The notes below the pieces were generated by a model, which was given only the letters and a program-made list of their open reading frames with translations, made no database searches and had not been told where the DNA came from. A stretch of DNA of 64,000 nucleotides from Escherichia coli. Lineage in GTDB: Bacteria; Pseudomonadota; Gammaproteobacteria; Enterobacterales; Enterobacteriaceae. The stretch is taken from NCBI RefSeq assembly GCF_041248615.1, contig NZ_CP158426.1. One strand, written 5' to 3'. Both the position numbers and the translations under genes were made by a program. This document shows, one piece after another, positions 1 to 64,000 of the stretch. How positions within the stretch are numbered: the first letter of the stretch is position 1; each line of letters starts with the position of its first letter.

Positions 1-33
1 TCAAAGGTTTCGTTAACAAAGCGGCATATTGAT

Positions 34-1512
34 ATGAGCTTACGTGAAAAAACCATCAGCGGCGCGAAGTGGTCGGCGATTGCCACGGTGATTATCATCG
101 GCCTCGGGCTGGTGCAGATGACCGTGCTGGCGCGGATTATCGACAACCACCAGTTCGGTTTGCTTACCGTGTCGCTGGTGATTATCGCGCTGGCAGATAC
201 GCTTTCTGACTTCGGTATCGCTAACTCGATTATTCAGCGAAAAGAAATCAGTCACCTTGAACTCACCACGTTGTACTGGCTGAACGTTGGGCTGGGGATC
301 GTGGTGTGCGTGGCGGTGTTTTTGTTGAGTGATCTCATCGGCGACGTGCTGAATAACCCGGACCTGGCACCGTTGATTAAAACATTGTCGCTGGCGTTTG
401 TGGTGATCCCCCACGGGCAACAGTTCCGCGCGTTGATGCAAAAAGAGCTGGAGTTCAACAAAATTGGCATGATCGAAACCAGCGCGGTGCTGGCGGGCTT
501 CACTTTTACAGTGGTTAGTGCCCATTTCTGGCCGCTGGCGATGACCGCGATCCTCGGTTATCTGGTCAATAGTGCGGTGAGAACGCTGCTGTTTGGCTAC
601 TTTGGCCGCAAAATTTATCGCCCCGGTCTGCATTTCTCGCTGGCGTCAGTGGCACCGAACTTACGTTTTGGTGCCTGGCTGACGGCGGACAGCATCATCA
701 ACTATCTCAACACCAACCTTTCAACGCTGGTGCTGGCGCGTATTCTCGGCGCGGGCGTGGCAGGGGGATACAACCTGGCGTACAACGTGGCCGTTGTGCC
801 GCCGATGAAGCTGAACCCAATCATCACCCGCGTGTTGTTTCCGGCATTTGCCAAAATTCAGGACGACACCGAAAAGCTGCGCGTTAACTTCTACAAGCTG
901 CTGTCGGTGGTGGGGATTATCAACTTTCCGGCGCTGCTCGGGCTGATGGTGGTGTCGAATAATTTTGTACCGCTGGTCTTTGGTGAGAAGTGGAACAGCA
1001 TTATTCCGGTGCTGCAATTGCTGTGTATTGTGGGTCTGCTGCGTTCGGTAGGTAACCCGATTGGTTCGCTGCTGATGGCGAAAGCGCGGGTCGATATCAG
1101 CTTTAAATTCAACGTATTCAAAACCTTTCTGTTTATTCCGGCGATTGTTATTGGTGGGCAGATGGCGGGCGCAATCGGCGTCACGCTTGGCTTCCTGCTG
1201 GTGCAGATTATCAACACCATTCTGAGCTATTTCGTGATGATTAAACCGGTGCTCGGTTCCAGTTATCGCCAGTACATCCTGAGTTTATGGCTGCCGTTTT
1301 ATCTCTCGCTGCCGACGCTGGTGGTCAGTTATGCGCTGGGCATTGTGCTGAAAGGGCAACTGGCGCTGGGGATGCTGCTGGCGGTGCAAATAGCCGCGGG
1401 CGTGCTGGCGTTTGTGGTGATGATTGTGCTGTCGCGCCATCCGCTGGTGGTGGAAGTGAAGCGTCAGTTTTGTCGCAGCGAAAAAATGAAAATGCTTTTA
1501 CGGGCGGGGTGA
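34..1512 (+). CDS. wzxC: Colanic acid exporter/flippase WzxC (polysaccharide transporter family)
   Basis: 492-aa multi-TM ORF; recognised sequence and position immediately before wcaK-wcaL-wcaM. Confidence 0.9.
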   Translation: MSLREKTISGAKWSAIATVIIIGLGLVQMTVLARIIDNHQFGLLTVSLVIIALADTLSDFGIANSIIQRKEISHLELTTLYWLNVGLGIVVCVAVFLLSDLIGDVLNNPDLAPLIKTLSLAFVVIPHGQQFRALMQKELEFNKIGMIETSAVLAGFTFTVVSAHFWPLAMTAILGYLVNSAVRTLLFGYFGRKIYRPGLHFSLASVAPNLRFGAWLTADSIINYLNTNLSTLVLARILGAGVAGGYNLAYNVAVVPPMKLNPIITRVLFPAFAKIQDDTEKLRVNFYKLLSVVGIINFPALLGLMVVSNNFVPLVFGEKWNSIIPVLQLLCIVGLLRSVGNPIGSLLMAKARVDISFKFNVFKTFLFIPAIVIGGQMAGAIGVTLGFLLVQIINTILSYFVMIKPVLGSSYRQYILSLWLPFYLSLPTLVVSYALGIVLKGQLALGMLLAVQIAAGVLAFVVMIVLSRHPLVVEVKRQFCRSEKMKMLLRAG

Positions 1513-1583
1513 GTTGTTGTTTTAGTCACTGGCAATAAAAACAACAACATAACCTCACCTGGCATCAAATTTATGAGGAAAAA

Positions 1584-2864
1584 ATGAAATTACTTATTCT
1601 GGGCAACCACACTTGCGGCAATCGTGGCGACAGCGCCATCCTGCGCGGCTTACTTGATGCCATCAACATCCTCAATCCACATGCCGAAGTGGACGTGATG
1701 AGCCGCTATCCGGTCAGTTCTTCCTGGCTACTCAACCGCCCGGTAATGGGCGATCCGCTGTTCCTGCAAATGAAACAACACAACAGCGCGGCGGGCGTTG
1801 TCGGACGCGTTAAAAAAGTCCTCCGTCGCCGCTATCAACACCAGGTACTGCTCTCACGCGTCACCGACACTGGCAAGCTGCGTAATATCGCCATCGCCCA
1901 GGGATTCACTGACTTCGTGCGCCTGCTGTCAGGTTACGACGCCATTATTCAGGTCGGCGGATCGTTTTTTGTCGATCTCTACGGCGTGCCGCAGTTTGAA
2001 CACGCGCTTTGCACATTTATGGCGAAAAAGCCGCTGTTTATGATTGGTCACAGCGTCGGCCCCTTCCAGGATGAGCAATTTAACCAACTGGCGAACTACG
2101 TTTTTGGTCACTGCGACGCGCTGATCCTGCGCGAATCGGTCAGCCTTGATCTGATGAAACGCAGCAATATCACCACTGCAAAAGTTGAACATGGCGTCGA
2201 TACCGCGTGGCTGGTCGATCACCACACAGAAGACTTCACCGCCAGCTATGCCGTTCAACACTGGCTGGACGTTGCCGCACAACAGAAAACGGTGGCCATT
2301 ACCCTGCGCGAACTGGCACCGTTCGACAAACGTCTCGGCACCACTCAACAAGCGTATGAAAAAGCCTTTGCTGGGGTGGTCAATCGCATTCTCGATGAAG
2401 GGTATCAGGTGATTGCGCTCTCCACCTGTACGGGTATCGACAGCTATAACAAAGACGACCGCATGGTGGCGATCAACCTGCGCCAGCACATCAGCGATCC
2501 TACCCGTTATCACGTAGTGATGGATGAACTCAACGATCTGGAAATGGGCAAAATTCTGGGTGCCTGTGAACTCACCATCGGTACGCGCCTGCACTCGGCT
2601 ATTATCTCGATGAATTTCTCCACTCCGGCAATTGCCATCAACTACGAACATAAATCCGCCGGGATTATGCAGCAGCTGGGGCTGCCAGAGATGGCAATTG
2701 ATATCCGTCATTTACTGGACGGCAGCCTGCAAGCGATGGTTGCGGATACCTTAGGCCAGCTTCCGGCGCTGAATGCGCGACTTAGTGAAGCCGTCAGTCG
2801 TGAGCGTCAGACAGGAATGCAGATGGTGCAGTCAGTGCTTGAGCGCATCGGGGAGGCGAAATGA
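1584..2864 (+). CDS. wcaK: Colanic acid biosynthesis pyruvyl transferase WcaK
   Basis: 426-aa ORF, recognised sequence, conserved cluster position; stop overlaps next start. Confidence 0.9.
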   Translation: MKLLILGNHTCGNRGDSAILRGLLDAINILNPHAEVDVMSRYPVSSSWLLNRPVMGDPLFLQMKQHNSAAGVVGRVKKVLRRRYQHQVLLSRVTDTGKLRNIAIAQGFTDFVRLLSGYDAIIQVGGSFFVDLYGVPQFEHALCTFMAKKPLFMIGHSVGPFQDEQFNQLANYVFGHCDALILRESVSLDLMKRSNITTAKVEHGVDTAWLVDHHTEDFTASYAVQHWLDVAAQQKTVAITLRELAPFDKRLGTTQQAYEKAFAGVVNRILDEGYQVIALSTCTGIDSYNKDDRMVAINLRQHISDPTRYHVVMDELNDLEMGKILGACELTIGTRLHSAIISMNFSTPAIAINYEHKSAGIMQQLGLPEMAIDIRHLLDGSLQAMVADTLGQLPALNARLSEAVSRERQTGMQMVQSVLERIGEAK

Positions 2865-4081
2865 AGGTCGGCTTCTTTTTACTGAAATTCCCGCTGTCTT
2901 CGGAAACCTTCGTCCTCAACCAAATCACTGCGTTTATTGATATGGGCTTTGAGGTGGAGATTGTTGCGCTGCAAAAAGGCGACACACAAAACACCCACGC
3001 GGCATGGACGAAATACAACCTTGCCGCCAGAACCCGCTGGTTACAGGACGAACCTACGGGCAAAGTGGCGAAGCTGCGCCACCGCGCCAGCCAGACCTTA
3101 CGCGGCATTCATCGTAAAAATACCTGGCAGGCGCTCAACCTCAAACGCTATGGTGCCGAGTCGCGGAACCTGATTTTGTCTGCCATTTGCGGCCAGGTCG
3201 CAACACCGTTTCGCGCCGATGTGTTCATCGCTCATTTTGGCCCGGCGGGGGTAACCGCAGCAAAACTACGGGAACTGGGTGTCATTCGCGGCAAAATTGC
3301 CACTATTTTCCATGGTATTGATATCTCCAGTCGGGAAGTGCTCAACCACTACACCCCCGAATATCAGCAACTGTTTCGCCGTGGCGACCTGATGTTACCG
3401 ATAAGCGATCTGTGGGCCGGAAGGCTGCAAAAAATGGGCTGCCCGAGGGAAAAAATCGCCGTATCGCGCATGGGCGTGGACATGACGCGCTTTAGCCCGC
3501 GCCCGGTGAAAGCGCCCGCAACGCCGCTGGAAATCATTTCCGTTGCACGCTTAACCGAGAAAAAAGGCCTGCATGTGGCGATCGAAGCCTGCCGTCAGTT
3601 GAAAGAGCAGGGCGTGGCATTTCGCTATCGCATCCTCGGCATTGGCCCGTGGGAACGACGCCTGCGCACCCTTATCGAACAATATCAACTGGAAGATGTG
3701 GTAGAGATGCCGGGCTTTAAACCGAGCCATGAAGTGAAAGCGATGCTCGACGACGCGGATGTCTTCCTGTTGCCATCGGTTACAGGTGCGGATGGTGATA
3801 TGGAAGGCATTCCGGTGGCGCTAATGGAAGCGATGGCGGTCGGCATTCCGGTGGTTTCTACTCTGCATAGCGGAATACCGGAACTGGTGGAGGCTGACAA
3901 ATCCGGCTGGCTGGTGCCTGAGAACGATGCCCGTGCACTGGCGCAACGACTGGCGGCGTTTAGCCAACTGGACACCGACGAACTGGCACCGGTCGTCAAA
4001 CGTGCGCGCGAAAAAGTCGAACACGATTTTAACCAGCAGGTGATTAACCGAGAACTCGCCAGCTTGCTGCAGGCTTTATAG
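2861..4081 (+). CDS. wcaL: Colanic acid biosynthesis glycosyltransferase WcaL (GT4-like)
   Basis: 406-aa ORF, 4-nt overlap with wcaK; GT4-like C-terminal region ([13 protein letters not shown]). Confidence 0.9.
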
Positions 4082-4091
4082 AGGAGAACGC

Positions 4092-5486
4092 ATGCCATTT
4101 AAAAAACTCTCCCGACGCACCTTCCTGACGGCAAGCTCGGCGCTTGCCTTCCTCCATACCCCTTTCGCCCGTGCACTTCCTGCCCGGCAAAGCGTTAACA
4201 TTAACGACTACAACCCTCACGACTGGATCGCCTCATTTAAACAAGCCTTCAGCGAAGGGCAAACGGTCGTCGTGCCCGCCGGATTGGTTTGCGACAATAT
4301 CAACACCGGCATCTTCATTCCTGCAGGTAAAACGTTACACATCCTTGGAAGCCTGCGCGGCAACGGCAGAGGGCGATTTGTCTTACAGGACGGCAGCAAG
4401 GTGACAGGGGGGGAGGGCGGCAGTATACATAACATCACCCTGGATGTGCGTGGTTCTGACTGCACCATCAAAGGGCTGGTGATGAGCGGCTTTGGCCCGG
4501 TGACGCAGATCTATATCGGCGGCAAAAACAAACGGGTCATGCGCAACCTGACCATCGATAACCTCACCGTTAGCCACGCTAACTACGCCATCTTACGCCA
4601 GGGATTTCATAACCAGATTATCGGTGCCAATATCACCAATTGTAAGTTCAGCGACTTACAGGGCGACGCCATTGAATGGAACGTGGCAATTAACGACAGT
4701 GATATTTTGATCTCCGACCATGTGATCGAGCGCATCAACTGTACTAACGGCAAAATCAACTGGGGCATTGGCATCGGCCTTGCGGGAAGTACCTACGATA
4801 ATAATTATCCGGAAAACCAGGCAGTGAAAAACTTTGTCGTGGCGAATATCACGGGATCAGATTGTCGGCAACTGATCCATGTTGAAAATGGTAAACATTT
4901 TGTTATCCGTAATATCAAAGCTCGTAATATCACGCCGGATTTCAGTAAGAAAGCAGGTATTGATAACGCCACAGTTGCTATTTATGGTTGTGACAACTTT
5001 GTGATTGATAATATTGAAATGATTAATAGTGCCGGGATGTTAATTGGCTATGGGGTAATTAAAGGCAAATATCTCTCGATACCGCAGAATTTCCGAGTGA
5101 ATGATATTCAACTGGATAATACTCATCTTGCTTATAAATTGCGCGGCATCCAAATCTCCGCCGGGAATGCTGTCTCCTTTGTGGCGCTGACTAACATTGA
5201 GATGAAGCGTGCGTCGCTTGAGCTACACAATAAACCGCAACACCTTTTTATGCGAAATATCAATGTGATGCAGGAATCCTCTGTTGGACCCGCATTGAGC
5301 ATGAACTTCGACATGCGCAAAGACGTACGCGGTGTCTTTATGGCGAAAAAAGAAACACTGCTGTCTCTTGCAAATGTTCATGCGGTGAATGAAAAAGGAC
5401 AAATCTCCGTCGATATCGACAGGATTAATCACCATATTGTTAATGTGGAGAAGATTAACTTTAGATTGCCAGAACGGAGGGAGTAG
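4092..5486 (+). CDS. wcaM: Colanic acid biosynthesis protein WcaM (signal peptide, beta-helix-like)
   Basis: 464-aa ORF with N-terminal Tat-like signal ([14 protein letters not shown]); last gene of the wca cluster before galF. Confidence 0.85.
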
Positions 5487-5660
5487 ATTTGCGACCATTC
5501 CTGGAAAAATGGAGCCATACTTAGGAACAATGCTACTGCAATCCACAACGAAGCGGCGTAACATCACAAGTAATTCAGTAATCAATTCAGGGTAATTGAT
5601 GCTGGCGAAAAAAATCGAACAAGCTATAATTCAGCAACCATTTTACAGGTGGATGAAATA

Positions 5661-6554
5661 ATGACGAATTTAAAAGCAGTTATTCCTGTAGCGGGTCTTG
5701 GGATGCATATGTTGCCTGCCACTAAGGCGATTCCCAAAGAGATGCTACCGATCGTCGATAAGCCAATGATTCAGTACATCGTTGACGAGATTGTGGCTGC
5801 AGGGATCAAAGAAATCCTCCTGGTAACTCACGCTTCCAAGAACGCGGTCGAAAACCACTTCGACACCTCTTATGAATTAGAATCTCTCCTTGAACAGCGC
5901 GTGAAGCGTCAACTGCTGGCGGAAGTACAGTCCATTTGCCCGCCGGGCGTGACAATTATGAACGTGCGTCAGGGCGAACCTTTAGGTTTGGGCCACTCCA
6001 TTTTATGTGCACGACCTGCCATTGGTGACAATCCATTTGTCGTGGTGCTGCCAGACGTTGTGATCGACGACGCCAGCGCCGACCCGCTGCGCTACAACCT
6101 TGCTGCCATGATTGCGCGCTTCAACGAAACGGGCCGCAGCCAGGTGCTGGCAAAACGTATGCCGGGTGACCTCTCTGAATACTCTGTCATCCAGACCAAA
6201 GAGCCGCTGGACCGCGAAGGTAAAGTCAGCCGCATTGTTGAATTCATCGAAAAACCGGATCAGCCGCAGACGCTGGACTCAGACATCATGGCCGTTGGTC
6301 GCTATGTGCTTTCTGCAGATATTTGGCCGGAACTTGAACGCACTCAGCCTGGTGCATGGGGGCGTATTCAGCTGACTGATGCCATCGCTGAACTGGCGAA
6401 AAAACAGTCCGTTGATGCCGTGCTGATGACAGGTGACAGCTACGACTGCGGTAAAAAAATGGGGTATATGCAGGCATTTGTGAAGTATGGACTACGCAAC
6501 CTGAAAGAAGGGGCGAAGTTCCGTAAAGGGATTGAGAAGCTGTTAAGCGAGTAA
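5661..6554 (+). CDS. galF: UTP-glucose-1-phosphate uridylyltransferase paralog GalF
   Basis: Recognised N-terminus [17 protein letters not shown] track start at 5649 is probably an upstream extension. Confidence 0.9.
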
Positions 6555-6596
6555 CAAATTCCTGACTGGAAGTGTCGGTCAGTAAGTAATTAAAAA

Positions 6597-6658
6597 CGGC
6601 AGTGAAGATTCATAGCATAAGTTTTGCTCATTGAATCTCACTGCCGTTGTCTTTTTTA
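6597..6658 (+). terminator. Putative rho-independent terminator after galF (long imperfect stem, then T-run)
   Basis: cggcagtgaagattca ... tgaatctcactgccg inverted repeat followed by ttgtctttttt. Confidence 0.5.
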
Positions 6659-6814
6659 TAAGTACAATAAAAACAGCATGTTAGCTTGCAATCATAGTTC
6701 AAATTTTTCCAGGATTTTCCTTGTTTCTACAGCTGTTTGGTAAGACAATTAGCGTTTGAATTTTTCGGATTTGGCACGAGTGGGTTACGCTCGTCACATC
6801 GTGGAAATGTACGC

Positions 6815-6853
6815 AGTACTCTGGTAGCTGTTAAGCCAGGGGCGGTAGCGTGC
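6815..6853 (+). promoter_or_regulatory. JUMPstart element with ops (RfaH-dependent antitermination) site upstream of the O-antigen operon
   Basis: agtactctggtagctgttaagccaggggcggtagcgtg; ops core GGCGGTAGCGTG at 6841-6852. Confidence 0.75.
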
Positions 6854-6926
6854 ATTAATGCATCTATTAATCAAATCTGGAGCAGTCTATTTCACAGCAT
6901 GCTCTCTGGCTATATGGAATAAAAAA

Positions 6927-8012
6927 GTGAAGATACTTGTTACTGGTGGCGCAGGATTTATTGGTTCTGCTGTTGTTCGTCACATAATAAATAATACGCA
7001 AGATAGTGTTGTTAATGTCGATAAATTAACATACGCCGGAAACCTGGAATCACTCGCTGAAATTTCTGATTCTGAACGTTATTCATTTGAGCATGCAGAT
7101 ATCTGCGATGCCGAAGCGATGGCTCGTATTTTCGCACAGCACCAGCCAGACGCGGTGATGCACCTGGCAGCAGAGAGCCACGTTGACCGCTCAATAACTG
7201 GCCCTGCGGCATTTATTGAAACCAATATTGTGGGTACTTATGTTCTTTTAGAAGCGGCGCGCAATTATTGGTCTGGTCTGGATGATGAAAAGAAAAAAAA
7301 CTTCCGTTTTCATCATATTTCTACTGATGAGGTGTATGGTGACTTACCCCATCCGGATGAAGTAAATAGCAATGAAACGTTGCCGCTATTTACGGAAACG
7401 ACAGCATACGCGCCAAGTAGTCCATATTCTGCTTCTAAAGCTTCCAGCGATCATTTGGTTCGCGCATGGAAACGTACTTATGGTTTACCGACCATTGTGA
7501 CTAATTGCTCGAACAACTATGGTCCTTATCATTTCCCGGAAAAGCTTATTCCACTGGTTATTCTTAATGCACTGGAAGGTAAGGCATTACCTATTTATGG
7601 CAAAGGAGATCAGATCCGCGACTGGTTGTATGTAGAGGATCATGCTCGAGCGTTATATACCGTCGTAACCGAAGGTAAAGCGGGCGAAACTTATAACATT
7701 GGTGGACACAACGAAAAGAAAAACATCGACGTAGTGTTCACTATTTGTGATTTGTTGGATGAGATAGTCCCGAAAGAGAAATCTTATCGTGAGCAAATTA
7801 CCTATGTTGCTGATCGCCCAGGGCATGATCGCCGTTATGCAATTGATGCCGATAAAATTAGCCGCGAATTGGGCTGGAAACCGCAAGAAACGTTTGAGAG
7901 CGGTATTCGTAAAACGGTGGAATGGTATCTGGCTAATACAAATTGGGTTGAGAATGTGAAAAGCGGTGCTTATCAGTCGTGGATTGAACAGAACTATGAG
8001 GGCCGCCATTAA
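6927..8012 (+). CDS. rmlB: dTDP-glucose 4,6-dehydratase RmlB
   Basis: N-terminus [16 protein letters not shown] (GTG start), SDR-extended family; ORF track start 6858 likely too far upstream. Confidence 0.9.
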
Positions 8013-8911
8013 TGAATATCCTCCTATTCGGCAAAACAGGGCAGGTAGGTTGGGAACTGCAGCGTGCTCTGGCACCGCTGGGTAATCTGATTGCTCTTGA
8101 TGTTCACTCCACTGATTATTGTGGTGATTTTAGTAATCCCGAAGGTGTAGCTGAAACTGTCAAAAAAATTCGCCCTGATGTTATTGTTAATGCGGCTGCT
8201 CACACTGCAGTAGACAAAGCGGAATCAGAACCGGAATTTGCACAATTACTTAACGCGACAAGTGTCGAAGCGATTGCAAAAGCAGCCAATGAAGTCGGCG
8301 CTTGGGTTATTCACTACTCTACTGACTACGTATTTCCGGGAACCGGTGAAATACCGTGGCAGGAGACGGATGCTACAGCACCTTTGAATGTTTATGGTGA
8401 AACTAAACTAGCCGGAGAAAAAGCGTTACAGAAACATTGCGCGAAGCATATTATTTTCCGTACCAGCTGGGTATATGCAGGTAAAGGAAATAACTTCGCC
8501 AAAACAATGTTGCGTCTGGCAAAAGAGCGCGAAGAACTGGCTGTGATAAACGATCAGTTTGGCGCACCAACAGGTGCCGAATTGCTGGCTGATTGCACCG
8601 CTCATGCCATTCGCGTAGCAGTAGACAAACCAGAAGTTGCTGGTTTGTACCATCTGGTTGCTGGCGGTACAACAACCTGGCACGATTATGCCGCTCTGGT
8701 ATTTGAAGAAGCGCGCAAAGCAGGGATTAACCTTGCTCTTAACAAACTTAACGCCGTGCCAACAACGGCCTATCCCACACCAGCCCGTCGACCCCATAAC
8801 TCTCGCCTCAATACAGAAAAGTTTCAGCAGAACTTTGCGCTTGTCTTGCCTGACTGGCAGGTGGGTGTGAAACGAATGCTCAACGAATTATTTACGACTA
8901 CGGCAATTTAA
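8012..8911 (+). CDS. rmlD: dTDP-4-dehydrorhamnose reductase RmlD
   Basis: 299-aa [19 protein letters not shown]; 1-nt overlap with rmlB stop. Confidence 0.9.
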   Translation: MNILLFGKTGQVGWELQRALAPLGNLIALDVHSTDYCGDFSNPEGVAETVKKIRPDVIVNAAAHTAVDKAESEPEFAQLLNATSVEAIAKAANEVGAWVIHYSTDYVFPGTGEIPWQETDATAPLNVYGETKLAGEKALQKHCAKHIIFRTSWVYAGKGNNFAKTMLRLAKEREELAVINDQFGAPTGAELLADCTAHAIRVAVDKPEVAGLYHLVAGGTTTWHDYAALVFEEARKAGINLALNKLNAVPTTAYPTPARRPHNSRLNTEKFQQNFALVLPDWQVGVKRMLNELFTTTAI

Positions 8912-8969
8912 CAAATTTTTGCATCTCGCTCATGATGCCAGAGCGGGATGAATTAAAAGGAATGGTGAA

Positions 8970-9848
8970 ATGAAAACGCGTAAAGGTATTATTCTGGCTG
9001 GTGGTTCCGGCACTCGTCTTTATCCTGTGACGATGGCAGTAAGTAAACAACTGCTGCCGATTTATGATAAGCCGATGATTTATTATCCGCTTTCAACGCT
9101 TATGTTAGCGGGTATTCGCGATATTCTTATTATCAGTACGCCACAGGATACGCCGCGTTTCCAACAATTGTTGGGGGACGGGAGCCAGTGGGGGCTTAAT
9201 CTACAGTATAAAGTACAACCGAGTCCGGATGGCCTGGCGCAAGCGTTTATCATTGGTGAAGACTTTATTGGTGGCGATGATTGTGCACTTGTGCTTGGTG
9301 ATAATATCTTCTATGGACACGACTTGCCGAAATTAATGGAAGCTGCTGTTAACAAAGAAAGCGGTGCAACGGTATTTGCTTATCACGTTAATGATCCTGA
9401 ACGTTATGGTGTCGTGGAGTTTGATAATAACGGTACTGCAATTAGCCTGGAAGAAAAACCGCTGGAACCAAAAAGTAACTATGCGGTTACTGGGCTTTAT
9501 TTCTATGACAATGACGTTGTGGAAATGGCGAAAAACCTTAAGCCTTCTGCCCGAGGTGAACTGGAAATTACCGATATTAACCGTATTTATATGGAACAAG
9601 GACGTTTGTCTGTCGCTATGATGGGGCGTGGCTATGCATGGCTGGATACAGGGACGCATCAAAGTCTTATTGAAGCAAGCAACTTCATTGCCACCATTGA
9701 AGAGCGCCAGGGACTAAAGGTTTCCTGTCCGGAAGAAATTGCTTATCGTAAAGGGTTTATTGATGCTGAGCAGGTAAAAGTATTAGCCGAACCGTTGAAG
9801 AAAAATGCTTATGGTCAGTATCTGCTCAAAATGATTAAAGGTTATTAA
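8970..9848 (+). CDS. rmlA: Glucose-1-phosphate thymidylyltransferase RmlA
   Basis: 292-aa [14 protein letters not shown] nucleotidyltransferase motif. Confidence 0.9.
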
Positions 9849-9852
9849 TAAG

Positions 9853-10398
9853 ATGAACGTAATTAAAACTGAAATTCCTGATGTATTAATATTTGAACCA
9901 AAAGTATTTGGGGATGAGCGTGGTTTTTTTATGGAAAGCTTCAATCAGAAAGTTTTCGAAGAAGCTGTGGGGCGGAAGGTTGAATTTGTTCAGGATAACC
10001 ATTCTAAGTCTACTAAAGGAGTAATTAGAGGATTACATTTTCAATTACCACCTTATTCACAGGCAAAATTAGTACGCTGTGTAGTAGGTGAGGTATATGA
10101 CGTTGTTGTTGATATAAGGAAAGATTCTAAAACTTTTGGCAAATGGGTCGGTGTAAATCTTTCTGCTGAAAACAAGCGACAGTTGTGGATTCCAGAAGGA
10201 TTCGCCCATGGTTTTGAAGTGATTAGTGAAGTCGCTCATTTTTTATACAAAACAAATAATTATTATAATGCAACTATGGAAAAAGGTATAAGATGGGATG
10301 ATGAATATTTAGCTATTAATTGGAAAGAAAAAAAAGCGATAATCTCTGAGAAAGACATGAAACAACCATCATTCAGAGAACTTTTTGAGAAAGTTTAA
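9853..10398 (+). CDS. rmlC: dTDP-4-dehydrorhamnose 3,5-epimerase RmlC
   Basis: 181-aa ORF; cupin-like RmlC sequence (DERGFF, RGLHFQ); markedly AT-rich compared with rmlBDA. Confidence 0.85.
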   Translation: MNVIKTEIPDVLIFEPKVFGDERGFFMESFNQKVFEEAVGRKVEFVQDNHSKSTKGVIRGLHFQLPPYSQAKLVRCVVGEVYDVVVDIRKDSKTFGKWVGVNLSAENKRQLWIPEGFAHGFEVISEVAHFLYKTNNYYNATMEKGIRWDDEYLAINWKEKKAIISEKDMKQPSFRELFEKV

Positions 10399-11832
10399 TT
10401 GATGAATAACAAACTAGCCAGGCAAGGATTATTATGGAGCACAATTGAAAGGCTAGGAACGCAAGCCATACAATTATTATTAATGTTGTATTTGGGTAGG
10501 GTTCTTGGACCAAGCTCTTTTGGTTATGTTGGTATGCTAACTTTATTTCTATCATTAGCTCAGGTTCTAATTGATAGTGGATTTAGTGCAGCATTAATTA
10601 GAAAATCGGAGCGTACTGAAAAAGATTATTCGACAGTATTTATATTTAATATTTGTCTATCAATACTAATATATATTGTACTTTATTGTTTATCTTCTTA
10701 TATTGCTTTATTCTATCAAATACCTCTGCTGGAATCTTTACTTGATATTTTAGCATTAACAGTTATAGCAAATGGTCTAACTTTAATCCCCAAGATTCAA
10801 CTCACTGTAGACGTGAATTTTAAGATCCAAGCTAAAAGTTCACTTATCGCTATTACCAGTAGTAGTGTAATAGCGATAACGTTAGCTGCTTTGGGTTATG
10901 GAGTATGGACATTGGTTTTCCAATCGTTATCCTATAGTGTCATAAATTGTATTGTACTGAATATTTATAATCCATGGTATCCAAAAGAGAAATTTTGCTA
11001 TGAAACATTCAAAAAGCTATTTTCATTTAGCAGTAACTTACTAATTGCTGGAGTACTTGAAGCTTTTTATTCAAATATATATCAATTAATTATAGGGAAA
11101 TTTTTTACACCACAGCTTGTAGGGCAATTTACACAGGCTAATCAGATCTCTAGCGTACCTGCAATGACACTTACTAATATTATTCAGAGAGTAACTTATC
11201 CACTTTTTTGTAATATTTATAATGGCAAAGGGAAAATAGATGATGCTTATTTAAACACACTTAAAATTGCAGGCGTTGTAGTTTTTCCAATTCTATTAGG
11301 AATAGGTTTAATCTCGAAGCCATTAGTCTCTGTATTATTAGGAAGTGAGTGGAAATTTACATCTGATATTCTGTTTCTACTTTGTATTGCATTTATGATT
11401 TATCCTATACATGCAATAAATATTAATATCCTACAGGTTCATGGGCGAAGTGATCTTTTTTTGCGTTTGGAAATACTAAAAAAGACATTGATGACAATTA
11501 TTCTTGTCATTACGATGCAAATAAATATAAATGCAATGGTGATTGGTTTAGTTTTACACTCATATCTTTCGTGGTTTTTAAATGGATTATTTAGCCAGAA
11601 AGTATCAACGATCACAATAAGGAAGCAGTTAAAAGAGTTACTACCTATATGGTGTCTATGTTTAATTAGTGGGTTAGGTTCTAACTATATTATAAATGAA
11701 ATAAGTATGGAACCTTTATTAAATATAATATTTACTATTTTATTAAATGCCATTATATACATCACACTAATTCGAATTATGTACAAAGAAATATTTATGA
11801 CTATTATTTCTCTTATAAAAAATAAGGGCTGA
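10399..11832 (+). CDS. wzx: O-antigen flippase Wzx (polysaccharide transporter family)
   Basis: 477-aa highly hydrophobic multi-TM ORF in AT-rich O-antigen cluster, directly after rmlC. Confidence 0.75.
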   Translation: MMNNKLARQGLLWSTIERLGTQAIQLLLMLYLGRVLGPSSFGYVGMLTLFLSLAQVLIDSGFSAALIRKSERTEKDYSTVFIFNICLSILIYIVLYCLSSYIALFYQIPLLESLLDILALTVIANGLTLIPKIQLTVDVNFKIQAKSSLIAITSSSVIAITLAALGYGVWTLVFQSLSYSVINCIVLNIYNPWYPKEKFCYETFKKLFSFSSNLLIAGVLEAFYSNIYQLIIGKFFTPQLVGQFTQANQISSVPAMTLTNIIQRVTYPLFCNIYNGKGKIDDAYLNTLKIAGVVVFPILLGIGLISKPLVSVLLGSEWKFTSDILFLLCIAFMIYPIHAININILQVHGRSDLFLRLEILKKTLMTIILVITMQININAMVIGLVLHSYLSWFLNGLFSQKVSTITIRKQLKELLPIWCLCLISGLGSNYIINEISMEPLLNIIFTILLNAIIYITLIRIMYKEIFMTIISLIKNKG

Positions 11833-11834
11833 AA

Positions 11835-22603: not shown

Positions 22604-22637
22604 AGGCCCGGCGTATATTGCACCGGGCTTTTTTTTG
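22604..22637 (+). terminator. Rho-independent terminator of gnd
   Basis: ggcccggcg...caccgggc hairpin followed by tttttttt. Confidence 0.55.
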
Positions 22638-22817
22638 CCAAACATCTTATAGACTAAATTTCACTGCTTAATATTAACTTAATAAATATCAGCTATTCTT
22701 ATAAAGAAAATCTGAATTGTTTTTCGTTGCGTTGACCATCTGACAACGTAGCGTTAAAACTTTTAACTCTTATCAGGATGCTAAAAACATCATGATTCAC
22801 AGTTAAGTTAATTCTGA

Positions 22818-23993
<1,176 letters not shown>

Positions 23994-24000
23994 CATCCTG

Positions 24001-24034
24001 TTATCAGGGCTATTTACGCCCTGATTGTCTTTTG
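24001..24034 (+). terminator. Putative terminator after ugd
   Basis: atcagggc tatttac gccctgat hairpin followed by tgtcttttgtt. Confidence 0.45.
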
Positions 24035-24138
24035 TTACTTGCGTAACAATTCATTATTTTTATCAATTATCCTATAGCATTCATGAGGATTATCGCTAAA
24101 CTATGCGGACTTGGAAATTTCCGTCAGTTAGGGTAATG

Positions 24139-25119
24139 ATGAGAGTAGAAAATAATAATGTTTCTGGGCAAAACCATGACCCGGAACAGATTGATTTGAT
24201 TGATTTACTAGTGCAGTTGTGGCGTGGCAAGATGACAATCATCATTTCCGTCATTGTGGCTATTGCCCTGGCTATTGGATATTTGGCAGTAGCGAAGGAG
24301 AAATGGACGTCAACAGCAATTATCACTCAGCCCGATGTGGGGCAAATTGCTGGCTATAACAATGCCATGAATGTTATCTATGGTCAGGCTGCACCGAAAG
24401 TATCGGATTTGCAGGAGACGTTAATTGGTCGCTTCAGTTCTGCCTTCTCTGCATTAGCAGAAACGCTGGATAATCAGGAAGAACCAGAAAAACTTACCAT
24501 CGAACCTTCTGTTAAGAACCAGCAATTACCATTGACTGTTTCTTATGTTGGGCAAACTGCAGAGGGCGCACAAATGAAGTTGGCCCAATACATTCAGCAA
24601 GTTGACGATAAAGTGAATCAAGAGTTAGAAAAGGATCTCAAGGACAACATTGCTCTGGGACGGAAAAACTTGCAGGACTCTTTAAGAACGCAGGAAGTGG
24701 TTGCGCAGGAGCAGAAAGATCTGCGTATCCGTCAGATTCAGGAAGCGTTGCAGTATGCGAATCAGGCGCAGGTGACAAAACCGCAAATTCAACAGACTGG
24801 CGAAGATATCACACAAGATACGTTGTTCCTTTTGGGGAGCGAAGCGCTGGAGTCGATGATTAAGCATGAAGCGACCCGTCCGTTAGTGTTCTCACCAAAC
24901 TACTATCAGACTCGTCAAAACCTGCTGGATATCGAAAGCTTAAAAGTTGATGATCTTGATATTCATGCTTACCGTTATGTGATGAAACCGACGTTACCTA
25001 TTCGTCGCGATAGCCCGAAAAAGGCAATTACCTTGATTCTGGCGGTGCTGCTGGGCGGCATGGTTGGCGCGGGGATTGTGCTGGGGCGTAACGCTCTGCG
25101 TAATTACAACGCGAAGTAA
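24139..25119 (+). CDS. wzzB: O-antigen chain-length determinant WzzB (Cld)
   Basis: Recognised N-terminus MRVENNNVSGQNHDPEQIDLIDL, coiled-coil periplasmic region and C-terminal TM; ORF track start 24103 likely an extension. Confidence 0.85.
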   Translation: MRVENNNVSGQNHDPEQIDLIDLLVQLWRGKMTIIISVIVAIALAIGYLAVAKEKWTSTAIITQPDVGQIAGYNNAMNVIYGQAAPKVSDLQETLIGRFSSAFSALAETLDNQEEPEKLTIEPSVKNQQLPLTVSYVGQTAEGAQMKLAQYIQQVDDKVNQELEKDLKDNIALGRKNLQDSLRTQEVVAQEQKDLRIRQIQEALQYANQAQVTKPQIQQTGEDITQDTLFLLGSEALESMIKHEATRPLVFSPNYYQTRQNLLDIESLKVDDLDIHAYRYVMKPTLPIRRDSPKKAITLILAVLLGGMVGAGIVLGRNALRNYNAK

Positions 25120-25136
25120 TCTTTTCGGTTTTAAAG

Positions 25137-25175
25137 AAAACGGGCAGGGTGGTGACACCTTGCCCGTTTTTTTTG
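25137..25175. terminator. Rho-independent terminator between convergent wzzB and hisI (usable in both directions)
   Basis: acgggcagggtggtgacaccttgcccgtttttttt; T-run on plus strand, U-rich tract also follows on minus strand. Confidence 0.6.
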
Positions 25176-25203
25176 CCGGATGCGACAACAACATCGCATC
25201 CGC
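25175..25203 (-). repeat. REP-like stem-loop just downstream of hisI (possible his operon 3' hairpin)
   Basis: cggatgcga ... tcgcatccg 9-bp inverted repeat with 8-nt loop. Confidence 0.35.
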
Positions 25204-25215
25204 TCAGCACGCCAC

Positions 25216-25820
25216 TCACTGATGCCGTTTACGCAGGTTCTCAATTACCGTCGTTAAATCCAGATCCTGATCCTGCAACAACACCAGCAGGTGATACATC
25301 AAGTCAGATGCTTCGTTGGTCAGTTCAAAGCGGTCATGCACCGTTGCGGCCAGTGCGGTTTCCACGCCTTCTTCGCCCACTTTCTGCGCAATGCGTTTGG
25401 TGCCGCTGGCATACAGTTTGGCTGTGTAAGAGGTTTCCGGGTCGGCAGATTTGCGTTCGGCGAGCAGTTGTTCCAGTTGATACAGGAACAGCCACTGGTG
25501 AGCGGTGTCGCCGAAGCAGCTGCTGGTACCTTTGTGGCAGGTTGGCCCGATTGGATTTGCCAGCACCAGTAACGTGTCGTTGTCGCAGTCCGGAGCAATA
25601 CTCACCACATTGAGAAAATTGCCCGACGTTTCGCCTTTGGTCCACAGTCGCTGTTTAGTGCGCGAGAAGAAGGTGACATTGCCGCTTTCGATGGTTTTGT
25701 CCAGAGCTTCCGGGGTCATATAGCCCAGCATTAACACTTCGCCAGATACCGCGTGTTGCACAATCACCGGCATAAGTCCGTCGGTTTTTTCCCAGTCCAG
25801 TTCGCGACGTTGTTGTTCTG

Positions 25821-25827
<7 letters not shown>
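25216..25827 (-). CDS. hisI: Bifunctional phosphoribosyl-AMP cyclohydrolase / phosphoribosyl-ATP pyrophosphatase HisIE
   Basis: 203-aa ORF, recognised; last gene of his operon. Confidence 0.95.
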
Positions 25828-27905
<2,078 letters not shown>

Positions 27906-27906
<1 letters not shown>

Positions 27907-28972
27907 TACAGCACTCCTTTCGACGAGGGCAGGGTATCGCCTTCCACGCGGATGGCCTGGCGCAGGGTACGACCAAAGGCTTTGAACAGGCTTTCTACAC
28001 GGTGATGATCGTTTTTACCTTTGGTTTTCAGGTGCAGCGTCACGCCCATGGTGTAAGAGAGTGAGCGGAAGAAGTGTTCGATCATTTCAGTGCTGAGATC
28101 GCCCACGCGCTGGTAGGTAAACTCGGCTTTATATTCCAGGTGCGGGCGACCAGAGATATCCAGCGCGCAGCGGGCAAGGCATTCGTCCATCGGTAGCACA
28201 AAACCAAAGCGACAAATACCGCGTTTATCGCCGAGGGCAATTTTTAACGCTTCGCCCAGCGCCAGGCCGGTATCTTCGACGGTGTGGTGATCGTCGATAT
28301 AGAGGTCGCCTTTGACGTTGATTTCCATGCGGAAACCGCCGTGGGTGGCGATCTGATCCAGCATATGATCAAAGAAGCCAACGCCGGTGTTAATCTTGCT
28401 GCCACCTTCGCGATCCAGCCACACCTGGACGTCAATCTGCGTCTCTTTGGTGTTGCGCACTACATGGGCGTAACGGTCTCGTTTAGTGAGTTGCTCGCCA
28501 ATCATCGGCCAGTTCAGGGTTTCGCGGTCGTAGCGTAAACCATTAATGCCCATGTTTTCCGCCAGTTGAATGTCGGTCGCGCGATCGCCAATCACATAAC
28601 TGTTGGCACGATCCATCGCTTGCTCAGCCAGATAACGCTCCACCAGTTTTACTTTCGGCTTACGGCAGTCGCACTCATCGGCGGGCAGGTGCGGACAAAT
28701 CAGCACTTCATCAAACTGCACGCCTTGCGAGGTGAAGATCTGCATCATCAGGTTGTGCGGGCCATCAAAATCCGCCTGTGGGAAACTTTGTGTTCCAAGG
28801 CCATCCTGATTAGTGATCATCACCAGTTTGTAGCCCGCTTTTTGCAGCTTCAGCAGCTCCGGGATCACGCCCGGTTCAAAGGCGAGTTTGTCAAAACGGT
28901 CTACCTGAAAATCACTCGGCGGTTCGCTAATCAGGGTTCCATCGCGATCGATAAAAAGATACTTCTGACTCA

Positions 28973-28973
<1 letters not shown>
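27906..28973 (-). CDS. hisB: Bifunctional histidinol-phosphatase / imidazoleglycerol-phosphate dehydratase HisB
   Basis: [16 protein letters not shown]-terminus; 355 aa. Confidence 0.95.
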
Positions 28974-31344
<2,371 letters not shown>

Positions 31345-31349
31345 GGCGA

Positions 31350-32249
31350 TCACTCCATCATCTTCTCAATCGGCAGCACCAGGATTGAACTGGCACCCAG
31401 CGCTTTCAGTTTTTCCATCGTTTCCCAGAACAGGGTTTCGCTACTGACCATGTGCATCGCTACGCGCTGTTGATCACCTGCCAGCGGCAGAATAGTTGGG
31501 CGTTCGGCACCTGGCAGCAGGGCGATGACTTCATCCAGACGTTCAGTCGGTGCGTGCATCATGATGTATTTTGATTCGCGCGCCTGGATCACGCCCTGAA
31601 TACGGGTCAGCAGCTTGTCGATCAGTTGCTGTTTAGATTCTTCCATTTCGCCATCGCGCTGGATCAGGCAGGCTTTCGAGCGGTAGATAACTTCGACTTC
31701 GCGCAGGCCGTTAGCTTCCAGCGTGGCACCGGTGGAAACCAGATCGCAAATCGCATCCGCCAGTCCGGCGCGCGGGGCGACTTCAACAGAACCGTTCAGT
31801 AAGCAGGATTTAAAAGAGATGCCTTTCTGGTCGAGATAACGCTTGAGCAGGTGAGGATAAGAGGTGGCGATACGTTTACCGTTTAAGGAGAGCGGACCGT
31901 CCCAGGCTTCATCAACCGGCGTTGCCAGCGAAAGGCGGCAGCCGCCGAAATCCAGTCGACGCAGGGTAAAGTAGCGCGGATCTTCACCCTGGGCTCGGCG
32001 GTTAAGCAGCTCTTCTTCCAGCACGTTTTCGCCGATAATCCCAAGGTCTACCACGCCGTCCATTACCAGACCGGGAATGTCGTCGTCACGCACGCGCAGA
32101 ATATCAATCGGCATGTTTTCTGCCATCGCGATCAGGCGCTGGGTGTGAAGATTGATTTTAATGCCACAGCGCGCCAGCAATTCGCGTGAGTCATCACTTA
32201 AACGGCCGGATTTCTGCATAGCTATGCGTAAACGAGTGTTGTCTGTCAT
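31350..32249 (-). CDS. hisG: ATP phosphoribosyltransferase HisG
   Basis: [20 protein letters not shown] track start 32288 is an upstream extension. Confidence 0.95.
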
Positions 32250-32294
32250 TTTCTTATTCCTCTTTAAACCTGTCTGAACCGTTATCAACAGCGC

Positions 32295-32333
32295 AATAAA
32301 AAAGCCCCCGGAAGGTGATCTTCCGGGGGCTTT
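32295..32333 (-). terminator. his operon attenuator terminator hairpin
   Basis: GC-rich inverted repeat agcccccggaag/cttccgggggct followed (minus strand) by a U-run; lies between hisL and hisG. Confidence 0.8.
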
Positions 32334-32394
32334 CTCATGCGTTCATGCACCACTGGAAGATCTGAATGTCTTCCAGCACACATCGCCTGAAAGA

Positions 32395-32445
32395 CTAGTC
32401 AGGATGATGGTGATGATGGTGGTGTTTAAATTGAACGCGTGTCAT
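32395..32445 (-). CDS. hisL: his operon leader peptide HisL (MTRVQFKHHHHHHHPD)
   Basis: Minus-strand reading atgacacgcgttcaatttaaacaccaccatcatcaccatcatcctgactag: seven consecutive His codons. Confidence 0.9.
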   Translation of the reverse strand: MTRVQFKHHHHHHHPD

Positions 32446-32690
32446 AAAAGTCTCTGTGAATGTTTATTCAACTGATGTCTTTTAACCTAAACCACTTTCA
32501 CGTTAGAAAGCAAGGGCTTTTTTATATATTTTATGGCGATGGATTTGTTTAATGAATGAGCGGGGAAAGGAGGGGGCTAAGAGGACTGTCCTCTAACCTG
32601 ACGGCACCAAAAATAGCGAAGCCTGGATTTTCGTCTCACTGACAATATCTTGATCTACAAACTAATTAATAAATAGTTAATTAACGCCCA

Positions 32691-32715
32691 TCATTGTACA
32701 ATGAGCTGTACATAA
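32691..32715 (+). promoter_or_regulatory. yefM-yoeB operator/promoter palindromes with TGTACA cores
   Basis: tcattgtacaatga perfect 14-bp palindrome and second tgtaca 8 bp downstream, 13-37 bp upstream of yefM start. Confidence 0.6.
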
Positions 32716-32727
32716 GAGGAGATTGAT

Positions 32728-32979
32728 ATGCGTACAATTAGCTACAGCGAAGCGCGTCAGAATTTGTCGGCAACAATGATGAAAGCCGTTGAAGATCATG
32801 CCCCGATCCTTATTACTCGTCAGAATGGAGAGGCTTGTGTTCTGATGTCACTCGAAGAATACAACTCGCTGGAAGAGACGGCTTATCTACTGCGCTCCCC
32901 CGCTAACGCCCGGAGATTGATGGACTCAATCGATAGCCTGAAATCAGGCAAAGGAACGGAAAAGGACATTATTGAGTGA
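32728..32979 (+). CDS. yefM: Antitoxin YefM (type II TA system)
   Basis: 83-aa [24 protein letters not shown] recognised; overlaps yoeB by 4 nt. Confidence 0.92.
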
Positions 32980-33230
32980 AACTAATCTGGTCTGAGGAGT
33001 CATGGGATGATTATCTGTACTGGCAGGAAACAGATAAGCGAATTGTTAAAAAGATCATTGAACTTATCAAAGATACCCGCAGAACACCATTTGAAGGTAA
33101 GGGGAAGCCAGAACCCCTGAAGCATAATTTGTCAGGCTTCTGGTCCCGACGCATTACAGAGGAGCACCGTCTGGTATACGCGGTTACCGACGATTCACTG
33201 CTCATTGCAGCATGTCGTTATCATTATTGA
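32976..33230 (+). CDS. yoeB: Toxin YoeB (ribosome-dependent mRNA interferase, RelE/YoeB family)
   Basis: 84-aa [24 protein letters not shown] recognised. Confidence 0.92.
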
Positions 33231-33312
33231 ACAGATTCATTCATAGAATGAATTGTCAGTTTTGATACGCTAGCGTAGCCTTATAGATCTAAGGTGTATC
33301 AGGAGATAACGG

Positions 33313-34137
33313 ATGAAAAAGGTCGCAATTGTCGGGTTAGGGTGGTTAGGCATGCCGCTGGCGATGTCACTTTCAGCGCGAGGCTGGCAAGTCACCGGGA
33401 GTAAAACCACGCAAGATGGTGTCGAAGCGGCCCGAATGAGTGGCATTGATAGTTATCTGCTTCGCATGGAGCCTGAGTTAGTTTGCGATTCTGACGATCT
33501 GGATGCCCTGATGGATACCGATGCGCTGGTCATTACGCTTCCGGCACGTCGTAGCGGCCCCGGCGATGAGTTCTATTTACAAGCGGTACAAGAGTTAGTG
33601 GATAGCGCGCTGGCCCATCGTATTCCCCGCATTATTTTCACCAGCTCAACATCTGTCTATGGCGATGCGCAAGGCACGGTGAAAGAAACTACCCCGCGTA
33701 ATCCGGTGACCAACAGTGGACGAGTATTAGAAGAGCTCGAAGACTGGCTGCACAATTTACCCGGTACTTCGGTCGATATTCTGCGTCTTGCGGGGCTGGT
33801 CGGACCGGGACGTCATCCCGGACGCTTCTTTGCCGGAAAAACCGCCCCTGATGGTGAACATGGTGTTAATTTAGTCCATTTAGAAGATGTTATTGGCGCT
33901 ATCACTCTGTTGTTACAGGCACCTAAAGGCGGACACATCTATAATATATGTGCGCCAGCTCACCCTGCGCGTAATGTTTTCTATCCGCAGATGGCCCGTT
34001 TACTGGGGCTGGAACCTCCGCAGTTCAGAAATAGTCTGGACAGCGGCAAAGGTAAGATTATTGATGGCAGTCGGATTTGTAATGAACTGGGATTTGAATA
34101 CCAGTATCCCGATCCGCTGGTAATGCCGCTGGAGTAA
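33313..34137 (+). CDS. yeeZ: NAD(P)-binding epimerase/dehydratase-like protein YeeZ
   Basis: 274-aa ORF with Rossmann-type N-terminus (VAIVGLGWLG); conserved position. Confidence 0.85.
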   Translation: MKKVAIVGLGWLGMPLAMSLSARGWQVTGSKTTQDGVEAARMSGIDSYLLRMEPELVCDSDDLDALMDTDALVITLPARRSGPGDEFYLQAVQELVDSALAHRIPRIIFTSSTSVYGDAQGTVKETTPRNPVTNSGRVLEELEDWLHNLPGTSVDILRLAGLVGPGRHPGRFFAGKTAPDGEHGVNLVHLEDVIGAITLLLQAPKGGHIYNICAPAHPARNVFYPQMARLLGLEPPQFRNSLDSGKGKIIDGSRICNELGFEYQYPDPLVMPLE

Positions 34138-34182
34138 ACGATCACGCCAGCAGGACGCCGCATGCACTGCAAGGGGGCGTGT

Positions 34183-35112
34183 ATGAAACCACTGCTGGAT
34201 GTGTTGATGATCCTCGATGCCTTAGAAAAAGAAGGCAGTTTTGCGGCGGCGTCGGCCAAACTCTACAAGACGCCGTCCGCTCTGAGTTACACCGTTCACA
34301 AGTTGGAAAGCGACCTTAATATTCAATTGCTTGATCGTAGCGGACACCGCGCTAAATTCACCCGCACCGGAAAAATGTTATTAGAGAAAGGGCGGGAAGT
34401 TCTGCATACCGTGCGGGAACTGGAAAAGCAGGCGATCAAACTGCATGAAGGCTGGGAAAACGAGCTGGTGATTGGTGTGGACGACACCTTCCCTTTTTCT
34501 CTGCTTGCGCCACTCATTGAAGCTTTTTATCAACATCATAGTGTGACGCGCCTGAAGTTTATCAATGGCGTACTCGGTGGTTCCTGGGATGCCCTGACTC
34601 AGGGGCGAGCGGATATTATTGTTGGCGCGATGCATGAGCCACCATCTTCCAGTGAGTTTGGTTTTTCACGGTTGGGCGATCTGGAACAAGTCTTTGCGGT
34701 CGCGCCTCATCATCCGTTAGCCCTGGAAGAAGAACCGTTAAACCGTCGTATCATTAAGCGATATCGGGCGATTGTGGTGGGGGACACTGCGCAGGCCGGC
34801 GCTTCTACGGCCTCACAACTTCTCGACGAACAAGAAGCCATTACCGTTTTCGATTTTAAAACCAAGCTGGAGCTGCAAATTAGCGGCCTCGGCTGCGGCT
34901 ATTTACCCCGTTATCTGGCGCAACGTTTTCTCGATAGTGGCGCGTTAATCGAGAAGAAAGTGGTCGCCCAAACTCTCTTTGAACCCGTCTGGATTGGCTG
35001 GAACGAACAGACCGCAGGACTTGCCAGTGGCTGGTGGCGGGATGAAATTTTAGCAAATAGTGCGATCGCCGGTGTTTATGCAAAATCTGATGACGGAAAA
35101 TCAGCCATTTAA
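34183..35112 (+). CDS. yeeY: LysR-family transcriptional regulator YeeY
   Basis: N-terminal HTH (MKPLLDVLMILDALEKEGSFAAASAKLYKTPSALSYTV); 309 aa from internal Met. Confidence 0.85.
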   Translation: MKPLLDVLMILDALEKEGSFAAASAKLYKTPSALSYTVHKLESDLNIQLLDRSGHRAKFTRTGKMLLEKGREVLHTVRELEKQAIKLHEGWENELVIGVDDTFPFSLLAPLIEAFYQHHSVTRLKFINGVLGGSWDALTQGRADIIVGAMHEPPSSSEFGFSRLGDLEQVFAVAPHHPLALEEEPLNRRIIKRYRAIVVGDTAQAGASTASQLLDEQEAITVFDFKTKLELQISGLGCGYLPRYLAQRFLDSGALIEKKVVAQTLFEPVWIGWNEQTAGLASGWWRDEILANSAIAGVYAKSDDGKSAI

Positions 35113-35198
35113 AGAAAAATTATTATGACAAGCCTCTCATTCTCTTGTCATTTCCCCCCCATTTAGGCACAATGCGCCGCTGTCAAAAAATGACTAAA

Positions 35199-35230
35199 AA
35201 CCGACGTTTCATCAGCGTCGGTTATTTTTT
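35199..35230 (+). terminator. Putative terminator after yeeY
   Basis: accgacg tttcatcag cgtcggt hairpin followed by tattttttg. Confidence 0.5.
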
Positions 35231-35372
35231 GCTTCAAACCAATCATTCATACCAAGAGGCCGGGCTTCGTACCGGATAGATATTTACTAAAAATCGACAG
35301 TTGTTGTCGCTGAGGAATCCAAAAAAATGGGGCAATTTTTTGCTTACGCGACGGTTATCACCGTAAAGGAGA

Positions 35373-36737
35373 ATGACCATGTCGCATAACGTTACTCCAA
35401 ACACCTCTCGCGTGGAATTGCGTAAAACGCTTACGTTAGTTCCGGTTGTAATGATGGGTCTTGCCTATATGCAGCCGATGACGCTGTTTGATACTTTTGG
35501 TATCGTTTCAGGCCTCACGGATGGTCATGTGCCGACAGCCTATGCGTTCGCATTGATTGCGATCCTGTTTACGGCTCTGAGCTACGGGAAGCTGGTTCGC
35601 CGCTATCCTTCTGCTGGCTCTGCATACACTTACGCCCAGAAATCCATTAGCCCGACTGTCGGCTTTATGGTGGGTTGGTCTTCTCTGCTCGACTATCTGT
35701 TCGCGCCGATGATCAACATTCTGCTGGCGAAAATCTATTTTGAAGCTCTGGTGCCTTCCATTCCATCGTGGATGTTTGTGGTGGCGCTGGTGGCCTTTAT
35801 GACCGCCTTTAACCTGCGTAGTCTGAAATCCGTAGCGAACTTCAACACTGTAATCGTCGTGTTGCAGGTAGTGCTGATCGCGGTGATCCTGGGCATGGTT
35901 GTTTATGGCGTATTTGAAGGTGAAGGCGCGGGTACGCTGGCGAGCACTCGTCCGTTCTGGTCTGGCGATGCGCATGTTATCCCGATGATTACCGGGGCGA
36001 CAATCCTGTGCTTCTCCTTTACCGGCTTTGACGGCATCAGCAACCTGTCGGAAGAAACCAAAGATGCAGAGCGCGTGATCCCGCGTGCGATTTTCCTGAC
36101 CGCGCTGATCGGCGGCATGATCTTCATCTTTGCAACTTACTTCCTGCAACTGTATTTCCCGGATATCTCTCGCTTTAAAGATCCGGATGCGTCACAGCCT
36201 GAAATCATGCTGTACGTTGCGGGTAAAGCGTTCCAGGTTGGCGCGCTGATCTTCTCCACCATTACCGTACTGGCGTCCGGTATGGCGGCGCACGCAGGCG
36301 TAGCGCGTCTGATGTACGTAATGGGGCGTGATGGCGTGTTCCCGAAAAGCTTCTTCGGTTATGTACACCCGAAATGGCGTACTCCGGCGATGAACATCAT
36401 CCTGGTTGGCGCGATTGCTCTGCTGGCAATCAACTTCGACCTGGTAATGGCTACGGCGCTGATTAACTTTGGTGCGCTGGTGGCGTTCACCTTCGTTAAC
36501 CTGTCGGTTATTTCGCAGTTCTGGATTCGTGAGAAGCGTAACAAGACGCTGAAAGATCACTTCCAGTATCTGTTCCTGCCGATGTGTGGTGCGCTGACCG
36601 TTGGTGCGCTGTGGGTTAACCTGGAAGAAAGCTCAATGGTTCTGGGTCTGATCTGGGCGGCTATCGGTCTGATTTACCTGGCTTGCGTCACCAAGAGCTT
36701 CCGTAATCCGGTTCCGCAGTACGAAGACGTAGCATAA
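35373..36737 (+). CDS. plaP: Putrescine importer PlaP (YeeF), APC-family amino acid/polyamine permease
   Basis: 454-aa 12-TM-like ORF recognised. Confidence 0.85.
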
Positions 36738-36755
36738 TCATCTTTTCTAATAATA

Positions 36756-36793
36756 AACCGGAGTCGAATGAATATTTGGCTCCGGTTTTTTTA
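36756..36793 (+). terminator. Rho-independent terminator after plaP
   Basis: aaccggag tcgaatgaatatttgg ctccggtt followed by tttttt. Confidence 0.6.
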
Positions 36794-36915
36794 TTCTTTT
36801 TTATCGACATCCTCATTGATAACCATTTGTTCTAATTTAGAGAATTTGGTTATTGGTCTGCATTCCACCAGTCATGAATAATTTCCCCATTAACATTCAT
36901 CTGGTTAATTAATTT

Positions 36916-37974
36916 ATGTTTTCAATGATATTAAGCGGGCTAATTTGTGGTGCTCTGCTGGGATTTGTCATGCAGCGTGGGCGTTTTTGCCTGACAGGTG
37001 GTTTTCGCGATATGTATATCGCGAAAAATAATCGCATGTTTTACGCCTTGCTGATTGCAATTTCGGTACAAAGCGTGGGGGTTTTTGCGTTAATTCAGGC
37101 GGGCCTACTGACTTACGAAGCCGGGGCGTTCCCGTGGCTTGGTACTGTTATAGGTGGGTATCTTTTCGGGCTGGGAATTGTTCTGGCGGGTGGATGTGCC
37201 ACCGGGACCTGGTATCGCGCGGGTGAGGGATTGATCGGCAGTTGGATCGCGCTTTTCACTTATATGGTGATGAGTGCGGTGATGCGTTCTCCACACGCCA
37301 GTGGTTTAAATCAAACCTTGCAGCACTACAGTACTGAACATAACTCTATTGCTGAGACTTTTAATTTGTCTGTGTGGCCGTTGGTTGCCGTTTTGCTGGT
37401 GATAACGCTCTGGGTAGTGATGAAAGAGTTGAAGAAACCAAAATTAAAAGTCGCGACCTTACCACCGCGCCGTACCGGGATCGCTCATATTCTGTTTGAA
37501 AAACGCTGGCATCCCTTTGTCACTGCTGTACTCATCGGTTTGATTGCGCTTTTAGCCTGGCCCCTGAGTGAAGCAACCGGACGCATGTTTGGGTTAGGAA
37601 TCACTTCCCCAACGGCCAATATTCTGCAATTTCTGGTCGCGGGTGACGTGAAATACATTAACTGGGGCGTTTTCCTGGTGTTAGGGATCTTCGTGGGGTC
37701 ATTTATTGCCGCCAAAGCGAGCCGTGAGTTCCGCGTTCGCGCTGCTGATGCACAAACAACATTACGTAGCGGGTTAGGTGGTGTACTGATGGGCTTCGGT
37801 GCCAGCATTGCAGGTGGTTGCTCTATCGGTAATGGACTGGTCATGACTGCAATGATGACCTGGCAGGGCTGGATTGGCCTTGTATTTATGATTCTCGGAG
37901 TCTGGACTGCGTCCTGGCTTGTGTATGTTCGACCGCAGCGTAAGGCGCGACTGGCAACTGCTGCGGCAAATTAA
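36916..37974 (+). CDS. yeeE: Thiosulfate transporter YeeE (TsuA)
   Basis: 352-aa membrane ORF with duplicated Cys-containing halves (GRFCLTGG, GGCSIGNG). Confidence 0.85.
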   Translation: MFSMILSGLICGALLGFVMQRGRFCLTGGFRDMYIAKNNRMFYALLIAISVQSVGVFALIQAGLLTYEAGAFPWLGTVIGGYLFGLGIVLAGGCATGTWYRAGEGLIGSWIALFTYMVMSAVMRSPHASGLNQTLQHYSTEHNSIAETFNLSVWPLVAVLLVITLWVVMKELKKPKLKVATLPPRRTGIAHILFEKRWHPFVTAVLIGLIALLAWPLSEATGRMFGLGITSPTANILQFLVAGDVKYINWGVFLVLGIFVGSFIAAKASREFRVRAADAQTTLRSGLGGVLMGFGASIAGGCSIGNGLVMTAMMTWQGWIGLVFMILGVWTASWLVYVRPQRKARLATAAAN

Positions 37975-37987
37975 GTAAGGTGTAAAG

Positions 37988-38215
37988 ATGGCGATTAAAA
38001 AGCTGGATGTGGTGACGCAGGTCTGTCCGTTTCCACTCATAGAAGCAAAAGCAGCACTGGCAGAAATGGCCAGCGGCGATGAGTTGGTAATTGAGTTTGA
38101 TTGCACCCAGGCAACTGAAGCAATCCCACAGTGGGCGGCAGAAGAAGGGCATGCCATCACCGATTATCAGCAGATTGGCGATGCAGCGTGGAGCATCACC
38201 GTTCAAAAAGCCTGA
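37988..38215 (+). CDS. yeeD: TusA-like sulfurtransferase YeeD (TsuB)
   Basis: 75-aa ORF with CPFPL motif (VCPFPLIEAK). Confidence 0.88.
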   Translation: MAIKKLDVVTQVCPFPLIEAKAALAEMASGDELVIEFDCTQATEAIPQWAAEEGHAITDYQQIGDAAWSITVQKA

Positions 38216-38226
38216 CTCAAAATTGT

Positions 38227-38250
38227 CCTCCGCCGTACTAGCGGCGGAGG
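38227..38250. terminator. Bidirectional terminator hairpin between convergent yeeD and sbcB
   Basis: cctccgccg tactag cggcggagg perfect 9-bp inverted repeat. Confidence 0.6.
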
Positions 38251-38257
38251 CTTCACA

Positions 38258-39685
38258 TTAGACAATCTCTTCCGCGTACTGCCAAAGCGCTTTTAACAGC
38301 GCCACTTTTTCTTTATCGTCGGCATACTGCTGCGCCAGCATCTGAATCTCTTCTGCATAACCCTGCAAAAACTCTGGCGCGAAGACCTGGCGGCGGTGCT
38401 CCAGCCAGCGTTGCTGCTCGGCATAATCCAGCGTCCCCGGGAAGTTGCGCGCCCGATAATTGAACAACAGCTTTTCAATTCGTTTATCAACAAAAGTGAT
38501 ATCCAGTGCCGGTAAATTACGCGGCTCGGTTTCAAGCACAATTTTCATTGCTGCGCGATCGGCGTCACTGAAAAAGCCATTATAAAGCTGTGCATCCACG
38601 TTATCTGAAGGCGTAAACGGTTCGGCTTCCGCGAATATCGCCACCACTTTTTCACGCACTTGCGGATTTTCACGCAGAATTTTCAGGTTATCGAGGCAAT
38701 GCTGACGATTAATTCCCAGTCGGTCGGCATCTTCCGGGCGTAGCGTATTCGCCTGGGCCAGCACCGGACATTTATTGATATGCACCAGTTTAACCGGAAC
38801 GGCGGCGTTATCGCCAAGATCGGCTTTTGCGGTATATAGACGCTCGCGCAATGTGTCGCTATCCAGTTCCAGTAATGGCGAAATGTCTCCTGCCAAATCC
38901 ACCATAATTACGGCATTGCGATTTTCAGGATGCCACGCCAGCGGTGCCACCCAGCTGGTATTGCCGCGCCATGCCCCAAACATTCCGGAAACGTGAACCA
39001 GGGGTTTCATCTGCGGAACATCAATCAACGCCATCAGTTTGTGTTTATTACGATGGGTAAAGAGATAATCAAACAGGCGTGGCTGACGCGTTTTTACCAG
39101 TTTCGCCATCGCAATAGTGGCGTACACATCAGCCATCGCATCGTGGGCGTTGCTATGTTCAATACCATTCGCTTTGGTTAAATGCTCAAGGCGAAAGCTC
39201 GGTAGACCGTCATCATTTTCAGGCCAGTTTATTCCTTCCGGGCGCAGGGCATAACAGGCACGCATAACATCCAGTAAATCCCAGCGTGAGTTATCATGCT
39301 GCCAGCTCCAGGCGTAAGGATCGTAGAAATTACGATAAAAAACGTTGCGTGTGACTTCATCGTCGAAACGCACATTGTTGTAGCCCAGAATACAGGTCTT
39401 CGGTACGGTAAAAAGCGAGTGAATACGGGCGGCAAATGCGGCTTCGTTTTCTCCTTTCGCCCGAGCTTCCTGCGGGGTAATACCGGTAATTAATACGGCT
39501 CCAGGCTGGGGTAAATAGTCATCCGCGGGCTTGCAGTAAAAGACTTCGGGTTCGCCGATGACATTGAATTCGCTATCGGTGCGAATGGCTGCGAACTGTG
39601 CAGGGCGATCTAACGCGGGGTGCGTGCCAAAGGTTTCGTAATCGTGAAACAAAAAGGTAGATTGTTGCTTACCGTCATTCATCAT
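38258..39685 (-). CDS. sbcB: Exodeoxyribonuclease I SbcB
   Basis: MMNDGKQQSTFLFHDYETFG DnaQ-like exonuclease N-terminus; 475 aa from internal Met of the 491-aa ORF. Confidence 0.92.
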   Translation of the reverse strand: MMNDGKQQSTFLFHDYETFGTHPALDRPAQFAAIRTDSEFNVIGEPEVFYCKPADDYLPQPGAVLITGITPQEARAKGENEAAFAARIHSLFTVPKTCILGYNNVRFDDEVTRNVFYRNFYDPYAWSWQHDNSRWDLLDVMRACYALRPEGINWPENDDGLPSFRLEHLTKANGIEHSNAHDAMADVYATIAMAKLVKTRQPRLFDYLFTHRNKHKLMALIDVPQMKPLVHVSGMFGAWRGNTSWVAPLAWHPENRNAVIMVDLAGDISPLLELDSDTLRERLYTAKADLGDNAAVPVKLVHINKCPVLAQANTLRPEDADRLGINRQHCLDNLKILRENPQVREKVVAIFAEAEPFTPSDNVDAQLYNGFFSDADRAAMKIVLETEPRNLPALDITFVDKRIEKLLFNYRARNFPGTLDYAEQQRWLEHRRQVFAPEFLQGYAEEIQMLAQQYADDKEKVALLKALWQYAEEIV

Positions 39686-39893
39686 TAGGTTAAATCCGTT
39701 ATTTCTGCTGTCTGCCAGAGTATCAAATATCACCGTGCTAATCAGCTTTAGCGCAACAATTTGACAGCGAGTGGCAACAGATCATGTCAGATAAAAATGC
39801 GAGGGTAGTCACATTTTCTTGCACTTTATTCCAGCCAGTTCATAAGTATTTCCGTAAAAAGAACAGCTATTTGAAACTCCTGAGGGTTTGCTG

Positions 39894-41060
39894 TTGAAAC
39901 GCCGTCTTATTATTGCTGCTTCTTTGTTCGTTTTTAACTTATCGTCTGGTTTTGCGGCGGAAAACATTCCTTTTTCACCTCAGCCTCCAGAGATTCATGC
40001 CGGCTCCTGGGTATTGATGGATTACACCACCGGTCAGATCCTCACCGCGGGTAATGAGCATCAACAGCGCAATCCCGCCAGCCTGACAAAGCTGATGACG
40101 GGCTATGTCGTGGATCGCGCTATCGATAGTCATCGCATTACGCCAGACGATATTGTCACCGTGGGGCGCGATGCGTGGGCGAAAGATAATCCAGTGTTTG
40201 TCGGTTCTTCACTGATGTTTTTGAAAGAGGGCGATCGCGTATCGGTACGTGATTTAAGCCGTGGTTTAATTGTGGATTCCGGAAATGATGCTTGTGTTGC
40301 TCTGGCTGACTATATTGCCGGTGGGCAACGGCAGTTTGTTGAAATGATGAACAACTATGCCGGGAAGCTGCATCTCAAGGATACGCATTTTGAAACAGTG
40401 CATGGTCTGGATGCACCTGGCCAGCATAGCTCGGCTTATGATTTAGCCGTGCTTTCTCGCGCTATCATCCACGGCGAGCCCGAGTTTTATCATATGTACA
40501 GTGAGAAAAGCCTCACCTGGAACGGTATCACTCAGCAAAACCGTAACGGGTTATTGTGGGATAAAACCATGAATGTTGACGGCCTGAAAACGGGTCATAC
40601 TTCTGGTGCCGGGTTTAATCTCATTGCTTCGGCTGTGGATGGGCAGCGTCGTCTCATTGCAGTGGTAATGGGGGCTGACAGTGCAAAAGGTCGTGAGGAA
40701 GAGGCAAGAAAATTACTGCGTTGGGGGCAACAAAACTTTACTACGGTGCAAATTTTGCACCGTGGGAAAAAGGTCGGAACGGAACGCATCTGGTATGGCG
40801 ATAAAGAAAATATCGCCCTGGGAACGGAACAAGAGTTCTGGATGGTGCTACCGAAAGCCGAAATTCCACATATCAAAGCCAAATATACCCTTGATGGTAA
40901 AGAACTCACCGCGCCAATTAGCGCCCATCAGCGGGTAGGGGAAATTGAACTTTACGACCGTGATAAACAGGTGGCGCACTGGCCGCTGGTTACCCTGGAA
41001 TCTGTCGGGGAAGGCAGCATGTTTTCTCGCCTGAGTGATTATTTCCACCATAAGGCCTGA
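39894..41060 (+). CDS. dacD: D-alanyl-D-alanine carboxypeptidase DacD (PBP6b)
   Basis: Signal peptide then SxxK (ASLTKLM), SGN and KTG motifs; probable TTG start giving 388 aa. Confidence 0.88.
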   Translation: MKRRLIIAASLFVFNLSSGFAAENIPFSPQPPEIHAGSWVLMDYTTGQILTAGNEHQQRNPASLTKLMTGYVVDRAIDSHRITPDDIVTVGRDAWAKDNPVFVGSSLMFLKEGDRVSVRDLSRGLIVDSGNDACVALADYIAGGQRQFVEMMNNYAGKLHLKDTHFETVHGLDAPGQHSSAYDLAVLSRAIIHGEPEFYHMYSEKSLTWNGITQQNRNGLLWDKTMNVDGLKTGHTSGAGFNLIASAVDGQRRLIAVVMGADSAKGREEEARKLLRWGQQNFTTVQILHRGKKVGTERIWYGDKENIALGTEQEFWMVLPKAEIPHIKAKYTLDGKELTAPISAHQRVGEIELYDRDKQVAHWPLVTLESVGEGSMFSRLSDYFHHKA

Positions 41061-41144
41061 CCTTTCTTTTGCAGCAGACTGGCAGGAGTGCGAGTCTGCT
41101 CGCATAATCAACACTCATTCCTTGTGGTTTTAATATTGCAACTA

Positions 41145-41164
41145 TACTGTATATAAAAACAGTA
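41145..41164 (+). promoter_or_regulatory. LexA (SOS) box upstream of sbmC
   Basis: tactgtatataaaaacagta matches CTGT-N8-ACAG consensus, 15 bp upstream of sbmC start. Confidence 0.75.
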
Positions 41165-41178
41165 TTAATGGAGGCGTC

Positions 41179-41652
41179 ATGAACTACGAGATTAAGCAGG
41201 AAGATAAACGTACCGTTGCAGGTTTCCATCTCGTTGGCCCGTGGGAACAGACGGTAAAGAAAGGCTTTGAGCAGTTGATGATGTGGGTAGATAGCAAAAA
41301 TATTGTGCCGAAGGAGTGGGTTGCTGTCTATTACGACAATCCAGATGAAACACCCGCCGAAAAATTACGCTGCGACACCGTCGTGACGGTACCGAATAAC
41401 TTTACGCTCCCCGAAAACAGTGAGGGCGTCATTCTGACAGAAATTTCAGGTGGTCAGTATGCGGTGGCGGTGGCTCGTGTAGTCGGTGATGATTTTGCTA
41501 AACCCTGGTATCAGTTCTTTAATAGCCTCTTGCAAGACAGTGCTTATGAAATGTTACCAAAGCCCTGTTTTGAGGTTTATTTGAACAATGGCGCGGAAGA
41601 TGGGTACTGGGATATCGAAATGTATGTTGCGGTGCAGCCAAAACATCACTAA
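41179..41652 (+). CDS. sbmC: DNA gyrase inhibitor SbmC (GyrI)
   Basis: 157-aa [27 protein letters not shown] recognised. Confidence 0.92.
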
Positions 41653-41850
41653 TTCATCTCAGGGCGGTGTGTTGACGCGAAGACCACTCTTTTTTTTGAA
41701 AGCGAAAAGAGTAAGATGCGCCTTTCAATTTTTTCGCTCCTGCCGGGAAATTACACTGTTCCCGGTTTGTCCGTCGGATAATTCAGAGGCGCGCCTTCTG
41801 GCCGACAGATGAGTTATGAGCGCTTTTAATCTTCATTACGGAGTTTCTGC

Positions 41851-42909
41851 GTGCGTGCCGATAAGTCATTAAGCCCGTTTGAAATCCGGGTATACCGCCA
41901 TTACCGCATTGTGCATGGTACTCGGGTCGCGCTGGCATTCCTGCTCACTTTTCTCATTATCCGCCTGTTTACTATCCCGGAAAGCACCTGGCCGCTGGTC
42001 ACCATGGTGGTGATTATGGGGCCAATCTCGTTCTGGGGTAACGTTGTCCCTCGTGCCTTCGAACGTATTGGCGGTACGGTGTTGGGGTCGATTTTAGGTC
42101 TTATCGCTCTGCAACTGGAGTTAATCTCGTTACCGCTGATGTTAGTCTGGTGCGCGGCGGCGATGTTTCTTTGCGGTTGGCTGGCGCTGGGCAAGAAACC
42201 GTATCAAGGTTTATTGATTGGGGTGACGCTGGCAATTGTTGTTGGTTCCCCGACAGGTGAAATTGATACGGCGTTATGGCGAAGCGGCGATGTGATCCTC
42301 GGCTCTTTACTGGCAATGTTGTTTACCGGTATCTGGCCACAACGAGCGTTCATCCACTGGCGCATTCAACTGGCAAAAAGTCTGACCGAGTATAATCGGG
42401 TCTATCAATCTGCATTCTCACCGAACTTACTCGAACGCCCACGTCTGGAAAGCCATCTACAAAAACTCCTGACCGATGCCGTGAAAATGCGTGGGCTGAT
42501 TGCGCCCGCCAGCAAAGAAACCCGTATTCCAAAATCGATATATGAAGGTATCCAGACCATTAATCGCAATCTGGTTTGTATGCTGGAGTTGCAAATCAAT
42601 GCATACTGGGCCACGCGCCCCAGCCATTTCGTATTATTGAACGCGCAAAAACTGCGTGATACCCAGCATATGATGCAGCAAATACTGCTGAGCCTTGTTC
42701 ATGCGCTATACGAAGGTAATCCGCAGCCGGTTTTTGCCAATACGGAAAAATTGAACGATGCTGTGGAAGAGCTGCGTCAGTTGCTGAATAACCACCATGA
42801 CCTGAAGGTTGTGGAAACACCAATCTATGGTTATGTGTGGCTGAACATGGAAACGGCACATCAGCTTGAGTTGCTATCGAATCTGATTTGCCGGGCCTTG
42901 CGCAAATAA
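41851..42909 (+). CDS. yeeA: Inner membrane protein YeeA (FUSC/ArAE-like efflux family)
   Basis: 352-aa ORF, hydrophobic N-terminal half, conserved position between sbmC and yeeX. Confidence 0.8.
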   Translation: MRADKSLSPFEIRVYRHYRIVHGTRVALAFLLTFLIIRLFTIPESTWPLVTMVVIMGPISFWGNVVPRAFERIGGTVLGSILGLIALQLELISLPLMLVWCAAAMFLCGWLALGKKPYQGLLIGVTLAIVVGSPTGEIDTALWRSGDVILGSLLAMLFTGIWPQRAFIHWRIQLAKSLTEYNRVYQSAFSPNLLERPRLESHLQKLLTDAVKMRGLIAPASKETRIPKSIYEGIQTINRNLVCMLELQINAYWATRPSHFVLLNAQKLRDTQHMMQQILLSLVHALYEGNPQPVFANTEKLNDAVEELRQLLNNHHDLKVVETPIYGYVWLNMETAHQLELLSNLICRALRK

Positions 42910-43080
42910 TTCCTGAACTTCAGAATCATCTTGCTGCTGCTTCGATTCAGCAAGGATAAAGGGTATGATAGTGAAAAGGGATAAAAGCATTGTCATCTGC
43001 GGCAGCTATGAGTAATGTTGGCCCTAACGAATAGCGGTTGCTTAAACGAATCCGACTCTCACATTATCAGGGGTATAAAA

Positions 43081-43410
43081 ATGGAAACTACCAAGCCTTC
43101 ATTCCAGGACGTACTGGAATTTGTTCGTCTGTTCCGTCGTAAGAACAAACTGCAACGTGAAATTCAGGACGTTGAGAAAAAGATCCGTGACAACCAGAAG
43201 CGCGTCCTGCTGCTGGACAACCTGAGCGATTACATCAAGCCGGGGATGAGCGTTGAAGCAATCCAGGGCATCATCGCCAGCATGAAAGGTGACTATGAAG
43301 ATCGCGTTGACGATTACATCATCAAAAATGCCGAGCTCTCCAAAGAACGCCGCGATATCTCCAAAAAGCTGAAAGCTATGGGCGAAATGAAAAACGGCGA
43401 AGCGAAGTAA
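43081..43410 (+). CDS. yeeX: UPF0265 protein YeeX (DUF496)
   Basis: [30 protein letters not shown] recognised; 109 aa from internal Met of the 131-aa ORF. Confidence 0.88.
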
Positions 43411-43424
43411 TTCCTGTTTTATTC

Positions 43425-43451
43425 AATGAGGGTTGCCTGGCAACCCTCATT
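43425..43451 (+). terminator. Perfect palindrome between convergent yeeX and pduV (probable yeeX terminator)
   Basis: aatgagggttgcc t ggcaaccctcatt, 13-bp perfect arms. Confidence 0.55.
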
Positions 43452-43510
43452 GCTCATTGTTTCTTTTCTGTGTATCACCGTCATCATTCCCATCTGATAA
43501 CCTATTGAAA

Positions 43511-43954
43511 TTAGCGACAGCCTTCTTCTGTATGCAGCAAGGCAAAAAGTTCTGCAACTCCATTGTTATTAACCGCACTGGTTACTAACACATTGTGCGC
43601 TCCAGCTTCCCGTAACCAACTTTTCACCAAAGATATTTGTTCCATGCTGGCTAAATCTGCTTTGGTGACTACTCCAATGACCGGGCGATTCATTGACGAG
43701 GTAAAGCCTGGCGAAAAAGGGGACCACGGTGCGTCCGCATTAAGCACCAGGGCGATAATGTCCGCTTCGCAGGCGCTGACCAACAGAGCACTGTAGAGGC
43801 TGCGGTTTTCGAGGTATTCGCCTGGTGTATCAATGGTGGTCGGGGACCAGACGATTGCCTGCGTTTTCTGATAATGAATATTTTCGCCACGCAGACATTG
43901 CGTGAGTGACGTTTTTCCGCACTGGCTGGGGCCGATGAGCATCATACGTTGCAT
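43511..43954 (-). CDS. pduV: Propanediol utilisation GTPase PduV (EutP/PduV family)
   Basis: 147-aa ORF with P-loop [10 protein letters not shown]; last gene of pdu operon here. Confidence 0.85.
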
Positions 43955-43958
43955 AACG

Positions 43959-44309
43959 TCAGGTCCGCGTAATGGGGCAGGCGGTAAAGCGCATCATTTC
44001 ACCCAGCGTACGGGTAACCTGGCTAAGTGCATATTCAATGGCAGAAACATCACCAGTCAGCACTACGGCACCGGTAAAACGATCAAGAAAACCGATCTCT
44101 ACAGCGCCTGATTTTGTGGCGATATCACATGCGATGATAGATGCTTCGCTGGGGGTAATTGTCAGAATGCCAATAGCAGAAACGGTGTCTGGTAAACCCA
44201 ATTTCTTAAACAGATCCTTCCCTGGATTGGCGATGACATGTGCCAGCGTGACCTGCTTACCAGGGACATATTCCTGAATCATCCGTTCAGTTGTGTGCTG
44301 AGTTGTCAT
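43959..44309 (-). CDS. pduU: Microcompartment shell protein PduU (circularly permuted BMC domain)
   Basis: [29 protein letters not shown]; 116 aa from internal Met, removing the overlap with pduT. Confidence 0.85.
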
Positions 44310-44863
44310 TATCCCTCCACCATCTGACGCCACATGGCTTCATGTGGACGGGCAATCACCGACCGATAGACCAACAAACCTTTTTCTCCCGCACGCTCGC
44401 TGGCGACAGAGACCGCGTTATTAACATCTGAAATATCGCCAGCAACCACCATGTAGCATTTACCGCCAATGCCAAAAGCCATATGCACGCGAACAAGAAT
44501 GACATTCGCAGCTTTGACAGCACAATCGGCAGCGTCAATGCAGGCGGCGACACTCCAGGTTTCGACTACGCCGACAGCCCGGTGCTGTTCAACTTGGTTC
44601 AGTCCGCTGGTTGCAGAAAGGAGGCTGGGATGAATATTCGGCAGGACAAGACTGTCGACCAGCATTTCACCAGCAAGGGAAGCACCGCTGTTGATGGCCT
44701 GTTGCACCGCGCCCACATCGCCACCGAGCATCAGCAGAAATTTTCCGGGGCATAGCGTTTTGCTGACCAGTAACTCAACGTTGGCGCTTTTCAGCATGGC
44801 GTCGCCGGTTTCCATCCCTTTCGCGATACTGCTAAGTTCTAAAATACCTACCGCTTTCGACAT
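44309..44863 (-). CDS. pduT: Microcompartment shell protein PduT (tandem BMC, Fe-S)
   Basis: 184-aa ORF with two BMC-like repeats ([29 protein letters not shown]). Confidence 0.88.
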
Positions 44864-44865
44864 CG

Positions 44866-46209
44866 TTAACCTCTCACAAGCGTAATCGCGTTTTCTGTCA
44901 CATCGCTGACCATGCCATCAATACTGGCATGAATGGGGGCACCTAATGTGCCGTGTGGAATTTGACCTACACATTGCCCATGAACGACGCGATCGCCTTT
45001 TTGTACACACGCAATTGCGCTGGCACCGATGTGCTGGCGTAACAATAACGTCACTTTTTCGGTCTGAGGCACCTGTTCAGACAATGGCGCATCCTGATAC
45101 CACGGGGTTAAGCCAAGTCTGGTTACCAGCCGTTTTACGGGAATCAGTCGATAATTTGCCATGGGATCTGCAGGATTTAAGGTACCTTCGTAACGGAGAT
45201 TTTGTGCGCGTAATTCTTGCTTAAGCAGGCGGTTTATGCGCATTGGTGAAATTCCTACCGGACAGGCGACGCTGGCGCAGACGTTGCACTCCGAACAGGT
45301 GAGCGCCGTCAGTAACAGTTGTGGCGTAGCGAGCTGTTGGTAGTTAACCGCACGTACTAATAAATGGGGTGCCAGTTCGTGACCGATTAAATGACGTGGG
45401 CAGAGATCGGTACACAAGCGGCATTGCTCACAAACAGTTTTCGCGACGGCAAGTACGCTGCGGTCATTCTGCATTCGACGTTGGATCAGTGAATGAGAGT
45501 TGGGTAAAACCAGCAAGCCGCCAGTGGTTTTGCTGACTGGTGTGTCGAGCGATGTGATCAAACTTCCCATCATCGGCCCGCCATTGATAAAACCAGGAGC
45601 ATCCACTGTTGCGCCGCCCGCCAGCGCCAGGACTTCACGTAAAGACATGCCGATGGGGACGGTTACCGTTATTGGTTTCGCCACTGCACCATTAACGGTG
45701 AGTGTGCGGCGCGTCACTGGATACTGTTGCTCGACGGCTCTGGCAATATTAAGTACGGTTTGAACATTATTGACCACCACACCGACGTTAACGGGTAATG
45801 CAGCGGGTGGAACACGGCGACCAGTTGCCATCCAGATGGTCAGCACTTCGTCTCCTGCGGGGTAAACGTCGGGCAAAATATGCAGGCGGATATCCGGTGG
45901 TAACAGTGGTGTGAGTGCGTTTATTGCCCGTTGATATTTCTCTTTCAGCGCGATGATTCCGCTACTGGCCCCGGTGGCTTTCATCGCATAGTGAACACCG
46001 CGAAGCAGGCGGCTGGCTTGCTGCGCCATTAACTGTTGATCCACTTTCAACATTGGTTCGCATTCCGCCGCATTCACCAGGAACGTGTCAACACGCGCTT
46101 GTAGCTTAATATGGGTTGGGAAACCTGCGCCGCCAGCACCCACGACACCAGCTGCCTGTACTCGCTCGCGGATGGTCTGGTCGTCGCAGGAGGTTAACTC
46201 GACGTTCAT
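44866..46209 (-). CDS. pduS: Cobalamin reductase PduS (RnfC-like flavoprotein with two 4Fe-4S clusters)
   Basis: 447-aa [15 protein letters not shown] and [13 protein letters not shown] ferredoxin-type motifs. Confidence 0.88.
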
Positions 46210-47318
46210 AACAACTCCTCGAGCAGTTCTGCAATAGCGGTGGCATCAGCCGTACGCGGGTTGGTACGCAACGTTGCATCCGCCAGTGCCGCCTGAACCA
46301 TATCTGGTATGCGTATTGACCATTCTGCTTTTTTTTCTTTCAGCACATTGGTAAGAGTCGGTAGCTTACAGGTTGTTTTAAGCTGTTCAATATGTTGAAT
46401 AAGTATATTCAGGCTGGCGGTGTCATTGGCGTTGTCCGGGCATAAATGGCACGTTTTCGCCAGCCGGGCGTAGCGTTTGGCAGCGCGCGGATCGCCAGCA
46501 TTAAAGCGGATAACCGCCGTGAGCAGGAGCGCATTCGCCAGGCCGTGTGGCAGATGAAACTGTCCGCCGAGTTGATGAGCAATTGCATGGTTTAATCCCA
46601 GTCCAGCCTGGCTAAAGGCCATTCCTGCAAGTGTCGATGCATTATGCATTTTGCCACGGGTGGCGAGACAATCGCCTTTCTTCACTGCAGTGGGCAGGTA
46701 TTGAAAAACAATTTGCACGGCTTTTTCGACCAGTGCATCCGTGAAGTCGCTGGCGCGGGGAGAAACATAAGCTTCAAGCGCATGGGTTAAAACATCCATC
46801 CCGGTATTGGCCGTTATCGCCGGTGGCACGCTGACGATCAGAGATGGATCAAGGATCGCGATATCCGGATAAAGTGCATTATCGAAAAGGGGATATTTAA
46901 TCCCTTTCTCAGGATCGCTGATGACACAAGCACTGGTCACTTCGGAACCGGTACCGCTGGTGGTAGGAATGGCTACGCAGGTTTCAATTTCAATGCCACA
47001 CTGGCGACCGAACCAGACAATCGCTTTTGCGGCGTCCAGGGCAGAACCGCCGCCAAAACCGATAACCACATCCGGGCGTAAAGTCTGCATTTGCGCAATG
47101 CCTTTCACCACGGTCTGGATAGTTGGGTCGGGCGTTATTTCGCTAAAAATACTAAGACGATTACTGTCGGGCAGCGCCTGATGCAACGTGTTAATGAGTG
47201 GTGAGCGTGCCAGAAAGACGTCGCAAATAATCCAGATGTGTTTATGAGAGAAACGGCTAAGTACCTTGAGACTTCCCGGTCCGCTGTATAAACGCGTCTG
47301 CAGTGAAAAAGTATTCAT
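46206..47318 (-). CDS. pduQ: 1-propanol dehydrogenase PduQ (iron-containing alcohol dehydrogenase)
   Basis: 370-aa ORF; GFGGGSALDAAKA Fe-ADH motif; 4-nt overlap with pduS. Confidence 0.88.
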   Translation of the reverse strand: MNTFSLQTRLYSGPGSLKVLSRFSHKHIWIICDVFLARSPLINTLHQALPDSNRLSIFSEITPDPTIQTVVKGIAQMQTLRPDVVIGFGGGSALDAAKAIVWFGRQCGIEIETCVAIPTTSGTGSEVTSACVISDPEKGIKYPLFDNALYPDIAILDPSLIVSVPPAITANTGMDVLTHALEAYVSPRASDFTDALVEKAVQIVFQYLPTAVKKGDCLATRGKMHNASTLAGMAFSQAGLGLNHAIAHQLGGQFHLPHGLANALLLTAVIRFNAGDPRAAKRYARLAKTCHLCPDNANDTASLNILIQHIEQLKTTCKLPTLTNVLKEKKAEWSIRIPDMVQAALADATLRTNPRTADATAIAELLEELL

Positions 47319-47328
47319 TTCCGTTTCT

Positions 47329-48714
47329 CTAGCGAATTGAAAAGCCGCTGGTTAACACGCAGCGTCGTGAGCGGGCAAAAGTCCGTGCTGACGTTGTCCC
47401 TTCTCCGGTCGGTGTTGCAATGGTAAAGGTCGTAAAGCCTTCGCCGCCGACGCCAATACCCGCCCAGGAGGGGCCGTTTTTGACAAAGATTGAGGTTTGC
47501 ATAACGCGTGCGGTAAGGTTGAGCCGTGAGACGTTCTGCGAGTGCATAATTGCCGTGTGGTGCAAGCCGTCTTCCACTTTCAGCGCCAGGGTGAGAGCGC
47601 TATCAAAATCGTTGACCTTCACAATGGGCAGCATTGGCATCAGTTGTTCACAAGTAACCCAACTATCATTGGCGTCGACAACAGCAATCAGTAGGCGCGG
47701 CGCTTTTGCGGGCAAAGGGAGGCCTGCCGCTTCCAGCAAGGCTGATGGGCTTTTCCCAACCAGTTTTTTGTTGGCGCTACCGTCTGGCAGGCAAATTGCA
47801 CGCAATTTCTCCGTTTGCTCATAGTTAAGAAGAAGCGCGCCAAAACTTTGCATCTGCTGAATTAAATAATCTGCCACTGATGCCACGACAATCAGGCTTT
47901 TTTCAGCAATACACGGCAGGTTGTAATCAAATGAAGCGCCGTTGATGATGTCCTCGGCGGCTTTCACAATATCCGCCGTTTCATCGACGATGCACGGAGG
48001 GTTACCCGCTCCGGCACCAATCACTTTCTTGCCACTTTTCATTCCCATGGCGACGATCCCCGGACCGCCGGTAATCGCCAGAACGCTGATTTTAGGGTGC
48101 GCCATCATCTGTTCGGTTGCAGCAAAGGTCGGTTCAGATACGGTAACGATCAGGTTATGAATGCCACTACAACGAAACGCGATGTCTTCGATTGTGGTAA
48201 TCAGTTTTAACGAAACGTATTTGGCTCCCGGGTGTGGACTGAAGTAGACGCTATTACCTGCTGCCAGCATGCTGATGCTGTTGTTAATGATGGTTTCCGT
48301 GGGGTTGGTGCTTGGCGTGACCGAGCCAATAACCCCAAACGGGGAGTATTCAAACAAAACCATGCCACCATCACCGGTTAGTGCAGTGGTGGTTAAATCT
48401 TCAATTCCTGGCGTGTTATCAAGTGCCGCTTTGTTTTTTAGGTACTTATCTTCTTTATTTCCCATCCCCGTTTCTTTGGCGCTTTCTTCTGCCAGTTCGG
48501 TCAGGCGGGGTATTAATTCTTCGCGAATGGCGCTGATAATGGCGCTACGGGTTTTAAGCGGGCACTGTTGAAAGCGTAAAAAGGCCTGGTGTGCTGCGCA
48601 GACCGCTTCATCAACAGTCTGGAAAATAGCGTTTCTTTGCATTCGTTGCGTAGCGGGGGCAAGCTGCTCACGCAGAATATTGCGGATCAGTGTTTCTAAT
48701 TCAGAGTTATTCAT
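47329..48714 (-). CDS. pduP: CoA-acylating propionaldehyde dehydrogenase PduP
   Basis: 461-aa aldehyde dehydrogenase-family ORF in conserved position between pduO and pduQ. Confidence 0.88.
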   Translation of the reverse strand: MNNSELETLIRNILREQLAPATQRMQRNAIFQTVDEAVCAAHQAFLRFQQCPLKTRSAIISAIREELIPRLTELAEESAKETGMGNKEDKYLKNKAALDNTPGIEDLTTTALTGDGGMVLFEYSPFGVIGSVTPSTNPTETIINNSISMLAAGNSVYFSPHPGAKYVSLKLITTIEDIAFRCSGIHNLIVTVSEPTFAATEQMMAHPKISVLAITGGPGIVAMGMKSGKKVIGAGAGNPPCIVDETADIVKAAEDIINGASFDYNLPCIAEKSLIVVASVADYLIQQMQSFGALLLNYEQTEKLRAICLPDGSANKKLVGKSPSALLEAAGLPLPAKAPRLLIAVVDANDSWVTCEQLMPMLPIVKVNDFDSALTLALKVEDGLHHTAIMHSQNVSRLNLTARVMQTSIFVKNGPSWAGIGVGGEGFTTFTIATPTGEGTTSARTFARSRRCVLTSGFSIR

Positions 48715-49718
48715 TGGTTTACTCCCACGTTAATTGCCGCCATTGCGCTTTGGGCAATATCCATGTCTTGTTCAACGCTACCACCGCTGATGCCAAGCCC
48801 CCCGAGCAATATTCCGTCACGCCAGAGGGGGAAGCCGCCACCAAAGGTGACGACTTTGCCTTGCATATGGCTTTCGAGCCCGTAAAGCGGCGCGCCGGGT
48901 TGCACGGTATCAGCAAGTTTGTGGGTTGCCGTTTTCATCGCCACGGCAGTCCAGGCTTTTTTCGGTGCCAGTTCACTGCTGACCAACAGGGCATCAGGCA
49001 TCCGCCAGGTAACACTTTCTGTTCCGTTGGCATCAACAATGCTGATGACAACGGGAATATGCAGTTCATCCGCGCGCATTGCCGCACTACGAATGAGCTG
49101 GTGAAGATCCTGAAAAGTGAGCGGCATTGTGCGTTCCTTCAATGCTGGTGTGTGGTTGGCTTTGTGATAACGTTTTGTGATTTCCTGAATTATCAGGTTT
49201 TGATGAGCGACGTTGTCTTCCACGCGGGCGAGGGCATACAGGCAATCGGAAAGTCGGTTGATATAGTGCAGCAAAACATTCCGGACGGTGATTTCCGTTG
49301 TCAGTTCAACCAGACGTCTTTCAGCACGTCGAGCCACCGTGCGGGCGAAATGCATACGGCTTGCAGCTTCACATCGCCCAGGCAGAATGAAGCTGTGAAC
49401 TGGGGGGACGGCGTTCATTGCGCTATCGATCGCGTTTTCCAGCGCGGCAATTTCTTCCGTACCGATGTAACGCAGCTGCGCTGACGGCTGTTCGCTTTCA
49501 CTGGCAAGTTCGGCGCTAAACCAAAATATCTGTTGTTGAATGGCTTCCAGTAAGATGCGATGGCTTTCGATGGCGGTGGCGCAATAACACAGACTGAGTG
49601 TCGCGTTCAGTTCATCCAGCGTGCCATAGGTTTCGACACGTAGATGAGTTTTGCTGACGCGCTGTCCGGTAAATAAAGACGTACTTCCTGAATCACCTGT
49701 TCGGGTATAAATTGCCAT
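48711..49718 (-). CDS. pduO: ATP:cob(I)alamin adenosyltransferase PduO
   Basis: 335-aa ORF; PduO-type N-terminus MAIYTRTGDSGSTSLFTGQRVSK plus C-terminal DUF336-like domain. Confidence 0.88.
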   Translation of the reverse strand: MAIYTRTGDSGSTSLFTGQRVSKTHLRVETYGTLDELNATLSLCYCATAIESHRILLEAIQQQIFWFSAELASESEQPSAQLRYIGTEEIAALENAIDSAMNAVPPVHSFILPGRCEAASRMHFARTVARRAERRLVELTTEITVRNVLLHYINRLSDCLYALARVEDNVAHQNLIIQEITKRYHKANHTPALKERTMPLTFQDLHQLIRSAAMRADELHIPVVISIVDANGTESVTWRMPDALLVSSELAPKKAWTAVAMKTATHKLADTVQPGAPLYGLESHMQGKVVTFGGGFPLWRDGILLGGLGISGGSVEQDMDIAQSAMAAINVGVNQ

Positions 49719-49729
49719 CTTTCAGCTCC

Positions 49730-50005
49730 TTAGCGCGAAAGCGTATCGACAATGCCGACCACTGCCAGGTCGATGGCCTCGTTAGGGCCGGAAAACACAT
49801 GTCTGGCGCTGGAACCACTGCTGAGGAGTACCAACTCACCAACGCCTGCGCCGACTGAATCAACGGCAACTTCGTCGCCGGTTAATGGCGTGAGAGGCAG
49901 TTCGCCGTCAGCACTGACCCGGCGAACCAGCAGCAGTTTTTTCCCGATCAGAGATGGTGATTTTTGCGTGGATACTACCGCGCCAGTGACTCGAGCCAGA
50001 TGCAT
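49730..50005 (-). CDS. pduN: Microcompartment vertex protein PduN (EutN/CcmL pentamer family)
   Basis: 91-aa [30 protein letters not shown]. Confidence 0.88.
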
Positions 50006-50008
50006 AGG

Positions 50009-50500
50009 TTACTCCTGCCTAATTAACTGAATATTTCGGGTAATTGCCGCTTCACGAGCCAGTGCGGTCACACAACATTTCCGCTGTAACACCAGTATTC
50101 CCGAGCTTAACTGTGCGATATCGGCATAACTTAAAAGTCGATCACGATGAAGGTAGATCGGTTGCCCTTGTTCGTCGCACCAGCTTAGCGGTAGACGGGC
50201 GAGAGTCTTCAATTCAATGGCGTTCAGGAAATGACGCTGCAACGACAATTGAATGTGCATTCCCCAGGCTAACGCTTCGTGTATCTGGATTGCTGCTCGA
50301 TCTGACGTTTCGTTCTCCGCAAGTTGTCGCAGCAGCGGCAGATCGACATATCGGATTTGTAATGACGCATACTGATGAACGCTCTCTTGAACGCTGGCGT
50401 CTCGCAGTTGAAAAACAGTCAGCACGAGTGCTTTTCTCGCACGTTGTTTAAGGCGAAAAACCACCTCGTCAACAATACGTTGCATCAGCATGTTATTCAT
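50009..50500 (-). CDS. pduM: Microcompartment structural protein PduM
   Basis: 163-aa ORF in conserved position between pduL and pduN. Confidence 0.8.
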   Translation of the reverse strand: MNNMLMQRIVDEVVFRLKQRARKALVLTVFQLRDASVQESVHQYASLQIRYVDLPLLRQLAENETSDRAAIQIHEALAWGMHIQLSLQRHFLNAIELKTLARLPLSWCDEQGQPIYLHRDRLLSYADIAQLSSGILVLQRKCCVTALAREAAITRNIQLIRQE

Positions 50501-51129
50501 GGCACTGACACCAGTGTGGCAAAAACGTCAGGGCTATCAGCGCCTGCGGCGTTGGCCTCATCGGTATCAATATGCATTTCAAGACGCATATCCGGAGAGA
50601 CGCGAACAGCGACGTTTTCGAATATCAGTCGTCGCTCACCACCTTCAATGGCAACCGCCACTTTATCGCCATGCGTAACGCCATAAATCAGGGCATCCAG
50701 CGGAGACATATGAATATGCCGTTGCGCGACAATGACGCCAGATGTGATCTCCAGTTCCGCAAATGGGCTTATCAAACGAATCCCCGGAGTGCCGCTGAGA
50801 TCGCCTGACATGCGTAGCGGGGCGGTGATCCCTAACGTTCTGGCGTCCGTCCGGGAAATTTCCACCTGGCTTGCATTGCGTAGCGGCCCCAACAAGCGAA
50901 CGTTGTGCAATTTGCCTTTTGGTCCCTCCAGCGTAACAACCTGTTCAGCAGCGAATTGGCCAGGTTGCATTAACGGCTTTTTCTCGCTAATCGGTTGTTC
51001 AGGAAAAAGACGCAAATAATCCGCTGTTGAAAGATGAATATGGCGACTGGAAACGCCCAGTGGGATAGGGCGCTCGCGCATCTCATCCAGAATCTGGCTC
51101 ACTGTTTCCTGCAGGGTTTGTTTATCCAC
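50497..51129 (-). CDS. pduL: Phosphate propanoyltransferase PduL
   Basis: 210-aa ORF, conserved position; PduL/EutD-type acyltransferase. Confidence 0.85.
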   Translation of the reverse strand: MDKQTLQETVSQILDEMRERPIPLGVSSRHIHLSTADYLRLFPEQPISEKKPLMQPGQFAAEQVVTLEGPKGKLHNVRLLGPLRNASQVEISRTDARTLGITAPLRMSGDLSGTPGIRLISPFAELEITSGVIVAQRHIHMSPLDALIYGVTHGDKVAVAIEGGERRLIFENVAVRVSPDMRLEMHIDTDEANAAGADSPDVFATLVSVP

Positions 51130-51131
51130 TG

Positions 51132-51554
51132 CTACTCCCCTCGCTTATTGGCGTACAGGCAAAGTGAGCGGGGCTCACCTTTTTGCCGCTGACATGCCGG
51201 GTCAAGACACAAATTACAACTGATAATCTCTGAGGTGACGGTTGTTGCTGGTGTTTTGCTTGTTTCAACCGTCACGGTCAATGCTTCAATTGTGTGGGGC
51301 AGAATGCCGTCTCCCGGGCGGGCAATCACTTTGTGTGCGACAAGGCCATTTCGCTGTCCGGCGAAACTGGCTCCCGTCGCGATCGCCGCATTAACCGAGG
51401 CGACGTCACCGGTGATTTTGATGAGCGTCCAGCCTGAGCCATTGGTCTTCTCAAGGCCAACCAGCGTGATGGACGCGGCTTTTGCCATAGCGTCTGCGCA
51501 ACTGATGGCGAGAGCCAGACCACTGACTTCAAGTAATCCCAGTGATTGCTTCAC
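51132..51554 (-). CDS. pduK: Microcompartment shell protein PduK (BMC domain with Cys-rich C-terminal tail)
   Basis: 140-aa ORF, N-terminal BMC domain (MKQSLGLLEVSGLALAISCADAMAKAASI), C-terminal CNLCLDPAC. Confidence 0.85.
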   Translation of the reverse strand: MKQSLGLLEVSGLALAISCADAMAKAASITLVGLEKTNGSGWTLIKITGDVASVNAAIATGASFAGQRNGLVAHKVIARPGDGILPHTIEALTVTVETSKTPATTVTSEIISCNLCLDPACQRQKGEPRSLCLYANKRGE

Positions 51555-51577
51555 GCTGTGCTCCTTAGCGAATGGGG

Positions 51578-51853
51578 TTATGCTGATTTAGGTAAAATAG
51601 CCTCAACATCACTGTGTGGGCGCGGGATGACATGGCAGGATTTCACTTCGCCAACGGCGCTTGCGGCGGCGCTTCCTGCATCAACGGCGGCTTTTACTGC
51701 GCCAACATCGCCACGGACCATCACCGTAATCAGACCCGAACCAATCTTTTCATAGCCAACCAGCTGCACGTTGGCGGATTTAACCATGGCATCTGCAGCT
51801 TCAATTGCGCCAACTAACCCTTTTGTTTCAACCAGTCCTAGTGCGTTGTTCAT
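51578..51853 (-). CDS. pduJ: Microcompartment shell protein PduJ (BMC hexamer)
   Basis: 91-aa [32 protein letters not shown]. Confidence 0.9.
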
Positions 51854-51872
51854 ACTGCATTTCTCCTGTGGA

Positions 51873-52223
51873 TTATGAGTGGAGTTCCCGGAAGGGAATC
51901 CCTTTTACCAGGCGGGCAGCGTTAGAGCCAATGCTGCGCCGGGCATGGTTATCTTGTTGATACATCAGCGTAAACAGTGGCGCTGATGCCGGTAAGTTTT
52001 TGTAATGCACAATCAGTTTTTCCTGATCGCAGGCAATGCCAACCAACAGGGGAGATTGACTAGCAGCCAGCCAGGCGCTATCGATAACTTCACCTGACGG
52101 AATGTGTTGAATGCGAAAGGGAATACCTTCCTCTTCAATGCCAAGAAGCACCTCATCCCATATAGTGATGCAGTTACCGATCTCCATGACGACGATGGCT
52201 GGTGCACGCTCTTTACTTTCCAT
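51873..52223 (-). CDS. pduH: Diol dehydratase reactivase small subunit PduH
   Basis: 116-aa ORF, overlaps pduG 3' end; conserved position. Confidence 0.85.
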
Positions 52224-54045
52224 GAATCGACTCCTTGTGCCAGGCGATGAGTAGCCCAGTAGCTACCGCGTTGCGCGGACCTTCGCTACCACGGATATTC
52301 CCCCGTCCGGCGACCAATCGATAATGCGCCAATGCATCGGTGACTAACTGCGGTACTTCGAAATCCAGCGAAGAACCGCCCACCAGAACGACGAACGGAA
52401 TATCGCGAATATTTCCGGCAGGGCTTACCTGACGTAGCGCGCGCAGGGCATTGGTTACGAAGACACGCTCTTTCGCACTGCGGCGGACAGCGCGTACTTT
52501 TTCCAGCGTCAAATCACCGGGAATGGGCACCAGTTCGTCGGGTTTCACTACACAGACGCGGGCAAATACATGGGGGGATAGGGGAGTAGGGAAGAACTGA
52601 ACGCTGCCATCTTCATGGCGTAAGTGGAACAGGCTTTCTACTTTTGCCAACGGGTACTTTTTGATTTCTTCTGCCAGATAACGATCATTTAAGCCCAGCT
52701 CACGAGCGATAATCATCGTTACCATGTCGCCCGCTCCCGCAAGGTGAGTGGCAACAATTTCTCCTTTCTGATTGATGATGGAGGCATCGGTAGAGCCTGC
52801 ACCTAAGTCCAGAATTGCCAGTGGACGTGTGGTTCCAGGGGTAGTCAAGGCCCCCTGAATGGCGGCTTCTGCTTCTGCGCCTCCGACCTGAACATCAACA
52901 TGCAGTTTTTGCTTAATTTCACTGGCGATCATTGCCATTTGCAGACGGTCGGATTTCACCATAGAGGCAATACCCACAGCCTGTTCCAGTGAAAATTCAC
53001 CTGCCAGACCGCCGGTTACGCTGACGGGGACAGAGGTATCTATCGCCAGCAAATCCTGAATAAAAATTTCGTTGCTGGGTTTGTTGGTCAGTTCCGCCAT
53101 GGTCTGGCGAACATGTTCCAGCATTCCGCCGATGTTGGTGCCTGGTTTTCCCGTCACGTTTTCCAGTTTTGGGCACTCACCGACCGCTTTCATAATGGCA
53201 TCGGCACCAGCAGCTACATCAACGCGCGTTGTGCGCCCGGCAGAAAGCAGTTCGATATTTCCGGCGGGTATCGAACGGGCTTTAACGTCGCCAGAAGGCG
53301 TTTTCACTACCACTGCTGAACGGTTGCCGATTAGCGCCCGCGCGACAGGAACAATATTTTTAGTCTCTTCAGCATTGAGGGCGAAAACGGTGGCAATCCC
53401 ATACGGGTTAGACAGGGTTTCGATAACTTTCCCGGGAACGGCAACTTCAATTGCAGCCAGCATGCCGAGCGGAATACGATCGATGTAGAGGACTTCATCA
53501 ACAATAGGTACAGCAATTTCCAGGCGGTTACTGACCAGCACGCCATCGTCGCGTTGCAGAATAACGCCAGTCAGCTGATATCCGGCACGTACGGAGGCGT
53601 TTATCATCGTCGCGATATCGGCAAAATCAAATGCCGATGACACCACCAGGATGTAAGGTGTGTCCGCCGGGCGTGTTAATAACTCTTGCGGAGTGATGGT
53701 GAGCCCTACGCCCAGCCCCACTCCGCCCGGAGTTTTCGGGTTGTGACCGATCATGGTTGATTCAGTGATGATGGTTTCAGTGATGGTTTCCATCGCCACA
53801 TCACCAATGACCGGAGTTGCTTCGTTGATACGAATAAGCGAAATATCGCTAACATTGATGCCGACTTTTTTCGTTGCCTGTGCGAGCGCCTCCTGAATAC
53901 CATGGACGTTACGCAACGTACCTTTAATTCCGGTGGTTTCCGCCAGGGCGCTACTCACGAACGACAACTCTCCAGTTGCACTGAGCGTTGCCAGCGCAAC
54001 CTCTGTTGATGAGTTGCCGATATCAATGCCTGCTATATATCGCAT
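52213..54045 (-). CDS. pduG: Diol dehydratase reactivase large subunit PduG
   Basis: 610-aa ORF, MRYIAGIDIGNSSTEVALA actin-like ATPase N-terminus. Confidence 0.9.
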   Translation of the reverse strand: MRYIAGIDIGNSSTEVALATLSATGELSFVSSALAETTGIKGTLRNVHGIQEALAQATKKVGINVSDISLIRINEATPVIGDVAMETITETIITESTMIGHNPKTPGGVGLGVGLTITPQELLTRPADTPYILVVSSAFDFADIATMINASVRAGYQLTGVILQRDDGVLVSNRLEIAVPIVDEVLYIDRIPLGMLAAIEVAVPGKVIETLSNPYGIATVFALNAEETKNIVPVARALIGNRSAVVVKTPSGDVKARSIPAGNIELLSAGRTTRVDVAAGADAIMKAVGECPKLENVTGKPGTNIGGMLEHVRQTMAELTNKPSNEIFIQDLLAIDTSVPVSVTGGLAGEFSLEQAVGIASMVKSDRLQMAMIASEIKQKLHVDVQVGGAEAEAAIQGALTTPGTTRPLAILDLGAGSTDASIINQKGEIVATHLAGAGDMVTMIIARELGLNDRYLAEEIKKYPLAKVESLFHLRHEDGSVQFFPTPLSPHVFARVCVVKPDELVPIPGDLTLEKVRAVRRSAKERVFVTNALRALRQVSPAGNIRDIPFVVLVGGSSLDFEVPQLVTDALAHYRLVAGRGNIRGSEGPRNAVATGLLIAWHKESIHGK

Positions 54046-54054
54046 AGTTCGTCC

Positions 54055-54573
54055 TTAATCGTCGCCTTTCAGTTTTTTGCGCTCGACATAAAGTTCCGCA
54101 GCTTCACGGACAAATGCAGCACAAATTTTGGCCTGATAACGCCGTTCAAGATCGTCAGCAATGGCAATAAGTTCTTGCTTAGTCGAACGATAAGGGCGTA
54201 ACGCATTGTAGATTTCGAGGATGCGATCATCCGGTACTGAGGTAAGCTCAGCGGCGCGTTCAAAATTCATCGCCAGGCGATCGCGACCAGCATCTCTGGC
54301 AATCGCGGCCTGAATACGCAATGTTTCAGGGGTTATACGCATATCCTGGGCGGTGACGTTATCGCTGAGTACATTTTCCAGAGTGAAATCGTCGAGCGTT
54401 TTATTGGTCGCCGTTTTAACCCATTCCGGATGTTTATTTGCCAGCGGATAATCCGTCACTTTGGCGCTCTGTATTGACGCGTTGGGTGCCGCAGAAACAG
54501 GAGCTGCATCCTGTAAACTGTTCATGCGATTCAACACGTCCCTGACCATCGACTCAATTGCATCGGTATTCAT
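54055..54573 (-). CDS. pduE: Propanediol dehydratase small (gamma) subunit PduE
   Basis: 172-aa ORF, conserved position. Confidence 0.88.
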   Translation of the reverse strand: MNTDAIESMVRDVLNRMNSLQDAAPVSAAPNASIQSAKVTDYPLANKHPEWVKTATNKTLDDFTLENVLSDNVTAQDMRITPETLRIQAAIARDAGRDRLAMNFERAAELTSVPDDRILEIYNALRPYRSTKQELIAIADDLERRYQAKICAAFVREAAELYVERKKLKGDD

Positions 54574-54587
54574 GAAGGTTTCCTTTG

Positions 54588-55256
54588 TTAAAACGTCACG
54601 CGCAGTTCTTGCGGTTTTTTGCCAGTGACCACGTACTTCGTCTCTTTAATATGCAAAATGGCAGATTTGGCCTGGTATTTCGGCCGCGCCATTTGATCGT
54701 TGAGGGTCGGCACCGGTTGTGGAGACTCACGCTTTGCATAACGCGCGGCGTTTTTGCCAATCTGACGATAAGTTTCCAGCGTCAACAAAGGCGCTTGTGG
54801 GAATAGTTCCAGGTTAGACAAGGGAGGAAGACCTTGCTGGTGGATAACCGTTGTGCCTTTCGACTGAATACCGATAGCAATACCTGAACCACTAAGACGA
54901 TCGCCTTCGACTGCTACGAATGCGACATCGGACGATTTAAAGCAGCGAATCACACGGGCTTTAATGCCTTCTTCTTCGATACCAGCAATCACTTCGCGCA
55001 AGATGTTTTTATGCGGAATACCGATGATATTGACGGTTTGCGCCAGGCCGAACGCCGGGCCTACAGCAATAATGACTTCATCTTGCTGAGTGCCTTGTTG
55101 GGCTTCGCCAATTTCGGCCAGAAAAGTTCCGGTATCTGGCGCGGAAGAGACAGTTGCACAGGCAGGTGCGCGAAATGAAACGGGCTTGTCGCTGGTTTGC
55201 ATTTCTGCCAGCACGTCTTCGATAATCTGACGCAGTAATTTTTCGTTAATTTCCAT
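54588..55256 (-). CDS. pduD: Propanediol dehydratase medium (beta) subunit PduD
   Basis: 222-aa [22 protein letters not shown]. Confidence 0.9.
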
Positions 55257-55265
55257 TTCTCACCC

Positions 55266-56930
55266 TTAGTCAATTTCGTTGGGATCAAGTGCACCGGGAA
55301 TATTTTTGATCTCTTCCCAGCGTTCCCCTTGCAGGCGGTAACCTGTAGCCGGTCCGGCGTAATCATTGACGTCATTGACCGCAGAGAGCACTTGTCCGTC
55401 ATCGACGATGATGGCTGAGGTATGGAGATAATCGCCGGTCAGTTTTGCTTTTTGCATGTTGAGCATGTCTTGGGCGACATCGGTAAAACCGCCTTGCGCC
55501 AGGGCTTTCACCACTTCCAGGCTGTTCCGGTTTTTATTGATAATCTCCTGGGCGAACTTGATGTCTTCCACAATATTGCGCTCAGGCATATCTTTTGAAC
55601 CGTGGGCATAGGTTGCCGCTTCGACTTCTTCATCGGTAATAGGCGGTAGTCCCATACCGGCAAAGACAGCCTGTAAAGCGCGAGCGGCTTTATTGCGGAT
55701 AGCGATAACATCTTCTTCGCGTACTGGTCGCAGGCCGCCATCAACCTTCAGGTCACGCTGAATGACGTTGTAATCATCGAAGTCTTCAGCATCTTCGTTT
55801 GAACCAGCAAACATGTTGTCGTAGTTCGGCACAGCGGAAAAACCGGAAGAGATAAAGTCGGTACCTGGCAGAAACTGCATCAGGAAACGTGCGGTACGGC
55901 GCATATCCGAGTGGGTAAAGGTCTGGTCATTACTGGAGGCGCATTCCAGATCCAGCGATGAGCAAATTAAGTTTTCCGCTAATACTGCGCGGATGCCTGA
56001 TGGCACAGCCGATGGAACACCGATGCAGCTTACCGAACCATTCTGTAGACCCTGAACTCCTGCGGCTTTGGTGATGTAAATGCAACGAGCCTCGAGATAA
56101 AGCATTGATTTGCCTTCCGCGTAACCCATCTGTACTTCAGAGCCGGAGCCGGAAGTAAAGCGCATTTTTAAGCCGCGAGACGCATAGGATGACGCGAGAA
56201 ATCCTTTTGACCACGGGGTGTCATCGCCATCGGTGAAAACAGGTTCTGTACCATAGACAGAAATTGTTTCGGCGTAACAGGTGTGGCCTAACATACCGAG
56301 TTTCAGTTCGGTGGCTTCTTCCAGTGAACACTGGGTCAAGACGCCCGGACGTCCCACCTGTGAGCCGACCAGCAGGGCGATGGCGTTGAACGGGGCATAG
56401 CGAGCAACGGCAACGGTGGTTTCCTGTTCATCAAACCCGCGCCATGCGCCTTCAGCTGCGTCGGCGGCAATTTGTACCGGGTTATCTTTGACGTTGGTGA
56501 CGTGAGCCTGTTGTGATGGTGTTCGACGGGCGCGCATTTTCTGCATCGCCATCATCATCTCTACCACGTTCATCTGCGAAACAACTTCGACGATTTTTGC
56601 AGGCGTCATTGCTGTGGTAAGGGGAACGATATCGCTACGTTTGACATTTGGATCGCACAACATATTGGCAAGTTTTACCGAATCCATCGCGATGACTTCT
56701 TCTGCACGCGCGAGATTGATGCCGTAGCGGGCGATAAAGTGGTCGATCAGGTCAAACTGGCTGGCGGGTTTTCCATCCAGTTCGGTAACGACGCCGTTAA
56801 CAATTTTGATTGACGGTTTAGGATCGTTCGGGCTTTCCATCGCAATGAAGCCTTCTTCAATCCACTCTTTAACGAAACCGTCCTGGTTGACCGGGCGTTT
56901 TGCCAGTGCTTCAAATCTTTTCGATCTCAT
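55266..56930 (-). CDS. pduC: B12-dependent propanediol dehydratase large (alpha) subunit PduC
   Basis: 554-aa ORF MRSKRFEALAKRPVNQDGFVKEWIEEGFIAMESPNDPKPSIK recognised. Confidence 0.92.
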   Translation of the reverse strand: MRSKRFEALAKRPVNQDGFVKEWIEEGFIAMESPNDPKPSIKIVNGVVTELDGKPASQFDLIDHFIARYGINLARAEEVIAMDSVKLANMLCDPNVKRSDIVPLTTAMTPAKIVEVVSQMNVVEMMMAMQKMRARRTPSQQAHVTNVKDNPVQIAADAAEGAWRGFDEQETTVAVARYAPFNAIALLVGSQVGRPGVLTQCSLEEATELKLGMLGHTCYAETISVYGTEPVFTDGDDTPWSKGFLASSYASRGLKMRFTSGSGSEVQMGYAEGKSMLYLEARCIYITKAAGVQGLQNGSVSCIGVPSAVPSGIRAVLAENLICSSLDLECASSNDQTFTHSDMRRTARFLMQFLPGTDFISSGFSAVPNYDNMFAGSNEDAEDFDDYNVIQRDLKVDGGLRPVREEDVIAIRNKAARALQAVFAGMGLPPITDEEVEAATYAHGSKDMPERNIVEDIKFAQEIINKNRNSLEVVKALAQGGFTDVAQDMLNMQKAKLTGDYLHTSAIIVDDGQVLSAVNDVNDYAGPATGYRLQGERWEEIKNIPGALDPNEID

Positions 56931-56948
56931 AAATCTGCCTCAGAGAAT

Positions 56949-57761
56949 TCAGATGTAGGAAGGGCGATCGTTTTTCGGTGTATCGCCGAGAGTCGAAAGC
57001 ACGGTTTTACCGATTTCGCGTGCGGAGATGACCGCCTGGCGGACTGCGCCGGAGTCACCCGAGATAATCAGAATGACTTCATTGCTGTAGCTGGTGCCTT
57101 GAGCGGGGGAGCTGTATGCCACAACATCCACATTGGCGGACTTCAGCGCGGTGTCTGCCATCAGAACACCCACAGCAGCCGGAGCGCCGACAATAACGCC
57201 GCAAGCCCGTCCCAATGGTGCACCAAACGCTTTTTCCAGTGCATAGCTGGCGCGGGCGGTATATTGCAGCTCAAGATGTCCGGCTTCGTTGGCATAGACA
57301 TCGCCAAAGGTTCGATCGAGTTCTTTCAGGGCAACTTCAATACCGCGTTTCACGTCGGAAACATCGTTGCCACCTAAGAGGATCAATGAGCCGTGTCCGG
57401 CACCGCCTTTAGTATCGCGAGGAAGTTCAATGCTAATAACTTCAGTGTTGGTGGCTTTTACCGCTTCATCAGCGGCCATAATGTGTGGACCTGCGCCAAT
57501 ACGCGCACCCAGAATGCCAATGGAACGATAGCGTTTTTCAAGTTTCATTGCGTCCAACAGGGCGCTATCAACGTTCGCAATGACCAGACCTACAGTGTCG
57601 CCAATAGCGGTGCCAACAAATTCTGTTAATGTGCAGCTTTTTTCTGCCATAGCCGTCTCTCGTATTTGATGAGTGGTTTTCGGGAGAACCTCATGCTCTG
57701 GCGTCGCTACGCGAGCGATGACCTGCGCCATGATCTGTTCGACCAGTTCATTGCTGCTCAT
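56949..57761 (-). CDS. pduB: Microcompartment shell protein PduB (tandem BMC trimer); internal in-frame start for PduB' at 57650
   Basis: 270-aa ORF; internal Met at codon 38 ([13 protein letters not shown]) matches the known PduB' start. Confidence 0.9.
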
Positions 57762-58042
57762 GGGTTAATTCCCTTTGGTAAGATTTTTTCGACATCGGTA
57801 TGTGGGCGGGGAATAACATGTACGGCTTTTACTTCGCCGACGTTACGCGCAGCTGCGGCACCTGCGTCTGTTGCCGCTTTTACCGCCCCGACATCACCAC
57901 GAACGATGACGGTCACCAGCCCGGAACCTATTTTTTCGTAGCCGACCAGCAAAACATTTGCCGACTTCACCATGGCGTCTGCGGCCTCTATGGCGGCAGT
58001 TAAGCCTTTGGTTTCTACCATTCCTAACGCTTCTTGTTGCAT
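57758..58042 (-). CDS. pduA: Major microcompartment shell protein PduA (BMC hexamer)
   Basis: 94-aa [33 protein letters not shown]. Confidence 0.92.
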
Positions 58043-58553
58043 AAAGACCTCGCCTGGATTTTTTTGACGATATGACTATAAAAAAAAGCGAGGAAAAAGA
58101 ATGGCTGACTTAATCGGCTAATGAGAAAAATTAATAGAGAACAAATATTATAAAATTGCTTTTATGAACTATATGTTGTTAATTTATTAGTTGTTTTGTG
58201 GATATTTCAATGTGAATTAATTGCGTTGGCTAGTGAGTTTAATCGCGAGTAATATTTCGTTGAGTTTAGTTCGAGGAAGGAACTGTGATATTTGTTTCAA
58301 TTTTATTATATCATGATGGCAATTTTTTATTGTGAAAGTTTGACAGTAATTATTACTTTCAACACTGATTAACGCTGTGTTGCATGATTCGGCAATGACA
58401 ATAATTTGTTATGTTAGCACGATTTTTACACGAGTCTGTCATGCATGTTGGCAATATTTTCTGCAGAGCAATTTTTTATAGTTGCGCTCGGTATACACAA
58501 CAATCAGCGCATAGTTGGCTGATAAAGAAAAACTCCGTAAAGAAGGTGTCACT
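58043..58553. promoter_or_regulatory. AT-rich divergent control region between pduA (minus) and pduF (plus); expected pdu and pduF-pocR promoters
   Basis: About 510 bp non-coding, strongly AT-rich with multiple A/T tracts; in the Salmonella pdu/cob regulon this region holds PocR-, Crp- and ArcA-responsive promoters. Confidence 0.55.

Positions 58554-64000: not shown

Follow-up and report, generated by a model that had tools for sequence, protein, structure and literature searches.

O-antigen expression is a determinant of virulence and serum resistance, and rfaH or ops mutants are attenuated. At ops, the operon polarity suppressor, residue T6 flips out into a pocket in the N-terminal domain of RfaH; the exchanges G4C, G5A, A7T and G8C abolish RfaH recruitment, T11 and G12 drive the pause, and in vitro a minimal ops is enough for RfaH to be recruited (PMC5995543). 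Bound RfaH hyper-stabilises this pause; after refolding, its KOW domain binds the ribosome, the capture of which is needed before a start codon within ~100 nt of ops (PMC11001881). The ops core, its non-template position in a leader and, as we expect, the RfaH mechanism are common to hlyCABD, kps, rfa/waa, wza (colanic acid), F tra and the locus described here. The hly leader is far longer, with ops located 634 nt before hlyC in a leader of 1,616 nt, and some of the ops sites of hlyCABD, kps, rfa, wza and tra carry variant 3′ ends such as GCATG or GCATA.

In the O6 O-antigen operon of E. coli CFT073, RfaH loading at ops was detected by ChIP-seq and the signal was lost in a ΔrfaH strain; RfaH lets polymerase cross the AT-rich genes that are bound by H-NS/StpA in this organism (Hustmyer et al. 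2022, mBio, PMC9765446). The CFT073 12-mer, GGCGGTAGCGTG, is identical to that of our sequence and lies 71 nt from the first gene, compared with 74–75 nt here. Moreover, the CFT073 leader on the galF side is homologous to ours up to ops. Past ops the two sequences are unrelated, the first gene being wzx in CFT073 but rmlB in our case.

The wb* cluster of E. coli O7 strain VW187 matches the present locus both in its serotype genes (O7 wzx/wzy, vioAB, wbbD and manCB) and in its galF–rmlB position. Its leader was reportedly the subject of an experimental study by Marolda and Valvano in 1998, which is said to describe –35 and –10 boxes and an untranslated leader, 173 nt long, in which JUMPstart and two ops-like repeats are found; larger leader stem-loops were reportedly also proposed in 1998. 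A conserved stem-loop among JUMPstart elements has been reported, and the element has been listed as a candidate structured RNA (Weinberg 2010); a passage of that paper cites Marolda & Valvano 1998 (J Bacteriol 180:3070, PMC107806) for the E. coli O7 promoter and leader. The JUMPstart/ops element, its mechanism and the O7 leader have thus already been described, and the element analysed below is a real but ordinary, textbook example.

The JUMPstart element between galF and rmlB

We analysed a stretch of 64 kb (64,000 nt) of an E. coli chromosome, hereafter the window, which comprises wca genes, galF, a 14-gene O7 O-antigen cluster, gnd, ugd, wzzB and his genes. Its 5′ part contains wcaJ to wcaM, the end of the colanic-acid cluster, followed by galF, which is a separate gene upstream of the O-antigen operon. 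Because the genome NZ_OW967178.1 is collinear with the whole window and nearly identical to it (7 mismatches in 64 kb, and 2 over the 26.9 kb used for annotating the O7 operon), its PGAP annotation was transferred, the window coordinate being the coordinate in the NZ_OW967178.1 locus (L001) minus 13446. The features of the region are:

5661–6554, + strand: galF, UTP-glucose-1-phosphate uridylyltransferase / GalU regulator (NCBIfam TIGR01105 at full length, 686.5 bits; NZ_OW967178.1 annotation)
6595–6659, + strand: hairpin (stem 6595–6648) with a U-rich tail (UUGUCUUUUUU, 6649–6659)
6721–6749, + strand: predicted σ70 promoter of the O-antigen operon (TTGTTT at 6721–6726, 17-nt spacer, GACAAT at 6744–6749)
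6814–6852, + strand: 39-bp JUMPstart (Rfam RF01707, full model)
6821–6839, + strand: JUMPstart stem-loop (CUGGU at 6821–6825, 9-nt loop, GCCAG at 6835–6839; from the structure line of the Rfam model)
6841–6852, + strand: ops, GGCGGTAGCGTG, an exact match to the 12-nt GGCGGTAGnnTG
6853–6926, + strand: distal leader, 74 nt from ops to rmlB (read directly from the sequence)
6927–21008, + strand: O7 O-antigen operon, 14 genes, ~14 kb (annotation from NZ_OW967178.1)

The operon consists of rmlB, rmlD, rmlA, rmlC, wzx(O7), vioA, vioB, a glycosyltransferase gene, a hypothetical gene, wzy(O7), a GT4 glycosyltransferase gene, wbbD, manC and manB, in this order. All 14 genes are located on the + strand, as are JUMPstart and ops. 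The rmlB/rfbB product matches the NCBIfam profile for dTDP-glucose 4,6-dehydratase with 794 bits, and profile searches identified members of the Wzx-type flippase and Wzy-type polymerase families within the operon; the assignment of wzx and wzy to serotype O7 stems from the transferred annotation, not from the family profiles. Between 10 and 19 kb the GC content is 29–34%, compared with ~50–57% in the wca and his genes on either side. Across manC and manB (19000–21008), which close the cluster on its 3′ side, it rises from ~30% to 42–56%, a pattern pointing to a mosaic origin or to recombination with their colanic-acid paralogues cpsB/cpsG. The rfaH gene is encoded outside the 64-kb window.

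The sequence at 6814–6852, CAGTACTCTGGTAGCTGTTAAGCCAGGGGCGGTAGCGTG, was recognized by the Rfam model for JUMPstart, RF01707, with a score of 61.1 bits (gathering score, the curated threshold, 35) and an E value of 1.3e-11 for the whole window. The match extends over model positions 1–38 of 38, so the window copy is full length, and it has the same 5-bp stem as the model. It also agrees at 38 of 39 bases with the published 39-mer consensus attributed to Hobbs & Reeves 1994, the mismatch being A6818 in place of G. This position is variable among E. coli loci: O157, O55 and TCM_B_2 also carry A, and many copies carry G. A match to the 39-mer consensus was absent from 100 shuffled sequences, and a low-threshold Rfam scan of 6500–7000 returned nothing further except a spurious match to a fungal snoRNA (E 0.65). 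A previous reading of the sequence alone, made without database searches, had described a 39-bp JUMPstart with an ops core at 6815–6853 and had suggested alignment to known JUMPstart sequences as a check. This alignment bears out the element itself, whereas the interval has to be moved one base leftward.

Within the element, ops occupies positions 6841–6852, with the pause position U11 at 6851. It retains the bases needed for recruitment (C3, G4, G5, T6, A7 and G8) as well as the pause-inducing T11-G12, and it is the sole exact copy of GGCGGTAGNNTG on both strands of the 64 kb, with 0.05 expected by chance. Together with the shuffles, this count rules out a chance origin of JUMPstart/ops. The element is non-coding and lies on the non-template (coding) strand of the operon. 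From the end of ops to the GTG start codon of rmlB at 6927 there are 74 nt, exactly the distance given in the sequence-only reading, and this value falls within the ~100-nt limit for ribosome capture (PMC11001881). Allowing up to one mismatch, seven ops matches were found including the true site, all of them on the + strand, where 2.8 would be expected; seven were reached by one of 100 shuffles. Composition is the likely cause of this + strand excess, since the GC skew of this strand is positive. The six one-mismatch sites (9971, 27522, 42070, 55334, 57255 and 62503) were rejected as functional, because they lie within genes or do not share the strand of the neighbouring genes, and none of the six is located in a leader. 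Likewise, ops sites within coding regions were without RfaH binding in CFT073 (PMC9765446).

The mechanical list of open reading frames starts rmlB at an in-frame ATG at 6858, 6 nt past ops, which would lengthen the reading frame by 23 codons. PGAP annotates the start of rmlB in the near-identical genome as GTG 6927. From this codon, the dTDP-glucose 4,6-dehydratase profile aligns over positions 1–360 of 361, and the alignment from residue 1 supports GTG 6927 as the start. The ATG was rejected because it is not conserved in K-12 and because the family profile begins at GTG 6927; it is probably unused.

Two complete E. coli genomes carry the 372-bp spacer between galF and rmlB with 100% identity and about 700 share it at 99% or more, and sensitive blastn matched some part of it in 4797 of 5426 complete E. 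coli genomes. In the most divergent serotypes (O157, O55 and others), the sole aligned piece was query 260–298, corresponding to window positions 6814–6852. We also aligned the spacers from 12 diverse E. coli O-antigen loci, in which the first gene is rmlB, wzx, one of various glycosyltransferase genes or an acetyltransferase gene. JUMPstart stands out in this alignment as the one near-invariant block, while its flanks diverge. The distal leader (6853–6926) is conserved only among clusters with rmlB as first gene; without rmlB in this place, similarity between serotypes stops 1–2 bases past the GTG of ops. In other gammaproteobacteria, ops together with its hairpin mostly precedes wzi, wza, wzz, heptosyltransferase, UDP-GlcNAc 2-epimerase or flippase genes.

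Predicted promoter and untranslated leader

Upstream of JUMPstart, the alignment of the 12 divergent loci contains a conserved TTGTTT/GACAAT block at 6721–6749, which is likely the promoter of the O-antigen operon. TTGT (6721–6724) and AAT (6747–6749) are invariant, the –10 region of O157 and O55 is GATAAT, and the candidate matches 7 of 12 consensus positions. As an alternative, an extended –10 element, TGgTAAGAC, could be read at 6738–6746. Transcription would be expected to start at ~6752–6758. A leader of 173 nt, the length reportedly found for O7, would place the start near 6754, adjoining the conserved promoter block.

A promoter at 6721–6749 implies that JUMPstart is contained in a leader of roughly 170 nt. 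The element would probably lie ~60–100 nt downstream of the promoter and inside the untranslated leader. The sequence-only reading had taken it to mark the start of the O-antigen operon; this holds in the sense that it stands at the head of the 14-gene operon, but transcription should start further upstream. In CFT073, the homologous transcription unit begins 67 nt before ops according to RNA-seq, and a σ70 ChIP peak likewise precedes ops (PMC9765446). A literature search for a mapped transcription start in the JUMPstart/galF region found none.

A consensus promoter scan called no + strand promoter in the galF–rmlB intergenic region, because a match of 7/12 is below its cut-off; the same scan for promoters and terminators returned nothing between manB and gnd. 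These results cannot be taken as proof of absence, as the rules of the scan leave out weak –35 boxes and stems with long loops. The segment from the predicted promoter to JUMPstart also contains a small hairpin, ACGAGUG/CGCUCGU at 6776–6794, with 74% pairing in relatives and with changes on both sides in four pairs.

Hairpins flanking the predicted promoter and alternative explanations

The stem-loop immediately 5′ of ops has a stem of 5 bp, or 7 bp if G-U pairs are included, and contains a GGTAGC repeat (6823–6828) of the GGTAGC within ops (6844–6849). Within E. coli the stem is invariant and hence gives no covariation signal, so that an alignment from this species speaks neither for nor against pairing. 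In a wider survey, one genome per species was scanned for the 14-mer GGGGCGGTAGCGTG and each site was checked for a hairpin with 5 bp or more whose 3′ end coincides with the opening G of the 14-mer. Of 58 gammaproteobacterial ops sites, 42 have such a hairpin in exact register, and 23 arm pairs are represented among them (for instance CAGGU/GCCUG, CAGGA/UCCUG, CAAGA/UCUUG and UUGGA/UCCAG). At other offsets (–6 to +6), only 1–10 of the 58 sites had a hairpin, and the controls were also low, with 10 of 63 chance matches from other phyla and ~8% of random positions. The recurrence of the stem in one register with varied arms, compared with these low controls, indicates that both the stem and its register are under selection.

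The 3′ end of the stem (6839) lies 2 nt before G1 of ops and 12 nt before U11 (6851). Spacing of 12 nt resembles that of nascent-RNA pause hairpins such as the his pause. With this register, the stem could act as a hairpin in the RNA exit channel, and it may be imagined as a working part of the RfaH loading site, either in this form or as a second non-template hairpin. We regard such a role as a tentative idea that is more probably wrong than right by a wide margin. If it held, the stem-loop might prolong or adjust the pause at ops, restrain backtracking or assist in capturing the ribosome, and its role would have been overlooked by in vitro work with minimal ops.

Selection on pairing at these 42 sites, the 5-bp stem at 6821–6839 and the listing of JUMPstart as a candidate structured RNA (Weinberg 2010) could also be taken to mean that JUMPstart acts mainly as structured leader RNA, through factor binding, mRNA stability or translation, and not via non-template DNA. 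We consider this quite improbable, because RfaH reads ops through non-template DNA and a minimal ops works without the 5′ half of the element. Moreover, covariation would look the same whether the hairpin forms in RNA or in single-stranded non-template DNA, and in E. coli the invariant stem provides no such signal at all. The 191-nt leader as a whole folds no better than shuffled sequences (z –0.5), and long-range helices, including one that would pair 6806–6814 with 6848–6856 across ops, were rejected, since they are only 54–74% paired in relatives. The abrupt loss of serotype homology 1–2 bases past the ops GTG in clusters without rmlB first, together with the many blastn matches that stop at query 297–299, would suit a different explanation, in which the 39 bp merely form a conserved junction for recombination, retained because the exchangeable O-antigen cassette is swapped at this 5′ border, and have no regulatory activity of their own in this strain. 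A neutral junction, however, would not stay invariant over 39 bp amid drifting flanks, the same ops precedes unrelated polysaccharide loci in other genera, and RfaH is bound in vivo at the ops of CFT073; a role in crossover is compatible with regulation and is probably a by-product of it. That the element is nothing but a junction therefore appears extremely unlikely to us.

A further alternative concerns the hairpin between galF and the promoter, which the sequence-only reading had described as strong and terminator-like (6597–6658) and as separating two transcription units. The structure is indeed strong, and the interval given for it is a fair approximation: its minimum free energy is –30 kcal/mol (z = –6.39), and none of 200 shuffles folds as well. 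It begins 41 nt past the galF stop codon, and the G+C-rich base of its stem is followed by a tail in which 9 of 11 nt are U. Of the 12 E. coli loci, 9 form a similar hairpin (–18 to –34 kcal/mol). The main helix is 82.5% paired on the alignment, with five pairs changed on both sides, and its covariation score is 0.187, compared with 0.106 in shuffles and at most 0.087 with the partners slid; none of 500 shuffles reached the observed value. Being strong and kept via compensatory changes, the hairpin is a plausible and indeed probable intrinsic terminator of galF. Its location between the galF stop codon and the conserved promoter block makes it reasonable to predict two transcription units, galF and the O-antigen operon.

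Alternatively, this hairpin could stabilise the 3′ end of the mRNA, or it could be a palindrome bound by a protein, with read-through from galF feeding O-antigen transcription. In line with such a function, the stem, with about 21 pairs and an internal stem, is longer than usual, the U-tract is interrupted (UUGUCUUUUUU), and the hairpin is weak or absent in O157, O55 and TCM_B_2 (–10 to –12 kcal/mol). In addition, a simple terminator scan did not call it, which is explained by a loop and a bulge outside the rules of the scan. Against it, a G+C-rich stem base directly before the U-rich tail, 41 nt after a stop codon and upstream of a conserved promoter block, is the normal anatomy of an intrinsic terminator, the compensatory changes preserve the hairpin, and stabilisation of the upstream mRNA would be compatible with termination. 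We therefore view a hairpin that does not terminate as unlikely.

Taken together, we are highly confident in identifying the element as the JUMPstart/ops signal carried by the untranslated leader of the O-antigen (rfb/wb*) operon of E. coli O7, and the window contains no sequence evidence that contradicts this explanation. The ops at 6841–6852 almost certainly serves the O7 operon as its RfaH loading site. The RfaH dependence of the operon is taken from the literature on homologous leaders. The steps at ops itself, from the pause to the recruitment of a ribosome, are established in the literature; for the present locus, we propose the following sequence of events by analogy. Transcription would begin at the weak but conserved σ70 promoter at ~6721–6749, past the hairpin that probably terminates galF transcription, and RNA polymerase would pause at U11 (6851) while transcribing GGCGGTAGCGTG. 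The exposed non-template strand would then form a small hairpin with a C3:G8 pair and a flipped-out T6, which autoinhibited RfaH could recognise. Its N-terminal domain would lock onto polymerase, while the C-terminal domain would refold to a β-barrel and recruit a ribosome. As in homologous leaders, the RfaH-modified polymerase should exclude NusG and resist pausing, Rho-dependent termination and H-NS/StpA roadblocks, so that transcription, with polarity suppressed, would run through all ~14 kb of the AT-rich operon, from rmlB as far as manB. If ops or RfaH were lacking, under-expression would be expected for the distal genes (wzx, wzy and the transferase genes). The element would accordingly mark the onset of RfaH-dependent anti-termination of the O7 operon. 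It also lies at the 5′ border of the serotype cassette that is exchanged between strains, and would separate the galF and O-antigen transcription units.

Additional observations in the survey and in the window

The survey of ops sites also revealed a distinct ops-hairpin subtype with a longer loop in Pseudomonas, Stutzerimonas and Marinobacterium (L022, L052, L055, L123 and L126–L128). It has the form TTCTCAGGAAA..ACGG.AAATCCTG, then GGGCGGTAGCGTG, and some copies precede genes for a β-CASP metallo-hydrolase or a Pol-β-type nucleotidyltransferase. In E. coli Ec1115 (L011:592–714), a JUMPstart is located upstream of wzi (group 1 capsule); a 40-aa “hypothetical protein” annotated across this JUMPstart on the other strand is probably not a real gene.

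Elsewhere in the window, three further Rfam families scored above threshold: a His leader at 32296–32419 (– strand, 131.6 bits), which is adjoined by a yefM-yoeB toxin-antitoxin pair, STnc240 at 35158–35232 (+ strand, 68.2 bits) and STnc230 at 59422–59505 (– strand, 71.1 bits). A propanediol-utilisation (pdu) microcompartment operon extends from pduA to pduV on the – strand (~43500–58050) and abuts tmaR; neither pduW nor pduX is annotated in the collinear genome NZ_OW967178.1. After pocR, a cobalamin riboswitch was found at 60572–60746 (+ strand, 109 bits). Downstream of it, to ~63900, a hypothetical reading frame of 145 aa is directly followed by cobU, cobS and cobT, which suggests that the cbi genes normally located between the riboswitch and cobU are missing.

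Follow-up and report, generated by a model that had tools for sequence, protein, structure and literature searches.

The his operon leader of an Escherichia coli chromosome segment: hisL and an attenuator identical to those of K-12

Does the DNA immediately upstream of hisG in this 64,000-nt stretch of an Escherichia coli chromosome (the window, whose first letter is position 1) contain the his operon leader itself, with hisL and its attenuator, or only a look-alike? A preliminary description had assigned the minus strand of 32295-32445 to a leader with seven His codons, followed by a GC-rich terminator hairpin and a U-run ahead of hisG. Direct reading of the minus strand bears this out: the seven His codons lie at 32424-32404, the hairpin with its U-run is found at 32333-32295, and the span is exact, beginning at the leader ATG and finishing where the U-run ends. 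All the features that define such a leader at the level of sequence are present, and the element is the hisL attenuator itself and not just something that resembles it. We conclude, with a probability of about 0.97, that the window carries the E. coli his operon leader (hisL plus attenuator), controlled by classical ribosome-mediated transcription attenuation. The coordinates of its features are collected in Table 1.

The ATG of hisL is at 32445 and its TAG stop ends at 32395; the minus strand reads ATGACACGCGTTCAATTTAAACACCACCATCATCACCATCATCCTGACTAG, with the translation MTRVQFKHHHHHHHPD followed by the stop. When both strands of the whole window were searched, the His run of hisL was the sole run of at least four CAY codons, and by our own arithmetic about 4e-6 seven-codon CAY runs would be expected by chance in 128,000 positions. 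The number of His codons per leader, counted in 101 leaders from other genera, is seven in 18 and six in 83. The Shine-Dalgarno sequence of hisL is weak (…CACAGAGACTTTTATG). Two open reading frames that overlap the leader, one of 23 aa on the plus strand (32404-32475) and one of 32 aa on the minus strand (32285-32383), were rejected as being without support.

Table 1. Positions of the his leader elements, the predicted RNA helices and the his structural genes in the window
Feature	Position	Strand	Description	Basis
Probable hisLp promoter	32484..32513	-	-35 TTGCTT (32513-32508), 18-nt spacer, -10 TAGGTT (32489-32484)	Sequence, identical to K-12
hisL leader peptide gene	32395..32445	-	16 codons plus TAG, product MTRVQFKHHHHHHHPD	Read from sequence; equals annotated hisL of XJ6.1 (WP_001364200.1) and K-12 (b2018)
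Seven contiguous His codons	32404..32424	-	CAC CAC CAT CAT CAC CAT CAT; regulatory codons, ribosome stall site when His-tRNA is scarce	
A:B helix	32377..32412	-	A 32412-32400 (within His/Pro codons) with B 32389-32377; -12.2 kcal/mol	MFE fold; in Rfam consensus structure
his pause hairpin	32403-32386	-	CCUGA...UCAGG, inner part of A:B	Sequence, fold
Predicted his transcriptional pause site	32374..32384	-	G(-10) 32384, U(-1) 32375, G(+1) 32374	G-10 Y-1 G+1 consensus
B:C alternative helix	32368..32395	-	GUCUUUCAG (32395-32387) with CUGGAAGAC (32376-32368)	-11.8 kcal/mol
C:D helix	32353..32376	-	CUGGAAGA (32376-32369) with UCUUCCAG (32360-32353)	-12.7 kcal/mol
D:E antiterminator helix	32317..32362	-	GAUCUUCC (32362-32355) with GGAAGAUC (32324-32317), extension to terminator 5' arm CCCC	-15.8 kcal/mol
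E:F attenuator, intrinsic terminator	32295..32337	-	32337-32320 with 32314-32297	-34.7 kcal/mol
hisG Shine-Dalgarno	32264-32259	-	AAGAGG	Sequence
his structural genes hisGDCBHAFI	25216..32249	-	Intact, ATG starts, no internal stops	
hisG	31350-32249	-	299 aa	
hisD	30040-31344	-	434 aa	
hisC	28973-30043	-	356 aa	
hisB	27906-28973	-	355 aa	
hisH	27316-27906	-	196 aa	
hisA	26579-27316	-	245 aa	
hisF	25821-26597	-	258 aa	
hisIE	25216-25827	-	203 aa	

The top match of an Rfam scan of the whole window was His_leader (RF00514) at the leader, located at 32419-32296 on the minus strand with 131.6 bits (E = 2.6e-23; gathering cut-off, 49 bits) and covering positions 1-126 of the 126 in the model. The window is 100% identical to hisL of K-12 MG1655 over a stretch that begins 85 nt before the ATG, takes in promoter, leader and terminator, and stops where the U-run ends. 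Over the 291 nt of promoter, leader and spacer there are two substitutions only, both in the spacer between terminator and hisG: position 32290, 5 nt past the end of the terminator tail (32295), is T here and G in K-12, and position 32253, 3' of the hisG Shine-Dalgarno sequence and 4 nt ahead of the ATG, is G here and C in K-12. Both spacer alleles recur in no fewer than six other natural isolates, whose sequence matches that of the window at 100% identity along 521 nt. Of 5426 complete E. coli genomes, 5423 contain a match to the leader, whether the 521-nt or the 236-nt query is used, and RefSeq genomes label the matched region "hisL: his operon leader peptide" or "His leader region". The preliminary description had spoken of a textbook attenuation leader, a view backed by the full-length Rfam match, the identity to K-12, the RefSeq annotation and the conserved alternative pairings described below.

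Several further Rfam matches over the hairpin were discarded. A plus-strand His_leader match at 32191-32338 scored 32.9 bits, under the cut-off of 49, and is the palindromic terminator seen from the other strand; Thr_leader (22.8 bits) and Phe_leader (21.5 bits) were both under their cut-off of 55; and matches to RcsR1, Spot 42 and miRNA families lay far under their gathering scores. Three of the 5426 complete E. coli genomes gave no leader match. Some E. coli genomes have up to six places that match the leader, one such place being plasmid-borne, and the NEB Turbo strain has two "His leader region" features.

The leader had also been taken in the preliminary description as proof of the orientation and the intactness of the operon. 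The first part stands, since the leader fixes the his operon on the minus strand, whereas intactness does not follow from the leader alone and came from a separate check, in which all eight genes were full-length. The eight his proteins have their annotated lengths and 99-100% identity to the XJ6.1 proteins, and the junctions between the genes are tight or overlapping. A gap of 145 nt separates the hisL stop (32395) from the hisG ATG (32249) on the same strand. An extended "hisG" starting with TTG at 32288 was rejected in favour of the annotated ATG at 32249 behind AAGAGG.

The neighbouring genes stand in the annotated order yeeY, yeeZ, yoeB and yefM, then divergent hisL, hisGDCBHAFI, wzzB and ugd. 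The yefM-yoeB toxin-antitoxin pair (32728-32979 and 32976-33230, plus strand) runs divergently from hisL. Within E. coli the intergenic region varies on its yefM side, with coverage of at least 80% in 4211 of 5423 genomes for the 521-nt query versus all 5423 for the 236-nt promoter-plus-leader query. On the other side of the operon, the O-antigen cluster begins at a JUMPstart element (RF01707, 6814-6852, plus strand, 61 bits), and between this element and the his operon there are full-length open reading frames at 21172-22578, 22827-23993 and 24103-25119 (plus strand). The second and third are ugd and wzzB by the XJ6.1 annotation; the first is presumably gnd, going by the established order of genes.

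Further along, an STnc240 sRNA family match (35158-35232, plus strand, 68 bits, above the Rfam threshold) is situated just past yeeY, upstream of yoeI/plaP. Positions 41163-64000 are 99.8% identical to E. coli XJ6.1, by whose annotation they contain sbmC, yeeA, tmaR, a complete pdu microcompartment operon for propanediol utilisation, pduF, pocR, a cobalamin riboswitch, a 438-nt hypothetical open reading frame and cobU-cobS-cobT. The riboswitch (RF00174) was located at 60572-60746 on the plus strand with 109 bits, and an STnc230 sRNA family match (59422-59505, minus strand, 71 bits, above the Rfam threshold) falls within or beside the pocR region. As we understand the reference genomes, K-12 has the CP4-44 prophage, not pdu, between yeeX/tmaR and cobUST, and Salmonella presumably has the cbi genes between the cobalamin riboswitch and cobU, where the window has the single small open reading frame instead.

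Upstream of hisL, we take the TTGCTT and TAGGTT hexamers to be hisLp by comparison with the known his promoter. Transcription would then start near 32478-32476, about 30 nt upstream of the hisL ATG. A start near 32478 agrees with the published leader RNA of 180 nt (PMC10989985), since 32478 to 32298 is about 181 nt. A scan of the window for consensus promoters and terminators called neither hisLp nor the attenuator, and we ascribe both misses to the rules of the scan, so that these negatives should not be read as absence. The promoter was missed because its -10 hexamer, TAGGTT, matches only three of six consensus positions; the attenuator was probably missed when extension of the stem through A-U and G-U pairs consumed the U-run and the tail test failed.

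Folding of the minus strand, which the preliminary description had suggested as a check, gave both the terminator and the antiterminator helices. The energies in Table 1 are those of isolated helices. The core of E:F is a 14-bp GC-rich stem, AAAGCCCCCGGAAG / CUUCCGGGGGCUUU (32333-32320 / 32314-32301), closed by the 5-nt loop AUCAC (32319-32315). A U6 run at 32303-32298 is followed by AUU, so that the tail UUUAUU after CUUCCGGGGGCUUU ends at 32295. The published his terminator has a 14-bp stem, a 5-nt loop and a U-run and forms the end of a 180-nt leader RNA (PMC10989985); the stem, loop, U-run and leader length measured here agree with that description. D:E and E:F are mutually exclusive because the 5' arm of the terminator contributes its GGAAG and CCCC bases to D:E. 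The minimum free energy of the 161-nt region is -68.4 kcal/mol, compared with -37.8 ± 4.1 for 200 dinucleotide shuffles (z = -7.4), none of which was as good.

A pause module is predicted within the same region. We set the exact pause nucleotide by comparison with the known his pause together with the consensus, which places U(-1) 11 nt downstream of the pause hairpin. The G(-10), U(-1) and G(+1) positions are conserved in 96, 100 and 100 of the 101 leaders. Both the G-10 Y-1 G+1 consensus and the hairpin-dependent hisL pause have been described (PMC9291695).

The wider distribution of the leader was assessed by one scan in which species-representative genomes were searched for a pattern of six His codons and then Pro-Asp-stop; it returned 120 loci. 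About 103 of them encode a peptide of 15-16 aa ending in H6-7-P-D, with a hisG start 127-220 nt downstream, and these come from the Enterobacterales (Escherichia, Citrobacter, Enterobacter, Yersinia, Serratia, Pantoea, Erwinia, Proteus, Photorhabdus and others), Aeromonas and Pasteurella. Synonymous CAC/CAT positions vary among these leaders while the H6-7-P-D-stop ending is kept. Four of the 120 loci, which have neither an in-frame ATG upstream nor a hisG after them, were excluded as chance or poly-His matches. In four Serratia leaders, segments D and E are set apart by about 10 inserted nt. In Pectobacterium betavasculorum (positions 4514-4760 of its locus) the stop-to-hisG distance is 220 nt, and the spacer contains, after the attenuator, a second hairpin-plus-T-run, AAAAACGTTCCCGACGTTTTTTT.

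Both conformations were projected onto an alignment of 100 distinct leaders plus the window (alignment A2). With structures derived from one member of the alignment, 95.9% of cells are paired in the terminator conformation (A:B + C:D + E:F) versus 44-59% in slid controls, in which the partners were moved by 1-3 columns, and 95.6% are paired in the antiterminator conformation (B:C + D:E) versus 42-60% in the controls. Helix by helix, pairing across the 101 leaders amounts to 95.4% for A:B, 98.1% for C:D, 97.3% for E:F, 98.5% for B:C and 93.7% for D:E. Six pairs of the terminator conformation have changed on both sides, five of them in E:F (e.g., C-G 69 / U-A 31 and G-C 69 / A-U 16), and four pairs of D:E have done so. 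The A:B, B:C and C:D helices show one-sided (G-U) variation with no double compensatory changes, because the compared leaders are closely related and highly conserved. Alignment column 76, an A or G in segment C, pairs with a U in D (A-U 76, G-U 24) and with a U in B (U-A 74, U-G 24); judged from the alignment, this polymorphism reflects a dual constraint that both conformations would impose. The spacer between terminator and hisG is the least conserved part of the alignment.

Equilibrium folding was rejected as a model of the switch, as the terminator always wins: in full-leader folds its probability is 0.999 wherever the ribosome is masked (codons 8-17). This outcome suggests that the switch is kinetic and would be decided during transcription, and equilibrium folding was replaced by prefix folds and isolated helix energies. 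Prefix folds computed with no ribosome form A:B, then C:D, then E:F. With the His codons masked, B:C becomes the minimum free energy structure at L = 78-84, once C emerges, and at L = 130, where E has been made and F has not (the prefix ends at 32316), the minimum free energy structure is B:C + D:E at -28.8 kcal/mol. With the ribosome placed at the stop codon, C:D forms first, yet at L = 130 the minimum free energy structure also has D:E, marginally favoured; plain minimum free energy modelling by itself does not reproduce the high-histidine termination branch, which is a limit of the modelling. The modelled support for the switch comes from the prefix folds and the helix competition only, not from full-RNA thermodynamics.

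The mechanism that we propose joins the sequence elements, the helices with their energies, the conservation and covariation, the K-12 identity and the intact operon observed here to a histidine response, pausing, folding order and promoter taken over, by analogy, from published work on the identical K-12 sequence and on Salmonella. Transcription would start at hisLp, some 30 nt ahead of the hisL ATG. Past the A:B pause hairpin, with the RNA 3' end near 32375, RNA polymerase would pause and wait for a ribosome to load on hisL, thereby coupling translation to transcription. Were charged His-tRNA plentiful, the ribosome would pass the seven His codons to the TAG and cover A and B, so that C:D pairs and E is left free for F; E:F with the U-run would then terminate transcription about 50 nt upstream of hisG and release a leader RNA of about 180 nt. 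Were His-tRNA scarce, the ribosome would stall in the His run over A only, B:C would form as C emerges, and D would be free to form D:E. Once D:E had formed, the terminator would come too late and the polymerase would continue into hisGDCBHAFI. If there were no translation, A:B, C:D and E:F would all form, leading to termination.

This scheme follows the model of Johnston et al., which PMC4046918 restates: A:B, C:D and E:F stand against B:C and D:E on a leader of 16 codons, seven of them for His. In the same paper the his operon is derepressed by a stop codon placed at whichever His position, and when translation is blocked, termination depends on E:F (PMC4046918). That read-through rises when charged His-tRNA is limiting, and that termination needs E:F, was established experimentally with the Salmonella and K-12 sequences (PMC4046918; PMC10989985). 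No sequence feature of the window contradicts the attenuation model.

Among the alternatives, the one that survives best holds that attenuation at this leader is not purely ribosome-driven and has a DnaA-dependent layer, as proposed in 2023 (PMC10989985). In that work dnaA mutants lose attenuation, the leader RNA is enriched by RIP, and four "rDnaA box" sites with two mismatches each were found in the K-12 leader (PMC10989985); since the leader of the window is identical to that of K-12, the K-12 result applies here equally. The proposal nevertheless comes from a single study whose own abstract hedges ("possible", "might bind"; PMC10989985), the boxes are degenerate, being mismatched at 2 of 9 positions, and an earlier Salmonella study, as it is cited in PMC10989985, put the DnaA effects down to hisR dosage. 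Moreover, the stop-codon stalling and translation-inhibition results are already explained by the classical model (PMC4046918), and we consider a DnaA contribution unlikely. Equally doubtful is an additional layer on the leader RNA in the broader sense, be it protein binding (DnaA at an "rDnaA box") or a trans role of the abundant, ~180-nt terminated RNA or of the HisL peptide; the window adds nothing specific on such layers because its sequence is identical to that of K-12.

A much slighter chance attaches to the idea that the leader is intact and that 32290 T and 32253 G alter basal read-through or hisG translation relative to K-12. In its favour, no other difference from K-12 occurs in 291 nt, and the first site closely follows the terminator tail while the second precedes the hisG ATG by 4 nt. 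Against it, neither site belongs to a helix or is covered by the Rfam model, the alleles are shared with the six or more natural isolates that match the window at 100% along 521 nt, and the terminator-to-hisG spacer in which they lie is the least conserved in the alignment. The weakest reading, that the His run is a chance or non-translated open reading frame and the hairpin an ordinary terminator or insulator between the divergent yefM-yoeB and hisG, could draw on the weak hisL Shine-Dalgarno sequence, on the simple scans that called no promoter or terminator at the leader and on a hairpin palindromic enough for the sub-threshold plus-strand His_leader match (32.9 bits), yet it is effectively refuted already by the only run of at least four His codons in 64 kb, by an H6-7-P-D-stop that is kept ahead of hisG in about 103 genomes despite variation at synonymous CAC/CAT positions, by yefM-yoeB transcription being directed away from the hairpin, by the conservation of both alternative conformations and by the requirement for leader translation in published mutagenesis (PMC4046918).

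Ribosome-mediated attenuation at hisL is thus the reading that we retain. The finding is an already known and ordinary one, and a copy identical to the reference raises no new question. Its value is that of an annotation anchor: it marks the E. coli chromosome segment that runs from the O-antigen cluster through gnd, ugd, wzzB and the his operon to yefM-yoeB and onwards, it fixes the minus-strand orientation of the his operon, and it indicates that regulation of the operon is wild-type.

The his attenuator is one of the founding examples of both ribosome-mediated attenuation and hairpin-stabilised pausing, and the model of A:B, C:D and E:F versus B:C and D:E was worked out in the Salmonella enterica his leader. 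To our knowledge, the his leader operates with no separate repressor protein. The nearest known system is hisL of K-12 MG1655 (b2018), which has the same peptide, helices A-F, pause module, placement relative to yefM and hisG, and hisLGDCBHAFI order; the wider context is unlike that of K-12, as the window has the pdu-pocR-cobUST region about 9 kb beyond the leader. The S. enterica his leader likewise has 16 aa, seven consecutive His codons, an E:F attenuator and the B:C plus D:E antiterminator logic (PMC4046918). It is an orthologue from another genus with small differences in loop and spacer sequence, a distinction drawn without an explicit Salmonella alignment, the close relatives in the alignment being Citrobacter, Enterobacter and E. 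albertii. The trpL, leuL, thrL, pheL and ilvL leaders work on the same principle, with a short open reading frame rich in cognate codons, a pause hairpin, and antiterminator and terminator helices that exclude each other, and differ from the his leader in their regulatory codons and RNA family. The his leader stacks three helix pairs (A-F), whereas trpL has four segments.

Follow-up and report, generated by a model that had tools for sequence, protein, structure and literature searches.

An intact yefM-yoeB toxin-antitoxin operon with a minority YoeB N28I allele in Escherichia coli

Introduction

Positions 32691-33230 of a 64,000-nucleotide stretch of Escherichia coli DNA (hereafter the window) hold a palindrome and two short overlapping reading frames, and the question is whether these make up an intact toxin-antitoxin operon and how far this copy departs from the one described in E. 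coli K-12. The original prediction took the region for a complete yefM-yoeB module with its operator, and its span was found to be exact, opening with the first base of the palindrome and closing with the final base of the yoeB stop. On the evidence given below we put the probability at roughly 0.96 that the region is yefM-yoeB, a chromosomal type II toxin-antitoxin operon of E. coli, in intact form and at its normal site between hisL and yeeZ, and nothing that we found is at odds with the identification. It may be noted that one detail was absent from that first account: the toxin carries Ile instead of Asn at residue 28 (N28I), the codon at 33057-33059 on the forward strand being ATT where the alignments have AAT in K-12.

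Reading frames and identity of the two proteins

Both genes lie on the forward strand and, as had been claimed, both were seen from the sequence and the ORF list to be of full length with an overlap of 4 nt. The antitoxin and autorepressor gene yefM runs from an ATG at 32728 to a TGA at 32979 (83 aa), and yoeB, the gene of the ribosome-dependent mRNA endonuclease toxin (84 aa), runs from a GTG at 32976 to a TGA at 33230. The overlap is the tetranucleotide GTGA (32976-32979), which holds the GTG start of yoeB and the TGA stop of yefM, an arrangement of translational coupling, and it is the same in K-12.

The translated YefM is identical at 83 of 83 positions to the K-12 crystal protein (PDB 2A6Q chain A, E = 1.8e-49), and YoeB is identical at 83 of 84 positions to the E. 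coli YoeB of 2A6Q (chain E), 2A6R, 2A6S, 4V8X and 6OXA (E = 2.6e-55). Profile searches gave the same assignment. YefM scored 96.8 bits against Pfam PF02604 (cutoff 29.8) and 186.6 bits against the NCBIfam equivalog NF008499 (cutoff 121, a 1.5-fold excess), while YoeB scored 142.9 bits against Pfam PF06769 (cutoff 27), covering profile positions 1-80 of 80, and 129.8 bits against the NCBIfam Txe/YoeB equivalog TIGR02116 (cutoff 51.8), so that the cutoffs of PF02604, PF06769 and TIGR02116 were surpassed about 2.5- to 5-fold. YoeB is thus a member of the YoeB/Txe family by a full-domain score beyond both curated cutoffs, and YefM is a member of the Phd/YefM family by its two scores and by the position of its gene directly upstream of, and overlapping, the toxin gene.

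A substitution at a catalytic residue of YoeB would have counted against an intact module. The residues of YoeB that contact or cleave the A-site mRNA are Glu46, Lys49, Asn51, Arg59, Glu63, Arg65, His83 and Tyr84 (PMC6821326), and all eight are kept in the translated sequence, with no catalytic substitution. Across the YoeB family alignment, the conservation is 95% for E46, 98% for R59, 96% for R65, 80% for H83 and 78% for Y84. Given an identity of 83 of 84 residues to the characterised protein, we infer that YoeB I28 would cleave mRNA and arrest growth.

Position in the chromosome and distribution among E. coli genomes

The gene order hisG - hisL - yefM - yoeB - yeeZ - yeeY - yoeI - plaP is that of K-12. 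Upstream, and transcribed divergently from yefM, are the His operon leader (Rfam RF00514, 131.6 bits, 32296-32419, minus strand) and the hisL leader peptide (MTRVQFKHHHHHHHPD, 32395-32445, minus strand), followed on the minus strand by the his operon hisGDCBHAFI at about 25216-32250. The His leader was the only hit of an Rfam scan of 31000-35000 at gathering thresholds, and no RNA family was found over the module.

Many RefSeq E. coli chromosomes match 32600-33300 (701 bp) at 100% identity and carry the annotation yefM/yoeB there. Of 5426 complete E. coli genomes, 4216 have the module itself (32691-33230) and 5416 have its flanks; about 1200 lack the module. In two strains without it, O157:H7 SS TX 313-1 and SMS-3-5, identity to the window extends up to about 32583 and resumes from about 33236, and an unrelated segment of about 210 bp takes the place of the module; this segment (GCCGGATGCGGCGTGAATGCCTTATCTGG...) looks, by eye, like a REP element. 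Since the flanks are identical with and without the module, the toxin-antitoxin operon, its promoter and some 107 bp of DNA upstream of it together behave as a presence/absence cassette of about 650 bp, with an approximate extent of 32584-33235 on the forward strand as set by the alignment with these two strains, and it holds the promoter, the operator and both genes. The cassette sits between hisL and yeeZ and is present or absent across E. coli. A different state was seen in E. coli NZ_LR883000.1, where just 59% of the module (yefM and the start of yoeB) was matched, together with a second matching place, which suggests that yoeB is interrupted there, e.g. by an insertion.

Only 82 nt (33231-33312) separate the yoeB stop codon from the yeeZ start, and a terminator scan of 32300-33400 found no intrinsic terminator. 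An A/T-rich hairpin past the yoeB stop was considered as a terminator and rejected, as its fold (33226-33275) has an energy of -9.2 kcal/mol with z = -1.16, no better than that of shuffled sequences. This hairpin, at about 33235-33253, occurs in genomes that lack the module as well. Read-through of yefM-yoeB transcription into yeeZ is conceivable.

Some observations concern the rest of the window, which we compared by blastn with the corresponding loci of WP4-S18-ESBL-07. At 1-5486 the window has the last part of the colanic acid cluster (wzxC, wcaK-M), and an O-antigen cluster (rfbBDAC, vioA/vioB, glycosyltransferases and manC/manB-like genes) lies between galF and gnd at about 6927-21008; the latter is 99.7% identical to that of WP4-S18-ESBL-07, whose wzx and wzy bear an O7-family annotation. 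The alignment of 43.7 kb is near-identical, with 124 mismatches in total, except for about 25 clustered SNPs at 28524-29687 in hisB/hisC, which may be a small recombination patch. Collinearity stops at 43693, where a 183-bp CDS annotated as EutP/PduV family finishes. Past this point WP4-S18-ESBL-07 has an island with cbtA/cbeA, yeeS, antirestriction genes and IS elements, whereas the window has a propanediol-utilisation (pdu) microcompartment operon (about 43693-64000) whose sequence is the same as in NZ_LT599825.1 (100% identity). Only 635 of the 5426 complete E. coli genomes carry 80% or more of this 20-kb pdu stretch.

The N28I allele of YoeB

When compared with MG1655, the stretch 32440-33320 is 99% identical and the module itself is free of gaps. 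Within the genes, yefM has a single synonymous SNP (32970), and yoeB has 5 synonymous SNPs and one non-synonymous change, AAT to ATT, which gives N28I. Such a pattern, 6 synonymous to 1 non-synonymous, is that expected of purifying selection. Alignment to K-12 yefM-yoeB, the check on which the identification was to stand, matched in both genes and in the operator, the sole caveat being the non-catalytic N28I.

A sequencing error is ruled out as the source of this change. NCBI and UniRef already list a protein identical to YoeB I28, which is seen on at least 1000 public contigs, and the exact 57-mer with the ATT codon was found in 87 of 3781 matching complete E. coli genomes, or about 2% of the module carriers; most of the other matching genomes are one base off the 57-mer, like K-12. 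Judged by these sequence counts, I28 is a stable minority natural allele. How far the family accepts aliphatic residues here was seen by searching 1.84 billion cluster representatives and aligning the best 150 of them. In this alignment of the best matches, column 28 has N in 111 of 149 sequences (74%) and L, I or V in 15 (about 10%), of which 4 have I. In terms of the alignment, residue 28 is a moderately conserved position at which aliphatic residues are naturally present. N28I as a catalytic substitution is likewise ruled out, since residue 28 is neither catalytic nor in contact with mRNA (PMC6821326) and aliphatic residues occur naturally at the column.

What the change may do to the protein can be considered from the described structure, in which Asn28 is part of a hydrogen-bond network of the YoeB homodimer interface with Glu7, Tyr13, Gln17 and Arg35 (Pavelich et al., PMC6821326). 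The loss of Asn would most likely drop one polar YoeB-YoeB contact and leave toxicity and neutralisation intact, and from the sequence comparisons N28I is probably tolerated and YoeB I28 functional. Because most family members have Asn at this position, and because Asn28 is a reported member of the dimer hydrogen-bond network, a lower dimer or thermal stability of YoeB I28 is possible. We consider it unlikely that in this E. coli lineage I28 measurably alters the dimer or thermal stability of YoeB and, through it, the threshold or temperature dependence of toxin activity, or the co-repressor stoichiometry.

A stronger form of this argument would hold that the module is structurally intact yet functionally attenuated, N28I destabilising the YoeB dimer to give a less thermostable and weaker toxin at a locus that is drifting to loss. 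The position of Asn28 in the interface and its predominance at the column would fit such a view, as would the presence of Asn at the equivalent of residue 28 in all five solved homologues that were aligned, the lower thermostability of an engineered monomeric YoeB (PMC6821326) and the dispensability of a module that about a fifth of the complete genomes do without. Yet the same monomeric YoeB keeps its ribosome-dependent RNase activity (PMC6821326), and the dimer interface is largely hydrophobic (PMC6821326), such that Ile, in common with the aliphatic residues found in other family members, could pack well. Also the I28 allele is carried on its many contigs and complete genomes without accompanying frameshifts or stops, and YefM and the operator are fully conserved. 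Attenuation of this kind is therefore an unlikely reading, and a tolerated substitution in an intact operon is preferred.

Promoter and operator

The intact operon should also have its regulatory DNA in place, and the earlier account had described a perfect palindrome and a second TGTACA core as the autoregulatory operator. In K-12, DNase I footprinting defined this operator as a long (L) repeat, 5'-TCATTGTACAATGA-3', and a short (S) repeat that share a TGTACA core and are 12 bp apart (Kedzierska et al., PMC1802561), the YefM footprint spanning the -10 box (PMC1802561). We found exactly these repeats in the window. The L palindrome TCATTGTACAATGA is a perfect palindrome of 14 bp at 32691-32704 on the forward strand, identical to the K-12 L repeat, the primary binding site of YefM, and the TGTACA core of S, located by a repeat scan and with reference to PMC1802561, is at 32707-32712 around the transcription start. 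The distance from L to S is 12 bp centre to centre, as in K-12. The 14-mer has a single match in the 64-kb window at up to 2 mismatches (0.27 expected), and for TGTACA-N6-TGTACA no second site was found in the window when 1 mismatch was allowed (0.12 expected).

The promoter (pyy) was published with a -35 hexamer TAGTTA, a 17-bp linker, a -10 hexamer TACAAT and a G start (PMC7730913). Read from the forward strand of the window, the -35 TAGTTA is at 32674-32679 and is unchanged relative to K-12, the linker of 17 bp is at 32680-32696, and the -10 TACAAT is at 32697-32702, within the L palindrome. The transcription start, a G, is placed at 32708 from the first base of the yefM ATG being +21 in K-12 (PMC1802561) and from the published G start (PMC7730913). 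The register is confirmed by an ATG at 32701-32703, which is the published "other potential start codon at -7". A Shine-Dalgarno-like GAGGAG (32716-32721) precedes the yefM ATG by 6 nt, a spacing that agrees with the published description. The features of an autoregulated operon are thus found together, i.e. paired TGTACA cores 12 bp apart, of which the upstream one is extended to the full palindrome, with L lying over the -10 box and S over +1.

Four SNPs separate the promoter-leader region from that of K-12, at 32688 (in the linker), 32705 (between L and S), 32713 (adjoining S) and 32727 (just before the ATG), and none of the K-12 SNPs is in L, the S core, the -35, the -10 or the Shine-Dalgarno sequence. 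Disruption of the operator, which would have spoken against the prediction, was thereby looked for in the K-12 alignment and found neither in L nor in the S core. It is possible that the four SNPs near the operator affect promoter strength or repression. With an identical repressor and identical operator repeats, we infer that YefM would repress this promoter and that YoeB would strengthen the repression.

A generic sigma-70 scan of 32300-33400 did not call the yefM-yoeB promoter. Its failure is explained by the published -35 TAGTTA, which has just 3 of the 6 consensus bases, and as the scan is blind to pyy the promoter was placed by the literature coordinates. That the palindromes and the two short reading frames arose by chance in intergenic or AT-rich DNA, with no function as a unit, is extremely improbable: the uncalled promoter and the finding of at least one match to the 14-mer at up to 2 mismatches in 24 of 100 shuffles would be in keeping with it, but the promoter is missed only through its weak -35, the 14-mer agrees base for base with the footprinted K-12 operator and lies as far from yefM as was mapped by experiment, and the reading is refuted by the protein identities (E-values of 2e-49 and 3e-55 against solved structures), the K-12 alignment, the footprint literature and the equivalog scores.

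Relation to known systems

The yefM-yoeB operon of the window is closest to E. coli K-12 YefM-YoeB (b2017/b4539; PDB 2A6Q, 2A6R, 2A6S, 4V8X, 6OXA), with which it shares the locus hisL - yefM - yoeB - yeeZ - yeeY. YefM is 100% identical and YoeB 83/84, and L, S, the -35, the -10, the Shine-Dalgarno sequence, the GTG start and the GTGA overlap are identical; the differences are N28I in YoeB, the 6 synonymous SNPs and the 4 promoter-leader SNPs beyond the defined motifs.

Axe-Txe of the Enterococcus faecium plasmid pRUM has a homologous pair of a Phd/YefM-type antitoxin and a YoeB/Txe toxin, and its operator also has paired TGTACA cores 12 bp apart and a -10 of TACAAT (PMC7730913). It differs in being plasmid-borne, with more distant proteins, and in the layout of its promoter pat, where L is in the -35/-10 linker, S is partly over the -10 and repression is weaker (PMC7730913), whereas in the window, as in K-12 pyy, L is over the -10 and S over +1. 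Other solved toxins of the YoeB family (S. aureus YoeB-YefM 6L8E/7BWF, M. tuberculosis RelJK 3OEI, 6N90 and 8YXV) belong to the RelE-superfamily YoeB fold family and match at E = 1e-24 to 2e-30. They have the conserved GKPE...SRRI...R...HY motifs in common with YoeB of the window, although with many substitutions, and all those aligned keep Asn at the equivalent of residue 28 where the window has Ile.

Proposed mode of action and significance

If the operon acts as it does in K-12, a YefM dimer would bind the L palindrome over the -10 box and then the S repeat over the transcription start, and YefM on both repeats would block RNA polymerase, in keeping with the steric-hindrance mechanism described for repression at pyy (PMC7730913). 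YoeB bound to YefM would serve as co-repressor and tighten the binding to DNA. Degradation of YefM, reported as Lon-dependent by Christensen et al. (2004) as cited in PMC7730913, would free YoeB, which as a dimer is then expected to enter the ribosomal A site and to cut the mRNA codon there. All of these steps are taken from the K-12 literature, and the I28 allele is expected to act as the K-12 system does.

The view that this is a known system was borne out by sequence identity, by the equivalog models and by synteny, the operon being a well-studied one of E. coli and this copy ordinary apart from its minority N28I allele. It serves chiefly to anchor the annotation of the window correctly, as a textbook toxin-antitoxin operon at its canonical chromosomal position. 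Also, the I28 allele of this strain is a natural variant that would be useful for the study of why YoeB is an obligate dimer.

What the first reader, a model, noticed from the sequence alone, without database searches (positions are those of the whole stretch)
41145..41164. Canonical LexA box upstream of sbmC
tactgtatataaaaacagta matches the CTGT-N8-ACAG SOS box 15 bp upstream of the sbmC start, consistent with known SOS induction of the gyrase inhibitor.
Basis: partly seen in the sequence, partly recalled or inferred. Interest (0 to 1): 0.15.

Follow-up and report, generated by a model that had tools for sequence, protein, structure and literature searches.

The report
Known LexA operator of sbmC
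The 20-base palindrome just upstream of the E. coli gyrase-inhibitor gene sbmC is the textbook binding site for the DNA-damage repressor LexA, so the finding is correct but ordinary; in other genomes this same site is a repeated landing pad for two mobile elements.

Summary
TACTGTATATAAAAACAGTA lies at 41145-41164, and its last base is 15 nt before the sbmC ATG at 41179. The window is ordinary E. coli chromosome (sbcB, dacD, sbmC, yeeA).

- **Identity:** the 20-mer is identical to the K-12 sbmC site and to the K-12 umuDC operator.
- **Matrix score:** a matrix built from 14 other published LexA sites gives 26.1 of a possible 29.5 bits. The next best site in the window scores 13.1, and the best shuffle 18.9.
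- **Conservation:** a LexA-type box lies 14-24 nt upstream of sbmC in 77 of 80 Enterobacteriaceae species, with varying sequence.
- **Literature:** published data list sbmC as a classical LexA-dependent SOS gene.

Verdict: supported, already known, low interest.

One lead came out of the comparison. In other genomes this operator is a specific target of two unrelated mobile elements. ISKox3 sits in the centre of the box in 235 of 5,426 complete E. coli genomes. A 1.9-kb group II intron sits between box positions 19 and 20 in 7 E. coli genomes, and its 3' end abuts the same position in one Klebsiella michiganensis genome. Both elements target LexA boxes generally: 22 of 22 and 61 of 63 prophage contigs. 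I found no paper describing this. The window's site is unoccupied.

The parts
41145..41164 (.). LexA operator (SOS box) TACTGTATATAAAAACAGTA. Half-sites are CTGT 41147-41150 and ACAG 41159-41162; the spacer is 41151-41158.
   Evidence: 26.1 of 29.5 bits; identical to the K-12 sbmC and umuDC operators; positionally conserved in 77 of 80 species.
41142..41148 (+). Inferred proximal -10 element CTATACT (hexamer TATACT 41143-41148) overlapping the left half of the box. This would put the transcription start inside or just after the box.
   Evidence: Read from the sequence. The overlap of a TATACT/TATAGT/TACACT hexamer with the left half-site is kept across genera. The start site was not mapped here, and the consensus scan did not call this promoter. 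Inference only.
41122..41127 (+). Weak -35-like TTGTGG, 15 nt upstream of the inferred -10. Conserved in Escherichia, Citrobacter and Salmonella.
   Evidence: Inference only.
41170..41174 (+). Shine-Dalgarno GGAGG of sbmC.
   Evidence: GGAG is invariant in the 14-genus alignment.
41179..41652 (+). sbmC (gyrI) coding sequence, 157 aa plus stop: the regulated gene.
   Evidence: annotated sbmC in 5,417 E. coli genomes; 4 aa differences from K-12; Pfam GyrI-like.
39894..41060 (+). dacD, the upstream neighbour on the same strand. It ends 84 nt before the box, so there is no divergent gene that the box could serve.
41079..41108 (+). Conserved upstream block (core TGCGAGTCTGCTCRCATAAT, 41088-41108). 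It reads as a sigma-70-like CTGGCA-18-CATAAT and is a candidate distal promoter. Its role is unknown.
   Evidence: promoter-like match; near-invariant across 14 genera. A hairpin reading was tested and not supported.
41151..41158 (.). Unoccupied ISKox3 target. In other E. coli genomes this 8-nt spacer is duplicated on either side of a 1,316-bp ISKox3.
   Evidence: The same applies to LexA boxes in general.
41163..41164 (+). Unoccupied group II intron homing site. In other genomes a 1,909-nt intron lies between these two bases (box positions 19 and 20).
   Evidence: The same applies to LexA boxes in general, with EBS/IBS pairing and covariation.

Best explanation
The 20-mer at 41145-41164 is the LexA operator of sbmC (gyrI), the SOS-inducible DNA gyrase inhibitor gene of E. 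coli.

Mechanism: in undamaged cells a LexA dimer occupies the two CTGT/ACAG half-sites. The operator overlaps the likely -10 hexamer (TATACT) and the expected start site, and ends 15 nt before the ATG, so bound LexA blocks RNA polymerase. DNA damage activates RecA, LexA cleaves itself, and sbmC is transcribed.

What is shown here: the site, its near-consensus quality, its identity to the K-12 sbmC and umuDC operators, and its conservation upstream of sbmC across Enterobacteriaceae.

What comes from the literature: LexA-dependent induction of sbmC.

What is inferred: which promoter is used, and therefore whether repression works by occlusion or by roadblock.
For: Exact sequence and coordinates. 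Matrix score 26.1 of 29.5 bits with a matrix that excludes sbmC and umuDC; the next best site in the window scores 13.1 and the best shuffle 18.9. Identical to K-12 sbmC upstream and to the K-12 umuDC operator. The region is annotated dacD-sbmC and matches 5,417 of 5,426 complete E. coli genomes at 95% identity or more. A LexA-type box lies 14-24 nt upstream of the sbmC ATG in 77 of 80 species, with sequence turnover that keeps CTGT-N8-ACAG, which is a phylogenetic footprint. Literature: sbmC heterology index 2.8, 5.7-fold AZT induction, 9.5-fold lexA dependence (PMC11228462); top LexA motif among UV-induced genes (PMC3009722); Salmonella sbmC box and SOS expression (PMC8072944); SOS promoter reporter with an extra late peak (PMC5999292).
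Against: No binding or expression data exist for this particular strain. The transcription start is not mapped here, and the consensus promoter scan did not call a promoter overlapping the box. A conserved upstream CTGGCA-18-CATAAT block could be the real promoter or a second one; the box would then lie about +30 to +50 and act as a roadblock. One paper notes that no sigma-70 promoter is predicted for sbmC and suspects an alternative sigma factor. The CTGT-N8-ACAG core alone is expected by chance about once per two windows.
Confidence: 0.95

Rival explanations
1. The palindrome is mainly a promoter element (an AT-rich -10 and discriminator of a stationary-phase promoter), and its match to the LexA consensus is incidental.
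For: CTATACT at 41142-41148 resembles a sigma-S-type -10 (own knowledge of the consensus). sbmC is described as stationary-phase induced, with a second late peak and suspected alternative sigma use.
Against: A 26.1-bit match to a 20-nt matrix does not arise from a 6-7-nt promoter element. The right half-site ACAGTA is conserved across genera although it is not part of any -10. Published lexA-dependent induction. The two roles are not exclusive, and operator and -10 overlap in many SOS promoters.
Confidence: 0.03
2. LexA binds here but represses by roadblock of a distal promoter (CTGGCA-18-CATAAT, 41079-41108), not by occluding a proximal -10.
For: The distal block is the best promoter-like match in the region. 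It is more conserved than its surroundings across 14 genera.
Against: A -10-like hexamer overlapping the left half-site is also conserved. No start-site data were available. This is a variant of the main explanation, not a contradiction of it.
Confidence: 0.25
3. The site is a chance AT-rich palindrome with no function.
For: The core pattern alone is expected 0.48 times per window.
Against: Full-matrix score far above shuffles, identity with two characterised K-12 operators, positional conservation in 77 of 80 species, and published regulation.
Confidence: 0.01

Closest known systems
E. coli K-12 sbmC (gyrI) LexA operator
   Same: Identical 20-mer at the same distance from the ATG, with the same neighbours dacD and yeeA.
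   Different: Two flanking SNPs relative to MG1655 (41135 A instead of T; 41166 T instead of C) and four amino-acid differences in SbmC (E9D, G73N, Y74N, T90S). None lies in the box.
E. coli umuDC LexA operator
   Same: Identical over 21 nt (TACTGTATATAAAAACAGTAT) and likewise located just upstream of the start codon. Both operators are hit by the same ISKox3 and group II intron in other genomes.
   Different: Different gene and different upstream promoter context. umuDC has a recognisable TTGATC -35 (read from the sequence); sbmC does not.
sbmC operators of other Enterobacteriaceae (for example Salmonella, heterology index 6.32 at 21 bp, PMC8072944)
   Same: Same position relative to sbmC and the same CTGT-N8-ACAG architecture.
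   Different: Spacer and outer bases differ: CACTGTATATAAATACAGTG in Citrobacter and Salmonella, TAGTGTATAAATATACAGTA in Enterobacter. The distance is 15-22 nt instead of 14.
For the side lead: group II introns with structured or specific DNA targets (class C introns after terminators or attC sites; own knowledge) and site-specific insertion sequences
   Same: The intron recognises its site by EBS1/EBS2 pairing, as all mobile group II introns do. ISKox3 makes the 8-bp duplication typical of the ISL3 family.
   Different: The target is a transcription-factor operator, the LexA box. Two unrelated elements share it. I found no description of either specificity.

Membership tests
LexA operator (gammaproteobacterial SOS box) | Palindromic core CTGT-N8-ACAG within a 20-nt TACTG(TA)5CAGTA-like site | tested here: met
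   TACTGTATATAAAAACAGTA, both half-sites perfect.
LexA operator (gammaproteobacterial SOS box) | High matrix score or low heterology index relative to proven operators | tested here: met
   26.1 of 29.5 bits with 14 independent sites, higher than 13 of the 14. Published heterology index 2.8.
LexA operator (gammaproteobacterial SOS box) | Located in or next to the promoter of the regulated gene | tested here: inconclusive
   The box ends 15 nt before the ATG and overlaps a conserved -10-like hexamer. No start-site data, and the promoter scan did not call it.
LexA operator (gammaproteobacterial SOS box) | Conserved upstream of orthologous genes | tested here: met
   the best box lies 14-24 nt upstream of sbmC in 77 of 80 species, and 75 score at least 15 bits.
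LexA operator (gammaproteobacterial SOS box) | LexA binding, and LexA- and RecA-dependent induction by DNA damage | not testable with these tools
   Literature only: 5.7-fold AZT induction and 9.5-fold lexA dependence; UV-induced; reporter data.
SbmC/GyrI (regulated gene) | GyrI-like domain protein orthologous to K-12 SbmC, in the dacD-sbmC-yeeA context | tested here: met
   153 of 157 residues identical; PF06445, E=6.8e-33; synteny.
Mobile group II intron (side lead, other genomes) | 5' GUGYG, conserved domain I-IV structure, RT-encoding ORF, EBS/IBS complementarity to the flanking 5' exon | tested here: met
   GTGCG start. Rfam RF02005 at 184 bits, with EBS1 in the terminal loop. 495-aa ORF with RVT_1. 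EBS1 and EBS2 pair with box positions 8-19, with compensatory changes in two relatives. No separate Rfam hit for domains V/VI at gathering score, and no HNH domain found.
ISL3-family insertion sequence (side lead, other genomes) | DDE_Tnp_ISL3 transposase, terminal inverted repeats, 8-bp target duplication | tested here: met
   (Zn_ribbon_ISL3, HTH_Tnp_ISL3 and DDE_Tnp_ISL3). (1,316 bp; 8-bp duplication in 15 of 15 complete copies where a duplication was found).

The most novel reading that the evidence does not exclude
High-affinity LexA operators, including this sbmC box, may be dedicated integration sites for two unrelated mobile elements, and this specificity may be undescribed.

- **Group II intron lineage:** it reads box positions 8-19 by EBS1/EBS2 pairing and inserts between positions 19 and 20. 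That leaves the operator nearly intact and places the intron in the 5' UTR of SOS genes, so its own expression would become SOS-inducible.
- **ISKox3 (ISL3 family):** it inserts exactly in the operator centre and duplicates the 8-nt spacer. This destroys LexA control of sbmC in about 4% of complete E. coli genomes and also hits umuDC.

The window carries the empty site. The targeting itself is almost certainly real. The probability given is for it being both real and not yet described.
Probability: 0.45. Interest if true: 0.7.

Novelty: already known. Interest (0 to 1): 0.15.

Why it matters
The finding itself matters little. It re-identifies a characterised SOS operator in a non-K-12 E. coli strain and shows the annotation logic is sound.

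The by-product matters more. If LexA boxes are specific targets for a very common Klebsiella/E. coli plasmid intron (present in 4,281 of 72,556 PLSDB plasmids) and for ISKox3 (carried on IncX3 blaNDM plasmids), then acquiring these plasmids can rewire the SOS regulon of clinical strains. ISKox3 would uncouple sbmC and umuDC from LexA. The intron would tie its own mobility to DNA damage. Both ideas can be tested directly.

Tried and rejected
1. **Core pattern only.** CTGT-N8-ACAG is not significant in 64 kb (0.48 expected), so I used a full matrix instead.
2. **Consensus promoter scan.** It found no sigma-70 promoter overlapping the box, only a distal CTGGCA-18-CATAAT and two minus-strand matches. 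The proximal promoter therefore stays an inference from conservation.
3. **Conserved upstream block as an RNA or DNA hairpin (GCAGACT/AGTCTGC).** RNAalifold gave only -2.3 kcal/mol. Pair counts were no better than shuffles: 76% paired against 76.4%. Rejected.
4. **Other LexA sites in the window.** The best is 23464-23483 at 13.1 bits, below the shuffle maximum. Treated as chance.
5. **Primary papers.** Baquero 1995 and Wade 2005 are not held. I therefore could not take the mapped start site or ChIP data from them.
6. **The L002 junction.** I first took it for a simple intron insertion at sbmC. Its 5' flank is in fact a different LexA box from a prophage S24-peptidase gene, and dacD is absent. 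It is probably a rearrangement between intron copies. Clean insertions were then found in L010 and L011.
7. **Literature on the side lead.** There are no papers with 'group II intron' plus 'SOS box', none with 'ISKox3' plus 'LexA', and 24-41 with 'group II intron' plus 'LexA', none relevant by title. Absence from this library does not prove novelty.

Full report
**1. The observation**

The window reads tactgtatataaaaacagta at exactly 41145-41164. CTGT is at 41147-41150, the spacer ATATAAAA at 41151-41158, and ACAG at 41159-41162. A 157-codon ORF starts at 41179. It is SbmC/GyrI: Pfam GyrI-like E=6.8e-33, and 153 of 157 residues match K-12 SbmC.

The bare core CTGT-N8-ACAG is not more than chance in 64 kb. 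It is expected 0.48 times, and 40 of 100 shuffles contain one. The full 20-mer is far beyond chance, with no shuffle matching within three mismatches.

**2. Matrix score**

I built a position weight matrix from 14 LexA sites printed in PMC3009722 Table 4. I left out sbmC itself and the identical umuDC site.

| Item | Score (bits) |
|---|---|
| This site | 26.1 |
| Maximum possible | 29.5 |
| Next best site in the window (23464-23483) | 13.1 |
| Best site in 50 shuffled windows | 18.9 |

The site scores above 13 of the 14 training operators.

**3. Comparison with K-12 and with other E. coli**

The window is ordinary E. coli chromosome: gnd, ugd, wzzB, the his operon, yeeZ, yeeY, plaP, tsuAB, sbcB, dacD, sbmC, yeeA, tmaR, then a CP4-44-like island. 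The 221 nt around the box match 5,417 of 5,426 complete E. coli genomes at 95% identity or more.

The 20-mer is identical to the MG1655 sbmC upstream site. It is also identical over 21 nt to the MG1655 umuDC operator. Two flanking SNPs distinguish the window from MG1655: 41135 is A instead of T, and 41166 is T instead of C.

**4. Conservation across species**

A scan of one genome per species found 80 sbmC loci in Escherichia, Citrobacter, Salmonella, Enterobacter, Lelliottia, Kluyvera, Klebsiella, Raoultella, Atlantibacter, Leclercia and others.

- In 77 of 80, the best LexA-matrix hit in the 250 nt upstream lies 14-24 nt before the ATG.
- 75 of them score at least 15 bits.
- The sequence differs between genera while CTGT-N8-ACAG is kept. 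Examples are CACTGTATATAAATACAGTG in Citrobacter and Salmonella, and TAGTGTATAAATATACAGTA in Enterobacter. This is a phylogenetic footprint.

The three exceptions are informative:
- an Escherichia sp. with the box deleted and the gene truncated (L091);
- a locus with the best box 166 nt upstream (L086);
- Klebsiella michiganensis DSM 25444, where a group II intron 3' end abuts the position of the box (L087).

The second refutation criterion, no conservation, is not met.

**5. How it most likely works**

*From the literature.* sbmC is a classical SOS gene, with heterology index 2.8, 5.7-fold induction by AZT and 9.5-fold dependence on LexA cleavage (PMC11228462). It is UV-induced and has the top LexA motif among induced genes (PMC3009722). 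It is SOS-expressed in Salmonella (PMC8072944). It is used as an SOS promoter reporter, with an additional late peak attributed to stationary-phase control (PMC5999292, citing Baquero 1995).

*Inferred from the sequence.* A -10-like hexamer overlaps the left half-site. It reads cTATACTgt in E. coli, tTATAGTgt in Enterobacter and tTACACTgt in Citrobacter. Bound LexA would therefore occlude the -10 and the start site.

*Unresolved.* A strongly conserved block, TGCGAGTCTGCTCRCATAAT (41088-41108), reads as CTGGCA-18-CATAAT. It could be a distal promoter. The box would then lie at about +30 to +50 and act as a roadblock. I could not map the start site. A hairpin reading of that block was tested and rejected.

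**6. Verdict on the finding**

The site is already known, being the K-12 sbmC operator in another strain.

**7. What the comparison turned up: ISKox3 (other genomes, not the window)**

In one search, 277 E. coli genomes matched only one side of the box.

In strain APEC-O117H42 a 1,316-bp ISL3-family element, ISKox3, sits inside the box. It reads ...TACTGTATATAAAA|IS|ATATAAAAACAGTA..., so the 8-bp target duplication is exactly the N8 spacer. Its transposase carries Zn_ribbon_ISL3, HTH_Tnp_ISL3 and DDE_Tnp_ISL3 domains.

| ISKox3 junction | Complete E. coli genomes |
|---|---|
| sbmC box, orientation as in L001 | 73 |
| sbmC box, opposite orientation | 162 |
| sbmC box, total | 235 of 5,426 |
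| Identical umuDC operator, one orientation tested | 47 |

A scan of IMG/VR for the IS left end gave 22 contigs. In all 22, the 14 nt before the IS are (T)ACTGT plus 8 nt. In all 15 complete copies where a target duplication was found, removing the IS and one copy of the duplication rebuilds a full LexA box of 19.9-27.3 bits, at many different boxes.

ISKox3 is therefore specific for the centre of LexA boxes. Its insertion destroys the operator and separates sbmC from the inferred -10. One paper reports ISKox3 insertions in capsule genes under selection (PMC12057282), so the specificity is not absolute.

**8. What the comparison turned up: a group II intron**

*The element.* It is a 1,909-nt group II intron. 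Its features are:
- a 5' GTGCG start;
- an Rfam RF02005 match at 184 bits;
- a 495-aa RT ORF in which no HNH domain was found.

*At sbmC.* It lies between box positions 19 and 20, corresponding to window 41163|41164, in 7 E. coli genomes. L010 and L011 are clean dacD-box|intron|sbmC insertions.

*At other LexA boxes.* The same intron interrupts:
- the umuDC operator (L007);
- the tisB/istR box (L006);
- a plasmid box upstream of an S24-peptidase operon (L005);
- prophage boxes.

*In prophage contigs.* Of 63 IMG/VR contigs carrying its 5' end, 61 have positions 1-19 of a LexA box immediately upstream. These comprise 20 box variants and many different flanks, and the rebuilt sites score 22-29 bits.

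*How it recognises the box.* Rfam places GUACUGUU in the terminal loop where EBS1 is expected. ACUGUU pairs with AACAGU (box positions 14-19), and UGUAUA pairs with UAUA(A/C)A (positions 8-13).

Two relatives provide covariation:

| Intron | Identity to main | Target | EBS1 / IBS1 | EBS2 / IBS2 |
|---|---|---|---|---|
| Main | n/a | LexA boxes | ACUGUU / AACAGU | UGUAUA / UAUA(A/C)A |
| L126 | 73% | LexA box TACTGTATATCCATACAGT\|A | ACUGUA / UACAGU | UGGAUA / UAUCCA |
| L102 | 70% | Non-LexA site | GUUUCC / GGAGAC | GAGAUG / CAUCUU |

*Consequences.* In at least 17 of 28 distinct occupied sites, a ribosome-binding site and start codon follow 10-23 nt after the intron on the same strand. The intron therefore sits in the 5' UTR of LexA-regulated genes. 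After insertion the box keeps 19 of 20 bases and reads TACTGTATATAAAAACAGTG. That sequence is also a natural E. coli allele scoring 24.1 bits. LexA control of the gene, and by inference of the intron, should persist.

*Distribution.* The intron occurs in 4,281 of 72,556 PLSDB plasmids, 3,770 of them from Klebsiella. In the E. coli set it occurs in 215 of 5,426 genomes.

**9. Status of the side lead**

The targeting patterns are read directly from sequence and are strong. The following are inferences:
- SOS-inducible mobility of the intron;
- the way ISKox3 finds the box, whether through LexA-bent DNA or by direct recognition;
- the phenotypic effect on sbmC and umuDC.

I found no paper linking either element to LexA boxes.

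The window itself contains neither element. Its box is an empty site for both.

**10. Scores**

- **The finding as given:** already known, interest 0.15.
- **The most novel reading not excluded:** LexA operators as dedicated and so far undescribed targets of two mobile elements, probability 0.45, interest 0.7 if true.

Noticed in passing
window 41151-41158 (empty site); L001 4120-5435; L009 1-1178; L155-L176: ISKox3 (ISL3 family, 1,316 bp) inserts exactly in the centre of LexA boxes and duplicates the 8-nt spacer. It sits at the sbmC box in 235 of 5,426 complete E. coli genomes (73 + 162, both orientations) and at the identical umuDC operator in 47 or more. In 22 of 22 IMG/VR contigs the IS is preceded by CTGT+N8, and 15 of 15 rebuilt sites are full LexA boxes. 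No paper holds both 'ISKox3' and 'LexA'.
   Followed up: yes
window 41163|41164 (empty site); L010/L011 1192-3100; L005-L008; L087; L092-L154: A 1,909-nt group II intron (Rfam RF02005 type, 495-aa RT) inserts between positions 19 and 20 of LexA boxes. Occupied sites include sbmC (7 E. coli genomes), umuDC, tisB/istR, and plasmid and prophage boxes, and its 3' end abuts the sbmC box position in K. michiganensis (L087; 5' junction not seen). It follows a LexA box in 61 of 63 IMG/VR contigs. EBS1 and EBS2 pair with box positions 8-19, with compensatory changes in relatives L126 and L102. It is present in 4,281 PLSDB plasmids, mostly Klebsiella.
   Followed up: yes
window 41079-41108: The block TGCGAGTCTGCTCRCATAAT (reads as CTGGCA-18-CATAAT) is nearly invariant upstream of sbmC across 14 genera and more conserved than its surroundings. 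It may be a distal promoter or a regulator site. A hairpin reading was not supported.
   Followed up: partly
L002 1810-4030 (E. coli O68:H12 strain 97.3): The intron here has a prophage S24-peptidase LexA box (TACTGCATATACATACAGT) on its 5' side and the sbmC leader on its 3' side, and dacD is missing. This looks like a chromosomal rearrangement by recombination between two intron copies at different LexA boxes.
   Followed up: partly
L009 1-3100 (E. coli strain 81): ISKox3 and the intron occupy the same sbmC box: IS end|ATATAAAAACAGT|intron. If the IS arrived first, the intron needs only the right half of the box. The order of events is unknown.
   Followed up: no
L140 6088-11833: Four head-to-tail tandem copies of the intron follow one LexA box in an IMG/VR contig. 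This is either real tandem retrohoming or an assembly artefact.
   Followed up: no
L091 1358-1503 (Escherichia sp. MOD1-EC7003): The LexA box is deleted (ttgcaaACATACTGATTGGAGGCGTCATG) and only 82 residues of SbmC match. This is probably a decaying sbmC locus.
   Followed up: no
L010, L011, L002, L009: 3' exon bases +1 to +3 after the intron: Intron-occupied sbmC alleles read AAT, ACC or GTT where the window has ATT and K-12 has ATC. This may be ordinary polymorphism (the A20G variant exists in the unoccupied allele L012) or changes made during retrohoming.
   Followed up: no
window 23464-23483: The second-best LexA-matrix hit in the window is AGCTGGATAGCTATGCAGAA at 13.1 bits. That is below the best shuffled score (18.9), so it is probably chance.
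   Followed up: no
L004 (umuD) against E. coli genomes: 98 of 5,418 E. coli genomes have a split match at the umuDC operator. ISKox3 in one orientation accounts for 47, and at least one (strain 98190) carries the intron. The rest were not examined.
   Followed up: partly

Follow-up and report, generated by a model that had tools for sequence, protein, structure and literature searches.

The 64,000-nucleotide stretch of Escherichia coli DNA analysed here, referred to as the window (from contig NZ_CP158426.1), carries in order the his operon, sbcB, dacD, sbmC, yeeA, tmaR (yeeX), the pdu operon, pocR and cobUST. The name tmaR is the one that RefSeq gives to yeeX in the identical segment of KE55. 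This gene occupies positions 43081 to 43410 on the plus strand, terminates with a TAA at 43408-43410 and encodes a DUF496 protein of 109 residues (Pfam PF04363, E 2e-45), which is 97% identical to YeeX of Citrobacter. Facing it on the minus strand, at 43511 to 43954, is pduV, the final gene of the pdu operon. The 147-residue product belongs to the EutP/PduV family of GTPases, with residues 1-141 covered by the family models (PF10662, E 2e-55; TIGR02528) and a score of 187 bits as against cut-offs of 21 and 138. The genes pduU, T, S, Q, P, O, N, M, L, K, J, H, G, E, D, C, B and A follow at 43959 to 58042 on the same strand, assigned from the list of open reading frames (ORFs) and the RefSeq annotation of the near-identical KE55 locus, and every ORF from pduA to pduV is intact. 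Divergent from pduA, on the plus strand at 58515 to 60480, are pduF, the diffusion facilitator, and pocR (59566-60480), encoding an AraC-type regulator. Only two features lie between pocR and cobU. A cobalamin riboswitch, the leader of the cob operon, is found at 60572 to 60746 on the plus strand (Rfam RF00174, 109.4 bits, E 6e-27) and is also annotated in KE55. An ORF of 168 residues at 60896 to 61402, likewise on the plus strand, is an N-terminal stub of cbiG and the sole remnant of cbiA-cbiP. The corrinoid salvage and nucleotide-loop assembly genes cobU, cobS and cobT, taken from the ORF list and the KE55 annotation, complete the locus at 61536 to 63912 on the plus strand.

Some peripheral features of the window deserve mention. 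The pduP gene is an intact ORF of 461 codons (47329-48714, minus strand). RefSeq treats the KE55 copy (L001, 24430-25815) as a pseudogene with an internal stop, despite a junction between tmaR and pduV that is 100% identical to the window over 1.1 kb; the two sequences differ elsewhere. The intergenic region between pduF and pocR gives an Rfam match to the enterobacterial sRNA STnc230 (59422-59505, minus strand, 71 bits against a gathering score of 50). Positions 1 to 24000 carry the colanic acid genes and an O7-family O-antigen cluster. On this O-antigen side the best matches among complete genomes are 99.8% identical and span about 2.8 kb more than the query, which indicates an indel difference.

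The gene ends at 43410 and 43511 leave a convergent intergenic spacer of exactly 100 bp (43411-43510). The first-pass annotation had proposed that the operon stops at pduV, with neither pduW nor pduX before yeeX, and that the two convergent genes are separated by 100 bp containing a perfect palindrome. The ORF map, the gene ends and the palindrome itself uphold each of these points. Searching the 64-kb window by tblastn at E ≤ 1e-5 with Citrobacter proteins located PduV, YeeX and YeeA and produced no match to PduW or PduX.

This arrangement has been described. Axen, Erbilgin and Kerfeld (2014; PMC4207490, supplement) defined a PDU1B locus type, with E. coli E24377A, LF82 and UMN026 and Shigella sonnei 53G and Ss046 as members, as having "all pdu genes except PduX and PduW", cobSTU only, PocR, a YkuD-like gene and flanking yeeX/yeeA (PMC4207490). 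The window has pduA to pduV intact and, by tblastn, no pduW or pduX. Its cob operon is reduced to cobU, cobS and cobT, reached from pocR through the riboswitch and the cbiG stub; pocR is present, tmaR/yeeX and yeeA are adjacent, and the YkuD-like ldtA follows cobT in the identical KE55 locus. There is no substantive difference from the definition, and the window locus is an ordinary, already published member of the PDU1B type. The PDU1A locus of Salmonella LT2 and Citrobacter, in contrast, reads pduABCDEGHJKLMNOPQSTUVWX, with a pduW of 404 codons and a pduX of 288 to 300 codons that Escherichia lacks. The window operon is without these terminal genes, for a propionate kinase (pduW) and an L-threonine kinase (pduX), and has no adjacent cbi genes, pocR and cobU being separated by 1,055 bp; Salmonella and Citrobacter carry cbiA-P in that interval.

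The palindrome lies at 43424 to 43452 on the plus strand and starts 13 nt past the tmaR stop codon. Its two 14-nt arms (43424-43437 and 43439-43452; CAATGAGGGTTGCC / GGCAACCCTCATTG) are 100% complementary and are separated by a single nucleotide. As RNA it folds into a 13-bp stem with a loop of 3 nt at -21 kcal/mol (z = -5.2), and none of 200 dinucleotide shuffles folded as well. Read in the direction of tmaR, a consensus scan finds it terminator-like, with a 13-bp stem, seven GC pairs and the tail CTCATTGTTT; the T-rich sequence 3′ of the hairpin on this strand is CTCATTGTTTCTTTTCTG. In the direction of pdu the hairpin is followed by AAUAAAACAGG, without a U-tract, and the scan is positive on the plus strand only. 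With this tail on the minus strand the hairpin lacks the form of a canonical intrinsic terminator for pdu transcription. On these sequence features it is probably the intrinsic terminator of tmaR, and may also be the structure at the 3′ end of the pdu transcript.

Across seven Escherichia lineages 97.8% of cells in the hairpin alignment are paired and two pairs are compensatory, A-U to G-C in E. albertii and G-C to A-U in E. whittamii. In a control, 22 of 500 shuffles did as well. The support that the alignment gives for maintenance of the structure is modest but consistent. Citrobacter carries a shorter homologous hairpin, GGGTCGC...GCGACCC, after the pduX stop. A scan of the spacer against Rfam matched no known RNA family. 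The conserved spacer and hairpin may do more than terminate tmaR, either as the source of a 3′-end-derived RNA or as a barrier against antisense read-through into tmaR from a strongly induced operon of 14.5 kb.

A 1.1-kb query spanning the junction finds yeeX, the spacer and the 3′ end of pduV together in 5,417 of 5,426 complete E. coli genomes, always at 95% identity or higher. The full pduV gene is covered in 842 of these, and most of the remaining matches end at query position 794, corresponding to 43693 in the window. K-12 (C600) is an example. It has tmaR, the same 100-bp spacer with its hairpin, and a 183-bp stub of the pduV 3′ end, known as yoeF, that is about 98% identical to the last 183 bp of the window gene. 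In K-12 and some 85% of E. coli genomes everything upstream of about codon 87 of pduV has been replaced, whereas the window operon is complete. The K-12 stub (L002, 6612-6994) abuts a transposase and remnants of the CP4-44 prophage, and the sequence that replaces upstream pduV there is the end of that prophage. The breakpoint at 43693 is common to most pdu-negative E. coli, which suggests either one ancestral replacement that spread or a recombination hotspot. We also note that a contig from a metagenome-assembled genome (MAG) labelled Planctomycetota (L029, JADFIX010000334.1) matches the K-12 yoeF-tmaR junction base for base in the aligned stretch and is almost certainly E. coli contamination.

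Beyond E. coli, the Escherichia lineages in which homologous spacers with the hairpin were seen are E. albertii, E. whittamii, the cryptic 'E. coli' E69, in which the junction is about 90% identical, and Escherichia sp. MOD1. Comparison of the pduV/yeeX junction, which the first-pass annotation had suggested as a check, shows the short form in all sampled Escherichia and pduV-pduW-pduX-yeeX in Citrobacter. On this sampling the absence of pduW and pduX is a fixed state of the genus Escherichia and not a peculiarity of the window genome. A junction fixed across the genus implies that the most recent common ancestor of Escherichia was already without both genes. Its presence as yoeF even in pdu-negative E. 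coli marks it as an ancient state, and as a sign that E. coli once universally carried pdu.

What looks like decay is seen in the pdu and cob loci of other Escherichia species (L006, L033, L036 and L039). E. albertii has pduO in two pieces, a pduQ that runs on into pduS and a shortened PduV of 143 residues. In TW07627 pduA is cut by IS1; one strain is without called cobU and cobT. In E. marmotae pduC is split.

Outside Escherichia, the order pduV-pduW-pduX-yeeX-yeeA is found in about 19 Citrobacter-type loci (including one MAG labelled Raoultella), in Pseudocitrobacter and in a soil enterobacterial MAG. In these loci pduV has 150 codons, pduW has 404 and starts 16 nt inside the end of pduV, overlapping its stop, and pduX has 288. 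A Salmonella contig (L046) reads pduV-pduW-pduX (300 codons)-yeeX-yeeA-sbmC-dacD; its assignment to Salmonella rests on phs thiosulfate reductase genes beyond dacD and on 2,346 cluster members. A Pluralibacter locus has pduV, pduW and pduX with no yeeX or yeeA nearby. The interval from pduX to the yeeX stop is 33 to 40 bp in Salmonella and Citrobacter, and it is pduW and pduX (about 2.17 kb in Citrobacter) that occupy the site of the 100-bp spacer of Escherichia.

The Salmonella and Citrobacter loci share with the window the orthologous dacD-sbmC-yeeA-yeeX site, the gene order from pduA to pduV and the divergent pduF-pocR pair, at a DNA identity of 73 to 82%. Between E. coli and C. braakii the pdu genes are 73 to 82% identical in DNA sequence, and the flanking yeeA, sbmC and dacD 72 to 79%. 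Between E. coli and E. albertii the corresponding values are 86 to 92% for pdu genes and 85 to 88% for flanking genes. Since pdu has diverged about as much as its flanks, the operon looks to have been inherited vertically along with them. Together with the presence of pduV-pduW-pduX at the orthologous site in outgroups, this bears out the reading of the short operon as a loss.

Where would such a deletion have begun and ended? The window PduV can be aligned with the 150-residue proteins of Citrobacter and Salmonella up to a C-terminal cysteine, and only the last two or three codons differ (...EEGCR* and ...KEPSCLTK*). This alignment would place the left breakpoint at the overlap of the pduV stop with the pduW start and leave the function of PduV unaffected. 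At the other end, the hairpin of Escherichia and the preceding GCAATGAGGGTTGCC align with the end of pduX and the hairpin of Citrobacter (GCAATAAGGGTCGCC...GCGACCC), and the sequence before the hairpin aligns also with ...CAGTGA of Salmonella, which puts the right breakpoint at about the last pduX codon. The heptamer GCAATGA at 43447 to 43453 (minus strand), which abuts the hairpin, is by positional alignment a candidate relic of the last codon and stop of pduX. Citrobacter pduX ends in GCAATAA and that of Salmonella in GCAGTGA, in both cases '...Q*', and the window heptamer may be what is left of such an end, with the caution that the match is too short for statistics.

The filler of approximately 57 to 62 nt between the pduV stop and the hairpin (43454-43510, minus strand) has no detectable similarity to pduW or pduX. 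A profile of eight Escherichia spacers run with nhmmer against the 19 Citrobacter-type pduV-yeeX regions gave matches in the flanks only (best E 0.02), namely the pduV 3′ end and the hairpin with the end of yeeX, together with a few collinear, non-significant matches inside pduX. Smith-Waterman alignment of the 62-nt filler with eight of the loci and Salmonella, set against shuffled sequence, gave z values of 2 or less and no relic of pduW or pduX. With no significant relic in some 60 nt, the case for deletion is drawn from the phylogenetic distribution and very short positional matches and not from a clear scar.

Are pduW and pduX present elsewhere in E. coli? Searching the 5,426 complete genomes with Citrobacter pduX DNA (blastn, word size 11) returned no match. 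With pduW the same search gave one real match, in strain 48; in six genomes it also hit short stretches of tdcD. Citrobacter pduT-U-V served as positive control and recovered the native operon of E. coli (77.7% identity), as well as the eutS paralogue and a 129-bp overlap with yoeF. The earlier claim that both genes are missing holds in the window and, apart from the pduW of strain 48, in these complete genomes; their absence from the rest of the window genome is extrapolated from complete genomes that are 99.8 to 100% identical over the tested segments.

Strain 48, from deer (L032, NZ_CP166879.1, 5.25-5.27 Mb), is the sole complete E. coli genome among the 5,426 with pduW. Its second pdu island, with about 77% identity to Citrobacter, ends in pduV-pduW, is then cut by IS66 and IS21 and has no pduX; this island is horizontally acquired. 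PduX proteins labelled as E. coli or Shigella, which came from a search at the protein level, were considered as surviving orthologues and rejected on context, being encoded in an IS-flanked cbi island or at another locus on a non-coli backbone, and in neither case at the yeeX junction. The island (L040, positions 1-16600, Logan ERR987359; also L041, GCA_002521365.1) carries cbiA-B-C-D-E-T-F-G-H and onward, an IS, pduX and a sirC-like gene, and continues with a cobD aminotransferase, a cobA-type methylase, btuR/cobA and IS110. The sequence flanking its far side is 96.6 to 98% identical to E. coli, and none of the 5,426 complete E. coli genomes contains the island. It is possibly a mobile module for de novo B12 synthesis. 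The second context (L043, GCA_022423985.1, labelled E. coli) is a full pdu cluster ending in pduV (150 codons)-pduW-pduX, beside a cobD-like aminotransferase gene and amiC-argA-recD-recB. Against every E. coli genome the flank reaches only 94.2% identity, which points to a non-coli lineage; the label is probably wrong, and the assembly would be that of an Escherichia other than E. coli whose pdu lies elsewhere in the chromosome.

The most serious challenge to a loss is that the short operon is ancestral and that pduW and pduX are later insertions on the line of descent to Salmonella and Citrobacter. A spacer without a significant relic of either gene is what this idea would expect, as is the short form in all sampled Escherichia. 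Yet pduV-W-X-yeeX-yeeA is found in Salmonella, many Citrobacter, Pseudocitrobacter and the more distant soil enterobacterial MAG, and Klebsiella, Raoultella, Kluyvera and Yokenella have PduX homologues of 70 to 78% identity. The cbiG stub and the orphaned cob riboswitch are decay products of a fuller ancestor. In addition, Escherichia PduV diverges exactly where pduW overlaps the pduV stop in Citrobacter and Salmonella, and just before the Escherichia hairpin lies sequence that can be aligned with the pduX stop. We regard an ancestral short operon as very unlikely.

Relocation of one or both genes within the window genome, leaving the pathway complete, is highly improbable. It draws on the rare 'E. 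coli' assemblies that do encode PduX (the cbi-pduX-cobD island of L040 to L042 and the pduV-W-X cluster of L043) and on the second, pduW-bearing island of strain 48. However, with a working positive control, pduX is found in 0 and pduW in one of 5,426 complete E. coli genomes. Among those with no match are the nearest genomes to the window, whose O-antigen clusters are of the O7 type, and the flank of L043 marks it as a non-coli Escherichia. It is scarcely conceivable that the junction arose by a recent deletion in this strain or by faulty assembly; palindromes can promote both deletions and misassemblies, but 5,417 of 5,426 independent complete genomes, as well as other Escherichia species, have the identical architecture, with ordinary sequence divergence and compensatory changes in the hairpin. 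The parsimonious reading, as judged from sequence comparison, would be a deletion of pduW and pduX on the Escherichia stem, and we are confident that the window carries the standard Escherichia-type (PDU1B) locus produced by that ancestral loss.

The first-pass annotation had linked the loss of pduX to an absence of cbi genes. There are no functional cbi genes in the window, so that the absence stands as regards function, but the cbiG stub remains and the absence is not complete at the level of sequence. The stub ORF matches NCBIfam NF004463 (E 1e-18, 67.7 bits compared to a cut-off of 546), with residues 24 to 141 corresponding to the first 125 of 351 CbiG positions; a Pfam search of the same ORF found nothing. 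A stub of about 144 residues in the same context, between pocR and the cob genes, occurs in E. albertii and E. marmotae, and a stub of that length is found also in Shigella. Protein identity of these stubs is only 68 to 74%, a divergence that looks like decay. Its presence in E. albertii and E. marmotae indicates that the cbi deletion, like that of pduW and pduX, is genus-wide. Despite the loss of cbiA-P, cobUST may still be under control of the B12 riboswitch and the PocR region.

Corrinoid salvage through CobU does not need PduX. The enzyme is needed only for the linker in de novo B12 synthesis and, because cbi is gone, would be useless in Escherichia. Its product is L-threonine phosphate, from which CobD forms the aminopropanol-phosphate linker that CbiB uses (PMC6249242). 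The proposed link between pduX and cbi draws support from their shared distribution, both being missing throughout the genus, and independently from the L040 island, where pduX is accompanied by cbiA-H, cobD and cobA and not by pdu. It follows that pduX tracks cbi rather than pdu, having been lost with cbi across the genus and transferred with it in a rare island.

The history we propose starts from an ancestor, shared with Salmonella and Citrobacter, in which cbi-cob, pocR-pduF and pduA...V-W-X lay beside yeeX. A single deletion of about 2.1 kb, before the living Escherichia diverged, would have removed pduW and pduX almost exactly, from the overlap of the pduV stop and pduW start to the last pduX codon. 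PduV would have been left intact and the yeeX (tmaR) hairpin would have become the shared end of both convergent units, presumably with a role in termination. Separate deletions would have taken cbiA-cbiP and left the riboswitch, the cbiG stub and cobUST. PduX would have had no use once cbi was lost, if the losses fell in that order. The resulting locus would provide the microcompartment and all of the encapsulated and recycling enzymes (PduA-V) and would need imported corrinoids. The step from propionyl-phosphate to propionate and ATP, catalysed by PduW, would presumably fall to AckA and TdcD, its housekeeping paralogues.

Of the proteins that the Salmonella operon encodes, two, PduW and PduX, are cytosolic and not associated with the microcompartment (PMC7181861). 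The Escherichia operon therefore keeps exactly the organelle-associated set, and the genes removed are exactly the two that act outside the microcompartment. Two papers describe E. coli as having no equivalent of PduW, the closest protein being TdcD at 44% identity (PMC3475010, PMC7360682). AckA and TdcD belong to the enzyme family of PduW (approximately 40-44% identity; PMC3475010, PMC7360682) and share its type of reaction; they differ in being encoded outside the pdu locus and in not being co-regulated by PocR. Adherent-invasive E. coli (AIEC) that are pdu-positive produce propionate from 1,2-propanediol by way of the pdu microcompartment (PMC9220930). On the strength of this literature, substitution of PduW by AckA and TdcD in pdu-positive E. 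coli is plausible.

Loss of a dedicated propionate kinase co-regulated by PocR may have physiological consequences in pdu-positive Escherichia. If so, propionyl-phosphate leaving the microcompartment would depend on AckA and TdcD. Larger pools of propionyl-phosphate, with non-enzymatic propionylation of proteins, would be possible, or else a shift of flux to propionyl-CoA and the methylcitrate cycle, with a contribution to propionate-linked phenotypes of AIEC. Considered jointly, a physiological consequence of losing PduW or an extra role for the spacer and hairpin is distinctly unlikely.

As a discovery the short operon carries little weight, the PDU1B type having been defined in 2014 and being visible in hundreds of annotated genomes. 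To that definition the analysis adds a description of the junction at sequence level, which is fixed in the genus and survives as yoeF in strains that lack pdu, as well as approximate positions for the breakpoints, the cbiG stub and, from a rare island, the association of pduX with cbi. For those who work with the native E. coli pdu system, whether on AIEC or in microcompartment engineering, the locus is strictly one of corrinoid salvage, and recovery of ATP from propionyl-phosphate would fall to housekeeping kinases.

Follow-up and report, generated by a model that had tools for sequence, protein, structure and literature searches.

The perfect palindrome that separates the convergent genes tmaR (formerly yeeX) and pduV in a 64,000-nt stretch of Escherichia coli DNA (the whole of which is referred to here as the window) is most probably the 3'-terminal stem-loop of the tmaR mRNA, with the polymerase being released further downstream with the assistance of Rho and the transcript being trimmed back to the protective hairpin. 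A rough probability of 0.85 is assigned to this reading. The evidence comes from the fold and covariation of the stem, from the strand on which its wobble pairs are tolerated, and from published maps of RNA 3' ends in E. coli K-12. The features on which the argument depends are as follows.

43081–43410, + strand: tmaR coding sequence, an open reading frame of 109 codons plus stop
43424–43452, + strand: probable 3'-terminal stem-loop of the tmaR mRNA (fold, covariation, wobble bias and K-12 3'-end maps)
43453–43457, + strand: expected steady-state 3' end of the tmaR mRNA (measured in K-12, presumed for the window strain)
43453–43650, + strand: probable Rho loading and termination zone, untranslated, C-rich and G-poor (presumed for the window strain)
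43511–43954, − strand: pduV, encoding a EutP/PduV-family GTPase, a 147-codon open reading frame convergent with tmaR
43693/43694, no strand: K-12-type synteny breakpoint (alignment and annotation)
43809/43810, no strand: NN5-type synteny breakpoint (alignment and annotation)

The tmaR product is annotated as a DUF496 protein in E. coli genomes and as 'PTS system regulator TmaR' (b2007) in MG1655. The pduV gene is the last of the E. coli pdu operon, with pduU adjoining it in the RefSeq annotation of identical or near-identical E. coli genomes, and its 3' end is antisense to the putative Rho zone. Between yeeA and tmaR there is also a conserved small open reading frame of 16 codons at 42965–43015 (+ strand), annotated in MG1655 as yoeJ (b4818).

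Structure of the palindrome

The inverted repeat, CAATGAGGGTTGCC-T-GGCAACCCTCATTG, consists of two 14-nt arms (43424–43437 and 43439–43452) that are 100% complementary to each other and are separated by a 1-nt spacer. An earlier note on this DNA had described aatgagggttgcc-t-ggcaaccctcatt at 43425–43451 as a perfect palindrome with 13-bp arms; the sequence and its perfection are borne out, while the arms prove to be longer by one pair on each side. The placement given there, between the stop codon of tmaR (43408–43410, + strand) and that of pduV (43511, − strand), is likewise correct, with 14 nt between the tmaR stop and the start of the palindrome and 59 nt between its end and the convergent pduV stop. 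By our own arithmetic, a perfect palindrome with 14-bp arms and a short loop is expected by chance about 0.003 times per 64 kb. A search of the window that allowed up to 3 mismatches yielded no other copy of the palindrome, and none of 100 shuffles produced a match.

When transcribed from either strand, the palindrome is predicted to fold into 13 pairs closed by a 3-nt loop, with folding energies of −21.1 kcal/mol for the + strand (z = −4.4) and −22.2 kcal/mol for the − strand (z = −4.0); in neither case was any of 200 shuffles as stable. On the tmaR sense strand this is a GC-rich stem-loop near a stop codon, with 7 G-C pairs among 13–14, which is the stem expected of an intrinsic terminator. 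A search of 42900–44000 against Rfam at a permissive threshold returned chance matches only (mir-367 at E = 4.4 and two snoRNA models). A sigma-54-type promoter was also considered in CTGGCAACCCTCATTGCT and was rejected: on inspection GG and GC are spaced by 11 instead of 10, the TGGCA motif would take its T from the polymorphic loop base of the palindrome (C in K-12), and the promoter would drive transcription antisense to pduV.

Conservation in E. coli and the edge of the pdu block

Of 5426 complete E. coli genomes, 5417 contain the 60-bp segment that carries the palindrome (43411–43470), at a median of one place per genome and at an identity of at least 90% in all but one of the 5417. It should be noted that these counts were obtained with a 'distant'-mode search; megablast, which requires a 28-base word, recovered only 274 genomes. 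Matches to a longer query of 961 bp (43000–43960) were likewise found in 5417 of the 5426 genomes, and most of them broke off at query base 694 (window position 43693). An intact pduV that spans both breakpoints was found in 643 of the 5426 genomes, leaving approximately 88% without an intact pduV.

These data bear directly on the proposal of the earlier note that the palindrome, by virtue of its location, might be a recombination or junction landmark. Such a landmark would be the place of insertion or excision of the pdu block or of the element replacing it. The position between tmaR and pduV in this window fits such a role, as does an insertion of ISEc12 in the left arm in strain TUM9812. 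The note had suggested aligning the yeeX 3' flank from pdu-positive and pdu-negative genomes and had named a palindrome conserved in both, with the breakpoint elsewhere, as the outcome that would contradict it, and this is the outcome obtained. In a three-way alignment, both arms are unchanged in pdu-negative K-12, where the centre base alone differs (T to C), and the palindrome of pdu-negative NN5 is fully identical, including the loop T. Synteny in these pdu-negative strains continues for 241 or 357 bp beyond the palindrome and breaks inside pduV, at approximately 43693/4 and 43809/10, such that the palindrome does not coincide with the boundary between conserved and variable sequence that would define an island junction. 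The adjacency of tmaR to pduX or pduV in Salmonella, Citrobacter, Kosakonia and E. albertii, together with the lack of a second copy of the palindrome in the window or the genome and the disruption of the 60-bp segment in only 3 genomes, leaves a role as a landmark scarcely credible. The variable block begins inside pduV, and the palindrome is not the edge of the pdu block. Because the segment is present in 5417 genomes and the breakpoints lie inside pduV, the hairpin, the 100-bp spacer and the tail of pduV are best regarded as core-like sequence.

The two breakpoints differ in what lies beyond them. In K-12 W3110 the order is tmaR, the palindrome, a 183-bp remnant of pduV (43511–43693) and then CP4-44 genes, and the annotated end of CP4-44 in MG1655 (2078748) corresponds to window position 43694. 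The 183-bp remnant is retained in most pdu-negative E. coli, and the K-12-type junction, in which a CP4-44-like element abuts it, is found in 4158 of the 5426 genomes. The K-12 open reading frame yoeF is a chimera across this junction, its 3' part being derived from the pduV remnant. In NN5, a 297-bp remnant of pduV (to approximately 43809) is followed by a hypothetical gene and then by cobU-cobS-cobT; this junction, which is a deletion of pdu-cbi, was found in 202 genomes.

The ISEc12 insertion in E. coli TUM9812 is an observation in its own right. This IS21-family element (istA/istB) lies inside the left arm of the palindrome and splits the hairpin, and it is flanked by a 5-bp target duplication, AGGGT, that is equivalent to window positions of approximately 43429–43433 (TUM9812 locus 4430–4445 and 7010–7025). 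That the palindrome might be a hot spot for ISEc12 was considered and rejected, as this is a single case among just 3 disruptions of the 60-bp segment in 5417 genomes.

Published 3' ends of the K-12 transcript

Positions in MG1655 were transferred to the window by the relation window = 43410 + (2079032 − MG1655 position). Term-seq data place the dominant, 'primary' 3' end of yeeX at 2078989 on the − strand of MG1655 (Adams et al., 2021, PMC7815308, Supplementary file 1), 1 nt past the stem, and the flanking sequence listed for it ends ...GGCAACCCTCATTGC. Three yeeX 3'-end entries are given in that source, matching three growth conditions. The TRS data, obtained by an independent method, give a 'Primary' tmaR terminus at 2078985/6, 4–5 nt past the stem; the source depicts this same hairpin with an energy of −21 kcal/mol and reports a 48-nt 3' UTR (PMC10687069). 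One table of the latter source also lists a minor terminus at 2078892, which corresponds to window position 43550, approximately 97 nt downstream of the hairpin; this terminus is consistent with some read-through before Rho-dependent release. The TERMITe supplement contains no tmaR entry, and a search of the literature on yeeX termination and on yoeF/pduV found nothing specific to the tmaR hairpin.

Selection on the stem

The stem was examined for covariation in 16 sequences from Escherichia, Citrobacter and Salmonella that share a recognisable common stem base. RNAalifold identified 12 pairs, 6 of which have changed on both sides with pairing kept. Of the stem cells in this alignment, 98.4% are paired, compared with 34–58% when the 3' partner is slid by 1–3 columns. 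Cells with a double change number 22, compared with 6.9 ± 2.7 in shuffles, and the observed covariation score was reached by none of 500 shuffles, although these statistics derive from 16 related sequences and are inflated by shared ancestry. The alignment contains 14 cells that are not Watson-Crick pairs. These are G·U in 11 cases when read as + strand RNA and in 1 case when read as − strand RNA, such that 13 of the 14 are broken on the − strand and 3 of the 14 on the + strand. Within E. coli itself, a polymorphism in strain 258E (GGCAACC to GGTAACC) creates a G·U pair. The maintenance of pairing by compensatory change and the asymmetry of the wobble pairs therefore argue for selection on the tmaR-sense RNA. 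To judge from these alignments, selection probably acts neither on the duplex DNA nor on the pdu-sense RNA.

The same data weigh on the idea that the palindrome functions as DNA, whether as the operator of a dimeric protein, as a cruciform, or as a member of a family of repeated extragenic palindromes. A perfect dyad with 14-bp arms is the expected form of a binding site for a dimer. However, the stem sequence shifts between genera with pairing kept, and 11 G·U pairs, mispaired both in duplex DNA and on the opposite strand, are tolerated. Moreover, the site is flanked by the 3' ends of a convergent gene pair, a scan of 42500–44500 detected no promoter-like site, and the element is present once per genome and matches no Rfam family. 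A DNA-level function is thus considered very improbable. The palindrome does resemble REP/BIME elements in being an imperfectly GC-rich intergenic palindrome at the 3' end of a gene, but it differs from them in that there is one copy per genome, with no similarity to other loci, where such elements occur in many copies.

Tail of the hairpin and mode of release

The sequence that follows the stem, CTCATTGTTTCTTTT, is the weak part of the structure if it is viewed as a terminator. T occupies just 4 of its initial 8 positions and 11 of the 17 that follow the stem. Scored in the manner of TransTermHP, the tail reaches −2.48, whereas the canonical terminators at the orthologous position reach −5.6 in Enterobacter and −6.6 in Leclercia. 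The tail of the window strain is slightly more T-rich than that of K-12 (TTGTTTCTTTTCT and TTGATTCTTATCT, respectively). Downstream of this tail, a Rho region has been mapped in K-12 at 2078833 on the − strand of MG1655, with a score of 14.2 and p = 4.5e-50 (Adams et al., PMC7815308, Supplementary file 2). Its peak corresponds to window position 43609, on the tmaR strand and 156 nt downstream. The upstream and downstream counts at this region are 248 and 25 in untreated cells and 290 and 414 with bicyclomycin (PMC7815308). When bicyclomycin is present, the downstream counts exceed the upstream counts, and part of the signal could reflect RNA initiated further downstream, within the CP4-44 remnant, instead of read-through of tmaR. 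The ratio of C to G over the 250 nt after the stem is 1.3–1.9, compared with 0.91 for the whole window, and K-12 is alike in this respect. It should be noted that all of the transcript data were obtained in pdu-negative K-12 and that the downstream sequence of the window strain differs beyond 43693; the same 3' end and mechanism would be expected in the pdu-positive window strain.

The earlier note had regarded the palindrome as most simply the yeeX terminator. This stands insofar as the tmaR 3' end mapped in K-12 falls at the hairpin, whose pairing has been preserved between genera through compensatory substitutions. A textbook, self-sufficient terminator of the intrinsic type, for which the hairpin and the U-rich stretch would suffice and in which Rho would play no real part, is a different matter. 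Several observations are in accord with such a terminator: the GC-rich stem of 13–14 bp directly past the stop codon, a simple permissive consensus scan that accepts the site as terminator-like, the 11 T among the 17 bases after the stem, textbook terminators at the orthologous position in Enterobacter, Lelliottia and Leclercia, and a sharp 3' end in two datasets. Against these stand the low share of T in the first 8 bases of the tail and its poor score next to those of the canonical orthologues, a 3' end that lies 1–5 nt past the stem rather than 7–9 nt into a U-tract, the strong bicyclomycin-sensitive region on the same strand 156 nt downstream, and the minor 3' end approximately 97 nt downstream. 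Taken together, these render a purely intrinsic terminator unlikely, if still a credible candidate. Instead, the weak U-tract, the 3' end at 1–5 nt past the stem, and the downstream Rho region favour Rho-assisted termination.

In the mechanism proposed for the tmaR transcript, transcription of the + strand would cross the palindrome and the nascent RNA would fold into a hairpin of 13–14 bp with a stability of approximately −21 kcal/mol. Some or most polymerases would then pass the hairpin and its weak, interrupted U-rich tail, and Rho would release them within the next 100–200 nt, antisense to the 3' end of pduV. Exonucleases acting in the 3'-to-5' direction would trim the RNA back until they are blocked, as is predicted, by the hairpin, leaving a stable mRNA that ends 1–5 nt past the stem. 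The fact that this end falls short of the position expected in a U-tract (7–9 nt) could reflect such trimming. Some direct, hairpin-dependent termination is also possible, and we infer both the exonuclease trimming and the division of release between Rho-dependent and intrinsic routes.

This arrangement has a precedent. Dar and Sorek (2018) describe Rho-dependent transcripts with a precise 3' end past a stable stem-loop to which no U-rich tail is attached; rut sites follow closely, and the structure guards the RNA against PNPase and RNase II. Measured against that description, the tmaR transcript has a stable stem-loop directly upstream of a precise 3' end in K-12, a hairpin without a good U-tract, and C-rich, G-poor sequence with a bicyclomycin-sensitive region downstream of the stem. 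It differs from the class in that its tail is moderately T-rich and some intrinsic release may take place. By analogy, the tmaR hairpin looks like one more Rho-assisted, hairpin-protected 3' end of a kind already known genome-wide, its block to exonucleases being a prediction.

Neighbours of tmaR in other Enterobacteriaceae

In nearly all of approximately 80 species of Enterobacteriaceae, the tmaR stop is followed within 0–19 nt by a stable hairpin, of about −14 to −30 kcal/mol, whose sequence varies between genera. The gene that faces tmaR varies as well: it is pduV in E. albertii and other Escherichia species and pduX in Salmonella, Citrobacter, Kosakonia and Pseudocitrobacter, and in Kluyvera cobU follows directly. 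The convergent neighbour of 286–300 aa in Salmonella, Citrobacter, Kosakonia and Pseudocitrobacter was identified as a probable PduX on the basis of its sequence; the hairpin occupies the interval between the tmaR stop and the tblastn match to PduX, which in most of these loci starts 32–55 nt further on. The occurrence of this adjacency of tmaR to pduX or pduV in several genera indicates that it is old. The end of the pdu operon that adjoins tmaR is thus pduV in E. coli and E. albertii and pduX in the four other genera.

The type of terminator is not uniform across these species. The tmaR terminators of Enterobacter, Lelliottia and Leclercia (AAAAAGGCTCTCTGG-TGAC-AGAGAGCCTTTTTTT) resemble the E. 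coli hairpin in lying 0–19 nt after the stop and in a stability of −17 to −30 kcal/mol. They differ in their make-up, in which an A-tract and a stem are followed by 6–11 consecutive T. In a survey of the first 75 nt after the tmaR stop (loci L004–L083), a run of at least 6 T was absent from 42 of the 44 loci in which the neighbour of tmaR is a convergent pduX or pduV or is cobU, these loci representing the Escherichia, Citrobacter, Salmonella and Kluyvera versions. In contrast, a textbook terminator with A-tract, stem and U-tract was present in 27 of the 35 species in which tmaR adjoins a MATE transporter gene or some other neighbour. This suggests that the type of terminator changed together with the neighbouring locus, in a pattern that is confounded by phylogeny.

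A hairpin that is shared by two convergent genes might serve both. Bidirectional terminators have reportedly been found between convergent genes, and the E. coli palindrome resembles them as a single, perfectly symmetric hairpin in such a position. It might accordingly also terminate or stabilise the convergent transcript of the pdu operon, made from the − strand, 59 nt past the pduV stop. The perfection of the palindrome in E. coli, the equally good fold of its − strand RNA and its location between convergent genes would fit this, as would the presence of the Citrobacter and Salmonella hairpin 32–55 nt upstream of the convergent region that matches pduX in most loci. Yet the − strand tail is A-rich (GAATAAAACAGG, with a score of −1.77) and the upstream flank, GTTTTATT, contains no A-tract that could supply a U-tract on the opposite strand; the hallmarks of a bidirectional terminator, an A-tract before the stem and a U-tract behind it together with a stem that stays paired on either strand, are not seen. 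The palindrome further departs from such terminators in that the wobble pairs, nearly all of which are broken on the − strand, indicate selection on the tmaR strand only. Moreover, the hairpin is fully kept where pduV is not intact, as in approximately 88% of E. coli genomes, and in species in which cobU or another gene follows tmaR. A role for pdu is therefore judged quite unlikely.

A broader form of this idea holds that the shared hairpin protects the 3' ends of both tmaR and pdu, that together with Rho it insulates tmaR from antisense transcription into pdu, and that the convergent pdu/cob locus beside tmaR drove a lineage-specific exchange of the canonical, Enterobacter-type U-tract terminator for a U-less, Rho-assisted hairpin. 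The proposal of such a terminator switch is prompted by the absence of the T run in 42 of the 44 loci adjacent to pdu or cob and its presence in 27 of the 35 others, and it is unlikely as a whole. The reading preferred here thus remains that of a stem-loop at the 3' end of the tmaR mRNA, with Rho-assisted release downstream.

Implications

The 3' end of tmaR is already contained in two published genome-wide tables, and the element is an ordinary one that is effectively documented. The main value of the present result is negative, in that the palindrome is unfit as a marker of the boundary of the pdu island. The tmaR message ends at a hairpin that is conserved by compensatory change, the importance of which is small beyond annotation. 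As regards the pdu locus, the pdu-negative state of most E. coli results from deletions that end inside pduV and that have left behind the tail of this gene together with the tmaR hairpin.

Follow-up and report, generated by a model that had tools for sequence, protein, structure and literature searches.

The window, that is, the whole 64,000-nucleotide stretch of Escherichia coli DNA analysed here, carries on its minus strand at positions 43511-58042 a set of 19 genes, all intact, in the order pduA-B-C-D-E-G-H-J-K-L-M-N-O-P-Q-S-T-U-V. These consecutive open reading frames run from the pduA start at 58042 to the pduV stop at 43511; they encode products of 91-610 aa, contain no internal stops, and either overlap their neighbours by 1-11 bases or are separated from them by 2-23 bases. 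The window matches E. coli NRZ14408 (NZ_LT599825.1) with 100% identity, and in that record PGAP annotates all 19 coding sequences with the same ends as in the list of open reading frames, except for pduU, which starts at 44309 in PGAP and at a GTG further upstream, at 44333, in that list. Both sources agree with the sequence-only reading, which had described 19 packed or overlapping co-directional pdu genes, and a check of the 19 frames for frameshifts or premature stops found none. The genes are as follows.

57758..58042, minus strand: pduA, hexameric BMC-H shell protein, 94 aa (PGAP; 178 bits to the Salmonella PduA structure 3NGK; 98% amino acid identity to Salmonella and Citrobacter orthologues)
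56949..57761, minus strand: pduB, tandem-BMC trimeric shell protein, 270 aa (NF011944, 474 bits, profile positions 2-269 of 269)
55266..56930, minus strand: pduC, B12-dependent diol dehydratase large subunit, 554 aa (1074 bits, full length)
54588..55256, minus strand: pduD, diol dehydratase medium subunit with N-terminal encapsulation peptide, 222 aa (391 bits)
54055..54573, minus strand: pduE, diol dehydratase small subunit, 172 aa (NF011971 PduE equivalog, 358 bits)
52213..54045, minus strand: pduG, diol dehydratase reactivase alpha subunit, 610 aa (TIGR04491, 959 bits)
51873..52223, minus strand: pduH, reactivase beta subunit, 116 aa (no NCBIfam match in the profile search, Pfam Dehydratase_MU instead, E 1e-31; PGAP; positional orthologue in Salmonella)
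51578..51853, minus strand: pduJ, BMC-H shell protein, 91 aa (PGAP; profile match; 98-100% amino acid identity to orthologues)
51132..51554, minus strand: pduK, BMC-H shell protein with Cys-rich C-terminal tail, 140 aa (BMC domain at residues 4-80)
50497..51129, minus strand: pduL, phosphate propanoyltransferase, 210 aa (NF011652, 256 bits)
50009..50500, minus strand: pduM, microcompartment structural protein, 163 aa (NF011957 PduM, 247 bits)
49730..50005, minus strand: pduN, pentameric vertex protein, 91 aa (EutN/CcmL family matches; PduN in PGAP)
48711..49718, minus strand: pduO, two-domain ATP:cob(I)alamin adenosyltransferase, 335 aa (Cob_adeno_trans at 3-166, HbpS-like at 200-326; TIGR00636)
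47329..48714, minus strand: pduP, CoA-acylating propionaldehyde dehydrogenase, 461 aa (NF011927, 717 bits, full length)
46206..47318, minus strand: pduQ, iron-type 1-propanol dehydrogenase, 370 aa (Fe-ADH families; PGAP; 81% amino acid identity to Salmonella)
44866..46209, minus strand: pduS, flavin/Fe-S cobalamin reductase, 447 aa (Complex1_51K, SLBB, Fer4 and RnfC_N; 80% amino acid identity to Salmonella PduS)
44309..44863, minus strand: pduT, tandem-BMC shell protein with Cys38 Fe-S site, 184 aa (TIGR02526; CPGKF motif conserved)
43959..44309, minus strand: pduU, circularly permuted BMC shell protein, 116 aa (EutS/PduU subfamily, 135 bits; PGAP)
43511..43954, minus strand: pduV, EutP/PduV small GTPase-like protein, 147 aa (TIGR02528, 187 bits; P-loop GPSQCGKTS)

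The expected NCBIfam models were matched, along their whole length or across the relevant domain, by 18 of the 19 products, PduH being the exception. All 19 proteins align over nearly their full length, and in order, to those of Salmonella diarizonae, Citrobacter werkmanii, Klebsiella indica and E. albertii, a match to positional orthologues that is far beyond chance. The signature enzyme, the B12-dependent diol dehydratase PduCDE, is present with all three subunits at the scores listed above, as are a shell set of BMC-H (PduA, J, K and U), BMC-T (PduB and T) and BMC-P vertex (PduN) proteins, the core pathway of aldehyde dehydrogenase PduP, phosphotransacylase PduL and alcohol dehydrogenase PduQ, and the cofactor maintenance enzymes (reactivase PduGH, adenosyltransferase PduO and reductase PduS).

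The functional unit is larger than 43511-58042 and includes the divergent pduF-pocR pair and a relic cob leader that precedes cobUST. The following features flank the operon.

43081-43410, convergent with pduV: tmaR (= yeeX)
43424..43452, unstranded: perfect palindrome with a 13-bp stem between the convergent tmaR and pduV, a candidate bidirectional terminator
58043..58553, unstranded: divergent pduA/pduF control region, 511 bp, AT-rich
58554..59363, plus strand: pduF, propanediol diffusion facilitator of the MIP family (PGAP; domain match)
59566..60480, plus strand: pocR, AraC-type activator with PocR sensory domain (PGAP; domain match; 90% amino acid identity to Salmonella)
60572..60746, plus strand: cobalamin riboswitch aptamer, relic leader of a lost cbi operon (RF00174, 109 bits, model positions 1-189)
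60965..61402, plus strand: cbiG', N-terminal fragment of 145 codons (CbiG model positions 1-125 of 351, E 6e-19; tblastx to the start of Salmonella cbiG)
61536..63912, plus strand: cobU-cobS-cobT, nucleotide-loop assembly genes for corrinoid salvage (PGAP; cobU at 61536-62081)

The yeeX/cobU setting named in the sequence-only reading is borne out by these positions, and its assignment to an E. coli-type source by the identity to NZ_LT599825.1 and by K-12-like flanks, namely the series his-yeeZ-...-sbcB-dacD-sbmC-yeeA-tmaR and, at the opposite end, cobUST. Both pduF and pocR are full length with intact functional motifs. The pduA/pduF control region can be aligned in part to those of Salmonella and Citrobacter and contains a weak sigma-70-like site on the minus strand (58210-58181); a promoter-like site also lies upstream of cobU (61407-61434).

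The Salmonella enterica operon is reportedly pduABCDEGHJKLMNOPQSTUVWX, a description said to go back to Bobik and colleagues in 1999. Gene order in the window, with the divergent pduF-pocR pair, was recovered by tblastn in three genomes and from gene calls in Salmonella, where pocR, pduF and the 19 genes pduA-V stand in the same order; together with the orthologue alignments, this upholds the claimed gene identities and one-for-one correspondence through pduV. Klebsiella and E. albertii share this pdu order with Salmonella and Citrobacter, and tmaR-yeeA follows downstream in E. albertii, Salmonella and Citrobacter; in Salmonella and Citrobacter the whole arrangement (pocR-pduF, pduA-V, tmaR/yeeX-yeeA) occupies the same chromosomal position. 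Targeting peptides and metal-site motifs are shared with Salmonella as well. The N-terminal peptides of PduD, PduP, PduL and PduE are retained, the 16-residue N-terminus of PduD being identical and that of PduP having the conserved form MNxSELExLIRNIL; for the lumen enzymes PduD, PduP and PduL this agreement of encapsulation peptides is one of aligned sequence. Also kept are the PduB internal start (Met38, giving PduB'), the Cys motifs of PduK (CNLCLDPAC...C), PduT and PduS (11 residues), and the P-loop of PduV. Nucleotide identity to Salmonella is about 77%, somewhat below the usual level for core genes of the two species, a point that weighs against long residence of the locus in Escherichia. 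PduM evolves fastest in the operon (52-56% amino acid identity to Salmonella, Citrobacter and Klebsiella, with 56% for Salmonella), followed in the Salmonella comparison by PduH (69%) and by PduV and PduK (about 70%, full length for PduK).

In contrast to the window, the Salmonella operon continues with pduW (propionate kinase, 404 aa) and pduX (L-threonine kinase, 300 aa) between pduV and tmaR. Neither gene is found in the window, where the pduV-tmaR gap measures only 100 bp and pduV is the final gene of the Escherichia operon. The description of the operon as complete therefore holds for pduA-V but not against the Salmonella operon. Both missing genes are accessory to the microcompartment; their absence, which E. 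albertii shares, marks the Escherichia variant without removing it from the pdu family. A second difference concerns cobalamin synthesis: the counterpart of Salmonella cbiA-cbiP in the window is a riboswitch and a cbiG fragment. The riboswitch region has 82% nucleotide identity to the Salmonella cob leader, with homology reaching the third codon of cbiA (window 60842). A 44-codon open reading frame (60834-60968) opens at the former cbiA start codon and is overlapped through ATGA by the cbiG' pseudogene. Apart from the riboswitch, this start codon and the cbiG fragment, nothing of the cbi operon survives upstream of cobUST.

Among E. coli, the adherent-invasive strain LF82 (AIEC; NC_011993.1, 2083448-2101340) has the identical architecture of cobU, cbiG', riboswitch, pocR, pduF, pduA-V and tmaR, likewise with no pduW or pduX between pduV and tmaR. 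The proposed alignment to a pdu-positive E. coli was run against this strain: all genes are of equal length, and the segments are collinear over 22 kb at 97.7% nucleotide identity with four gap openings. Protein identity is 94.8-100% across all 19; the alignment spans the whole of 18 proteins and 363 of the 370 residues of PduQ. The difference is confined to allelic variation of about 2.3%, a range comparable to that of flanking core genes (98.4-99.4% identity). The strain analysed here carries an O7-type O-antigen cluster. In E. albertii NBRC 107761, a separate species, pduB-V are collinear (the contig stops inside pduA) and pduV adjoins tmaR; its 91% nucleotide identity is in line with the divergence of flanking genes. 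K-12 shares the flanks dacD-sbmC-yeeA-tmaR and cobUST, and also the tmaR/pduV palindrome, but has window positions 43694-61230 (17.5 kb) replaced by the 12.7-kb cryptic prophage CP4-44 with IS5 and IS2. The prophage and IS material that the sequence-only reading placed between yeeX and cobU is therefore real, but K-12 is not entirely devoid of pdu sequence: it retains the final 183 bp of pduV, as the 3' part of yoeF, and the final 172 bp of cbiG'.

The suspected strain variability of the locus is confirmed by a count of 637 carriers among 5426 complete E. coli genomes (11.7%). Nearly all pdu-negative E. coli hold a 3' remnant of pduV of 174-299 bp beside tmaR; pdu-negative genomes also bear cbiG' scars, and their deletion scars are of at least two different kinds. 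The remnants of pduV and cbiG', an orphan riboswitch and the lack of pduWX here as in E. albertii indicate loss by most lineages and not gain by a few. In the window, annotation and a repeat search revealed neither genes for an integrase or transposase nor a tRNA or flanking repeats at the locus. The comparison of base composition with the flanks gave a GC content of 51.9% and GC3 of 51.7% against 49-55%, and nucleotide identity to E. albertii is 86-97% for pdu genes and 87-95% for flanking genes. Because composition and divergence match those of the flanking core genes and mobility genes, tRNA and flanking repeats are absent, the most suitable reading of the pdu locus is long residence in the Escherichia chromosome followed by loss from most lineages, and not recent import. 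We are highly confident that the segment is the Escherichia pdu operon, encoding a complete propanediol-utilisation microcompartment (metabolosome), and that this old resident disappeared from about 88% of E. coli through at least two independent deletions.

The opposite view, a recent genomic island imported horizontally from Salmonella, Citrobacter or Klebsiella, draws on the patchy distribution of pdu over the E. coli tree (retention index 0.26; PMC7577506), which published work has read as repeated acquisition, with predicted islands nearby (PMC9997745, PMC5517970), and on a location between the O-antigen/his recombination hot spot and the tRNA-Asn island hot spot. An island of this kind is highly improbable. 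Nucleotide identity is only 76-77% to the three putative donors but rises to 91% for E. albertii and to 97.6-100% within E. coli; the operon stands beside tmaR-yeeA in Salmonella, Citrobacter and E. albertii too; composition resembles the flanks; and the scars in pdu-negative genomes lie inside pduV and cbiG', which shows that sequence was deleted there and that the site is not an empty one. Cross-genus import is largely refuted, and the signs of loss call for caution with the "acquired island" label that some papers use. Repeated loss is not proven as the sole cause of the patchiness, and exchange of the complete segment between lineages by homologous recombination is a probable contributor.

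Slightly less credible still is a decaying, non-functional relic that only looks intact, akin to the adjacent cbi remnants. Several old neighbours of the cob-pdu regulon (cbiA-P, pduW and pduX) have indeed been deleted, the spacer between pocR and the riboswitch lacks about 250 bp that other genera conserve, and one Escherichia genome has an internal pduL-pduO deletion. However, the 19 frames, pduF and pocR are full length with intact motifs, whereas cbiG' has drifted to about 53% amino acid identity over the roughly 51 codons still alignable. The proteins are also 95-100% identical to those of LF82, in which the entire operon is transcribed and induced by bile salts (PMC6379400), and deletion of pduC in E. 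coli CUMT8 abolishes growth on 1,2-propanediol (PMC9220930). Finally, a misreading as pdu of some other kind of cluster (ethanolamine eut, glycyl-radical grp or glycerol dehydratase dha) can be dismissed with near certainty: although several shell and accessory proteins also score on Eut and carboxysome models and PduCDE is homologous to glycerol dehydratase, PduB, PduE, PduG and PduM exceed the curated cut-offs of pdu-specific equivalog models, PduC scores 1219 bits to the Klebsiella oxytoca diol dehydratase 1DIO (residues 1-554 on 1-554) against 891 bits to glycerol dehydratase, EutBC and a glycyl-radical enzyme are absent from the cluster, and PocR and PduF flank it.

For the Escherichia pdu operon, a working model can be taken from the Salmonella paradigm, reportedly founded on the 1999 work of Bobik et al. 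and later studies. By analogy with related strains, we infer that the operon would be expressed and functional in the strain analysed here. 1,2-Propanediol would enter the cell via PduF and be sensed by PocR, which is predicted to switch on the divergent promoters. The shell would consist of hexamers and trimers (PduA, B/B', J, K, T and U) together with the PduN pentamer, with PduM as a likely assembly factor. Inside it, adenosyl-B12-dependent PduCDE would convert 1,2-propanediol to propionaldehyde, which the shell would confine; PduP would convert propionaldehyde to propionyl-CoA, PduL would make propionyl-phosphate, and PduQ would reduce part of the propionaldehyde to 1-propanol, recycling NAD+. 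Dehydratase reactivation and cofactor re-adenosylation would fall to PduGH, PduO and PduS, and PduV may serve as an accessory GTPase-like protein. Since pduW is missing, the last ATP-yielding step would be left to housekeeping acetate/propionate kinase, and the loss could lower ATP yield. Without pduX and the cbi genes, the strain would depend on imported B12 or cobinamide, to be finished with CobUST. Its gene content suggests that, given B12 or cobinamide, it could in principle harvest 1,2-propanediol derived from gut fucose and rhamnose.

The pdu locus is already known: it is annotated in RefSeq, strain-variable, and present in the Crohn's-disease strain LF82 among others. Its minority presence in E. 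coli, conserved position and variable alternative content have been published, as have its links to Crohn's-disease AIEC and canine ST372 and its function in related strains (the pduC knockout and LF82 transcriptomics). Its discovery value is small, and its use lies in context. More speculatively, the riboswitch between pocR and cobU, which retains its leader hairpin and the cbiA start codon, may still be alive. We consider it possible, if rather doubtful, that it gates cbiG'-cobUST in pdu-positive E. coli and that the pdu-positive arrangement is the ancestral Escherichia state in a long-lived presence/absence polymorphism. If so, corrinoid salvage in pdu-positive strains would be under B12-responsive control, which K-12-type strains would have lost together with pdu.

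The segment at 43511–58042 extends exactly from the pduV stop to the pduA start, the bounds given in the sequence-only reading, and contains 19 back-to-back minus-strand ORFs, none with an internal or premature stop. Neighbouring ORFs overlap by 1–11 bases or leave gaps of 2–23 bases. The E. coli-type context claimed for the operon is also present, with tmaR (yeeX) on its downstream and cobU on its upstream side.

Features of the pdu–cob region (window positions)
43424–43452, perfect palindrome with a 13-bp stem, between the convergent tmaR and pduV
43511–58042, minus strand, pdu operon, pduA to pduV
48690–49484, plus strand, 264-codon ORF antisense to pduO/pduP
50009–50500, minus strand, pduM
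58554–59363, pduF, divergent from pduA, on its upstream side
59422–59505, minus strand, match to the sRNA STnc230
59566–60480, pocR, divergent from pduA, beyond pduF on the upstream side
60572–60746, full-length cobalamin riboswitch aptamer
60834–60968, 44-codon ORF
60965–61402, ORF for an N-terminal CbiG fragment (cbiG')
61536–63912, cobU, cobS and cobT

A megablast search of 43000–61500 against 5426 complete E. coli genomes showed that NZ_LT599825.1 (isolate NRZ14408) contains a stretch matching at 100% identity, where PGAP names the genes pduA, B, C, D, E, G, H, J, K, L, M, N, O, P, Q, S, T, U and V. NCBIfam and Pfam scans of the window products assigned PduB (474 bits), PduC (1074 bits), PduE (equivalog, 358 bits), PduG (959 bits), PduL (256 bits), PduM (247 bits), PduP (717 bits), PduV (EutP/PduV family, 187 bits) and PduH (Dehydratase_MU, E 1e-31), together with the adenosyltransferase and HbpS-like domains of PduO and the Nuo51-FMN, SLBB, Fer4 and RnfC_N domains of PduS. 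Every gene assignment is backed by the scans. PduC aligns over residues 1–554 with residues 1–554 of 1DIO, a structure of the diol dehydratase of Klebsiella oxytoca, and PduA matches the Salmonella PduA structure 3NGK. Antisense or overlapping ORFs of up to 264 aa inside the operon were treated as spurious because they had no Pfam match; the ORF antisense to pduO/pduP, which has none, is probably spurious.

Several functional features established in the Salmonella Pdu system are conserved in the window proteins. These include the targeting peptides at the N-termini of PduD (16 residues), PduP, PduL and PduE, as judged by sequence comparison, the internal start Met38 of PduB, the C-terminal CNLCLDPAC motif of PduK, Cys38 of PduT, one Fe-S motif of PduS and the P-loop of PduV. 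The operon of the adherent-invasive E. coli strain LF82 is collinear with that of the window (97.7% nucleotide identity; proteins 94.8–100% identical) and is transcribed, with bile salts as an inducer (PMC6379400). In the pdu-positive E. coli CUMT8, deletion of pduC abolished growth on 1,2-propanediol while growth on fucose and rhamnose was kept (PMC9220930). From the conserved hallmarks, the LF82 transcription and the CUMT8 phenotype, we infer that the window operon encodes a working metabolosome. It would convert 1,2-propanediol to propionaldehyde and further to propionyl-CoA, propionyl-phosphate and 1-propanol; the pathway would require the import of corrinoid, with a housekeeping kinase taking the place of PduW.

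Comparison loci were supplied by a single PduL scan of species-representative genomes, which yielded E. albertii, another Escherichia, several Citrobacter, Salmonella enterica subsp. diarizonae, Klebsiella indica and others. By tblastn with the window proteins, Salmonella, Citrobacter and Klebsiella have the same order as the window (pocR, pduF | pduA-B-C-D-E-G-H-J-K-L-M-N-O-P-Q-S-T-U-V), in agreement with the one-for-one correspondence to Salmonella through pduV proposed earlier. In Salmonella and Citrobacter, tmaR and yeeA follow about 2.2 kb past pduV and are oriented as in the window, so the operon occupies one and the same chromosomal position in Salmonella, Citrobacter and Escherichia; neither gene was found within the fetched stretch of the Klebsiella pdu locus. 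The Salmonella 2.2 kb contains pduW (404 aa) and pduX (300 aa), whereas in the window, LF82 and E. albertii pduV directly adjoins tmaR and both genes are missing, so the pduWX loss is one that these Escherichia share. In the window the pduV–tmaR interval is 100 bp; its palindrome, which is kept in K-12 as well, is likely to be a bidirectional terminator. At the nucleotide level the operon is about 77% identical to those of Salmonella, Citrobacter and Klebsiella, in agreement with the published 77.5% to LT2 (PMC9997745), and 91% identical to that of E. albertii. Amino acid identity to Salmonella ranges from 97.5% (PduC) to 56% (PduM). PduM shows 52–56% identity to its Salmonella, Citrobacter and Klebsiella orthologues, compared with about 80% for the neighbouring PduL and about 92% for PduN, and is also the most diverged operon protein relative to E. 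albertii (84%). In Escherichia strain SCPM-O-B-8794, an internal deletion from the pduL 3' end to about pduO codon 240 (locus 10001–10850) takes out pduM and pduN and leaves the remaining operon complete.

The locus is strain-variable, as the sequence-only reading had supposed: 637 of the 5426 complete E. coli genomes (11.7%) are pdu-positive, with at least 80% of the operon matched. Nearly all remaining genomes match the first 174–299 bases of the query, i.e. the pduV 3' end beside tmaR. At least two classes of scar were resolved in pdu-negative E. coli. The K-12 and Nissle sequences match the window up to 43693, leaving 183 bp of pduV next to a CP4-44-like island; in K-12 the match restarts at 61231, and the intervening CP4-44 with IS5 and IS2 corresponds to the prophage and IS material that the sequence-only reading placed at this site. 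K-12 does lack the operon, as that reading also stated, but pdu sequence survives there, the 183-bp scrap making up the 3' part of yoeF. The second class is seen in MFDS1019527, where 43809 is joined to 61062 by a clean deletion of 17.25 kb across about 5 bp of microhomology, fusing a 299-bp truncated pduV to cbiG' with no insert.

A recent genomic island was considered and judged unlikely. The operon has a GC content of 51.9% (GC3 51.7%), similar to that of the flanking core genes with which the sequence-only reading had proposed to compare it, and neither an integrase, a transposase nor a tRNA is present. A search for direct or inverted repeats at the boundaries, as expected of an island, yielded short chance matches and the paralogy of pduA and pduJ only. 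Identity to E. albertii is 86–97% for the pdu genes versus 87–95% for dacD-sbmC, yeeA and tmaR, and identity to LF82 is 95.7–100% versus 98.4–99.4% for the flanks. The pduV and cbiG' scars in pdu-negative genomes show deletion, and on the best reading of these comparisons pdu would be an ancestral Escherichia locus that has been repeatedly lost. Presence and absence alleles have probably moved between lineages by homologous recombination. Such exchange would account for how poorly the locus follows the strain tree in PMC7577506 (retention index 0.26; 27 of 327 strains).

Deletion has also affected the adjoining cob region. The riboswitch aptamer (RF00174, 109 bits) is followed by the 44-codon ORF and cbiG', whose product matches CbiG positions 1–125 of 351 only (E 6e-19); this block (60572–61402) lies 134 bp upstream of cobUST. 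A Salmonella locus retrieved by its PocR sequence has pocR followed by cbiA, B, C, D, E, T, F, G, H, J and K. The window at 60568–60842 is 82% identical to the Salmonella cob leader up to the third codon of cbiA, where homology ends; it restarts about 27 bp ahead of the start of cbiG and weakens inside cbiG' (53% amino acid identity). There were thus two deletions, one of cbiA–cbiF and the other of the cbiG 3' part through cbiP. The orphan riboswitch thus retains its leader and the first three cbiA codons, fused to the 44-codon ORF, whose stop overlaps the cbiG' start (ATGA). Neither this ORF nor the 134 bp before cobU has an NCBIfam or Pfam match or DNA homology to Salmonella cbiA–cbiK past cbiA codon 3. 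From the pocR–riboswitch spacer (60481–60571), about 250 bp conserved in Salmonella, Citrobacter and Klebsiella are missing in both Escherichia sequences; this is presumably the cob promoter region. The cbi losses and the missing pduX fit an organism that lacks de novo B12 synthesis and keeps a B12-dependent pathway and CobUST salvage.

The pocR/riboswitch segment is found in 643–644 of the 5426 genomes. At a level of at least 99% identity to the window, the aptamer is shared by 332 of 643, the 218 bp after it by 124 of 644 and the last 181 bp of pocR by 5 of 643, counts that use coarse identity bands and are sensitive to SNPs private to the window. They give a weak hint that the aptamer may be more conserved than adjoining segments among pdu-positive E. 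coli, and hence under constraint.

The pdu locus itself is not new, being annotated in RefSeq and published. Earlier papers (PMC7577506, PMC5517970, PMC9997745 and PMC2941450 among them) describe how patchily it is distributed, its conserved location, the alternative gene sets that occupy the site, how it relates to the copies in E. albertii and Shigella, and its associations with disease and host. A non-exhaustive search found no explicit published account of the two classes of scar, of the loss of pduWX in common with E. albertii or of the orphan riboswitch with the cbiA start and cbiG fragment, which are modest additions.

In the pduF–pocR spacer, antisense to both genes, the Rfam model of the enterobacterial sRNA STnc230 scores 71 bits against a gathering score of 50; the match overlaps a terminator-like hairpin (59431–59458). 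A promoter scan gave 6 sigma-70-like sites in the sequence and 19 in shuffled sequence, fewer than expected by chance; a promoter-like site is located at 61407–61434, ahead of cobU. Before tmaR lie yeeA, sbmC, dacD and sbcB. Elsewhere the window carries genes for colanic acid, gnd, ugd, wzzB, the his operon and an O7-type O-antigen cluster. The O7-family cluster (6927–21008; rfbBDAC, wzx, vioAB, wzy, glycosyltransferases, manC/manB) is situated between galF and gnd and has a GC content of 29–33%; a yefM-yoeB toxin–antitoxin pair is located at 32728–33230.

Follow-up and report, generated by a model that had tools for sequence, protein, structure and literature searches.

Two in-frame translation starts in pduB of an Escherichia coli pdu island, probable origins of the shell proteins PduB and PduB'

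The PduB/PduB' system of Salmonella and Citrobacter

The Salmonella gene pduB has two initiation sites: the first overlaps the stop codon of pduA, and the second is found 111 bp further downstream in the same frame (PMC3836489, citing Havemann & Bobik 2003). Expression of Salmonella pduAB in E. coli gave two forms of the protein (PMC3836489). PduB' is the product of the alternative translation start; C. freundii shells contain 31% PduB' and 18% PduB, and those from recombinant E. coli 28% and 24%, respectively (PMC5109269). In strain LT2, PduB' was removed by replacing the internal start codon with GCT (PMC9132943). The PduB/PduB' pair determines attachment of the Pdu microcompartment shell to its enzyme core. 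Residues 1-37 of PduB, which are conserved in Escherichia, link shell and core (PMC9132943). In the Salmonella protein residues 1-22 form an amphipathic helix that resembles a signal sequence and targets GFP to microcompartments, and residues 23-37 are a linker (PMC11463388).

The dual start of PduB and PduB' is already known, for Escherichia too at the level of sequence conservation, and finding it again adds no new biology. The pduB genes of Salmonella and Citrobacter have been shown to give both isoforms, also when placed in E. coli hosts. A literature search found no experiment on isoforms produced from the native E. coli pdu allele and no explicit description of the ribosome binding site of PduB'. 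The additions made here are modest: a footprint at synonymous sites, the fixation of a rare CGA codon and a gradient between clades that runs from GGAGG through GAGG to GAGA in front of the internal start. The idea that this start is a retained ancestral one also goes beyond the literature and is speculative.

The pdu island of E. coli

The window analysed is a stretch of 64,000 nucleotides of the E. coli chromosome (contig NZ_CP158426.1, assembly GCF_041248615.1) that includes a pdu island. The full-length coding sequence of pduB (56949-57761, minus strand) has 270 codons plus stop in the list of open reading frames. It lies directly after pduA (57758-58042, minus strand), coding for a BMC-H shell protein of 94 amino acids, and is followed by the genes of diol dehydratase, pduCDE, in an operon with pocR and pduF. 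The assignment of pduA follows from the same list and from the way RefSeq annotates an E. coli locus with 100% identity, which is a full pdu island composed of pocR, pduF and, divergently, pduABCDE-GH-JKLMNOPQSTUV. The pduA-pduB stretch is 100% identical in several complete E. coli chromosomes, where the two genes bear these names, and is present in 642 of the 5426 complete genomes of the species. About 12% of complete E. coli genomes are pdu-positive. The adherent-invasive NRG 857C is one such strain and has an identical PduB protein.

The product of pduB is PduB, a BMC-T shell protein of the Pdu microcompartment with tandem permuted BMC domains. It scores 474.4 bits against the NCBIfam PduB equivalog NF011944 (cut-off 173) over residues 3-270 and 397.7 bits against TIGR04501 (cut-off 310) over residues 46-270. 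Pfam PF00936 matches it in two stretches, corresponding to two BMC domains in one chain, and two beta-alpha-beta repeats are seen in the AlphaFold2 model, which was built on 31 homologs. L. reuteri PduB (4FAY, E=1.8e-79) and EtuB (3IO0, E=2.8e-79) also match, in alignments that begin at residues 40 and 44 of the query.

Gene order (pocR, pduF, divergent pduA-pduB-pduCDE) and the PduB length of 270 amino acids are the same as in Salmonella and Citrobacter. The E. coli island differs from theirs in ending at pduV and in having only cobUST after the B12 riboswitch. In the window segment 43015-43954 the operon terminates with pduV (43511-43954, minus strand) and is directly followed by yeeX/tmaR; pduW and pduX, which follow pduV in Salmonella, are both absent here. 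At the other side, positions 60572-63912 hold a cobalamin riboswitch (Rfam, 109 bits), a small ORF (60896-61402) that is hypothetical in RefSeq, and then cobU, cobS and cobT, at a place presumably occupied in Salmonella by the long cbi operon. If that operon indeed has this place in Salmonella, the present E. coli has retained the pdu genes that depend on B12 but, of B12 synthesis, only the salvage end.

Several further elements are found in the window. The intergenic region between pduF and pocR contains a match to the enterobacterial small RNA STnc230 (59422-59505, minus strand; Rfam, 71 bits for a gathering score of 50) that is antisense to the direction of both genes. A JUMPstart element (6814-6852, plus strand) precedes a presumed O-antigen/polysaccharide gene cluster, and a histidine operon leader and an STnc240 small RNA match are present at 32296-32419 (minus strand) and 35158-35232 (plus strand). 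The last three are ordinary E. coli landmarks and they place the pdu island in the his-sbcB-cobUST region.

The internal start codon and its conservation

The first ATG of pduB (57761-57759) overlaps the TGA stop codon of pduA in the sequence ATGA (57761-57758), and the last codons of pduA hold its Shine-Dalgarno (SD) sequence. Codon 38 is a second, in-frame ATG (57648-57650, minus strand) located 111 nt downstream. The sequence-only reading of this DNA had reported a methionine at codon 38, with its peptide and coordinates, and the residue count of the ORF and the position of the ATG agree with it. Its assignment to the Salmonella-type two-isoform arrangement is borne out by a start that overlaps the pduA stop and an in-frame ATG 111 nt further on, the disposition described for Salmonella (PMC3836489). 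Initiation at codon 38 would yield PduB' (56949-57650, minus strand), a protein of 233 amino acids plus stop that, from the structure and TIGR04501 alignments, comprises the BMC-T core without the amino-terminal extension.

Comparison with Salmonella PduB, the check proposed in that reading, gives an ungapped alignment with 91% identity in which Met38 falls on Met38 (S. enterica subsp. diarizonae). A contig of S. enterica subsp. enterica has exactly this DNA sequence from -15 to +19 of the internal ATG, and residues 1-22, the helix region, are also identical to S. enterica. Linker residues 22-33 differ, S. enterica having QQAIPGQPQPI.

The expectation that the internal methionine is conserved also held over a much wider set of genomes. 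Orthologs were collected from 80 genome loci of distinct species, the TEFVG/GAGP landmarks were located in 77 of them, and a methionine is found 7-8 codons before TEFVG in all 77. When the query is aligned with its 120 best database matches, 103 of the 121 rows have M in the codon-38 column and several more have it one column off. The sequence CGAGAnACGGCTATGGC is kept in strains E24377A and NRG 857C, in the divergent E. coli strain 48, in Citrobacter and in Yersinia, whereas what lies just upstream diverges freely among the alleles and linker codons 26-33 are hypervariable.

E. coli strain 48, one of the 642 pdu-positive genomes, carries a clearly divergent pduB allele (locus L084, NZ_CP166879.1, 5244359-5245210). 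Near the internal start its identity is ~90% and its linker sequence differs, but CGAGAAACGGCTATGGC is still present in it. This divergence suggests that its pdu island was separately acquired.

Distant homologs that have the amino-terminal helix and extension (P0124, P0125, P0127, P0131 and others) show no methionine at the boundary. They come from a 50%-identity representative search of proteins. Their lack of a boundary methionine makes the dual-start design appear specific to the Pdu-type PduB clade. Within Sodalis, the second pduB copy of Sodalis sp. dw_96 (L056) has the internal methionine without an SD-like motif (-3.2 kcal/mol), and the Sodalis-like paralogs P0081 ('...AASVVRNSC') and P0100 ('...EPAIPRKLC') have no methionine there. 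The three may be natural single-isoform variants.

The amino-terminal extension

In the AlphaFold2 model of PduB, residues 3-19 form a helix, residues 19-43 are modelled with low confidence (pLDDT < 50) and the BMC-T fold begins at residue 46. The predicted helix (codons 3-19; 57705-57755, minus strand) is amphipathic and resembles an encapsulation peptide (PMC11463388). The linker that follows (codons 20-37; 57651-57704, minus strand) is predicted to be disordered on the basis of pLDDT and of the variability of codons 26-33, and ends in a conserved R-E-T-A. The longer amino-terminal extension noted earlier is accordingly present, as residues 1-37 with the predicted helix and the low-confidence linker. 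Met38 lies within the predicted disordered linker just ahead of the tandem BMC fold, a location that provides no obvious structural reason for its conservation.

An amphipathic helix followed by a disordered linker is likewise found in the encapsulation peptides or signal sequences of the Pdu enzymes (PduD, PduP, PduL) and in PduM; the amino terminus of PduD, encoded in the same window, resembles residues 3-19 of PduB plus linker. Unlike the cargo-borne peptides of PduD, PduP and PduL, that of PduB is attached to a shell tile, and the internal start would let the cell make this tile with or without the peptide.

Short-form PduB and EtuB proteins (4FAY, 3IO0 and a protein of Veillonella) share the tandem permuted BMC fold, their alignments starting at residues 40-44 of the query, but lack the extension and exist as a single isoform. 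Their only start codon aligns with or near the internal methionine and is preceded by a canonical SD. In a group of uncultured Veillonella (L072) the short pduB of 237 amino acids has GGAGGG before the ATG that aligns with the internal methionine, and this homologous ATG is its only start.

Shine-Dalgarno sequences of the two starts

The sequence immediately upstream of the internal ATG at 57650 reads ATACGAGAGACGGCT. It includes CGAGAG (codons Arg34-Glu35; 57657-57662, minus strand), which provides a weak SD-like GAGAG at -11 to -7. Measured as duplex energy with the anti-SD, SD strength here reaches at best -3.0 kcal/mol, through pairing of the GAG core of GAGAG with the 16S 3' end, a value equalled or bettered by 31% of all pduB positions. 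The first start has the SD-like AAGGGA at -14 to -9 (57770-57775, minus strand; -5.3 kcal/mol), inside the pduA coding sequence, and AAGGGA or AAAGGA is conserved at this place across enteric loci. The search for an SD upstream of 57650 suggested by the sequence-only reading therefore has a mixed outcome: a purine-rich GAGAG is there, but its strength is indistinguishable from the background of the gene. SD strength in a single sequence was for this reason rejected as sole argument. A further in-frame methionine, Met11 (57731), was discarded as a candidate start, being inside the helix and without SD (-2.2).

The weakness of GAGAG, together with other in-frame ATGs of pduB that score similarly or better, fits an alternative in which pduB gives one protein of 270 amino acids, with Met38 as an ordinary conserved residue, and the internal ATG, lacking a real SD, is unused in E. 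coli. Such a residue would however sit in a disordered linker outside the solved fold, amid hypervariable upstream neighbours, with the nucleotides around it fixed even at synonymous sites. The same -15 to +19 sequence gives PduB' in Salmonella, also upon expression in E. coli, and the distant N-extended homologs, presumably single-isoform, are devoid of an equivalent of Met38. We regard this alternative as very improbable.

The motif found before the internal ATG varies between clades as an SD would. Enterobacteriaceae-like loci have CGA-GAR/GAT, with mean energies of -3.0 kcal/mol for the internal start and -5.3 kcal/mol for Met1. In other Gammaproteobacteria (Vibrio, Aeromonas, Tolumonas, Sodalis) the codons are CGA-GGC or AGA-GGT, which contain GAGG, and the means are -6.1 and -5.6 kcal/mol, respectively. 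Firmicutes (Listeria, Enterococcus, Veillonella, Bacillaceae) have GGA-GGN or AAA-GGA-G, that is GGAGG or AAGGAG, with means of -8.9 kcal/mol (internal) and -6.8 kcal/mol (Met1). In the clades with GAGG or GGAGG the internal SD is as strong as that of Met1 or stronger. The role of GAGAG as putative SD of PduB' is supported by this homology to GAGG/GGAGG and by synonymous-site conservation, not by a canonical motif.

Synonymous constraint and mRNA structure around Met38

Synonymous diversity was computed in windows of 7 codons over 43 unique enteric pduB sequences. In the entire gene diversity is lowest in the windows that begin at codons 42, 32, 41, 33, 2, 43, 1 and 40, all of which flank one or the other of the two start codons. 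A block of strong constraint, delimited by these windows and by fixed rare codons, spans -12 to +27 of the internal ATG (57624-57662, minus strand) and is read as the probable translation initiation region of PduB'. Arg34 is encoded by CGA in 42 of the 43 sequences (AGA in the other), a codon used for 2.6% of the arginines elsewhere in pduB. Ala37 is always GCT (41/41; 11% of alanine codons elsewhere), Ser44 always AGT (36/36; 8% of serine codons) and Leu45 always TTA (43/43; 7.8% of leucine codons); the sequences are related and these counts are not independent, the other columns of the alignment serving as a partial control. The fixation of rare codons at positions 43-46 is tentatively attributed to selection against mRNA structure.

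Codons 43-46 correspond to 57624-57635 in the window, and ACG46 is found in 38 of the 43 enteric orthologs. The E. coli strain studied here departs from AGT (Ser) at codon 44, where it has ACA (Thr).

Codons 27-38 are the zone of weakest structure of pduB. Among the 43 orthologs the mean minimum free energy (MFE) of 40-nt segments is -1.5 to -4.4 there against a gene mean of -8.75 ± 2.7, GC3 is at its lowest (0.29-0.39 against 0.60) and codon 38 ranks 14th of 257 for weak 40-nt MFE. In the window itself the value at Met38 is -4.3, to be compared with -3.4 to -4.5 at the starts of pduA, pduB and pduC and with a gene mean of -7.5. Accessibility calculated with RNAplfold for -15 to +9 is unremarkable at Met38, since 31% of pduB positions are as accessible or more; by this measure the real starts and the internal site are all in the middle of the distribution.

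Synonymous conservation extends to +27 (TTA45, ACG46), slightly past the typical 30S footprint, and could reflect something additional. Conservation of codons 32-48 might then be due not to an initiation region but to another overlapping element, such as a small RNA or antisense target, an mRNA stability element or an internal promoter, the last finding an echo in the wording 'pduB' gene promoter' used in PMC9132943. On neither strand did a scan of 56800-58600 detect a sigma-70-like promoter or a terminator in pduA or the 5' part of pduB; its two promoter-like matches both fall between pduA and pduF, in the intergenic region upstream of pduA. No Rfam family matches the internal start site, and the search for conserved RNA structure around Met38 gave no convincing helix (RNAalifold -1.6 to -9.8, for single-sequence MFEs of -10 to -39). 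The only other spot of pduB under comparable constraint is the first start codon, and the variation of the purine motif between clades is that of an SD. An element of another kind is thus a highly unlikely cause of the conservation.

Synthesis of two PduB isoforms from one gene

We favour, with a probability of about 0.9, the reading that translation of a single segment of pduB mRNA from two in-frame initiation sites gives two isoforms of the shell protein. It is very likely that this E. coli makes both PduB and PduB', because the anatomy of the locus and the constraint found here combine with the Salmonella and Citrobacter literature on their production and function. PduB (270 amino acids) would be started at the ATG at 57761 with AAGGGA ahead of it, and the overlap of this codon with the pduA stop (ATGA) means that its translation can be coupled to that of pduA. 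PduB' (233 amino acids) would arise from independent internal initiation at the ATG at 57650, a site with only the weak SD GAGAG. This start is placed in what is predicted to be the least structured and most AT-rich part of the gene, and the A-rich codons GCA GAA AAA follow it. Generation of the short form by proteolytic removal of the extension, to which the predicted disorder of the linker could give a protease access, is scarcely credible, as construction of the LT2 strain devoid of PduB' required only that GCT replace the internal start codon (PMC9132943), a protease site is not expected to impose nucleotide-level constraint that includes rare synonymous codons, and a canonical GGAGG precedes the homologous ATG in Firmicutes.

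Both isoforms should contain the complete tandem BMC fold and form the predicted pseudo-hexameric trimers in the shell. The amphipathic helix (residues 3-19), borne by a disordered linker of ~20 residues, would be confined to PduB. As the extension tethers the shell to the enzyme core in Salmonella, the ratio between the two starts should set the number of tethers per facet, and we infer that the PduB:PduB' ratio tunes tether density.

The internal start is possibly an ancestral one, retained from a short-form BMC-T gene upstream of which an extension similar to encapsulation peptides was grafted. Three observations fit such an origin: the homologous ATG, with GGAGG, is the sole start of short-form pduB genes; it persists in N-extended Pdu-type PduB, with the SD embedded in Gly-Gly, Arg-Gly or Arg-Glu codons; and more distant N-extended homologs have lost the ATG. 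If the start is indeed ancestral, the SD of Enterobacteriaceae might have decayed to a fixed GAGA, which the rare CGA codon holds in place within a stretch that is AT-rich and unstructured. This would suggest that selection tunes the PduB:PduB' ratio, and with it tether density, by way of the nucleotides and not of the protein sequence.

With the initiation region of Salmonella preserved as it is in the E. coli allele, findings and engineering rules obtained with Salmonella (M38 mutants, deletion of residues 1-37) should transfer to it directly. The difference between a weak, codon-locked SD in enterics and a canonical GGAGG in Firmicutes offers a possible handle for engineering isoform ratios.

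The start codon of pduK

A minor observation concerns another start codon of the same operon. Between the pduJ stop and the pduK start (51552-51580, minus strand) the window reads CCCCATTCGCTAAGGAGCACAGC-GTG after the TAA of pduJ. Salmonella has an ATG 3 bp after the pduJ stop, and a GUG start was nevertheless considered more likely for PduK (PMC3836489). That ATG is absent from this E. coli, in which no in-frame ATG, GTG or TTG occurs between the pduJ stop and the pduK GTG in 51552-51580. The canonical TAAGGAG precedes the GTG, and with no start codon upstream of it the pduJ-pduK junction favours the GUG start of PduK.

Follow-up and report, generated by a model that had tools for sequence, protein, structure and literature searches.

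The divergent pduA-pduF spacer of an Escherichia coli pdu island as the probable orthologue of the central Salmonella cob/pdu control region

An association with adherent-invasive and other gut-adapted strains of Escherichia coli has been described for the pdu island, an accessory trait carried by about 12% of the complete genomes of the species. The copy considered here lies in a stretch of 64,000 nucleotides of contig NZ_CP158426.1 (assembly GCF_041248615.1), hereafter the window, in which a long gap separates pduA on the minus strand from pduF on the plus strand. The question that this locus raises is whether the gap is a functional divergent control region and, if so, where its promoters and the sites of its activator would lie. 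In Salmonella, the cob/pdu control region is described as containing the promoters Ppdu, P1, P2, Ppoc and Pcob (Chen et al. 1995, via PMC10433801 and PMC4245221). By sequence comparison, we regard the spacer of the window as the E. coli orthologue of this regulatory region, which was characterised in Salmonella in the 1990s; that it corresponds to the central part of the region and carries two mirror-image, activator-dependent sigma-70 promoters is, in our judgement, very probable.

Boundaries, composition and conservation of the spacer

The position, composition and conservation of the spacer are matters of direct observation. It is bounded by the minus-strand ATG of pduA, which ends at 58042, and by the ATG of pduF, which begins at 58554, and the RefSeq annotation of a 100%-identical genome gives identical boundaries. 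The genes follow in the order pduV...pduB-pduA (minus strand), spacer, pduF, pocR, cobalamin riboswitch, an open reading frame of 145-168 aa without a Pfam match, cobU, cobS and cobT (Table 1), and the pdu reading frames, pduF and pocR are all intact in the window. As the preliminary description had it, the spacer is the longest non-coding stretch of the Pdu locus: the other gaps measure 481, 201, 133 and 100 bp, with less than 20 bp between genes within the operon, and the 481-bp gap, from pocR to the next reading frame, has the 175-nt riboswitch inside it. It is also AT-rich, as had been said, with a GC content of 0.32 against 0.47 for the whole window and values down to 0.29-0.33 over 200-bp segments.

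The many A/T tracts that had been pointed out are real but go only mildly beyond what composition predicts, with 8 runs of at least five A/T against 4.9 +/- 1.7 in dinucleotide shuffles, 32 of 500 of which also reach 8. The short inverted repeats (perfect 6-nt arms, loop of at most 20 nt) are modestly enriched, at 14 against 5.1 +/- 2.8, a count that 1 of 300 shuffles reaches. By themselves, A/T tracts and inverted repeats are evidence of little force. A generic sigma-70 scan of the spacer returned two matches where 2.2 were expected, neither of them a TATAGT promoter of the kind discussed below; a terminator scan of the spacer found none, and Rfam gave no match to it at the gathering threshold or at a permissive one (E <= 1).

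A PocR scan of species-representative genomes yielded 80 loci, and the footprinting alignment covers 17 genera. The spacer is 509-531 bp long, with a GC content of 0.32-0.41, throughout the Enterobacteriaceae loci compared. Its 511 bases are 100% identical to those of many complete E. coli genomes, and it was found in 640 of 5,426 complete E. coli genomes, at an identity of at least 95% in 639 of them. Three other loci of the E. coli type (E. whittamii and two divergent E. coli) match it at 82-92%, and Salmonella, Citrobacter and Klebsiella at only about 55-60%, the 70 bp adjoining pduA being 80% identical to Salmonella. Since, within the E. coli type, the identity of the spacer (0.82-0.92) exceeds that at the four-fold degenerate sites of pduF and pocR (0.64-0.77), the spacer is under constraint, and the low identity to Salmonella is no sign of decay because the four-fold sites of the flanking genes are already saturated at that distance (0.40-0.58, against 0.55-0.60 for the spacer).

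Outside its conserved blocks, the spacer is at neutral saturation in the 17-genus footprinting. The invariant islands are the 70 bp adjoining pduA, TAAAATTGC at 58150-58158, the TGTGA at 58284-58288, GCAAT...T from 58319, CAA.A..TTG.TAT...CGATTTT at 58399-58426, GTTG.CAA...TTT at 58446-58460, TTTTTATAGT at 58473-58482 and the ribosome-binding region of pduF. The preliminary description had proposed an alignment with Salmonella, and in it both TATAGT hexamers and three 18-bp boxes are kept at corresponding positions, so that blocks of the promoter and operator kind do survive between the two. The likeness to the Salmonella cob/pdu region extends to the order pduA, spacer, pduF, pocR with its divergent pduA and pduF-pocR flanks, to the length of the spacer (511 bp here, 524 bp there), to the conserved pocR-proximal promoter region and to PocR itself, which is of the same family with an amino-acid identity of 86-91%.

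Table 1. Genes, proposed regulatory elements and conserved blocks in and around the pduA-pduF spacer, with positions in the window; negative numbers are relative to the predicted transcription starts
Feature	Position	Strand	Remarks
pduA	57758-58042	-	ORF, annotated PduA; 96-100% amino-acid identity to orthologues
pduA-pduF intergenic (putative control) region	58043-58553	.	511 bp, GC 0.32
Proposed -10 TATAGT of Ppdu	58075-58080	-	predicted start ~58068; 5' UTR ~26 nt
Core block GTCAGCCATTCTTTTTCCTCGC	58088-58110	-	~-42 to -20 of Ppdu; fully or almost invariant across the genera
Box S1 AGCAATTTTATAATATTT	58143-58160	-	16.3 bits; proposed proximal PocR site of Ppdu, -92 to -75
Box S1b CGCAATTAATTCACATTG	58208-58225	-	13.0 bits; weaker distal box facing pduA
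Weak sigma-70-like TTGGCT-18-TAATAT	58226-58255	+	read from sequence; below scan threshold
TGTGATATTTGTTTCA	58284-58299	+	its TGTGA invariant in 17/17 sequences
Box S2 GGCAATTTTTTATTGTGA	58318-58335	+	14.0 bits; proposed distal PocR site of the pduF promoter, ~-171 to -154
Box S3 GACAATAATTTGTTATGT	58397-58414	+	17.0 bits; proposed proximal PocR site of the pduF promoter, -92 to -75
CGATTTTT, accessory block after S3	58420-58427	+	conserved in the 17-genus alignment
GGCAATATTTT, degenerate box-like element	58450-58460	+	-39 to -29 of the pduF promoter; GCCAACAATTT elsewhere
Proposed -10 TATAGT of the PocR-dependent pduF-pocR promoter	58477-58482	+	predicted start ~58489; 5' UTR ~65 nt
Possible pduF-leader hairpin ATCAGC ... 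GCTGAT	58503-58523	+	RNAalifold, 6-bp stem
pduF Shine-Dalgarno region GAAGGTG	58542-58548	+	invariant AAGGTGTCA directly before ATG
pduF, propanediol diffusion facilitator	58554-59363	+	annotation; Pfam MIP, E = 1.8e-61
pocR, AraC-family activator	59566-60480	+	annotation and Pfam; presumed to act on the boxes
Cobalamin riboswitch	60572-60746		109 bits

Candidate PocR sites and the geometry of the promoters

A single 18-mer, with the consensus AGCAATATTTTGyTATTG, accounts for three of the conserved islands; in it, a conserved GCAA and a conserved TAT stand about 11.5 bp apart. A weight matrix built only from the pduA-pduF spacer boxes of 13 sequences that are not of the E. coli type finds five matches of at least 12 bits in the 511 bp of the window spacer, against 0.04 in dinucleotide shuffles (0 of 1,000 reaching the observed count), and one such match in the other 63.5 kb of the window, 12 kb of which have a GC content of 0.34. 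As the matrix was trained on orthologous positions, the matches in the window spacer show retention rather than independent discovery; the independent support for the boxes comes from the cob promoter and from the spacing in distant taxa, which lie outside the training positions and sequences. On the 3' side of pocR in the non-E. coli genera, the matrix finds a box of 21-23.5 bits 3 to 10 nt after the stop codon and a second copy of 14-22 bits 76 bp beyond the first (+79 after the pocR stop). Both of these cob-region boxes are present in Salmonella, Citrobacter, Klebsiella, Intestinirhabdus, Pluralibacter, Phytobacter and Kosakonia, and they are arranged likewise in a locus that matches S. Typhimurium primers. 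The equally A/T-rich pduF-pocR spacer has no box of 11 bits or more in the matrix scan. The simple pattern GCAATNTTTT has three of its four window matches in the spacer, with a total count not above chance.

Among the individual boxes, S2 (alignment column 295) and S3 are conserved in 17 of 17 sequences and S1 (column 119) in 16 of 17, and S1b reaches 9 bits only in the E. coli type, Phytobacter, Kosakonia and one other lineage. The core of S3 is palindromic, with a minus-strand match of 15.0 bits at 58393-58410, and it covaries as RCAA-N4-TTGY, GCAA being paired with TTGC and ACAA with TTGT. S2 lies 79 bp upstream of S3, which is comparable to the 76 bp between the cob-promoter boxes, and the accessory motif that follows S3 also occurs behind the first cob-promoter box, as AGCAATATTTTGCTATTGCCGATTTTT. 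Weaker box-like sequences follow the strong boxes at a distance of 20-22 bp and also overlap the -35 region, and it may be speculated that they provide extra PocR contacts.

What protein would bind the boxes is suggested by the gene that follows pduF. PocR has a PocR sensory domain, HTH_AraC and HTH_18 in Pfam, and the bipartite layout of GCAA and TAT, about 11.5 bp apart, would fit an AraC-family monomer with two helix-turn-helix motifs. PocR reportedly binds the Salmonella Pcob promoter. In gel shifts, MBP-PocR retards the whole upstream (intergenic) fragment of Salmonella pduA and not the upstream fragment of pocR (PMC10433801), and the distribution of the boxes, which are present in the cob region and missing from the pduF-pocR spacer, agrees with this result. 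From these comparisons, it is probable that the boxes are PocR sites.

The two TATAGT hexamers are each invariant across the alignment, that of Ppdu in 17 of 17 genera and that on the pduF side in 17 of 17 sequences, and they are mirror images within an 11-nt perfect inverted repeat (ACTATAAAAAA at 58075-58085 and TTTTTTATAGT at 58472-58482). On the pduA side, conservation drops abruptly after TATAGT and returns at the Shine-Dalgarno sequence, which is the pattern expected of a -10 element followed by a start site. The spacing, like the box counts, is directly observed: the strong box begins 78-80 bp before the hexamer in Ppdu, in the pduF promoter and in Pcob. Each of the two window promoters has exactly 80 bp, and for the S1 box the distance is 78-79 bp in Brenneria, Mangrovibacter and Tolumonas. 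In the distant spacers, which are 592-764 bp long (Yersinia, Hafnia, Brenneria, Mangrovibacter and others) and were not used for the matrix, a plus-strand box of 17-23 bits stands 79-80 bp before a TAnAGT, as the S3-type box of the four genera named does, and the minus-strand spacing is 78-79 bp wherever the hexamer is recognisable. In the TAnAGT, the positions T1, A2, A4 and T6 are kept at Ppdu, the pduF promoter and Pcob as well as in distant taxa, and each of the three promoters has a (G/A)CCA followed by a T-run at about -37 to -28; in Ppdu the GCCA lies within the core block, at 58105->58102 (-37 to -34). The matches to a -35 element at both window promoters are poor. On balance, these patterns lead us to take the TATAGT hexamers as -10 elements.

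Pcob of Salmonella offers a close parallel, having the same 18-bp box twice, oriented with transcription, and 78 bp from box to TAnAGT, in a comparison that draws on other genera, the window itself being without Pcob. Features of promoters of the AraC/XylS type are also present, namely a cognate regulator encoded nearby, a repeated bipartite box, a weak -35 region and the phasing of 78-80 bp. As for AraC at the I1-I2 half-sites of araBAD, there would be an AraC-family activator, a bipartite box in direct-repeat copies, weaker adjacent copies 20-22 bp downstream and a poor -35 region. Unlike at araBAD, a second strong box lies about 65-79 bp farther upstream. Two features speak against the arrangement proposed: counted from the predicted starts, the strongest box, at -92 to -75, lies farther upstream than the usual AraC-family site, which abuts the -35 region, and the degenerate boxes suggested closer to the promoter are weak.

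The interpretation that we favour can be set out as follows. Ppdu would read leftwards into pduA from the TATAGT at 58080->58075, and the second promoter rightwards into pduF-pocR from the other hexamer. Both would have a poor -35 region with (G)GCA/GCCA and a T-run, a strong box that begins 80 bp ahead of the hexamer (S1 at Ppdu, S3 at the pduF promoter) and a second box 65-79 bp farther out (S1b and S2, respectively). PocR together with 1,2-propanediol would occupy the boxes and turn the pdu operon on, and the pduF-pocR transcript would supply more PocR, i.e. autoinduction. Here PocR as the bound protein, the start sites and the direction of regulation are what we infer. The earlier expectation that the pdu promoter and the pduF-pocR promoter both lie in this spacer is supported by the conserved hexamers and boxes and by the published statement of PocR action at promoters ahead of both pduA and pduF (PMC10433801, citing Chen et al. 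1995). The established picture of the regulon is unchanged; what our comparison adds is a definition of the probable PocR box, an arrangement in which three promoters agree and an inventory of what the E. coli type has lost. An 18-bp PocR box at a fixed distance from the promoter, common to three promoters across Enterobacterales, is a testable proposal, and positions for promoters and activator sites should ease the design of reporters and the regulatory comparison with Salmonella.

Start sites, bound protein and other readings of the spacer

Each part of this interpretation has a competitor. A search of the accessible literature for mapped pduA start sites gave nothing usable, and the generic promoter scan, with its chance-level matches, also counsels caution about the predicted starts. 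In PMC10433801, the pduA RNA spans -44 to +38, begins with TTCTTATAGTCC and contains TATAGT, and the pocR RNA of the same study starts 7 nt after a conserved TGnTATTGT; as this is the start that the conserved -10 predicts, its authors may have used mapped starts. Should these 5' ends indeed be mapped starts, TATAGT would be transcribed as part of the pduA message and the -10 assignment of Ppdu would be wrong. The spacer would still be a divergent control region, with Ppdu about 44 or about 65 nt upstream of pduA and TATAGT in the 5' UTR, the invariant CCATTCTTTTTCCTCGC block would serve either as core promoter or, once transcribed, as an anti-Shine-Dalgarno element, and the boxes would move to about -75 to -58 or about -55 to -38, which are more usual positions for the AraC family. 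The cob leader points the same way: the TACAGT-based start of Pcob predicts a leader of 429 nt, and a leader of about 468 nt, which we take to be its length, would place the start some 35-40 nt upstream of that prediction and the second cob box at about -52 to -35. So does the core block, which holds a CCTCGC complementary to the Shine-Dalgarno sequence GCGAGG, although this pairing comes without covariation. Against starts so far upstream, the would-be -10 sequences are poor and unconserved (TTTCCT or nnTnAA), and the TATAGT or TAnAGT pattern recurs at three promoters at a fixed distance from the box, even in distant taxa; we give such starts a minor but appreciable chance. An anti-Shine-Dalgarno hairpin in the pduA leader, the relevance of which hinges on the start site, was dropped for the lack of covariation. 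As to the protein, the boxes might be bound by ArcA, IHF, Fis or another nucleoid protein, with PocR recognising another sequence of the spacer. Expression of pdu and cob in Salmonella depends on IHF and ArcA, the box itself is rich in A/T and in part a palindrome, and some of its variants contain TGTTA, the ArcA half-site. The scan for Crp, ArcA and IHF sites that the preliminary description had suggested nevertheless found no convincing site in the spacer, with no ArcA consensus at up to three mismatches and no exact IHF consensus WATCAANNNNTTR; moreover, the boxes co-occur exactly with the three PocR-dependent promoters and are missing from the equally A/T-rich region of the PocR-independent pocR promoter, and their bipartite form would suit PocR as described above. 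We therefore consider another binder unlikely and retain PocR as the candidate.

Two further readings would deny the spacer its role as a control region, or add to it. It could be a decaying relic of a pdu island that is cryptic in E. coli, the low identity to Salmonella reflecting relaxed constraint, and the loss of the central promoter of other genera with a 12-bp deletion, together with that of the cob promoter and the cbi genes, would fit such a history. This is very unlikely, however, given the intact genes, the greater conservation of the E. coli-type spacer than of four-fold degenerate sites, its retention at 95% identity or more in 639 genomes, and the fact that the boxes and both hexamers are kept in four diverged lineages of the E. 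coli type; for E. coli LF82, transcription and regulation of the pdu genes have been published. Least likely of all is that the spacer encodes a small RNA or a small protein, besides or instead of promoters. A 48-codon reading frame at 58411-58557 and the possible hairpin in the pduF leader could be taken as signs of one. The reading frame was rejected: its frame is not conserved, because a 1-nt indel in the T-run before TATAGT varies among the E. coli-type sequences. The hairpin is a weak possibility, having a single compensatory change (C-G to U-A) among the E. coli-type sequences, equivalent to one evolutionary event, and the Rfam search came back empty even at E <= 1.

The scans bear on one more conserved block. 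TGTGATATTTGTTTCA matches the Crp consensus with two mismatches, its right half being poor, and the window holds 23 matches of this quality against 27 expected by chance; it could equally be a Crp-like site or an extended -10 (TGtGATATT). It is the pduF-pocR spacer, instead, that holds one Crp-like and one ArcA-like site.

Elements missing from the E. coli-type island

The E. coli-type locus differs from that of Salmonella in more than the identity of its spacer. In nearly all other lineages, including Yersinia, Hafnia and Tolumonas, there is a central plus-strand element, (G/A)TGAC(A/G)-N15-16-TGnTAnnn, that resembles a -35 plus extended -10 promoter. Salmonella has two pduF promoters, one of which is PocR-independent, and we suspect that the central element is this second promoter. 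Neither the window nor the other E. coli-type loci possess this element, and they have the 12-bp deletion at this place; the weak TTGGCT-18-TAATAT lies near the site. The pduW and pduX genes are not annotated here.

A further change is downstream of pocR, where the cobalamin riboswitch, the reading frame without a Pfam match and cobU, cobS and cobT follow, so that the earlier remark that the strain lacks cbi holds. A cob promoter region of about 320 bp with its two boxes has been replaced by 87 unrelated bp, the best score of the box scan downstream of pocR in the window being at most 4 bits, and homology to the Salmonella cob leader is confined to the stretch from the riboswitch (window 60568) to the cbiA ATG. 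The decoupling of PocR from B12 synthesis that had been proposed is thus stronger than stated: the boxes of the cob promoter are lost as well, and it extends to the promoter itself. With its third target, the two-box cob promoter ahead of cbi, gone from the island, PocR would now control catabolism only. Of the regulon, the E. coli-type island retains the catabolic half and has lost the half for B12 synthesis, promoter included. Corrinoid salvage is not absent, since the riboswitch and cobUST remain.

A rewiring of the regulon could also be envisioned, where cbi, the cob promoter boxes and the central, PocR-independent pduF promoter were lost and the riboswitch-gated reading frame, possibly with cobUST, came to be transcribed by read-through from pduF-pocR. 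The riboswitch begins 87 bp after pocR and no plus-strand terminator-like site lies between the two, and read-through into the reading frame, possibly as far as cobUST, could therefore occur. A promoter-like match precedes cobU. We regard this scheme as rather unlikely; if true, corrinoid salvage would be coupled to the sensing of propanediol via one autoregulated transcript, without a dedicated promoter. The reading frame after the riboswitch was considered as a remnant of cbiA or cbiP and rejected, as the homology ends at the cbiA ATG and there is no Pfam match to it; it has a 36%-identical homologue in Hafnia.

The pocR-riboswitch interval and the downstream reading frame

The interval between pocR and the cobalamin riboswitch measures about 320 bp in Salmonella, Citrobacter and Klebsiella, and it contains the cob promoter with two strong copies of the box, the 18-bp inferred PocR site. 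By contrast, only about 90 bp run from the pocR stop to the riboswitch start in the window (60481-60571), and 87 unrelated bp take the place of the promoter and its boxes. Neither a box nor a plus-strand terminator-like site was found within this 87-bp segment.

The ORF that follows the riboswitch had no Pfam match; Hafnia paralvei (L050) has a homologue with 36% identity, also downstream of pocR. Of 5,426 E. coli genomes, 5,397 contain the 3' part of the ORF together with the stretch to cobU (from about 61231 or 61276). K-12 is one of them, and there it is annotated as 'cobalamin biosynthesis protein'; the complete riboswitch-ORF segment occurs in only about 643 genomes.

Candidate control elements in the two spacers

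Nearly all pduA-pduF spacers other than those of the E. coli type (the window's pdu locus and close relatives) share an invariant central element, even in distant Enterobacterales, that resembles a -35 and an extended -10, often with TTTACA 5' of it. In the spacer alignment A1, the E. coli-type spacers lack this element, as does one Citrobacter subgroup (L008, L010, L013).

In the pduF-pocR spacer, the conserved TGnTATTGT looks like a pocR-proximal promoter. The ArcA-consensus match, which sits a short distance 5' of the pocR start codon, is the only close one of the locus, and in other genera CGTGATCTGCTTTCACG stands in place of the window's Crp-like TTTGTGATCTGCTTTC. Global control may act at these sites and not in the pduA-pduF spacer. 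The STnc230 match overlaps both the terminator-like hairpin and TGnTATTGT.

Features of the window and of the spacer alignment
Feature	Position	Strand	Basis or remark
JUMPstart element	6814-6852		Rfam
Histidine operon leader	32296-32419		Rfam
STnc240	35158-35232		Rfam
pduV, last operon gene, adjoining tmaR	43511-43954	minus	RefSeq annotation of identical genome
Crp-like TTTGTGATCTGCTTTC	59405-59423		conserved; upstream of pocR-proximal promoter
STnc230 (enterobacterial sRNA)	59422-59505	minus	Rfam, 71 bits; antisense in pduF-pocR spacer
Terminator-like hairpin after pduF	59431-59458	plus	
ArcA-consensus match GTTAATTTATTGTTA	59537-59551	minus	2 mismatches
Cobalamin riboswitch	60572-60746		Rfam, 109 bits
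ORF 3' of riboswitch	60896/60965-61402		145-168 aa
Central element (G/A)TGAC(A/G)-N15-16-TGnTA	A1 columns 198-243		e.g. loci L084 (reverse strand), L012, L043-L050

Island types and the rest of the window

The pdu-cob locus of Escherichia sp. MOD1-EC7003 (L036) is Klebsiella-like and includes cob-promoter boxes; two island types are therefore in circulation within the genus. One MAG, 'Citrobacter sp. HRGM_Genome_0066' (L002 and L019), holds an E. coli-type and a Citrobacter-type locus together, the former with a spacer 97% identical to that of the window, and is probably carrying a mis-binned E. coli contig.

At the far end of the operon, neither pduW nor pduX is annotated in the identical RefSeq genome (window 43081-43954). 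PduX is a threonine kinase for B12 synthesis, and its absence would be consistent with de novo B12 synthesis having been lost. The stretch of GC 0.34 at about 7-19 kb, which looks like a surface-polysaccharide gene cluster, served solely as an A/T-rich control.
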